Source: Salpingoeca rosetta
Taxonomy: Eukaryota; Protista; Choanoflagellata
Assembly (NCBI GenBank): GCA_033442325.1
Contig: JAWQFM010000012.1
Span: 1,328,991-1,392,990 of the forward strand
DNA: 64,000 bases
Reading direction: 5' to 3'
Part shown: positions 1 through 64,000 of the stretch, one piece after another
Position numbering within the stretch: position 1 is the first letter of the stretch
Layout of the letters: each line of letters opens with the position of its first letter
Notes under the pieces: model-generated
The model's database searches: none
What the model was told of the DNA's origin: nothing
Seen by the model: the letters and a program-made list of their open reading frames with translations, nothing else
Made by a program: the position numbers and the translations under genes

Positions 1-7
1 TGCAAGC

Positions 8-1876
8 ATGCACGGAGACATGCAAGGGCGGCTTCTCGGCATGTCCAGACCGCATAACATGCACCAGGCACAGCCCCAGCCCAAGCCCCAACCTCAGCTG
101 GCTGCGTCGATGACCCGCACAAGTCTAGCCCAACGCACGCCTAGCACGCCCGCCTCCGCGTCCTCGCTCACCCCTGCGCCAGTACTGGACACCCCAAGCA
201 GCAAGCGATCTGAAGGCAGCACGGTGAGGGCTGCCGCGTCCACGCCGAGCAGCGTGCATGCAGGTGCTACACACGCTAATATGGCGCGCTCACAGTTACA
301 CGCAGCCGACTTGCGAGACGGCGAGCCCCACCACCATGTACACCGCCAGCAGCGACACGAACAAAAGGACGACCAGCCAGCCGCCCCCATGCGCCCCGTT
401 CCGACGGTTCTTGCGACATCATCCACGCAAGTGCCAGTAGCGCCACCAAACTCGAATGACCTGTGCCCGTCTCCCCAGGAGCGTCCCCACACCGTACGTG
501 ACAGACCGCACCTGTACGCGGGCAGGGATGTCGTCGACGAGCGCGGCGGTGCGTCATCACAGCAGCAGCTCACAGCACGGACCAAACGCCTCGGCCCAAA
601 GCAGCCAAAGAGGGCCAAGGTGTGTGTGTTGCCTCTGCCTTCCAGCAATGTTCCCGTGCCAGAAATCGAGGAGCAGCCTGAAGAGCACATTGTGCGCCTG
701 CGGAAGAAGCGCATGAGAGAAATGCTGCGGAAGCAAAGCTTGGGACGCAGACGCCCTGTGCAGTACCAAACGCTCTCTTTTGGCCTTCTCGTGCCGCAGC
801 CGTCAAATACCACCTCCGGCTCCGCCGTTGTTTTGCACCATGCTTCAGACAAGGACCTGCGCGGGCGCTCCGTTGTGATTGACCAACTCTTTCCGCACTT
901 GCCGCTGTTGGAGTCCTCATCATCATTGGCTGACTTCACCCCCGAGGCATATGCGTTTCGCAACCCGGTGTTCCGCATTCCAAACCTCCGCCGCCTACCG
1001 CCGATCGACGCATCGCCTCAGCCGCCATCGCTGCTCCCACAACAGCAGCCGCCTGTGCCCATCACAGATGCGCGCCAGCACCAAGCTGTGAGCTACAGCA
1101 GCAGCACTGCACATGAAGACAACAGACACGCAGCTGTCGGATTGTTTCCGCCTTCCACTGCTTTTCACAAGCCAGAACACCATCGCCTCGCCCTTCAGCA
1201 CCACACCCTAGTTCTTCCAGAAACCATCCTATACCAACGCTGCAAGCAGCGGTACATACGTGTCTGTCAGTGTGTCTGTGTCTGTGTCTGTGGGATGCGT
1301 GAGCTTGCGCGTCTGTGTCTGTGTGTTTGTGTGTCTGTGTCCGTCTGTCTGTTTGTGTATGTCTGTCTGTGTCTGTCTGTGCGTGCACTTGTGTGTGTGT
1401 GTGTGTTTGTCTACCCATCTGTGCGTGTGTGTGCGTGTGTTTTTTTTTTTTGATGTTTTGCTGGCCTGCCTGCAAGCAAACTTTGCCTGCTGCAACGTGT
1501 CGTGAGCCTTTTGCTTGGTGCTCACTTGTCTTGCTGCGCTTGATTTGTGTGTCTCGCAGGGTGTGGCGTGAATGCGAGCAGTGCCACGTCGCCTTCAGCA
1601 CTGCTGTGCATGACATGGAAGCGTGGGGTGTTGACGCGAGTTTCCACAACTACTGCAGCATGCGTTGCCTTGGTTGCGCCCAACAAGCCAGCCCTACTCC
1701 TCCTGGAACAGAAGCGAGCATCAACCTCGTTTGCCACACGCAAGCCGTGCTACCATCATGCACAAGCGCAGAGACCAATGTGTCTCCATCTGGTGAGCTA
1801 ATGGCGTGCATGTGTGAATGCACATGCTGCTGGCGCTTCCTGTCAAGAGTGCTGCAACATGAACACAAGTCACTCA

Positions 1877-1974
<98 letters not shown>

Positions 1975-3344
1975 GCACGCACGCACGCACGCACGCATGC
2001 CTCACCCACACACACGCATGCCTCACCCACTCTGCTTTGTTCCGTGTTGCGCACGCAGACATGCGGGAGTCGCCTGTGGTGATGGAGCGTGCGTGGGAGC
2101 GCGGGGACGCAGCCATCTTCCAAGACAAGGACCCGTGCGTTGTCTACGGCCAGTTCTTTGATCGCAAGGGCGAGCAGTACGTATACCTTGTGTCCATGGC
2201 CATGCACGTCACGGCGCCCGCTCCTAAGGTAAATGTGGATGAGTGTGAGGTGAGTGAGAGAGAGGGTGTGTGTGCTTATTTGTGTGCATGCGTGTGAGTG
2301 TGAGTGTGCGTGTGTGTGAGTGTGTGTGTGTGTGTGAGTGTGCGAGAGGGCAACATGCACAGTTGGAGCGCTGATGGGCGTTGCGGTTGCGTAGCATGAC
2401 GAACTCGCCCATTGGCTGTGGTTCACTGCTCCTTTGTTGTGGCTGATGCCTCGTTCTTCTTGGCTCCAGGATCCAGAGGCGATTGCCCGCCTGCCCAAAT
2501 CCGCGTTTTCGCTCGATCGTCGCATTCTGAAACCACTGCCAGCACGCCTGCTCACCTGGCGGTCAGTTGACGTCGTGCCTGACACCCGCGATCACCTGTG
2601 GAACGGCAGTGGCTTGTGCCTCCATCACTCGTTCACTGACGTCCCCCTTCCCCCCTCTCTCTCTTCATCACTGTGGCCAACATTCTCACTCGAAACACCT
2701 ACACTCTCACTGCGCTCACGGGCTTTTGCTTTTTCCGAAGGCTGGGTTTCCAATGGGACCTGCCAACGTTCATCACGCAAGAGGTCTTGACGGTGCGTTG
2801 GACATGTTGCCCGCTTTCTTGCTCGCATGCGTGCATGCATGCACGTGTGTGTGTATGTGTGTATGTGTGTGTATGTGTATGTGTGTGTGTATGTGTATGT
2901 GTGTGTGTATGTGTGTGCGTGCGTGTGTGCTGCTACCAATTGCAAGAAGTATTGTGTTGACACGCGTGCCCTTCTCCGTATCTCATGCACATTTGTGAAA
3001 TTGCTGTCCCTCGCTGTTACACCGCCCACCGCAAACACGGCACCAGGCGGCAAAGGCACGCGCTGCACAGCTGGTGCTTGGCGCCAATGACACCACCACC
3101 ACCACCGCTGACAGCAGCACCGACGCCCTCGAACCGCCGTCTCCGCCACCACTGATTGACGAGGCTGACGTGCGCAGGCGCCACCGCCATCGCCTTGCTG
3201 GCCCACGTGCCCCGACATTGCCAACCAGACCCGCAGCTGCACCCAAACAGACACTCACGAAACCGAGCGCGTTTCCGTTCTTTCCCGAAGGCACTCACGC
3301 CCCCGACTTCCTGGTTGGTGTGTACATATGCTTGTGTGTCTGTG

Positions 3345-3425
<81 letters not shown>

Positions 3426-4383
3426 CTGCAATCAATGATTCCCTTCTTTTCTTTGTTGCATTCACTGTCGTCTCACGCTTGCTCTTGCTTTGCTCCCATG
3501 TATGTGTGCTTGCAGGCCGAACAGTTGTGGAATTTTGTCATGTCCGAGGAGTGCAAGACGCCAAACTTTGCGGAAAAGCTGGTGTGTGTGTGTGTGTGTG
3601 TGCATACATGCGCCATCCAGTGGTTGCAACTATGTGAAGGTGTGCATGTGTGCATGTGTGTGAAGCGAGGAAGCGGGTATGAACACGCTCACTACTCGGG
3701 CCCTCATCGCCATACATGGTCGTTGATGCTGTCTGCGTGTGCTGTGTCCTCCCAGAACATGGAACTTCGCGGTGTGCAGGACATGACGGCCTTTGAGAAG
3801 TACTTCCAGCGGTACACCGGTGCAGCACAGACTTTCTTTGGCAGCCAGAGGTCAGTGTGACACTACTGCAGAGCTTGCACACGCTCATCCTGTGGCTCTT
3901 GCCGTTCCACGCACCACTCTTAAAGACCCACAACACCCCTGGTGCTACTTCTGCTCCTGCTTGCTTGTTCGTTCTCTTGCGTGGGAATTTGTTGACGTGA
4001 GATTATGTGCTGCTTGCTGCGCTGGTTTCATGTCATGACTGTAGGAACTGGCGAGAGCACCTGCACATGATCTGGGAGGCGCTGCCGGCTGCCTGCAGGG
4101 AACGCTATGCCTTTCCCACTGAGTTTGAGACCCCGAAAGCAGCAACGAAACCTGGGACGAGGATGGAGCAATGGGAGGCCTGCCCCAAACACCTTCACCA
4201 CACACGTATGTGACGGGGCGCGATACAGAGGCTGCTGTGTCGGTCTCCCTCGGAGTGAAGAAGCAGTGTGTGTGTGTGTGCGTGTGTGTGTGTGTGTGTG
4301 TCTGTGTGTATATGCATGTGAGTATGTGCATGTGTGTATGTTTGCCTGCCTGCCTGCCTGCCTGTGTGTGTGTGTGTGTGTGG

Positions 4384-4435
<52 letters not shown>

Positions 4436-5274
4436 AAGTGTGTGGAAGTGTGTGGAAGTGTGTGGTAGTGTCTGTCTGTTTGCCTGCCTGTCTGTCTATC
4501 TGTGTGAGTCAGTTTACCTGCCTGCCCATCTGCACCATCTCTTGAGGTCCCTCACCTGTGAGCTTGCCTGCATGCACTGTAGATGATGATGCAAGTGTGA
4601 CGCTGGCAATGCTGATGCGGCATCCACGAAAGCCCCGCAATGTGCCTGTCCGCGTGTGGGCCCAGCGCTTGCGGGAGCAGCAGCAGGAACTACGGCTACA
4701 ACGCCGCGAGTTGCGGTTGCAACAGCAGCAGCAACAACAACGACAACAGTTACAACAACAGCAACAACAGCAACAACAACAACAACGACAACAGCAACAG
4801 TTACAACAACAGTTGCAGCAACATCAGGGCAATGCATCTGGTGTGCCGTCTGTCATGTTGCGCAACCCAAGCAATGTGCTAGCGGTGGGCGTGGATGGCC
4901 AGTCGATGCCTGCACGCCTTTATGACACCACGCGGCTGATGCAGGAGTCGCGGAAGGCGATGAGGCAGCCACACAGCAGTGCACGACCCGGTACCTCTGA
5001 AGTGAAGTCGTCCTCGCCTGCGCCAGTCATGGCGTTCGTGGCGAAGAAGAGCAGGAAGAACAGGACGAGAAAGAACAACAAGGCAGCAGCAACCACGACA
5101 GCAAAACCGGCCAAGATGACCAGGATGACCAAGATGCAAGTGCACACCGGCGACACTGCTGTACTCGACTACCATCACCACCGCCCTCGCGACCCTTCTG
5201 CACGTGGTCATGCAGTGGACCGCCACGCTGGCTCTGTCGAGGCAACAGCGGTGCCGCAGCCTGCTGTGGAGTGA
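8..5274 (+). CDS. Multi-exon uncharacterised protein (low-complexity N-terminus, possible FCS/TRASH-like Zn motif, polyQ C-terminal exon); true start may lie upstream of the window
   Basis: Long ORF 8-~1250, then short GT-AG-bounded exons between GT/CA microsatellite introns (e.g. VWRECEQC...YCSMRC ~1560-1790, [22 protein letters not shown] ~3516-3580, [20 protein letters not shown] ~3756-3850). Final exon ~4583-5274 ends in TGA. No family recognised. Confidence 0.5.
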
Positions 5275-5565
5275 CAACAGGGCTAGGTGGAGGTGGTGAG
5301 AGGAGCTCTTGGGAGGCAGGGGTGGAGTCGTGGAGTGGACGAGTGGCTTGGAGTGCTGGCTGGGGTGGTGCTCTGGTGCTGGAGTGGGGACGGGAAGACA
5401 GTAAGACAGGAGGACGCTCAGGAGGTGTGCTGAGGAAGGAAGGAAGTCTCGCCTCGATTAAAATTGCATGGAATCGCCCTGCCATTGCGCACTTTTTTGT
5501 TGCCACTGCACACAAGCAGGCAATACGAAGCAACCCAGCCAAAGCAAGACGCTACCTCAAGGATA

Positions 5566-6478
5566 ATGTGGTGGAGGCGAGCAGCTGCCCTTGCGATGCA
5601 GGGAGGTGCAGGCGGCCGTCATCAGGGCCTCGTGCACAGGGGTGGTTCGCAGAGGGTGGCGAGCGTTGTTTGGACGCGCACGCTGTTCTCGCGGCCGGCC
5701 GCTTGCCCAGCTCCCCTTCGCACACAAGCAGGATACGCTGCGGCCTCAGGAGTTTTGCACGTGGAAGGATGGCCCTCACGCATGGCCAGGTGCTTGCACA
5801 TCACAAGCCTTGCTCAACGAGCCCTCCAAAACAGGAGCACCGCGAAACACCACGTGGTTTTACGGCGATGGCTTCAGCAGCGTGTCCTCCACCAACAAGG
5901 GCAATCACAACCATCCCACACGTCGAGATGGTCAAAATGGCAGCAAGGAACTCGGCAACGGCTCAGCACAACTCGACAGCAGAGGCAGCACGGCACCGAC
6001 AAGCACGGCACACATCCATCATCCTCAGGTGCCTCGTCACCGTCGTCCTCAGCGGCACCAGGCGAAGCAGCAGGCGGCCAGACCGTCACCCAAGCAGCTT
6101 CCGCACGCGTGACGGAGGCCGCAAGGCACACGTACATGCGGTACCGCAGCCTGGAGGAGCAGTTGCGATGGCATGGCATCAACATGCTCGCGGTGCTGAT
6201 AGCCATTGTGATTGGCAGCGCCATTGTTGCTGTTGTGCTGTACTTCAACCGTGAGCCGCTGCGAGAGAACCTGTCCTCGGAGATCTCCAGCGCAGCGAAG
6301 CGCTCGCTCTCCAACGAAGAGGTTGTGGCGAAAGCCAACGAAGTGACGCGTGACATGGTGTACACGGTCCTCACGGACCCTCAGACGGTTCAGTACGCCA
6401 GCCAGTTCCTCTCGGAGCTCTTTGCTAAACCCGAGACGCGGGCTGCCACAGCCAAGCTCCTCGTTCAGGTTCGCCTAT

Positions 6479-6517
<39 letters not shown>

Positions 6518-6522
6518 GTGTG

Positions 6523-6600
<78 letters not shown>

Positions 6601-7601
6601 TCTCTCTCTCTCTGGCTGTATCCATTGTCCCGCGTTTTCGTATCTAGTTGCATTCTAACTCAACCTCATCCCCTCTCCCTGCCCCCAACCCCCCTGCTCA
6701 CTGTCTGCATCTGCTTGTCTCCCTTTCTCCCACTCTTTCCGTGACACGTGCGTGTTTGTGCGTGCTGCTGCTGCTGCTGCTGCTGCTGCAGGTGATGAAG
6801 GACGAGGAGTGCCTGGGGCAAACGCAGCTGTTTTTCCGCCGCGTGGTGGACTGGCTCTCCAAGGACAAGCAAACGCAGGAGAGCCTGACGAAGCTGATTT
6901 TGTACATCCTGGCCCGTGACGACACGCGCCGCGCTGTTGCCCGCATGCTGCAGAGCGTGCTGCAGGATTCTGCCACGCGCAAGCAGGCCGGCGAGCTTAC
7001 CGTGTCCGTGCTGCAGATGGACAACGTGAAGCACCAAACTGGGGTGCTGGCCACAGATGCCTCGCACCGTGTGCTGGACAACGACAGCGTGCGCGAGCAC
7101 ACGGTGCAGTTCTTCAAGGACACCTTTGCCAACCAGAGCCTGCAGCAGGAGGCTGGCTCGGCCATCTGGGGTGCTGTCAAGTACAGCATGACTCCCTCCA
7201 TCCTCGGCTATGTGCTCTTCCCGCAGCCAAAGGTGTCCCTGCCAGCGGACGAGCAGCCATCTCCAGTAGCATCCACCGCAGCCACCGCAGGCGACCAAGG
7301 GCCGACTGATGCAACAACGACAACGACAGGAACAGCAGCAGCAGCAGGAGGAGTAGCAGGAGCACAATCCACGGAACATGCAGCGACACCAGCCCCTGAC
7401 CGTGCTGGCACAACAGCGCCCGGGGCAGCTACACAAGCGCAGCAGCCTGATGATCAAGATGTTGTGATTGTGCAAGAGACACCACCCAAGGCAACCACAG
7501 CAACAACAGCAACAACAACACCTACAGCACCCTTGCCCCCTCCACCCATCACAGCACCTCCGCCAACACCACAGCCTTCTGCGGCAGCCGTGAGCGAGTG
7601 A
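5566..7601 (+). CDS. Two-exon single-pass membrane protein with helical C-terminal domain, possibly mitochondrial
   Basis: ATG 5566; exon 1 ends 6468 (CAG|GT); exon 2 6792-7601 (CAG|GTGATG) is in frame. Arg-rich, acid-poor N-terminus, TM segment INMLAVLIAIVIGSAIVAVVLYF, then amphipathic helical repeats and an Ala/Thr/Pro tail. Confidence 0.7.
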
Positions 7602-7772
7602 ACAATTTGTGGTGTCAGGGACAGTTTTTGAGAGTTGTTGGGCGGCGGCGGACACACCACGCGAACCACGACCACGACGCTCACGACCCTGTGCCATGTC
7701 CATGCGCACCATCGTTGACGGGCTGTGCGCCCGATGCTGTGAGTTTGGTTGACAAACAAGGGGAAGGAGAGG

Positions 7773-7863
<91 letters not shown>

Positions 7864-8084
7864 GAGGGAGGGGTTTAACGTAAGGGCGTTACCCGTGTTA
7901 CAATTTAACCTTGCTTGCTTGCTTGGGATGGCATTGTGCGTGTCAACAAAACACAGCAGTCGAGTTGCCTTGCTTGCTTTGCTTGCTTGCTTGCCTGTGG
8001 ATGTTGTGCCGCATCGCGTCACGCTTGATGAACAACAACAACACATGTGAATGAGCGAACGAATGGGGTAATACGCTGGGGTAG

Positions 8085-13246
<5,162 letters not shown>

Positions 13247-13630
13247 CCCGAGCGAGCACCGTTGCATGATGTTGCGTCCTGAGTTCTTCGACTGTATTGC
13301 GCCGTGTGTTCCTTGTATCCCTGTGTTGCTGTTTCTACTGCTGCAAAGCGAGTTGTCGGCCTGCTGCCTAGTTCTCTTCTTGGTGTGATTGATTGATACA
13401 CATGAACGCAGCAACAACAACCGGCTTGAGCAAAGAGTATGACAGTTGGCAACTTGTGTCGCTCTGGCCTTTTGTTCCTACTTGGACTTGCCTTGGAATA
13501 AGGCGGGTGCTGAGAAAGGAGAGGCCCGAAGAGCGCGCACACACACACACTCATTCCACACATACACGCACACAAACTAGCACGCACACACACAAACACA
13601 CACACACACACGCACACAGGCACAAACTCC

Positions 13631-15170
13631 CTAACCACCGAGCCGCCGTCGTATGTCGTCAACTGTTCGCTGGACAAAGACCGCGTCTGGCCATCGGATG
13701 TAGTCGCTGGTGTTGCATGCACGCACGACGAGACAAGGGATTGGCGGGAGATTGTCGAGGCTGTCGAACCTACACTCATCCAGAACAAGCCGCTGCACGC
13801 CCCGGAAACGAGAAAAGTCGCGGATCGTGCAGTCGATAAGCTCGCAGCTAGCAACGTCCCGCACGCGCGTCAAGTAGAGAAGCCGCTTCTGCTCCTGCCT
13901 CTTCTTCTCCTCGTCTGTCCTCGTTACGCATTCATCCCCTGTCCCGGCCGTCATGTCCACCCCCACGCACGCTGCGATGGCAGCGAATGAACCGATTGAT
14001 GCAACGGCAACGGATCCACGACAGCGGCGGAGCGCAAGGTGGTCGCAATTGCTGATTTCCCCGTCAATAGCCAGGTGCTCGAGGCAGGTCGCGCCCCCTT
14101 TTCTCTCCGAGAGCAGGTGGCAGTCATGCATGCACGGCACGGGTCCTCTCACCCCGGCTTGTCCAATCACGTGCAGACGTGGCACGGAGGCCACAGCGCT
14201 GGCGGACATGTCACCCCGCATGCGTGCCCTCAGCTCCCGCACACACGGTGGCACCATTCCCTCAACGTGGACATCCTCCAAGCACACGTACACGGAGCGT
14301 GGGATGGCTGCCACGTGCTGCATGCTCGACACAGTGTTGCCAGCAAGCACGAGCATGGCGACGCGACGGCCAAGGGAGGAGAGCTGGTCCCGCGTGAGCG
14401 CGTGGCGCAGGTTGAGCCGCACCTCTGCGGCGTGCTCAAAGTCTGGGATGGCAGGGGGGCTGCCCATGACTTCGTCGATCACCAGGCGCTGTAGTCGAGC
14501 AGGACACGTGAACTGCTTCACACCGGAGCGAGCCAGCAGCTCAATGTACGTGGTATTTGGCAGGTGCAGCTGGTCTGGAACGCTCTGCATGTGGTCGAGG
14601 CGAACGCGCCTCGCTTGGATGGTGATGTCGGCTAACAAGGACAGGAAAGCGAGCTTCACGCCGTCCGTTGCAGCCTCGATCATGGCATTGACAGAGCTGT
14701 TGATGGGGTCAGGAGGAGAAGCTGTCAAGCTGTTGCTTAACAGTGACACGTCCACACATGGGATGCCCACGAGGGAGCTGACGTCACACGTGCTCGCAAT
14801 GCGATGCAACTCGAAGCTTTGTACACTCTGCCAGTCACTGGTGACGGTACGGGGCTTCACTCTTGACACCAGCTGCATGTGGCGCACGTTACGAAGCGAC
14901 AGCTTGTTGATCACTGTGTCGTCAGTGGCGTTGATATTCAGCCTGTCGATATTCAATGCCACGAGCGACACCACATGCCGCTCTCGCAAGGGTGGTCCGT
15001 ATTGCTGAAACTGCAACACCACCTTGCCACCGCGCACCCCAGCCAGGAGCGTCGTACGCACTCGATCAAAGCGATCTGCACCACGCTGACCCTTTATATC
15101 CGCATGCATTGTGAAAAGTGCCGGACGACAGGGTTGCTGCTGGTGGTGCTGGTGCTGGTGGTGCTGGTGC

Positions 15171-15231
<61 letters not shown>

Positions 15232-15937
15232 GCTGCTGTTGTTGTTGTTCGAGAGGGTCGTGCGTTGCCGCGACCGACCTTGCCGTGTCTGCATCGACCT
15301 CTGGACGAGGCGCGACGCAATCCTTGGTGTCTTTGCCGAGCCATCCATGCGCGTCGTCGCCCGGTTGTTCTAGTTCTAGGGTGCGGGCAGCCCATTCCTC
15401 CACCTTGTCCAGGCCATCAAAGTACAAGCGGCCGCAGCGAGCAAACTTGTGCCAGAAGTGTGATGTGGTTGGAGGCGAAGCCATCTTTTTCAGGAGAAAA
15501 GGGCACTCGCTGTCCCAAGTCACACCGAGCCAGCAGTATGCCAGGAAGCGCCCCTCCAGCCACGTCGACTGCGCGGAGCCATCAGCAGCGTCAGCATCGC
15601 CGCGCGAGCAAGGCAAGGGCAGGGAGGGCACTCCTCCTTTGCGGAATGTGTCGAGCCAGTGCCACGTCCCTGCACTTGCTTGGACTTCAAGCATGTCGAC
15701 GAGGCACCACTTTGGCACGGCCCACGGCAAGTCGTGGTACAGCTGTCGACACGTCAGCATCAGGTTGAAGAAGGCGCGGGTGTTGCCACGCCGGCTCAAG
15801 TTTGGGAGCACCATATGCATCGAGTAAGGCACATCCCTCAGATCATAGTCGAAAGTGGCGGCGGAGGTGGGGGAGAAGGACGACACCAAGTACTGCGCAA
15901 CCTGCGTCCAGCAGGACAGGGACGTGGTGGATTCCAT
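13631..15937 (-). CDS. Intronless ~768-aa protein with polyQ and degenerate leucine-rich repeats, possible N-terminal F-box-like helix
   Basis: Uninterrupted ORF from ATG 15937 (MESTTSLSCW) to TAG 13631. LxxLxL-type repeats (LQRLVIDE, VQRLVLDEC, LEHLAIDG); FFNLMLTCRQLY resembles an F-box end; CAA-encoded polyQ. Confidence 0.65.
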
Positions 15938-16323
15938 GACCTGGTGTCTTCGTGTGGCACGTGGAGAAATGGGCGTTGGTTGGGGCGGGGTGGTGAGCTG
16001 CTTGGTGAGTGATTGTGAGGGAGGAGGAGGAAGGGAGGAAGGGGGGGGAAGGAGGGAAGGTGACGGCAGGGCGGTGACGATGGCACACAGACACAGACGC
16101 AGTGATACGGAGACACNNNNNNNNNNNNNNNNNNNNNNNNNNNNNNNNNNNNNNNNNNNNNNNNNNNNNNNNNNNNNNNNNNNNNNNNNNNNNNNNNNNN
16201 NNNNNNNNNNNNNNNNCACACACACACACACACACACGCACACACACAAACGCACACACATTCACTTCTGCTTGCTGACTACTTTTGATGAGTGCAATTT
16301 CCACACTTTCTTTCATCAACGTT

Positions 16324-16411
16324 CTCACCGTAGCTCAGTTGGCAGAGCGTGGGATTGTAGACGGTTAATTCAGGATTCCTACGGTCACTGGTTCGATTCC
16401 AGTCGGTGAGA
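16324..16411 (+). tRNA. trnY-GTA: tRNA-Tyr(GTA) with ~15-nt intron (16361-16375)
   Basis: Acceptor stem CTCACCG/CGGTGAG with discriminator A, D arm GCTC-AGTTGGCA-GAGC, anticodon stem TGGGA/TCCTA with GTA at 16357-16359, T arm ACTGG-TTCGATT-CCAGT. Intron lies after position 37, as is typical for eukaryotic tRNA-Tyr. Confidence 0.93.
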
Positions 16412-16429
16412 TTAATTTTTTCTCCTTTT
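16412..16429 (+). terminator. RNA polymerase III oligo-T terminator
   Basis: T-runs (TTAATTTTTTCTCCTTTT) immediately 3' of the tRNA. Confidence 0.65.
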
Positions 16430-16700
16430 GACGCCTGTTGTGCTTGTGTTGTCGTCGCGAGTGCAATGCGAGTTGCTTCCACCACCACACACCCCGAACA
16501 CACATATACGCGCAGGTGCTGCAAGTTCACATCAACCACATGCTGCTTCTCCTTTCATTGCGTTCTGTTTTTGTACTTCTTGCTGACCAGAGGGACAAAA
16601 GAACGCAACTGAAACGAACACAACCAGCCGCAACCCTCGGTCGCGTGCTGTTTCCAGGTTTCCATCTAATCTACTACAACCACAAAATCACGCGCATGGG

Positions 16701-19212
<2,512 letters not shown>

Positions 19213-19399
19213 CTTGCTTCTTGCTTCTTGCTTGCTCGTTCAGCAGCTTCCACAACCTGCCGAAAATTATGTGAAATCTTCTTGCATTGTTCCGTAACCG
19301 CTGCCAGCGAAACGAAAAGTACAACAACAAGCAAACAGCTCCTCGCTTGTCTCCTTCATCATCGAGTGGTCTGCCATCCGCTCCGACACACGCCCGAGG

Positions 19400-20974
19400 A
19401 TGAGGACTTCGACCACGGGGCTTGATGCTGTGCGACGGTGGCGCCGATATGTGGTGATGCGGCGAACACGGAGGCAGTTTGAGGACCTGGTGCTGGCAAT
19501 TGAGGGCAGCGCGGCACAGGTGCAATGGCCACCAAACTCGCTCCACCCCGTGGTCTCGTCGCCGCACGCCCCATGGTTGTGCACGCCACAACAACAACAA
19601 CGACAACAACAACAGCAACGACAACAACGAGGACAATCGAAGGAAAGCGAGGAGGAACACCGGGAGGAGTGTGGGAAGGGGCAGAAGGATCAAGAGGATC
19701 AGGAGGATCAAGAACGTAGAAGGAGTGATAGCGCACTGCAGGTTGGACGCACCCATGAGCAGGAGCATACAAGGGAGCAAAGGGAAGACACGCACGTTGC
19801 ACAACAACAACAACAACAACAGCAACAGCAACACGTGGCGCGGGGCACATGTACATCCCCGACTCTGTGGCTGTTTCCAGATGTGCATCCACGCCACGAT
19901 GATGAGGTGCAGAGCGAGGTGCGGGTTTCCGTTGGTGCTGGCGGTGGTGATGAGGAAGAAGCTGGCCACATTTGTGACCACCCCCAGCTTCCACTGCTGC
20001 AACAACGACGACAACAACAACACCAACAAAGGCGACAGCATCGCCTGCGTGAAGAGGTCGTGCCCGAAATTGCGACCGTTGGTGCCAGGCGAGACACGGG
20101 CCGTGACATGGCACCAAAGACAGCCTCCACGCACACAACAGTCCCTGGGTTGCACGATCACCACCACCACCAGCAGCACCACCAGCAGCACCAGCAGCAC
20201 CACCAGCAGCAGAAGTGGGTTGATGATGACGATGACGTGGATGATCCTGATTTGTCGATGGCACTGTCTGATTTGTCGCTGCTGTCTGTATCGACCATTT
20301 CGACGCCCGACCCTTCGGAGGAGGTACACAGCTCGCCTGCCCACACGGATTCCACGCGAGACACGCTGCACACGCCATCACCGCCGGCCTCATCGCTGCA
20401 CTCACCAGCGCACGTGCTCGGCCACAGTCGAGAGCACGAAGCAAAGCATACTGTGCACCCTGCTGCTGTTGCATTCGGCAGTGGTGGCGGCGGCGGTGCA
20501 ACAGCTGGCATTGATCGCCACCCGCATGCACCCACGCACAGCAGCCATACTCATCATGTGCGCGGTGTGCGAGATGCTGGCGCCAAGGCACGTGGCCCAA
20601 ATCACCAAGATGATGAAGAAGATGATGATGATGTTGATGATCACAACAAACGCGCGCAGCACCAGCACAATACGCGCACGCAGCTTCAGCACAGTACTCA
20701 CACGCAGCATGAGCACAATACACGCACGCAGCACCAGCACAATACGCGCACGCAGCACCAACCACACCAGCACTGCGAGTCAAGCAGAACACGCGAGCAG
20801 TGGGTGCCCGTGCCCTCAGCAAACGCCAATGCCACCACCGCCACCACCACAACAACGACGACAACGTTCTCTGTGTCGCGGCTGCTCAAGCTGCGGCAGC
20901 ACATCATGATGGAGCTGGACTGGACGCGCCAGTGCCTCGCCTCACGACTGCAGATGCAGCGGCTGCTGCCGTGA
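19400..20974 (+). CDS. IQCC-like (IQ motif-containing C) protein, intronless
   Basis: 524-aa ORF. N-terminal IQ-like RRWRRYVVMRRTRRQFEDLVLAIEG and C-terminal LRQHIMMELDWTRQCLASR recall the two conserved blocks of IQCC, with a low-complexity Q/H middle. Confidence 0.55.
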   Translation: MRTSTTGLDAVRRWRRYVVMRRTRRQFEDLVLAIEGSAAQVQWPPNSLHPVVSSPHAPWLCTPQQQQRQQQQQRQQRGQSKESEEEHREECGKGQKDQEDQEDQERRRSDSALQVGRTHEQEHTREQREDTHVAQQQQQQQQQQHVARGTCTSPTLWLFPDVHPRHDDEVQSEVRVSVGAGGGDEEEAGHICDHPQLPLLQQRRQQQHQQRRQHRLREEVVPEIATVGARRDTGRDMAPKTASTHTTVPGLHDHHHHQQHHQQHQQHHQQQKWVDDDDDVDDPDLSMALSDLSLLSVSTISTPDPSEEVHSSPAHTDSTRDTLHTPSPPASSLHSPAHVLGHSREHEAKHTVHPAAVAFGSGGGGGATAGIDRHPHAPTHSSHTHHVRGVRDAGAKARGPNHQDDEEDDDDVDDHNKRAQHQHNTRTQLQHSTHTQHEHNTRTQHQHNTRTQHQPHQHCESSRTREQWVPVPSANANATTATTTTTTTTFSVSRLLKLRQHIMMELDWTRQCLASRLQMQRLLP

Positions 20975-21425
20975 CAGTCGTTGCTTGTTCGCCCACTCCT
21001 CTTCGCTTGCTGCCACTGATGAGTCTGGAGATTTATCATAGAAGATATAAACGGAAACCGTCCACAATTTCATTGACATTAAATTTTTTGCCTTGCTGGT
21101 CCTTACGCACAAGCAAACGGTAGGCCCGCACACACACCTTCCCTCACACCAACGATCAGCTCTACAGGCGGGCATTGTATTTTCGAGACAGTGGTCAACT
21201 GCGGGCAACCAAGCTGGTGGGCGTTGGCAAAGAAAGTGCACCAAGCAAGTGAGCGAGCAAACAAGCAAGCAGGTAATGCTGTGTTGTGAGCACGCTTGAA
21301 CCTGTGTGGCTTGCTGTCCTTTTTGATCCACGTTTTGGTGTTGGTGGCAGCCTGTCCTGGCTGGCTGGAAAGGGAGCACGGGTGGCATCCAAGTGGCATC
21401 CAAGTCAAAGTCAAGCAGCATCCAG

Positions 21426-21464
<39 letters not shown>

Positions 21465-21524
21465 CCCCTTCTCGATCCTTGATCACGTCCGTTGTGGTTT
21501 GTCAGCAACTATCAAGTTGGAGCG

Positions 21525-42436
<20,912 letters not shown>

Positions 42437-42783
42437 TGTCGCTGCTTTTTCCATTGCTGCTGTTTCTTGTGTACCGCCGCTTCCTTGTTCCCGCCTTGTT
42501 GTTTCCCGCCTTGTTGTTTCCGTTTGCCCCCTGCGCTCGTTGTTTGTTTCAGGGGTTGTTGCTGCTCTTACTTTCGTTGAGCCTGAAAAGCTCGCCCATT
42601 TCGTTGCTTCCTCGTTTCGCCATTTCCGTTGTTTGCGCAGTTTTGCATCCGTGTTGCTCACTCACTTGCGTGTTTCCCTCTTGCCTGACATGTTCATGTC
42701 ACCCTCGTGTTTCTTGCTTTGAGCTGGATGAATGAAACCTCCCGTACGTGAGGTCAGCAAAGCAGAGAGAGAGAGAGAGAGAG

Positions 42784-42818
<35 letters not shown>

Positions 42819-42919
42819 ATGCAGGTTTATTGGGGAAAACTCGCTGAAATCTTACACTGTTCCCGGCGCTCAAAGATGGGGAAGGCAATTGCGGCAAAAC
42901 AAAGGGCAGCGGTGCGCAT

Positions 42920-43034
<115 letters not shown>

Positions 43035-43169
43035 TTTTTAAATGACACTGGCCTATTAATATTTAAAACAAGCTTACTCTGTCTGACAACACCCGCGAGT
43101 GAGCATGCACACAAATCACACTCGGTCGCTCCTCAAACACACACACACACAAACACACACAAACACACA

Positions 43170-43211
<42 letters not shown>

Positions 43212-43495
43212 TGCACAGGACGAGACCAAGTAAAAGTCACCTTATGCTACGTGTCGAACACACACTCAAGCATAGAAACACGCGCGCACGCAAACAAATG
43301 CTTGCGTCCCGCCAACAGCGGCAACGCCGTCGGTGTACACCCGGGGGTTGTTTCTAAGCTGTTAGTTCCCTGAATTAATCAAGGGCGACTAGACAAGGCC
43401 ATCGATAATTATCCGAACAATACCTCACAAGCACACGAAATTAATAAACCTGGCTGCACAAAAAACAAAAACACACACGAACACTTCTTCATCTT

Positions 43496-43850
43496 TGTTG
43501 CTGCTATTCCTGATGTGTGTGTGTGCTGTGTGTGCTGTGTGTGTGCTGTGTGTGCTGTGTGCTGTGTAGGAGATTGCCTTGGCAAGTTACTTGAGTTGTG
43601 AAGCAAGGAGGGATGTCGACAACGCAAAGTGGTGACGTGGTAGTGTTTGTTGAGAGTTGTGTGGTTATGTGGTGTGTTATGCAAGAGCATGTAACATCGA
43701 GCAACCACACAAGCTAAACACTGCACGTGCAACAGGTTGGAGAGAAATCACGTGAACATTCCAGAACACAAGAGAGGTGAATGCAAATTTGTGGTGTCGT
43801 GAAGAAGGGAGGTCAATGATGACTCAGCAGACAGGACTTGCCTGTCAACA
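43496..43850 (-). repeat. Copia 3' LTR (left boundary approximate)
   Basis: The minus strand starts TGTTGACAGG right after the PPT. Near-identical over ~240 bp to the LTR at 47078-47876, but diverges at the U5 end. Confidence 0.8.
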
Positions 43851-43860
43851 CTCCCCCGCA
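43851..43860 (-). promoter_or_regulatory. Polypurine tract
   Basis: Minus strand TGCGGGGGAG directly precedes TGTTG; the same 10-mer precedes the LTR at 50185. Confidence 0.8.
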
Positions 43861-44072
43861 TTGACCTACCTCTCTGCTGCGTTGATGTTCTGAAACGTGA
43901 TGAGCATGTGGATGATGTCATGCATGTAGGAATGGCATGGGCAGATGTAGGTGAGATGTGAGTAAGGACGTGTGTTGTGGAACACGTTTAAGAAAATGGT
44001 TGGTGCCTGTGGTGCGCAGCCTGTTGTGGAAGGCTGGCCCGAGTGAAGGCGTGTCCTGTGGTGCGCGGCCAC

Positions 44073-47000
44073 TCAGAGGTCCTGACGCGGAGTCGAAGGA
44101 CGTGGCGACCGGCCCGAATGAGGACGGGCCCGTGGCTGGCAGCCTGGCAGAGGACGCTGGTCGAACAGCATCGTGCAGAACTGAGCCGTCTTGGGCCGAG
44201 GGAGGATCTTCGTGAGGAGATCTGCGATCATGTGCTCCGTGGCGAGGTAGCTCAGCACAATCCTCTTGGTGTCGACGCACTCGCGGATGTAGTGGTACTT
44301 GACGAGGATGTGCCGCATGCGCGAGGCGGCGTGTTCGGCAACGCGCTGCGCCGGCTGGTTGTCCGTGTGGACGAGCGTGGGCTCGCACAGGACGGCGCCG
44401 GTGAGCTCCTCCTGGAGTTGGCGAAGGAACATGAGTTCCTGTGCGGTGGCTGCGAGAGCCATGTACTCCGCGTCGGCGGAGGCTGTGGCCACGGTGGCCT
44501 GCAGCTTGGAGTTCCAGGACACGGGGCCCGTGGAACAGAAGACGACGAAGCCCGTGCGGGAACGTCGCGTGTCAACGTCGGAGGCGAAGGACGCATCCGA
44601 GTACGCTGAGAGCACGCCGTCGGCAGTGCTGCCGTTGCTGGTGTCGCCAGTGGCGGCGTACTTGATGGTGTAGGACAAGGTGCCCTTGATGTAGCGAAGA
44701 AGGTGCTTGGCAGCCTTCCAGTGGTCCATGCCGAAGTGCTGCATACGGCGAGACAGGATGGAGACAGCCGCCGAGATGTCTGGGCGCGTCATCGTCGCAG
44801 CATAGAGGAGGGAGCCAAGCAGCTCGCGGAACGGCACGTCCGGGAGTGGCTCCTCCTTGTCGGCTGGCTTGTCGACGTAGCCCGTGCAGAGCGGCGTGCC
44901 GACAGGCTTGCAGTCAGCCATGCCGAAGGTCTCCAGCACGCTGCGCAGGTAGTGCTCCTGGCTCATGGTGACGGTCCTGGCCTTGCGGTCGTGCTGCACC
45001 TTGATGCCGAGACATATGTCTGGGCTGCCCAGGTCCTTCATCTTGAAGCGCTTGGAGATGGCCTTCTTGAACGCGGCCATGTCGCTGTCGCTGTCGGCGA
45101 AGATGAGCAGGTCGTCCACGTAGACGGCAACCCACATCATCTTGCCACCCTTGCAGGTGCGGCGGTAGATGCAGGCGTCCGTGGCTGTGGCGACGAAGTC
45201 CTGCTCGCGCATCCAGGCGTCCAGCGTGTGGTTCCACAGACGCGGGCTCTGCTTCAGGCCATACAGCCCGCGCTTGAGGCGCAGGACCGTATTCGGCGAG
45301 AAGATGCCGTCGACGGCCGGTGGCTGGACGTAGATCTCGTGATCCACGGGCGCGTTGAGGAACGCCGTGTTGACGTCCATCTGCTGGATGTCCATGCCAC
45401 GCGCGACGGCCATGGCGAGCATGGTGCGGATGGCTGCGATGGTAGCCGTCGGAGCAAAGGTGTCCGTGTAGTTGACACCGTGGACCTGGGAGTAGCCCTT
45501 GGCAACCCAGCGCGCCTTGTACTTAATCACCTTGCCCTGGCCATCGCGCTTCCTCCGAAAGATGACCATGCTGCGGAGCAGCTTGTGGCCCTTGGGAAGG
45601 TCAGCGCGAGGCACGACGTCATAGACGTCATTGGCCTGCATTGCCGCAAACTCGTCCAGGATGGCTTGGCGCCACTCCTCAGAGTCTGGCGAGGCAAGCG
45701 CCTCCTTGACGGTGGCTGGCTCAGCTGACGTGGCAAAACTGCCAGCAGCGATGTCTGATAGATGACCACCCACTGCTGATGTCTTCTCCCCCGTACCAGC
45801 AGCGCTGGTGGCAACGTGACACGTGGTGGTTGAGCCACCAGAGGTGTCCTTGTCGCCGAGGGTCTCGGACACCAGCAGCTGGTCCCAGACGGAGCCGCCA
45901 AGGGCGCGTGGCTGGAGCTGCGGCTCCCCCGCACGTGGTGCAGTGGGAGCGCCGGTGGCACTTTCCTCGGTTGAACGCTGAGCGGTCTTGTTGGCATGCG
46001 AAGCAGAGGCACCGCTGTTCTGCTCTTGCTGCTGCTGAGAGGAGGCGGCGTGCTTGTTCTTGATGGCGCCGAAGCGAGCGTGGATGGTGTGGACAACGCG
46101 TCGCGTGTCCGGCATCCAGACGACGTGGGCCTGGTCCTCCTCGGCGAAGCCGACGTAGACGCCAACGCGTGAGCGTGGGTCAAGCTTGTGCCGCGTGCTG
46201 CTCTTCTCCACATGCACGTAGGCCGGCGAGCCGAAGACGCGCAGCAGGCTGACGTCGAAGGGGTGCCCAGTCAGGGCCTCGAACGGTGACTTGTCCTTGA
46301 GGCTCCTGCGTGGCGCGACGTTGTGCAGCAGCGTGGCGTGCTGCACGGCGAAGCCCCAGAACGGCTTGTCCAGGTCCGCAGCAAACAGCATCGTACGCGC
46401 CGTCTCGAAGAGGGTGCGGAAGGTGCGCTCTGCGGATCCGTTCTTGGCCTGCGAGTGCGGTGGCGAGAAGCGCTGCTTGATGTCGAAGGCCAGGCACAGG
46501 TCGGTGAAGTCCTGGCTCTTGAAGACGGCGTCGCTGTCCGTCTGCAGCGTGGCGCCTCGGAGCGCGTTGACGACGTGGCGGTCCTTGCGCAGCTGCTCCA
46601 GGGCCGCGCCGACGTCGTTCTTGTGCCGGATGAGGAACGTCCAGGCGAAACGCGTGCAGTCGTCGATGAAGGTCAGCGCGTAGCGTGCACCTCGCAGCGA
46701 CGTCTCCTCCAGCGGACCGGCGATGTCGGCGTAGAGCAGCTGGCATGGCCCAGCGCTGCGTGGAGCAGACTGCTTTGGGATGGAGGCGCGCGTGCTCTTG
46801 CCAAGCGCACATGGTCCACAGGTGACGATGTGCTTGGAAGAGGCCTGGGCAATCTGCTGACGGATGGCGTCGACGGCCGCGCTGCTGCGATGGCCTAGCA
46901 CGTCGTGTGCGGAGGCGCCCTCGTCAGCATCCTCGGCTTCCCCATCGCTGCTGTGCACGAGCTCCCCCGTAAGCGCCGTGGCTTGTTGGGAGGTCGTGGT

Positions 47001-47077
47001 GCTGGCGTAGAGGAAGAGATGGCCGGTGTCCTTGGACGGCAGCAGAGGCACGCTCCATGTGGCAAACTGGATACGGC
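44073..47077 (-). CDS. Copia pol (integrase, reverse transcriptase, RNase H), 5'-truncated
   Basis: Open frame of ~1000 aa with HDVLGH..CGPC HHCC finger, YADIAGP / QTDSD / NGSAER integrase core, YKARWVAKGYSQ, QMDVNTAFLN, LYGLKQ, YVDD, YSDAS, TDNQ and IADLLTK. Confidence 0.95.
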
Positions 47078-47876
47078 TGTTGCAAGTTCATGGTGGTGGT
47101 GCTGTTGTTGGAGACTTGTGTGTGTGTGTGTGTGCAGAGTGTGCTGTGTGTTGTGTGGGAGATTGTCTTGGCAAGAGAGAGTTGTGTGTGTTTACTTGAG
47201 TTGTGAAGCAAACAAGGATGTAGGATGAATGAACACTCCAACAGAAAGAAACAGAGCACAAGACAAGAATTGTCGACAACGCAAAGTGGTGACGTGGCAG
47301 TGTTTGTTGAGAGTTGTGTGGTTATGTGGTGTGTTATGCAAGAACATGTAACATCGAGCAACCACACAAGCTAAACACTGCACGTGCAACAGGTTGGAGG
47401 GAAATCACGTGAACATTCCAGAACACAAGAGAGGTGAATGCAAATTTGTGGTGTCGTGAAGAAAGGAGGTCAATGATGACTCAGCAGACAGGACTTGCCT
47501 GTGCAGAGTGTGCTGTGTGTTGTGTGGGAGATTGTCTTGGCAAGAGAGAGTTGTGTGTGTTTACTTGAGTTGTGAAGCAAACAAGGATGTAGGATGAATG
47601 AACACTCCAACAGAAAGAAACAGAGCACAAGACAAGAATTGTCGACAACGCAAAGTGGTGACGTGGCAGTGTTTGTTGAGAGTTGTGTGGTTATGTGGTG
47701 TGTTATGCAAGAACATGTAACATCGAGCAACCACACAAGCTAAACACTGCACGTGCAACAGGTTGGAGGGAAATCACGTGAACATTCCAGAACACAAGAG
47801 AGGTGAATGCAAATTTGTGGTGTCGTGAAGAAAGGAGGTCAATGATGACTCAGCAGACAGGACTTGCCTGTCAACA
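47078..47876 (-). repeat. Copia LTR with internal 369-bp tandem duplication
   Basis: 47132-47500 is repeated at 47501-47869 (identical ORF translations are offset by 369). Ends are TGTTG/CAACA. Confidence 0.9.
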
Positions 47877-48305
47877 GCGGGGACCCGAAGCACCGTGGGT
47901 GCTTGGGCTCGGCGATGAGGCAGCTGCTGGAGCCTGCCCGTCTCCTTGGTGGTCAGCACCACCCTCGGCGATGATGCCAGCGTCGATGCCAGCGGCGATG
48001 AGCTTGGCCTCGACGGTGATGAAGAAGAGGTTGGCATCCTGCTCAGCGCTAGCGAAGACCTTGATGCCGTCGGCGCTAATTGAGCTGGGTCTCATAATCT
48101 GTTGCAAGTTCATGGTGGTTGTAACGTCGCTCGCCTGTCTCTCTCTGTCTCTCCCCTCTGCCTCTCCGACTCCCTTACCCACTGCACCTTGTCCCGCTGT
48201 GTTCCCCTGTTTCCCCCCTTCTCGCCCTTCGAGGCACCGTATTGCTCTGGATGTTCTTTGTTCTCCTAATGTTCTGATGTCATGTTTAGCCTGATTGACG
48301 TCATG
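47877..48305 (-). mobile_element. 5' end of a copia element: partial 5' LTR (48100-gap), PBS (48084-48099) and gag N-terminus
   Basis: Minus strand ...ATGAACTTGCAACA-GATTATGAGACCCAGC. The reading frame MNLQQIMRPSSISADGIKVF.. is interrupted at 47877 by an LTR. Confidence 0.75.
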
Positions 48306-48728
48306 NNNNNNNNNNNNNNNNNNNNNNNNNNNNNNNNNNNNNNNNNNNNNNNNNNNNNNNNNNNNNNNNNNNNNNNNNNNNNNNNNNNNNNNNNNNNNNN
48401 NNNNNCTGGCCACGGTACTGTCATCAACTAAGATGACGGCACGACACATGCCTGCATGCTGTGTTACGTCTGTTGCCCTTGTCTCTTGTTTTCCCCCTTG
48501 ATTAACCACAAGCACCCCTCTTGTTGCCTGCTAGCACGTGTGTGTTGCCCTGCACCCTGTTGTCGCTTATCTCACGTGATTGTCTGTGCCTTGTTCAGTT
48601 CTTTGTTCCCTGGTTTACTTCGCATCAGTACACAGAAACAAAGCCACCGACACACCTCCGACCACAGTCCCGTCACACTTGGTAGCGATTGTCACACACA
48701 CACACACGTACCACGGACAAGCAGCAAC

Positions 48729-49580
48729 ATGGAGGAACAGTGGCACGAGATGATTGAGCACATGCGTGTGCTTACACAGACCATGGCGCAAGCGGCACAA
48801 CTTAACCACGCTGTGCATGAGTCTCAGCAGGGACCACAAGGACCAACGCGATCTACCGGTCGACCACGCGGGCCACCACCGCCGACCTTCTCGGGTGCAA
48901 CGGACGAACGAGCTGACGACTTCCTGTTCTGCTTGGAAACCTTCGTCAGGTACCATCGCATCGACGACGACGACCAGCGCCTGCTACTTGCCATCTCCTG
49001 CCTGCAAGGGCACGCCCTCACCTGGTACCGCAGCCTCGATCCAGCTCCGACGAACATGCATGAGCTTCAGGAGCAACTCCGCGCGAGTTTCAAGACCATC
49101 GATGAGCAACGCCAACTGCGGGACCAACTTCGTCGACTGCGCCAAGACGGCAACGTGCAGGACTACGTCTTCAAGTTCCGACAGCTGATGGTGCAGATCG
49201 ACGACATGTCACGCCTGGACCGCATTGAAGCTTTCATCCACGGACTGCGGCCGCGCACCCGCCAGGAAGTCTCCTTCCACGGACCCGACACTCTGGAGCA
49301 GGCCTACCAGCTGGCCTCACGCTACGATCGCAACTACACCACGGCCAACTCATCCTACCGCCGTGGAGCGCCCCCGACGCAGCCACCTAAGTTCGACGAC
49401 CGCGCCATGGACATCGACGCCATCCGTGCCCAGCGCCCCCTCCGCCGACTGACTGACCAAGAGCGCGACGAGCTTCGGCGCCGTGGCGCATGCTTCCGTT
49501 GCCGACGCGAAGGCCACCTCGCCGCCGACTGTCCGCTGAACGCCAGCGACCGTCGGTCGGGAAACGGCACGCGCCAGTAG
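48729..49580 (+). CDS. gag: Gypsy Gag (capsid plus CCHC nucleocapsid)
   Basis: PPTFSG, LQGHALTWY, LRQDGNVQDYVFKF, FIHGL, AMDID and CFRCRREGHLAADC. Confidence 0.92.
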   Translation: MEEQWHEMIEHMRVLTQTMAQAAQLNHAVHESQQGPQGPTRSTGRPRGPPPPTFSGATDERADDFLFCLETFVRYHRIDDDDQRLLLAISCLQGHALTWYRSLDPAPTNMHELQEQLRASFKTIDEQRQLRDQLRRLRQDGNVQDYVFKFRQLMVQIDDMSRLDRIEAFIHGLRPRTRQEVSFHGPDTLEQAYQLASRYDRNYTTANSSYRRGAPPTQPPKFDDRAMDIDAIRAQRPLRRLTDQERDELRRRGACFRCRREGHLAADCPLNASDRRSGNGTRQ

Positions 49581-49613
49581 GGCCCGCCAGCCCTACTGGC
49601 GAGACGGAGGCGG
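49559..49613 (+). promoter_or_regulatory. -1 ribosomal frameshift signal (G GGA AAC plus H-type pseudoknot)
   Basis: Heptamer 49559-49565 in the gag frame, 6-nt spacer, perfect 12-bp stem 49572-49583/49590-49601; loop CCGCC pairs with GGCGG at 49609-49613. Confidence 0.85.
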
Positions 49614-49850
49614 TGTTGCTGCAAGCCACGGATGCAGTGACAATCACAAGCACGCCTCCTTACCCTTCCGTGGAACCATCGACGGCCGGCCGGCTAGGAC
49701 CCTCATCGACCCCGGAAGCAGAATGAACGTCCTGTCCCGAGACTACGCCCTTCGCCATGGAATCGCCCGTTCAACACGCCAGTACCCAGTGGAGTTTGTC
49801 TTCGCCAATGGAACCAGGCATGTCAGCAAGGACGACACGCAGGAAGTGAC

Positions 49851-49889
49851 TGTTGTAAGTTCATGGTGATGGTGCTGTTGTTGGAGACT

Positions 49890-49920
<31 letters not shown>

Positions 49921-50293
49921 AGTGTGCTGTGTGTTGTGTGGGAGATTGTCTTGGCAAGGGGAAGTTGTGTGTGTTTACTTGAGTTGTGAAGCAAACAAGG
50001 ATGTAGGATGAATGAACATGAACTGAGAGACACTCTCACACATAGACAGAAAACTGGAGGAGAGAGAGAAGTGCCACGTGGCAAAACAACCAGAAACGCC
50101 CGTTTCTGGGCGCACGTGCACAGAAACGTTTACAGCAGAATTTGCTGACTCAGCAAGCATTGACACTGGAACAGTGATGTCAACACTCCCCCGCAGTGGC
50201 GTGCTTGCTGGTGTCGAGTCCCTCCAGTGAAGAGCTGCTGTGTGCAGTACCCGTGAAGTCCTCCATCAGTGACCTGTGGTGACTTGCAGTGAC
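49851..50293 (-). mobile_element. Second copia-family 3' LTR (49851-50185) with PPT and short internal remnant
   Basis: TGTTG..CAACA ends, U5 half shared with the 47078 LTR, different U3, PPT at 50186-50195. Inserted in the gypsy protease. Confidence 0.8.
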
Positions 50294-50511
50294 ATGCTCG
50301 ATTCAAATGTTTGGCGGCACAAAATCGTTAATTGTGCATCGAATCGAAATAGAATAAAAATTCATCCGAATCAAAAAATTGTACAAAGGCAGAACCCACA
50401 AGTGTGCAAACTGAACCGAAAACCATATCCGTGAGAAAATTGCTCAAGTGGGCCAAGACAAAGAAACGTCGCAGAACAGTTGCTGTGTGTGCGAGTTCAC
50501 CTCAACCGCAG

Positions 50512-50771
50512 ATGAGCAATCCCAAGAAAACCGCCGTTAAGCGGCCATCCTCAGTGGGGATGTCCTGGGCAGGTGATGGGTTAGTTCAGAAGCAAGTAGG
50601 CACTCGATGCGCATTGCATGCTGTGAACAACCTGCTTTCGGGCGTGGTTGCTTCGCCTGCCTCGTTTGAGAAAATCCGTCTGCGGTATTGTCGCCAGTAC
50701 CGCCGGAACGGTTGGTCGCTCGCTGGCTTGGGCAAGCCGAAGAGAGCACCAGGGAATTGGTCACTCAACAT
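50512..50771 (+). CDS. Josephin (MJD) deubiquitinase-like fragment, runs into N-gap
   Basis: QKQVGTRCALHAVNNLL matches the Josephin catalytic-Cys motif (EKQxxxLCALHALNNL), followed by GNWSLN (cf. GNYDVN). Confidence 0.65.
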
Positions 50772-51110
50772 NNNNNNNNNNNNNNNNNNNNNNNNNNNNN
50801 NNNNNNNNNNNNNNNNNNNNNNNNNNNNNNNNNNNNNNNNNNNNNNNNNNNNNNNNNNNNNNNNNNNNNNNCCGATGTGAATAAAAGTCATAATATAGAA
50901 ATGAAACCACAGTAGAGGGAGAGCGGAGGACAGACGAAAGCACAGCGAGTGGGGGGCTGAAGGTAGAGTAATTTACACATAAAAAAAAAAAACTTGGGTT
51001 GTGGGGGGGGGAACTCTCTCCCAGCGTGGCCACCATAAAAAAAAACAATAAAAAGGAAAATGAAAAAAACAAAGAAAGAGGAGAGGAACAAAAAATCCGA
51101 AAAGTAGTTG

Positions 51111-51223
51111 TAACCCTAACCCTAACCCTAACCCTAACCCTAACCCTAACCCTAACCCTAACCCTAACCCTAACCCTAACCCTAACCCTAACCCTAACCC
51201 TAACCCTAACCCTAACCCTAACC
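51111..51223 (+). repeat. Telomeric (CCCTAA)n tract, ~19 units
   Basis: Perfect TAACCC repeats; the C-rich strand on + is the orientation of a left chromosome end. Confidence 0.95.
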
Positions 51224-52527
51224 ACTACCCAATCTACCAATGCAACAACACACTCAACCTTGCTGTGCGTTCACTCTCTTTTGTATACAAGTCCTCCACA
51301 CGCCNNNNNNNNNNNNNNNNNNNNNNNNNNNNNNNNNNNNNNNNNNNNNNNNNNNNNNNNNNNNNNNNNNNNNNNNNNNNNNNNNNNNNNNNNNNNNNNN
51401 NNNNAACAGATCCTACGTGCTTACTCCAACCCAGTGTCCCGCACCGCTATATGCGCCGGAAACTCATACAAGGTGCATTATACAGCAGTTACTGCACACA
51501 TGCACTTTCAGCTTACACACACCGTTTCACCGTTACACTTGCTACTCACGTGATTCCTTTTGCACACGCACCCTACACAGCATGCTAGATGCAATGCAAA
51601 AGGAATTACATCCCTGCCGTACACCAGTCTCCCGTACAAAAGTCCACTCACCCACCCCCCAGGCTAGCACATGCCCAGCACCCACCCCCTACCACTACCC
51701 AATCTACCCCTCCAACAACACACTTAACCTTGCTGTGCGTTCACTCTCTTTTGTATACAAGTCCTCCACACGCCTCTGATCGTCTACAAACAGATCCTAC
51801 GTGCTTACTCCAAACCTGTCTCTCGCACCGCTATATGCGCCGGAAACTCATACAAGGTGCATTTCCTAGCATTTACTGCACACATGCACTTTCAGCTTAC
51901 ACACACCGTTTCACCGTTACACTTGCTAATCACGTGATTCCTTTTGCACACGTGCTCTACACAGCATGCTAGATGCAATGCAAAAGGAATTACATCCCTG
52001 CCGTACACCAGTCTCCCGTACAAAAGTCCACTCACCCACCCCCCAGGCTAGCACATGCCCAGCACCCACCCCCTACCACTACCCAATCTACCCCTCCAAC
52101 AACACACTTAACCTTGCTGTGCGTTCACTCTCTTTTGTATACAAGTCCTCCACACGCCTCTGATCGTCTACAAACAGATCCTACGTGCTTACTCCAACCC
52201 AGTGTCCCGCACCGCTATATGCGCCGGAAACTCATACAAGGTGCATTTCCTAGCATTTACTGCACACATGCACTTTCAGCTTACACACACCGTTTCACCG
52301 TTACACTTGCTAATCACGTGATTCCTTTTGCACACGCACCCTACACAGCATGCTAGATGCAATGCAAAAGGAATTACATCCCTGCCGTACACCAGTCTCC
52401 CGTACAAAAGTCCACTCACCCACCCCCCAGGCTAGCACATGCCCAGCACCCACCCCCTACCACTACCCAATCTACCAATGCAACAACACACTTAACCTTG
52501 CTGTGCGTTCACTCTCTTTTGTATACA
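51224..52527 (+). repeat. 384-bp subtelomeric tandem repeat (about 3 copies, with a gap)
   Basis: Near-identical sequence and ORF translations at 51589, 51973 and 52357. Confidence 0.93.
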
Positions 52528-55500
52528 GGTCGTCCACGGCATGCCTGATGTACTGCAAAAGAAACTCCGTTGCCTGGCCGTGTATGCTCCTTGTACGGTG
52601 CTTGTTTTCCGCACCTCGTTATTTTGCCTGCCGCGTTTTGCCAGTTGCATAAGCTGTGTCAAAATGCAACTGCATTGTACTTGACAATGTCACGGCAGTC
52701 GCAAATTGCGTGCAACTGACGCACAGCTCTCAAGGTTGTGGCGTACCAGCATTCCTGACGAGAATCGAAAGTTGCAGCATGGTATGAACAGCTTTCGTTT
52801 TCATTGGCAACAAGGCACGCACACACCATCACCGTGGCTATTTCACAAACACCGGCAGCACCACCGCCCATGACAACCCACAAGGGGCGAGCTTGACCCA
52901 GCTTTGCATCGACGAGCCCATCAGCGTGCGTCAGTCTGTCTACCTACATGTGTGCGTGTGTGTGTGTAAGTGTGTGCGCGTGTGTGTGTGCTGCTCTGTG
53001 TCTGCCTGTCTGTCTGTCTGTCTGCACGTGTGTCTGCACGTGTGCGTGTGTGTGTGTTGTGTAGCTCTTTATGTGTTTGCTTACCTATCCTTACTCCTGT
53101 TACTCTGTCGTTTTATCTGTGTCTCAGCTCGCCCACCTCCCTGTAGTTGTGTCTGCGCTTGTAACTGTGAGAAGCGTTGATGTCAGTACCCCTGCCAAGT
53201 TTCTTCAATCGTGCCTTTGGCGACATTGTTTTGCTTACCGCCACGCCGTGACGCCTCGGTCAACACATCAGGATGTTGATGGGAGCGGGCTCGCATGCCG
53301 GCTGCTGCAGCTGCAACTCCCCTGATTCGGCTGCCACCGCTGTGCTCATGCAGTGTTCACACATGTGAGCTAGGTGAGCCCACCATGAATGCTTTGGTCG
53401 GCACATGGTGCATGTGTTGGTGCTGTTGCTGCTCTGGGTGTGCTTGGTGTTGCTGCTGCTGTGCCTGGTGCAGCAGTGTAGCTGTGCAGCTCACATGCCA
53501 TGTGTGTGTGTGTGTGTGTGCAAGGGGGGCGACTGCCTGAGGATCGTTGGAGGATGATGGGCGGGTACACACGATAGATTGGGAGGAGAAGCTGTGGACA
53601 CACACGTCCATGGTCATGGTGGGCACATTCAACCACAGCGACGCAGCTATGCGCAGGTGTGTGTGTGTGTGTGTGCGGAGGGGGAAAGCAGAGGAGGGGG
53701 CAGGAAGGTAAACACGCCTGCTGTGCTCACATGCCATGCCTGTACCTTGTGTGTGATGATGTTGTCGTTGTGTCTTGTCGTTGTGTGATGGTTGCATGGG
53801 CACCAGGGCCACATCAGAGGAGGGGGAAGCAACCGCCATGAACGACACATCATCATCATCACCTTCCCCATTTTCCTGTCCTTTTTCGTTCTTCCACCTC
53901 AGCTCAGCTGTCACCACCGCCATCACCACGACCATCGACGGCACAACCGCCATCACACTCCGGCCGACACCAGCCACAATCTGGCGTGAGGCAGACAATG
54001 CACATGTCAGTCGCTCTGATAAAAGAGGTGAGCATGTGTGTGTGTGTGTGCATAGTGGTGGTGAGTGGGGACAACGTGTGTGCGTGTGGATGTGTGTCAA
54101 TGCGGATGGTTGGATGGGGATGGCGTGTGGTTGATGATGCTTCGCTATCAACCTAACCCCTGCATTCTCTCCCATCTTGTGTCTGTGCACACACAATTCA
54201 CAGCGTTGAGGAGGCGCATGAAGCGGTGGAACCAACGACGATGACGATGACGAGTGATGAAGGTGAGAGGGGCGACTGAGATGTGTGTGTGTGTTGGACA
54301 CGTTGTGTTGCCTTCTTTACCTCCCTCTTTCCTTGTCTGTTCTGTCCACTCATGTGTCTTTTCTTCTTCTTCTTCCCCCTTTTTCGATTGATTTGGACAC
54401 AGGACCACGAATCCGTCTTCATCCAACCGACCAAGCAAGCAGCCGAGCGAGCGAGCAAAGGACACGGCGTGGCAAGGGGCCGTTTGTTTTCACCGTTTCC
54501 ACCAGCACCAGCAACAGCAACAGCAGCTGCTGATGTGTGGCTGCATTGTGGATGAACTGGCCCTCCGTCTCTCGTCCATCTCCATCTTCTCCTCGTCATC
54601 GTCATCCTTGGGGTCACCAACAGCAGCGGCTGCGGCCATGGACGTGGAGGTGAGATGAATGGTGGTGGTGGTGGTGTGTGGTGTGCTGGGTGTGAACATC
54701 AGCATGTCGTATGTGTGTGTTTGTGAAGGGTTGGTTGGATGTCGTTGGGTCTGTTGGTGGTGGCAATGGGGTTTGTTGTCGTTGACAGCCTGATTCTGTG
54801 CCAACTCACCTCCTTCTCCACGCGCACACACACAGGGTGTGATGTGCGTCTATGTGCCGTTGCCTCGCATGACGACGCTGCTGGTGGTGGTGAGTGGTTT
54901 GTGGAGGATGTGGACGGCGCACGCACGCGCATGTGCAGTTGTGCTGCTTGTGCTGGTTGTGGTGTGTTGTCTGTGACATGTGCATGCACAGGTGGTGATA
55001 TGGGTGATGTGAATGTGGCAAAAGAGGTGGATGTGGTTTGTTTCTGCCATGCAGGCTCGCTGCGTGGTGTTCTTCTTGCTGATTTTGATTGTTTGTGCTT
55101 GCGCATGTGTACGTGTGTGTGATTTGCACAGGACGGTGGCCGATCTCTTCCCGGGCCCCCATGACACGACCAGGGCGATACACGCACACACACAACTGTG
55201 CGAGAAAAGAAGGCGCAAGGTGAGACGCTGCCGCTGTGTGCGTGTGCGGTGATGGGGTGGTAGTACACATTCACACGCACGTACACGCACGCACACACGC
55301 ACGTACACGCATGTACACATGCACGTGTGCCAACACACCAGAGCAGTCATTGGCTGTGGGGTGGTTGCACTGACGTGTGTCTCACATGAATCAATCTCAC
55401 AACTCAAATGTGTGTGTGTGTGTGCGTGACTGCAGGCGGGCGTGTGTGGGGTTTCCCCAACCGAATCCCTTCCTTCTTTTCCCAACCAATCGCCTTTGCC

Positions 55501-58500
55501 CTGTGTCATCATCATCATCATCATCGTCAGCCTTCCCCATGTGATGTGGAGCTGTTGAGGCGTGATCGAGACAACAGCCAACAGCAGGTATTGCAGCAGT
55601 GGTGGATGTGGTGTGGTGTGCTTGCTTGCTTGATTGTTGGGTGCTTGCTTCGTTGTTCTCGTGTGTAGGTGATGCACCCGCCCACAACATGCTGCATATT
55701 CCCATGCGTGGTCCTTTGTGTCCCTCCTTTCCTGTCCTCACCACCACCGATCGTTGCTTGTCTCTGGTTGGTTTCTTCTTGCCTCACAGGCACGCACGCA
55801 GGGCAAGCTCGCTGCTGCTGGTGGCTGCTGCTGTGATGATGGCCGTGCGTGTGCATGCGCGCTGTGCACCGTGTTTGGGGCTGCACCGATGACGACAAGC
55901 AAGGACACGGCCCGTGCCCACCACTCTTCCCCCTTCATCTCCTCTTTCTGCTCCATCAGCGGTGACGATGGTGGCCGTGGCATGTGGTTGCGCTTCCATT
56001 TTCTGGCTTTCGCTGTAGCACATCGGCTGCCTGCCTGGCTGCATCAAGCACATGTGAGGATGATCGTTGGCGGTTGGTTGGTTAGTTGGTGGGCTGGGTT
56101 GTATGGAGTGGTGGGAAGCAGGGGGGAAGTAACACGGTGATGGTGGTGCAACGTGGGAGTGCGAAGCGAAAGGAGGGAGAGGGAGAGGGAAGTGATAAAA
56201 GGGCGATGATGTTGGTTGGGGGATGGGGGTGCGCTTACACATGCACGTGAAATCGTCTGGTGGTAATATCACATGACAATGACACATATATCAGTGGCTC
56301 ATTCCTTTTGCTTGCACCTGTGATTGTGTGATTGTGATGATGACTGCAGCAGGCAACACACGGCGGTGATGCTGGATTGGATTGGCTGGGGTTGACTGGC
56401 CGTCGTGTCGTGTCGCCCATTTCTCTCCCTCCCTCCGTTGCTCATCTCAACTGGGGACACACACAGCGATGTGTGCTTGTGTGCACGTGTGCGTGTGCGT
56501 CGCCATCAACCACGCCGACAGCAACACGATGCACGAGGTGAGGCACGCAATGCTGTGTGTTTGGTGGAAGGGGGTTGAGGGGAAGTGGGAGGAAGGCGTT
56601 CACCATGGCCATCATCACCACCACGGCTGTGCACCTGGTCATGTGACCGTGCATTTGGGGGGATGGAGATGAGGGAGAGATGTTGCTGTTGTCGTTGCGG
56701 TGGTTGTGGTGGTTGTGGTGGTTGCGTGTGCATGGTGCACCGTCTCATTCTGCAATGCCATGTGTGACTGTGTGTGTGTGTGTGACTGCAGGTGTGCGTG
56801 CGCGTGTGCCAGGCAGATGCGTTGATCGACGACGACGAGGTGTGTGTGGTTGACCTTTGTGTGCTTGTGCCATCACAACTACGCACAACCAACCACGTCA
56901 TCATCATTGCACCCCATGTGTTGTTATTGTCCACTCATGCATGGCATGCTCACATCCACCGCCCTCCCCTTGCTTCTTCCTCTCCTGCTGCTGCCACCCC
57001 TTCCACTGTTTCCCTCCAACTCTCTTTACACACACACACAGAGGAACCCATCCACATCCAACACCCATGCCCACATCCACGCGTGCCATGCCATGGCGAG
57101 CTGTGCCACCTCAACCAACCCAACTCATCCCAGGCCAAGGAAGAGGAAGGAGGAGGGAAGCAAGGACAGAAGACGTGGGGCTCCCAACGGATGTGTGTGT
57201 GCGTGTGTGTTGATGGACGGTGTTCTCCTTCCCCTCTCCATCGCCTCGCCTCGCCTCTTTCTTCCATGGCGATCTGGCTGGATGGCTGCTGCCTTGTTTG
57301 TTTTCTCTTCCAGCCCTTTGTGTGGCTGTTGGTTGTCTGTTGTGATTGTGAGAAGGAGGAGGAAGCGAAGAAGAGAGAAGAGAGGAGAGGGAGGGTGTGT
57401 GTGTGTGTTTGTTTCTTCTTCTTTTCCATCCCCCTTTCTTCTCCCCTTCTTCTCCTCAGCCTGCAAGGCCTGTGAGCCTGCGTTGCATTCACACACACAG
57501 TGCTGTTCCCCCTTCTTCTCCTTCTCCTTCTTCTTGTCTCATTGAAACCAACCAACCAACCAACCAGCAAAGCAAGCAAGTCCGCCCTTCCATAAGCAAA
57601 CGCAGAAAGCAAGCAGCAGTTGCCGCACAAACGCAGCGGTGGGCGATTATTTGTCGCACCTTCCACAAATTACCGTCCCAAGCACCATCACGACACCTGA
57701 CAACGCAAACAACAAGCAGCAGGCGAACGCGAACCAAGGTGCGTGTGTGCGTGTGTGTGTTTGAGGCTTGCGTTGTTCGTGTGCGTGGCTGGCGCAAGGT
57801 TGGTGGAGAGAAGGGAGAGGGTGCGCGTTGTTACGGGCACTCACTGGCGGTTCTGTTGTGGGTGGTCTCGTTTGGTTCCGTGGACTGTGTGGGGTGTGGT
57901 GGGTGATGGTGTGATGGTGCATAGGTGCCAGCAGAGAACACGCACAGCACCGCGCACACCATGGATGTGTGCAGGGCCAAAGGCATGCAAGGTGTTGCCC
58001 ACGGTCAGTGAGGCTGACATATGTGCTGCACAGGTCCATGGCACGCTGGCACCGTGAGTTTGGGGGAGTTCTGTCGATTGGATTGACCGCTGTGTTGGTG
58101 CGTGTGGGTTGTGTGTGAAGCAGGGAGAGGTGGGACGTGGCTGCGTTGGGTGTTGTGATCTCACACGCACTCCCTGCTGCTGTGGATGCATTTGGCTCAC
58201 ACGCATACAGAGAAGGATAATGGGTTGCATCGACTCACACACACACAGACGCACACGCTGGCAGGCAGTCTGATGCCACCTCACGGTGCGTTGCACTTGC
58301 ATGTGTACATGACTGTGACTGTGTGCATGTCGTTCATGCTGTGTCTGCTTGTGATTCACACTGTGTGTGTGTGTGGTGGTTGCTTGCTTCCCTCTGTCTT
58401 ACACACCTGTGTGTGTATGGATGGTGACACGCACAGACAGACAGACAGTGAGTGGGTGTGCAGACACACATGCCCACACAGGCCAGGCAGGCAAGGCAGG

Positions 58501-59771
58501 GCACTCTTCTTTTTCTCTCTCTGCTGCCACCACCACCGCTGCTGCATGGATGGATTAGCGGATGCAAGGCGTGTTGAATGATGCTGGCTGGCTGATGTCC
58601 TTCCCTTGGTGCGTGTGTGTGTGTGTGTGTTGCAGCACTGCTGCTGTTGTTTCCCCTTGTTCGTGTCTGTTGTGTTTGTTGTGCGTTGCTGCTTCTCTGT
58701 GCTTGTGTGTGTGTGTGTGTGTCTGTTCACCACAGCCACGTCGTGTGCTCCCATCACCATCGTCTGTGCTCACGCACCTCCCCATCTCTCCCCTGCTTCT
58801 TCTTCTGCTCCCTTCCCTCTTCGTCATCCCCTCACACGCACATGCACACACACACACATGGACTCATGGATGCTTGTGCAGGCTGTGTGTTGGAACACAT
58901 GGCAAAGCACACACAACCAAGCAAGCACACGAGCAAGAATGGACACAGGACAAGCAAGCAAGACGTGGGGCTGCCATAGACCACGCACCTCGTTGGAGAA
59001 GGAGGGGAGCGTGAGCGGGTGATGTTGCATTGTGTATGTGTGTTGTGTTGTTGTTGTTGTTGTTGACAGTGTGCACGTCTCTCTCCTTGTGTCCTTCTGC
59101 CTTCCTCCCTTTCCCTTTCCCTTTCTCTCTCTCTGTTCTCTCTTGCCACAGCATGCACACTGCTGTTGCTGTTGTTGTTGGCTGCTGGTGGTGGTGGATG
59201 TGAACTGGGCTGATGGTGAAAAAGGTTGATGGGTTTATTATGTGCTGGAACACATGCAGCATGAAACATGGACGAGGCAGGAAAGATAAGGAAAGCAAAG
59301 GGAAGGTGGAAGGTAGGGAAAGAAGTGGCGGCACAAAGTAGTGAATAGAGACAACGGAAGGCATGCGAGCGCATGGAAACAACAACAGTGGTGGTGACAA
59401 GAATTGAAACAAGACAGGAGGGGTGGTGGAGCGCAGGTGAAATAGACAAACACGGCTTGTGATAACAAGGTGGTGAAAGAAAAGGACGAAGGGATGCACG
59501 ATCGCACACGGTGGGTTGTATGTGTTCCTGTGTTCTGTGAAGGATGCGTGATGTTGTGCGGAGGGGTGCTGTTTGGTGGTGAGTGGATGGAAGAGAGGAA
59601 GAGACAAGGGTGAACGAAGCATGTGGCGACAAGTGCAAAGCAACAATGCAACACATGGAATGTGGAAAGGCAAAGGGAAGAGAGGAGGAAGCGAGCGAGT
59701 GAAGGGTGAGACAAAGGCACAAAGCGGCATATGCACAGATGTGTGTGTGTGTGTTTTGTGTTGTGATTGTG

Positions 59772-59984
59772 GCGGGAGAGACAAGTGGCAGCAGACAAAC
59801 AAGTCTTATAGTCACAGGCGTCGAGAAAGTAATGAACAGGGACAAGGGAAGACGAAGGGACGCAACAGTCTGCTTCTGTGCGTGGTTGTGTATGAACGAG
59901 TGCGGGAGAGACAAGTGGCAGCAGACAAACAAGCCTTATAGTCACAGGCGGCGAGAAAGTAATGAACATGGATAAGGGAAGACG
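59772..59984 (+). repeat. Local direct duplication (~80 bp, period 130)
   Basis: GCGGGAGAGACAAGTGGCAGCAGACAAACAAG.. at 59772 and 59902. Confidence 0.8.
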
Positions 59985-60856
59985 GATGCAAGGATGTGTG
60001 TATGTGCATTCATGCGTTTATGCTCCTGTGGGCATTGCTGCTGACAAGGTCACAGACCTGTGTGTGATCGGCGGGGTGGGTTGATAAGAGTGAGTGTGAA
60101 GGTGGGTGGTGATAGTGTGGACGACACAACAACGGCAACAACAGACGCACATCACAACCCACCACCATCACCACCACAAACAACCACCGCCATCCACAAC
60201 CACCACCACCACCATCACCATCATCCACAACAAGCCATCACCACCACCACCATCTCCATCACGATCACAACTCACCATCGTCGTCGTCGTTGCTCCAGAA
60301 ATGATAATTTTTCGGCCCTGAAAAATCGAGGCACCGAACGTCAGTGTCCCGACCACGTGCAGGTGATCGCGCCAAAAGGTGGGCGGCTGCTTCACTGCTG
60401 CTCTGCTTCTTGTGCGCTTGTTCCTTACTGTTTGCCTGCTCACTGCCTCATGGCGCGTGCCACCTGCTTGTCATATTGACTGGCAGGTCGCAGGACCTAG
60501 CTGTAGGACGTGATCCTATGTAAACTCCGGGCATCGCTCCATTCGGAAGGACCATCTGTTTTGCCCTCCCTGCATGCCTGTTGTCGCTTCTTACATGCTT
60601 GCAAGCACCTGCACGCCCTCTTCCTGCCCGCTATGCACCCTGCATGCCTCCACAGCATGCCCCTGTGTGAATTTCTGCTACTTGGTCGACCTGCAATGTT
60701 CTCTAATCGCCCCCACATGCCTTTCTTGGCCCCAGACCTCTGCTGTAGTCCAAATTAAACGCTCCTACACCCCATTTTCCCGTTCATATCGACATCCAGC
60801 ACACCCACAAGCACCCGCAAGTACTTCTAGCGGCACACAGCCACACGCTCTGCACA

Positions 60857-61699
60857 ATGGACGTCCAGGAAAACATCTTCCAGCAGCTGCAGCTACTGCA
60901 GCCACCACAGCCAGCACAGCCAGCACAGCCACCACAGCCGCCACAGCCGCCACAGCACGCCCAGCCGCCGCCTGTCCCTGAGCCACACCGGCTTGTTGCA
61001 GCGGTCTCCACCATCATCCCAGCGCCGTTCATCGGCCCTGTCCCCGACATTGCCGCCATGATGCACAAGTACCGTCTTCCTGATGATGCCCGCCCTCACA
61101 TCGACCCCGTGGCGGACCGTCACGAGGTGGGCGAGCTCTCCAGCCACGGGGCCGGAACATGGACCCCGCTGCGGACCGTTCCAGAGGACTCCTTCAACAT
61201 CGTCGAGGGCTGGCAGCGCACGCTGATCCTGAACCTTGGACTGTGTGCGCAAATTCGCGAGGACTTCTTCACAAGTGCAGGCCGCTACCTCTACAGCATC
61301 ACCCACATCGTCAGGCGCACCCCCGATGGCCATCCCATGCGTGGAATGGGGTCTGGCCAGTGCCAGTTCCGTCGCCTGCACCGAACCTCACACATCAACC
61401 GAGGCCTCTACGAGCGCGAGCTGCGCAGCGTTGATCGTCGCCCCAACTACCACGCCTCTCACCTCTGCCACCGCGGTGTCGACAACCCCCTCATCTTTGT
61501 TTGCCCTCGCACTAACAAGCAGTTTGAGCTGCCATGCATCAACCCCGCACACCACGTGCTGGAACCAGGCCACTACAACTCGTCCCGCATCGGCTGCCCC
61601 GGCCCTCTGCTTGGATGCGAACACATCCCGCCATGTCTGAGACATGCCAACCCACCAGACACGGTATCATTTTACCGTGCGTACGAGTTTGACGTGTGA
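60857..61699 (+). CDS. His-Cys box (I-PpoI-like, His-Me finger) endonuclease, intronless, free-standing
   Basis: ASHLCH ... CINPAH..LE...N..R..CPGPLLGCEHIPPCLR follows I-PpoI (ASHLCH..CHNPLH..WE...N..R..CPGPNGGCVHAVVCLR) with identical C-x6-C-x-H-x3-C spacing. Confidence 0.85.
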   Translation: MDVQENIFQQLQLLQPPQPAQPAQPPQPPQPPQHAQPPPVPEPHRLVAAVSTIIPAPFIGPVPDIAAMMHKYRLPDDARPHIDPVADRHEVGELSSHGAGTWTPLRTVPEDSFNIVEGWQRTLILNLGLCAQIREDFFTSAGRYLYSITHIVRRTPDGHPMRGMGSGQCQFRRLHRTSHINRGLYERELRSVDRRPNYHASHLCHRGVDNPLIFVCPRTNKQFELPCINPAHHVLEPGHYNSSRIGCPGPLLGCEHIPPCLRHANPPDTVSFYRAYEFDV

Positions 61700-61705
61700 T
61701 ACTCC

Positions 61706-61818
61706 CCACCACCACCATCACCACCACCCCCACCATCACCACCACCACCATCACCACCACCACCACCATCACCACCATCACCACCATCACCTCCATCACC
61801 TCCATCACCTCCATCACC
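61706..61818 (+). repeat. (ACC/ATC)n trinucleotide repeat 3' of the nuclease ORF
   Basis: Direct inspection. Confidence 0.85.
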
Positions 61819-62172
61819 TGCTTCGGTTCCACCACTGAGTTGGTTTTTTTTTCTGATGCGATTTTTTGCGCCTGTTTTGCCTGTGTCTCTGCCTGGTTTT
61901 CCCTTGTGTCTACACTGTCAGCAACGATGGCAGTTCGGCCAAATTTTTGGCAGTTTTTGTCCTTGTGCTTAACTCCATAGAACTCTCGCTCCCTGCTTGT
62001 TCCCCTCTGTCAACTCCCATGGCGTGCGCATATTGGGTGGTGTGTTTACTCGTTCCTCTTGAATACACACAAGATCAAGTGAAGCATGACAGGCAGCCAC
62101 AAGGGATAGAGGGAAGGAAAACGAGTGGAAATGACATGGCAACACATGGCAAGAACAGGCACACACTCAGCA

Positions 62173-62621
62173 TCACAGCAGCTCCCTCTGGCTGCCCTCC
62201 TGGTTCTCTTCTTCTTCGTCATCCGCAGCACCATCGTCGCCATCATTCGCAGCTTCCTCGCCTGCTTCCTGTGCGCCATCTCCTCCACCATCGCTGTTGT
62301 TGTCGGCTACTACGTCCGGAGATGCAGGCGCTGTTGGTGCGAAGGGTTGCGTCGGGATTCCCAGCTCCTGGTATATGTGATCGCCGATATGTTGCCTGCA
62401 GAGATGAATGTTGGCATTGCACTTACAGTAGTACGATGTCCGCCGTCCACACACCTTGCAACTACCTTGTCGCCGCGCCTGACCTCTATCTTCACCCACC
62501 CCGTGCCTTCAACCCACTTGACGTAGCCAGGGATGGGAAGCAGTTCGTGCGGGCACTTGCTGCGTGCCTCGACGGACAACACAACCCGAGTCCCAATCCT
62601 TGCGTCTTCGATGCTCGTCAT
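62173..62621 (-). pseudogene. Frameshifted Cys-rich ORF resembling a piggyBac-type transposase C-terminal domain, with acidic tail
   Basis: One frame reads HELLPIPGYVKW..GWVK; a shifted frame continues RQGSCKVCGRRTSYYCKCNANIHLCRQHIGDH. No DDD catalytic region is visible. Confidence 0.45.
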
Positions 62622-62711
62622 CCTTCTTCGTCAGGAATTTGAACTGCGTTTCGAATTTCCCGCGGAACGTGCACCTTGCCCAAGGATGCAAAATTGCAAG
62701 AAATAAGCAGC

Positions 62712-63514
62712 TGCTCAAATGAGTGGCTCAAATGAGTGGCTGCTCAAATGAGTGGCTGCTCAAATGAGCAGATGCTCAAATGAGTGGCTGCTCAAATGAG
62801 TGGCTGCTCAAATGAGTGGCTGCTCAAATGAGTGCCCGCTCAAAGGAGTGGCTGCTCAAATGAGTGGCTGCTCAAATGAGTGGCTGCTCAAATGAGCAAA
62901 TGCTCAAATGAGTGCCTGCTCAAATGAGTGCCTGCTCAAATGAGCAGATGCTCAAATGAGTGGCTGCTCAAATGAGCAAATGCAAAAATGAGTACCTGCT
63001 CAAATGAGTGGATGCTCAAATGAGTGCCTGCTCAAATGAGCAGATGCTCAAATGAGCAGATGCTCAAATGAGCAAAATTGCATAAAGTAATCAAATGCTC
63101 AAATGAGCAGATGCTCAAATGAGTGGCTGCTCAAATGAGTGGCTGCTCAAATGAGTGGCTGCTCAAATGAGTGGCTGCTCAAATGAGTGGCTGCTCAAAT
63201 GAGTGCCTGCTCAAATGAGCAAACGCTCAAATGAGTGGCTGCTCAAATGAGTGGCTGCTCAAATGAGTGGCTGCTCAAATGAGTGCGTGCTCAAATGAGC
63301 AAACGCTCAAATGAGTGCCTGCTCAAATGAGCAGATGCTCAAATGAGCAGATGCTCAAATGAGTGCCTTCTCAAATGAGCAAACGCTCAAATGAGCAGAT
63401 GCTCAAATGAGTAAATACGTCAAAATATCCTGCTGCTCAAATGAGCAAGATTGCACAAAATAATCCACTGCTCAAATGAGCAAACGCTCAAAATACCCCC
63501 CTGCTCAAATGAGC
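62712..63514 (+). repeat. Tandem array of 16-bp units with palindromic core (T)GCTCA-AA-TGAG(C/T), about 45 copies
   Basis: Almost invariant GCTCAAATGAG plus a variable 5-nt linker (TGGCT, CAGAT, TGCCT, CAAAC); period 16, e.g. 63129, 63145, 63161, 63177. Confidence 0.95.
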
Positions 63515-63801
63515 CAGGGCTACATCAATTAAGCTCTCTTCTCATACACCGCTACACAACAACCTCCACCAATTCACTATAGAAACACCTGACCCACACA
63601 CTCCCACACCCATTCCCCGACAGCACTTCATACACACACATTCACACTACACCAACCCTGCAAAAGACCCTCTTTGCCTCACATGAAAAAAGAAAAAAAA
63701 ACATCCCCCCTTATTGAAAATGAGAACGCTGGCATGCCCCCTTGTTTCAAATGAGGGTGCCAGCATTCCCCCGTACCGCTACCGCAACGCCAACATATCC
63801 T

Positions 63802-64000
63802 CACATAAGCCGTCAATTCCCACATGAGCCGTCAATTCCCACATGAGCCGTTCCCCACCGTGTATGCGATGTGTGTAATGACATGAGCCGTCAATTTCCA
63901 CAGTGTATGGTAGCAATACAATAACACCCACCCCTCCACGGATCCCACTATCAAAAAGAAACAACAGCATCTTCACAGTGTATGGTAGCAATACAATAAC
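63802..64000 (+). repeat. Short direct repeats: 19-bp CACATGAGCCGTCAATTCC units and a 27-bp CACAGTGTATGGTAGCAATACAATAAC repeat
   Basis: 3-4 copies of the 19-mer at 63802-63900; the 27-mer at ~63899 and ~63974, running off the window. Confidence 0.8.

What the first reader, a model, noticed from the sequence alone, without database searches (positions are those of the whole stretch)
60857..61699. Free-standing His-Cys box endonuclease with intact catalytic set and a loop insertion
Residues equivalent to the I-PpoI general base His (SHLCH, ~61460), the metal-binding Asn (HYNSSR) and the C-terminal Zn ligands are present. There is no rRNA or group I intron context. The 3-residue linker between HLCH and CxNPxH is expanded to ~21 aa with an extra Cys, and there is a PQ-repeat N-terminus. 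It could be an active nuclease with a new target or a domesticated DNA-binding protein.
Basis: partly seen in the sequence, partly recalled or inferred. Interest (0 to 1): 0.75.

Follow-up and report, generated by a model that had tools for sequence, protein, structure and literature searches.

The report
Escaped intron nuclease gene near telomere
An intact, intron-less gene near a telomere repeat in what is likely a choanoflagellate genome encodes a predicted I-PpoI-type DNA-cutting enzyme; one close relative sits inside a self-splicing-type intron of a ribosomal RNA gene, so this gene likely escaped from such an intron and would now cut a different, untested target.

Summary
The gene is real: a 280-codon ORF (60857-61699, +). 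A model built from 55 relatives (pLDDT 84) matches I-PpoI best (Z 8.9-9.2). His202 (general base), Asn241 (metal) and seven of eight zinc ligands are kept; the eighth is probably His150 instead of Cys. Arg61, His78, Arg74 and Asn123 equivalents are changed. No rRNA lies in the window.

The 21-residue loop is not a sign of domestication. It is a predicted beta-hairpin shared by nine related proteins, one encoded inside a group I-type intron of a eukaryotic LSU rRNA gene, one base from the I-PpoI site. The 'extra Cys' is unique to this protein.

A 35%-identical paralogue is a Salpingoeca rosetta gene with zero reads in 8 of 8 published RNA-seq conditions, so the window is probably S. rosetta. 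The gene lies about 9.6 kb from a (TAACCC)19 tract, between a multicopy block and a 16-bp satellite.

Best reading (0.5): an escaped homing-endonuclease lineage, probably still a nuclease with a changed target and kept by selfish spread. Activity, target and carrier are untested. Free-standing His-Cys genes have precedents (KolobokP, Naegleria rDNA plasmids). New variant of a known kind; interest 0.37.

The parts
60857..61699 (+). His-Cys box endonuclease-like ORF, 280 aa, intron-less
   Evidence: (PF05551 E 0.0025, 18.5 bits, under the cut-off of 27)
60899..60969 (+). 9-bp repeat x7.9 encoding the Pro/Gln low-complexity N-terminal stretch; not seen in the aligned relatives
61304..61306 (+). 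His150, invariant in the 9 insert-bearing proteins; inferred replacement of I-PpoI Cys41 as first zinc ligand
   Evidence: end of model strand 144-151; inference
61358..61387 (+). Predicted DNA-reading hairpin: Gln168 (Arg61), Gln170 (Gln63), Arg172 (Lys65), Thr177 (Arg74)
   Evidence: alignment inference; I-PpoI residues from PMC9587614 and PMC11325842
61457..61468 (+). SHLC: Ser201, general-base His202, zinc ligand Cys204
61472..61534 (+). 21-aa insertion (residues 206-226), predicted beta-hairpin; marks a 9-member subfamily
61535..61636 (+). Cys227, His232, Glu236, metal-binding Asn241, Ile245 (Asn123 position), Cys247/Cys254/His256/Cys260
51111..51223 (+). Context: (TAACCC) x18.8 telomere-type tract, about 240 bases after an assembly gap
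51405..52537 (+). Context: 384-bp tandem repeat x3 next to the telomere tract
53200..59900 (.). Context: multicopy, variant-rich block with GT..AG joints in contigs of runs guessed to be RNA; probably a shared subtelomeric repeat
   Evidence: PMC4054682 passage on shared subtelomeric regions; inference
62173..62621 (-). Context: convergent small reading frames in two frames, with a CxxC...CxC...HLC...H motif; weak lead to a transposase-type zinc finger relic
   Evidence: score 0.90-0.91; zf-Tnp_2 on 11% of one cluster; no Pfam hit at cut-off
62710..63514 (.). Context: 16-bp satellite, about 44 copies in 62710-63412 plus a degenerate tail; core GCTCA-AA-TGAG(C/T) is pseudo-palindromic

Best explanation
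The gene is a free-standing member of a hairpin-insert subfamily of His-Cys box endonucleases, likely descended from a homing endonuclease of an LSU rDNA group I intron, and it is predicted to be a zinc-stabilised, probably dimeric, site-specific DNase that likely persists by selfish spread rather than as a host factor. Shown: ORF, fold match, conserved residues, subfamily, an intron-borne relative, no rRNA in the window. Inferred mechanism, by analogy with I-PpoI: His202 activates water and Asn241 holds one Mg2+. Two zinc sites (His150/Cys204/Cys227/His232 and Cys247/Cys254/His256/Cys260) brace the fold. The beta-sheet around Gln170/Arg172 reads the major groove. Arg61 to Gln and Arg74 to Thr suggest the target has moved away from the rDNA site, which a host with intron-less rDNA would need in order to survive expression. 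The gene would be mostly silent in subtelomeric chromatin and copied rarely, by break-induced gene conversion or with an unidentified carrier.
For: Fold: model pLDDT 84.3, pTM 0.84 from 55 sequences. I-PpoI entries are the top 4 Foldseek rows. VIA Z 8.9, rmsd 4.2, 129 aligned, next row Z 2.8 among 48,161 chains; Z 8.9-9.2. Subfamily profile vs I-PpoI E 1.4e-8. Origin: relative P0014 (37-38% identical) is encoded antisense at positions 46-582 of a 1,334-nt insertion in a eukaryotic LSU rRNA gene; the 5' exon ends in U, the insertion ends in G, and P/Q/R/S-like motifs lie in order. The four loci found are one element (99.5%+ alike). With the insert columns removed, the nine insert proteins still form a branch at 100/99, and P0001/2/5/12/13 a sub-branch at 99/99 (19 of 78 rows used). 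Selection: 13 of 13 structural and catalytic positions are kept among P0001, P0002 and P0012 at 38-45% core identity. Selfish-type traits: a single exon; paralogue PTSG_01082 has an identical partial second copy PTSG_11476; both show 0 reads in 8 of 8 conditions, sense and antisense (PMC4054682 supplement file 10); repeat- and retrotransposon-rich setting beside a telomere tract, where H3K27me3 is reported high (PMC12572184).
Against: Asn123 is Asn in 68 of 69 proteins outside the subfamily and 6 of 9 inside, but Ile here; Lys120 is Ser, and no basic residue lies at Arg61 or the next position. Activity may therefore be weak or lost. The gene looks single-copy: one unbranched 1,607-nt contig at the depth of other unique contigs in run X7, so there is no sign of recent spread. 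No inverted repeat of 11 bp or more other than a poly-T/A pair was found in 59900-64000, and no transposase. Only one insert-subfamily member has known DNA context. The nesting of the long-N-terminus group among short members is not secured (holding the short members together is not rejected, p-AU 0.116). Intron-borne His-Cys enzymes can be 244-247 aa (PMC8395846), so a long N-terminus does not prove a free-standing life. The paralogues' zero counts could partly reflect discarded multi-mapping reads, and the second copy could be an assembly duplicate.
Confidence: 0.5

Rival explanations
1. Stranded relic: a homing gene copied out of an rDNA intron (host's own or a foreign protist's) into a subtelomere, now neutral and not yet decayed. 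Its conservation would date from life in the intron.
For: Looks single-copy; silent paralogues; substitutions at Asn123, Arg61, His78; a relative in an rDNA intron; contexts of P0002, P0005 and P0013 unknown (contigs of 1.1-3.0 kb).
Against: Two 35%-identical S. rosetta genes both have intact frames. Third-position GC of 0.72 is in the range of the window's other long ORFs tested (0.58-0.83). No intron remnant in the flanks. Ile/Gln at Asn123 and Thr at Arg74 are shared by P0001, P0002 and P0012, so they are lineage traits, not private decay.
Confidence: 0.22
2. Domesticated host protein: a stage-specific nuclease (for example meiotic, repair or telomeric), or a weakly catalytic DNA-binding factor, on the path that gave Smad MH1 from an I-PpoI-like ancestor.
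For: P0002 shares the N-terminal start motif and residues about 49-110 with this protein (44% identity). Changed reading and metal-shell residues. Precedents: Smad MH1 and yeast HO (PMC3384342 passages).
Against: Paralogues have no reads in 8 of 8 conditions. Only 11 hits at E<=0.001 among 1.84 billion representatives, and the only named organism among those looked up is S. rosetta. Catalytic His and Asn are kept. Smad5 MH1 scores only Z 2.6 against 9.2 for I-PpoI.
Confidence: 0.18
3. Cargo of a DNA transposon, as in KolobokP: the nuclease gene, the convergent zinc-finger relic and the 16-bp array would be the remains of one element.
For: KolobokP pairs a transposase with a convergent I-PpoI-like gene (PMC9587614). 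Here a convergent Cys/His frame with a weak zf-Tnp_2 lead and a palindromic array follow the gene.
Against: No DDE transposase, terminal inverted repeat, long direct repeat or TTAA-flanked ends in 59900-64000. Six short motifs from this region are absent from 12 supplement files of the S. rosetta TE survey. The window ends 2.3 kb after the gene, so the test is incomplete.
Confidence: 0.1

Closest known systems
[quoted passage not shown]
   Same: Fold (Z 8.9-9.2, 129 residues), Ser97/His98/Cys100/Cys105/His110/Glu114/Asn119/Arg122/Cys125/Cys132/His134/Cys138 equivalents, Gln63 and a basic residue at Lys65.
   Different: Not in an intron or in rDNA; 21-aa hairpin in place of the 3-aa linker; Cys41 probably His; Arg61 Gln, Arg74 Thr, His78 Asn, Asn123 Ile; about 105 extra N-terminal residues; below the Pfam cut-off.
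Unnamed hairpin-insert His-Cys box gene P0014 in an LSU rDNA group I-type intron (loci L001-L004)
   Same: 37-38% identity, the same insert (19 aa), His150, the Q-F-R reading motif, a C-terminal Phe motif.
   Different: 178 aa, antisense inside a 1,334-nt intron; keeps Arg74, Lys120 and Asn123 equivalents.
KolobokP His-Me finger nucleases (Kojima and Bao 2022, PMC9587614)
   Same: An I-PpoI-like gene that left group I introns for a chromosomal setting.
   Different: No DDE transposase, long terminal direct repeats or TIRs found in the window; KolobokP is reported only from animals. Whether KolobokP nucleases have the insert was not checked (alignment supplement not read).
PF05551 ORFs on Naegleria extrachromosomal rDNA plasmids (PMC12482156)
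   Same: PF05551 ORFs listed as separate plasmid ORFs.
   Different: Those sit on the rDNA plasmid; here no rRNA lies in the 64-kb window.
Smad MH1 domain (degraded His-Cys box endonuclease; PMC3384342)
   Same: Common ancestry with the I-PpoI fold.
   Different: MH1 lost catalysis; this protein keeps His98/Asn119 and matches MH1 only at Z 2.6.

Membership tests
His-Cys box (I-PpoI-like) endonuclease protein family | beta-beta-alpha-Me fold of I-PpoI | tested here: met
   I-PpoI top, Z 8.9-9.2, next Z 2.8
His-Cys box (I-PpoI-like) endonuclease protein family | Catalytic His98 and Asn119, plus Ser97, His110, Glu114 (PMC9587614) | tested here: met
   His202, Asn241, Ser201, His232, Glu236
His-Cys box (I-PpoI-like) endonuclease protein family | Eight Cys/His ligands forming two zinc sites | tested here: inconclusive
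   Seven align directly; the Cys41 position maps to His150 by spacing and secondary structure or to Cys130 by MAFFT; no coordinates were available to measure geometry
His-Cys box (I-PpoI-like) endonuclease protein family | Pfam PF05551 at gathering score | tested here: not met
   18.5 bits against 27; 7 of 7 other insert members scanned also fall short, including intron-borne P0014, so the insert splits the match
His-Cys box (I-PpoI-like) endonuclease protein family | Homodimer | tested here: inconclusive
   complex prediction gave no answer
His-Cys box (I-PpoI-like) endonuclease protein family | Mg2+-dependent site-specific double-strand cleavage | not testable with these tools
   needs biochemistry
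Group I intron homing endonuclease gene (rDNA) | Inserted in an SSU or LSU rRNA gene | tested here: not met
   no rRNA hit in the window, while the same model finds L003/L004 at over 1,600 bits
Group I intron homing endonuclease gene (rDNA) | Flanks form a group I ribozyme core | tested here: not met
   fuzzy Q-R-S scan with P7 pairing: control intron 1 hit, window 59500-63600 0 on both strands; the Rfam model is uninformative because it missed the control
KolobokP transposon | DDE transposase convergent with the nuclease gene | tested here: inconclusive
   none in the window; only a weak zinc-finger relic; the window ends 2.3 kb downstream
KolobokP transposon | 450- or 660-bp terminal direct repeats with short TIRs | tested here: not met
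   no such repeats around the gene within the window
Smad MH1 / domesticated non-catalytic His-Me finger | Loss of catalytic His/Asn | tested here: not met
   His202 and Asn241 present

The most novel reading that the evidence does not exclude
A homing endonuclease left the LSU rDNA intron, was retargeted, and now recognises the 14-bp pseudo-palindrome at the core of the 16-bp satellite 1 kb downstream (6-bp inverted arms around AA, the size of an I-PpoI site). It would drive break-induced unequal crossover and turnover of choanoflagellate subtelomeres: a nuclease-plus-own-satellite selfish module in the sister group of animals, and a living intermediate on the route from His-Cys box enzymes to host DNA-binding proteins such as Smad MH1.
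Probability: 0.07. Interest if true: 0.75.

Novelty: new variant of a known kind. Interest (0 to 1): 0.37.

Why it matters
Nuclear His-Cys box genes are described mainly from rDNA group I introns; escapes are known (KolobokP, Naegleria plasmids) but their sources are rarely traceable. Here one subfamily, marked by a hairpin insert and a probable His-for-Cys zinc ligand, holds both an intron-borne member at a known rDNA hotspot and free-standing chromosomal genes of a genetically tractable choanoflagellate. That gives a matched pair for testing how a homing enzyme is retargeted or tamed after escape. All eight members scanned here fall under the Pfam cut-off, so the subfamily is easily missed. 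The value is moderate: no activity, target or host role is shown, and free-standing His-Cys genes recur in other eukaryotes.

Tried and rejected
No whole genome is held for this window, so copy number and the paralogue's flanks could not be read. Single-sequence AlphaFold was useless (pLDDT 33). Homodimer plus zinc prediction gave 'no answer' (score 0.00, fold uncertain, alignment not used); not used as evidence. Sequencing runs: no holder on record as RNA. In three runs guessed to be RNA, the listed pieces on the ORF were a few 151-160-nt contigs at depth 2-4 (X17, X18), and none covered 61416-61700; contigs cannot show level or absence, so expression of this gene stays open. Viral contigs: no relative with alignments A2 or A3 (14 candidate stretches each, 0 confirmed) and no match to the satellite pattern. 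Prokaryote genome contigs: 19 candidates, 0 confirmed (searches did not run). BFVD: no match at E<=0.001. Rfam group I model: missed the control intron. No I-PpoI site and no similarity to the L004 intron in the window. Extra Cys216 as a metal ligand: rejected, 1 of 9. P0007, P0008 and P0011 were dropped as unrelated repeat proteins (P0008 and P0011 read; P0007 judged by its 12 short stretches); P0006 was dropped as a partial copy of P0012; P0072 lacked the anchor motif. Literature: 'choanoflagellate + homing endonuclease + His-Cys' 0 papers; 'PF05551' 3 papers; 'zf-His_Me_endon' 1; 'His-Cys box + homing endonuclease + L1926' 1; searches listed no report on this subfamily by title or abstract start. 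PMC2602781 passages gave nothing on the residues sought. Earlier-findings look-ups by sequence and by place were empty.

Full report
OBSERVATION. The ORF is as described: 60857-61699 on +, 280 aa, one exon. No shuffle of 100 gave an ATG ORF this long in 52600-64000. His202 of SHLCH is at 61460, Asn241 at 61577, and the C-terminal Cys/His set at 61595-61636. Run X7, probably DNA, covers the ORF with one 1,607-nt contig and one synonymous difference at 61333, so the frame is not an assembly artefact.

WHAT THE PROTEIN IS. Alone it scores weakly: PF05551 at E 0.0025, under the cut-off, and I-PpoI at E 0.003. The ESM Atlas's top clusters are PF05551 at 0.93-0.94. A search of 1.84 billion representatives gave 11 hits, the best P0002 at 44%. 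A profile of six close relatives hits I-PpoI at E 1.4e-8 and collected 74 proteins. A model of residues 61-280 from 55 sequences has pLDDT 84.3 and pTM 0.84. I-PpoI is the best structural match: top four Foldseek rows (E 3e-3 to 3.7e-2), and Z 8.9 over 129 residues, rmsd 4.2, with the next chain at Z 2.8 (Z 8.9-9.2). The alignment used for the model holds I-PpoI-like proteins, so the model is not fully independent of the sequence result.

RESIDUES. Against the I-PpoI sequence shown, the protein keeps Ser97, His98, Cys100, Cys105, His110, Glu114, Asn119, Arg122, Cys125, Cys132, His134 and Cys138. These include the defining residues named in PMC9587614 (read: parts 1-4 of 6 of the main text) and PMC8395846 (passages). 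The Cys41 position maps to His150 by spacing (20 residues before Gln170, as Cys41 is 22 before Gln63) and by its place at the end of the second strand. His150 is invariant in the nine insert proteins. MAFFT instead puts Cys130 there, but Cys130 is missing in P0002 and P0012. So a His-for-Cys first zinc site is inferred, not shown. Changed positions: Arg61 to Gln168, Arg74 to Thr177, His78 to Asn181, Lys120 to Ser242, Asn123 to Ile245. Asn123 is Asn in 68 of 69 proteins outside the subfamily. His78Ala is near wild type in I-PpoI, and Arg61 binds the product phosphate (PMC11325842, passages). I found no data on Asn123. Gln63 and Lys65 equivalents (Gln170, Arg172) are kept. PMC9587614 prints the fourth specificity residue as '74 T'; the PDB sequence has Arg74, which I use.

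THE LOOP. The linker is 3 aa in 55 of 65 matched proteins, 12 in one, and 19-23 in nine (83 examined). The model folds it as a two-strand hairpin. The nine form one branch (100/99) even with the insert columns removed (19 rows; 78-row quick tree). Cys216 occurs in only one of the nine. The insert is therefore an ancestral trait of a subfamily and not a mark of this gene's fate.

WHERE THE SUBFAMILY COMES FROM. The one scan of metagenomes gave 4 confirmed loci out of 86 candidate stretches, all one element. It is a eukaryotic LSU rRNA gene (2,595 bits) with a 1,334-nt insertion: the 5' exon ends in U, the insertion ends in G, P/Q/R/S-like motifs lie in order, and the gene P0014 lies antisense near its 5' end. 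The site is one base from the I-PpoI intron site; the label L1926 rests on recalled numbering (the site name appears in PMC8395846). So at least one short member is a normal intron-borne homing gene. P0001, P0002, P0012, P0005 and P0013 form a longer-branched sub-group (99/99). Their nesting among the short members is the best tree but is not secured (p-AU 0.116 for the alternative).

HOST AND SETTING. P0012 is S. rosetta PTSG_01082 on a 2.48-Mb contig, 34-35% identical; P0006 (PTSG_11476, partial, 4.5-kb contig) is an exact prefix of it. With the GT-repeat introns and the copia and Ty3 elements in the window, this makes S. rosetta the likely host (inference). Both paralogues have zero sense and antisense counts in 8 of 8 conditions in supplement file 10 of PMC4054682 (one further file not searched), a paper stating that 98% of genes have transcript support. 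Multi-mapping may contribute to the zeros. The window has no rRNA and no group I core near the gene. From left to right: nested LTR elements, an assembly gap, (TAACCC)19 at 51111, a 384-bp tandem repeat, a multicopy variant-rich block at about 53.2-59.9 kb with GT..AG joints, the gene on an unbranched contig at the depth of other unique contigs, a convergent zinc-finger relic, and a 16-bp satellite. This reads as a chromosome end joined into a scaffold, with the gene about 9.6 kb inside. S. rosetta subtelomeres share repeated regions (PMC4054682, passage) and carry high H3K27me3 (PMC12572184, passage). No terminal repeats or transposase were found, and the window stops 2.3 kb after the gene.

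HOW IT MOST LIKELY WORKS. Shown: fold class, conserved catalytic pair, subfamily, intron-borne relative, non-rDNA setting. Inferred: a two-zinc, probably dimeric enzyme in which His202 activates water and Asn241 binds Mg2+, reading a pseudo-palindrome of about 14 bp with the Gln170/Arg172 sheet. The loss of both arginine readers, with Thr at Arg74 shared by P0001, P0002, P0012 and P0005, suggests a target other than the rDNA site. Retention of 13 of 13 key positions among three proteins at 38-45% identity points to selection (0.38^13 is about 3 in a million; a rough figure, since Cys and His change slowly). Single-exon structure, silent paralogues and a repeat-rich home fit a selfish gene better than a housekeeping one. 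I give this 0.5, a stranded relic 0.22, domestication 0.18, and transposon cargo 0.10. The main weakness is that no spread, carrier or activity is shown, and the Asn123 and Arg61 changes may impair catalysis.

COMPARISON AND NOVELTY. It works like I-PpoI and belongs to the His-Cys box protein family, with the zinc-1 and dimer tests inconclusive and the Pfam cut-off not met. It is not a group I intron homing gene and does not meet the KolobokP repeat test. Escape from introns has precedents: KolobokP (PMC9587614), PF05551 ORFs on Naegleria rDNA plasmids (PMC12482156, passage), and Smad MH1 (PMC3384342, passages). The Atlas clusters from Ascomycota and Rotifera and earlier unchecked notes of this scan on fungi suggest free-standing copies are not rare. 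What I did not find in print is the hairpin-insert subfamily or a choanoflagellate case. The KolobokP alignment supplements were not read and could bear on whether the insert is known. PMC5714182 (passages) lists group 12 as 62 eukaryotic sequences, labelled fungi. Verdict: new variant of a known kind, interest 0.37.

Noticed in passing
window 50773-52537: Assembly gap, then (TAACCC) x19 and a 384-bp tandem repeat x3 inside the scaffold: probably a chromosome end joined internally, or an interstitial telomere.
   Followed up: partly
window 53200-59900: Multicopy, variant-rich block; contigs of runs guessed to be RNA show GT..AG joints (54260-54441, 56535-56811, 58285-58445). A heuristic exon scan gave no recognisable protein. 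Possibly an uncharacterised subtelomeric gene or lncRNA family.
   Followed up: partly
window 60384-60773: A 417-nt contig of run X19 matches 390 bases just upstream of the gene with no difference and carries 27 extra 5' letters not found in the window. Chimera, adapter or upstream transcript; unexplained.
   Followed up: partly
window 62710-63514: 16-bp satellite with a pseudo-palindromic core and a higher-order period of about 384 bp (82% alike), the same length as the unit next to the telomere tract; 19-bp and 27-bp repeats follow at 63802-64000.
   Followed up: partly
window 62173-62621 (-): Two-frame relic with a CxxC/CxC/HLC/H zinc finger resembling a piggyBac-type C-terminal domain (recalled resemblance; Atlas lead only). 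The S. rosetta TE survey's main text has no mention of piggyBac.
   Followed up: partly
window 43474-50000: Copia-type element (RVT_2, rve at 44073-47051, -) with 369-bp repeats, two in tandem at 47131-47871, next to a Ty3 gag (48729-49580) whose pol is interrupted at about 49860 by another LTR-like copy: nested retrotransposons.
   Followed up: no
L004:1308-2641 (-): Group I-type intron with an antisense homing gene and a short tandem repeat in the core, in a divergent eukaryotic LSU rRNA gene; Rfam's group I model does not detect it.
   Followed up: partly
P0005, P0013: Two insert-subfamily proteins of 466 and 497 aa with a shared long N-terminal region (73% core identity), lacking the Q-F-R reading motif but keeping His98, Asn119 and Asn123 equivalents; host and context unknown; candidates for domestication.
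   Followed up: no
window 59772-59984: 83-bp direct repeat (95% alike) at the right edge of the multicopy block.
   Followed up: no
window 16324-16411: tRNA gene (Rfam).
   Followed up: no
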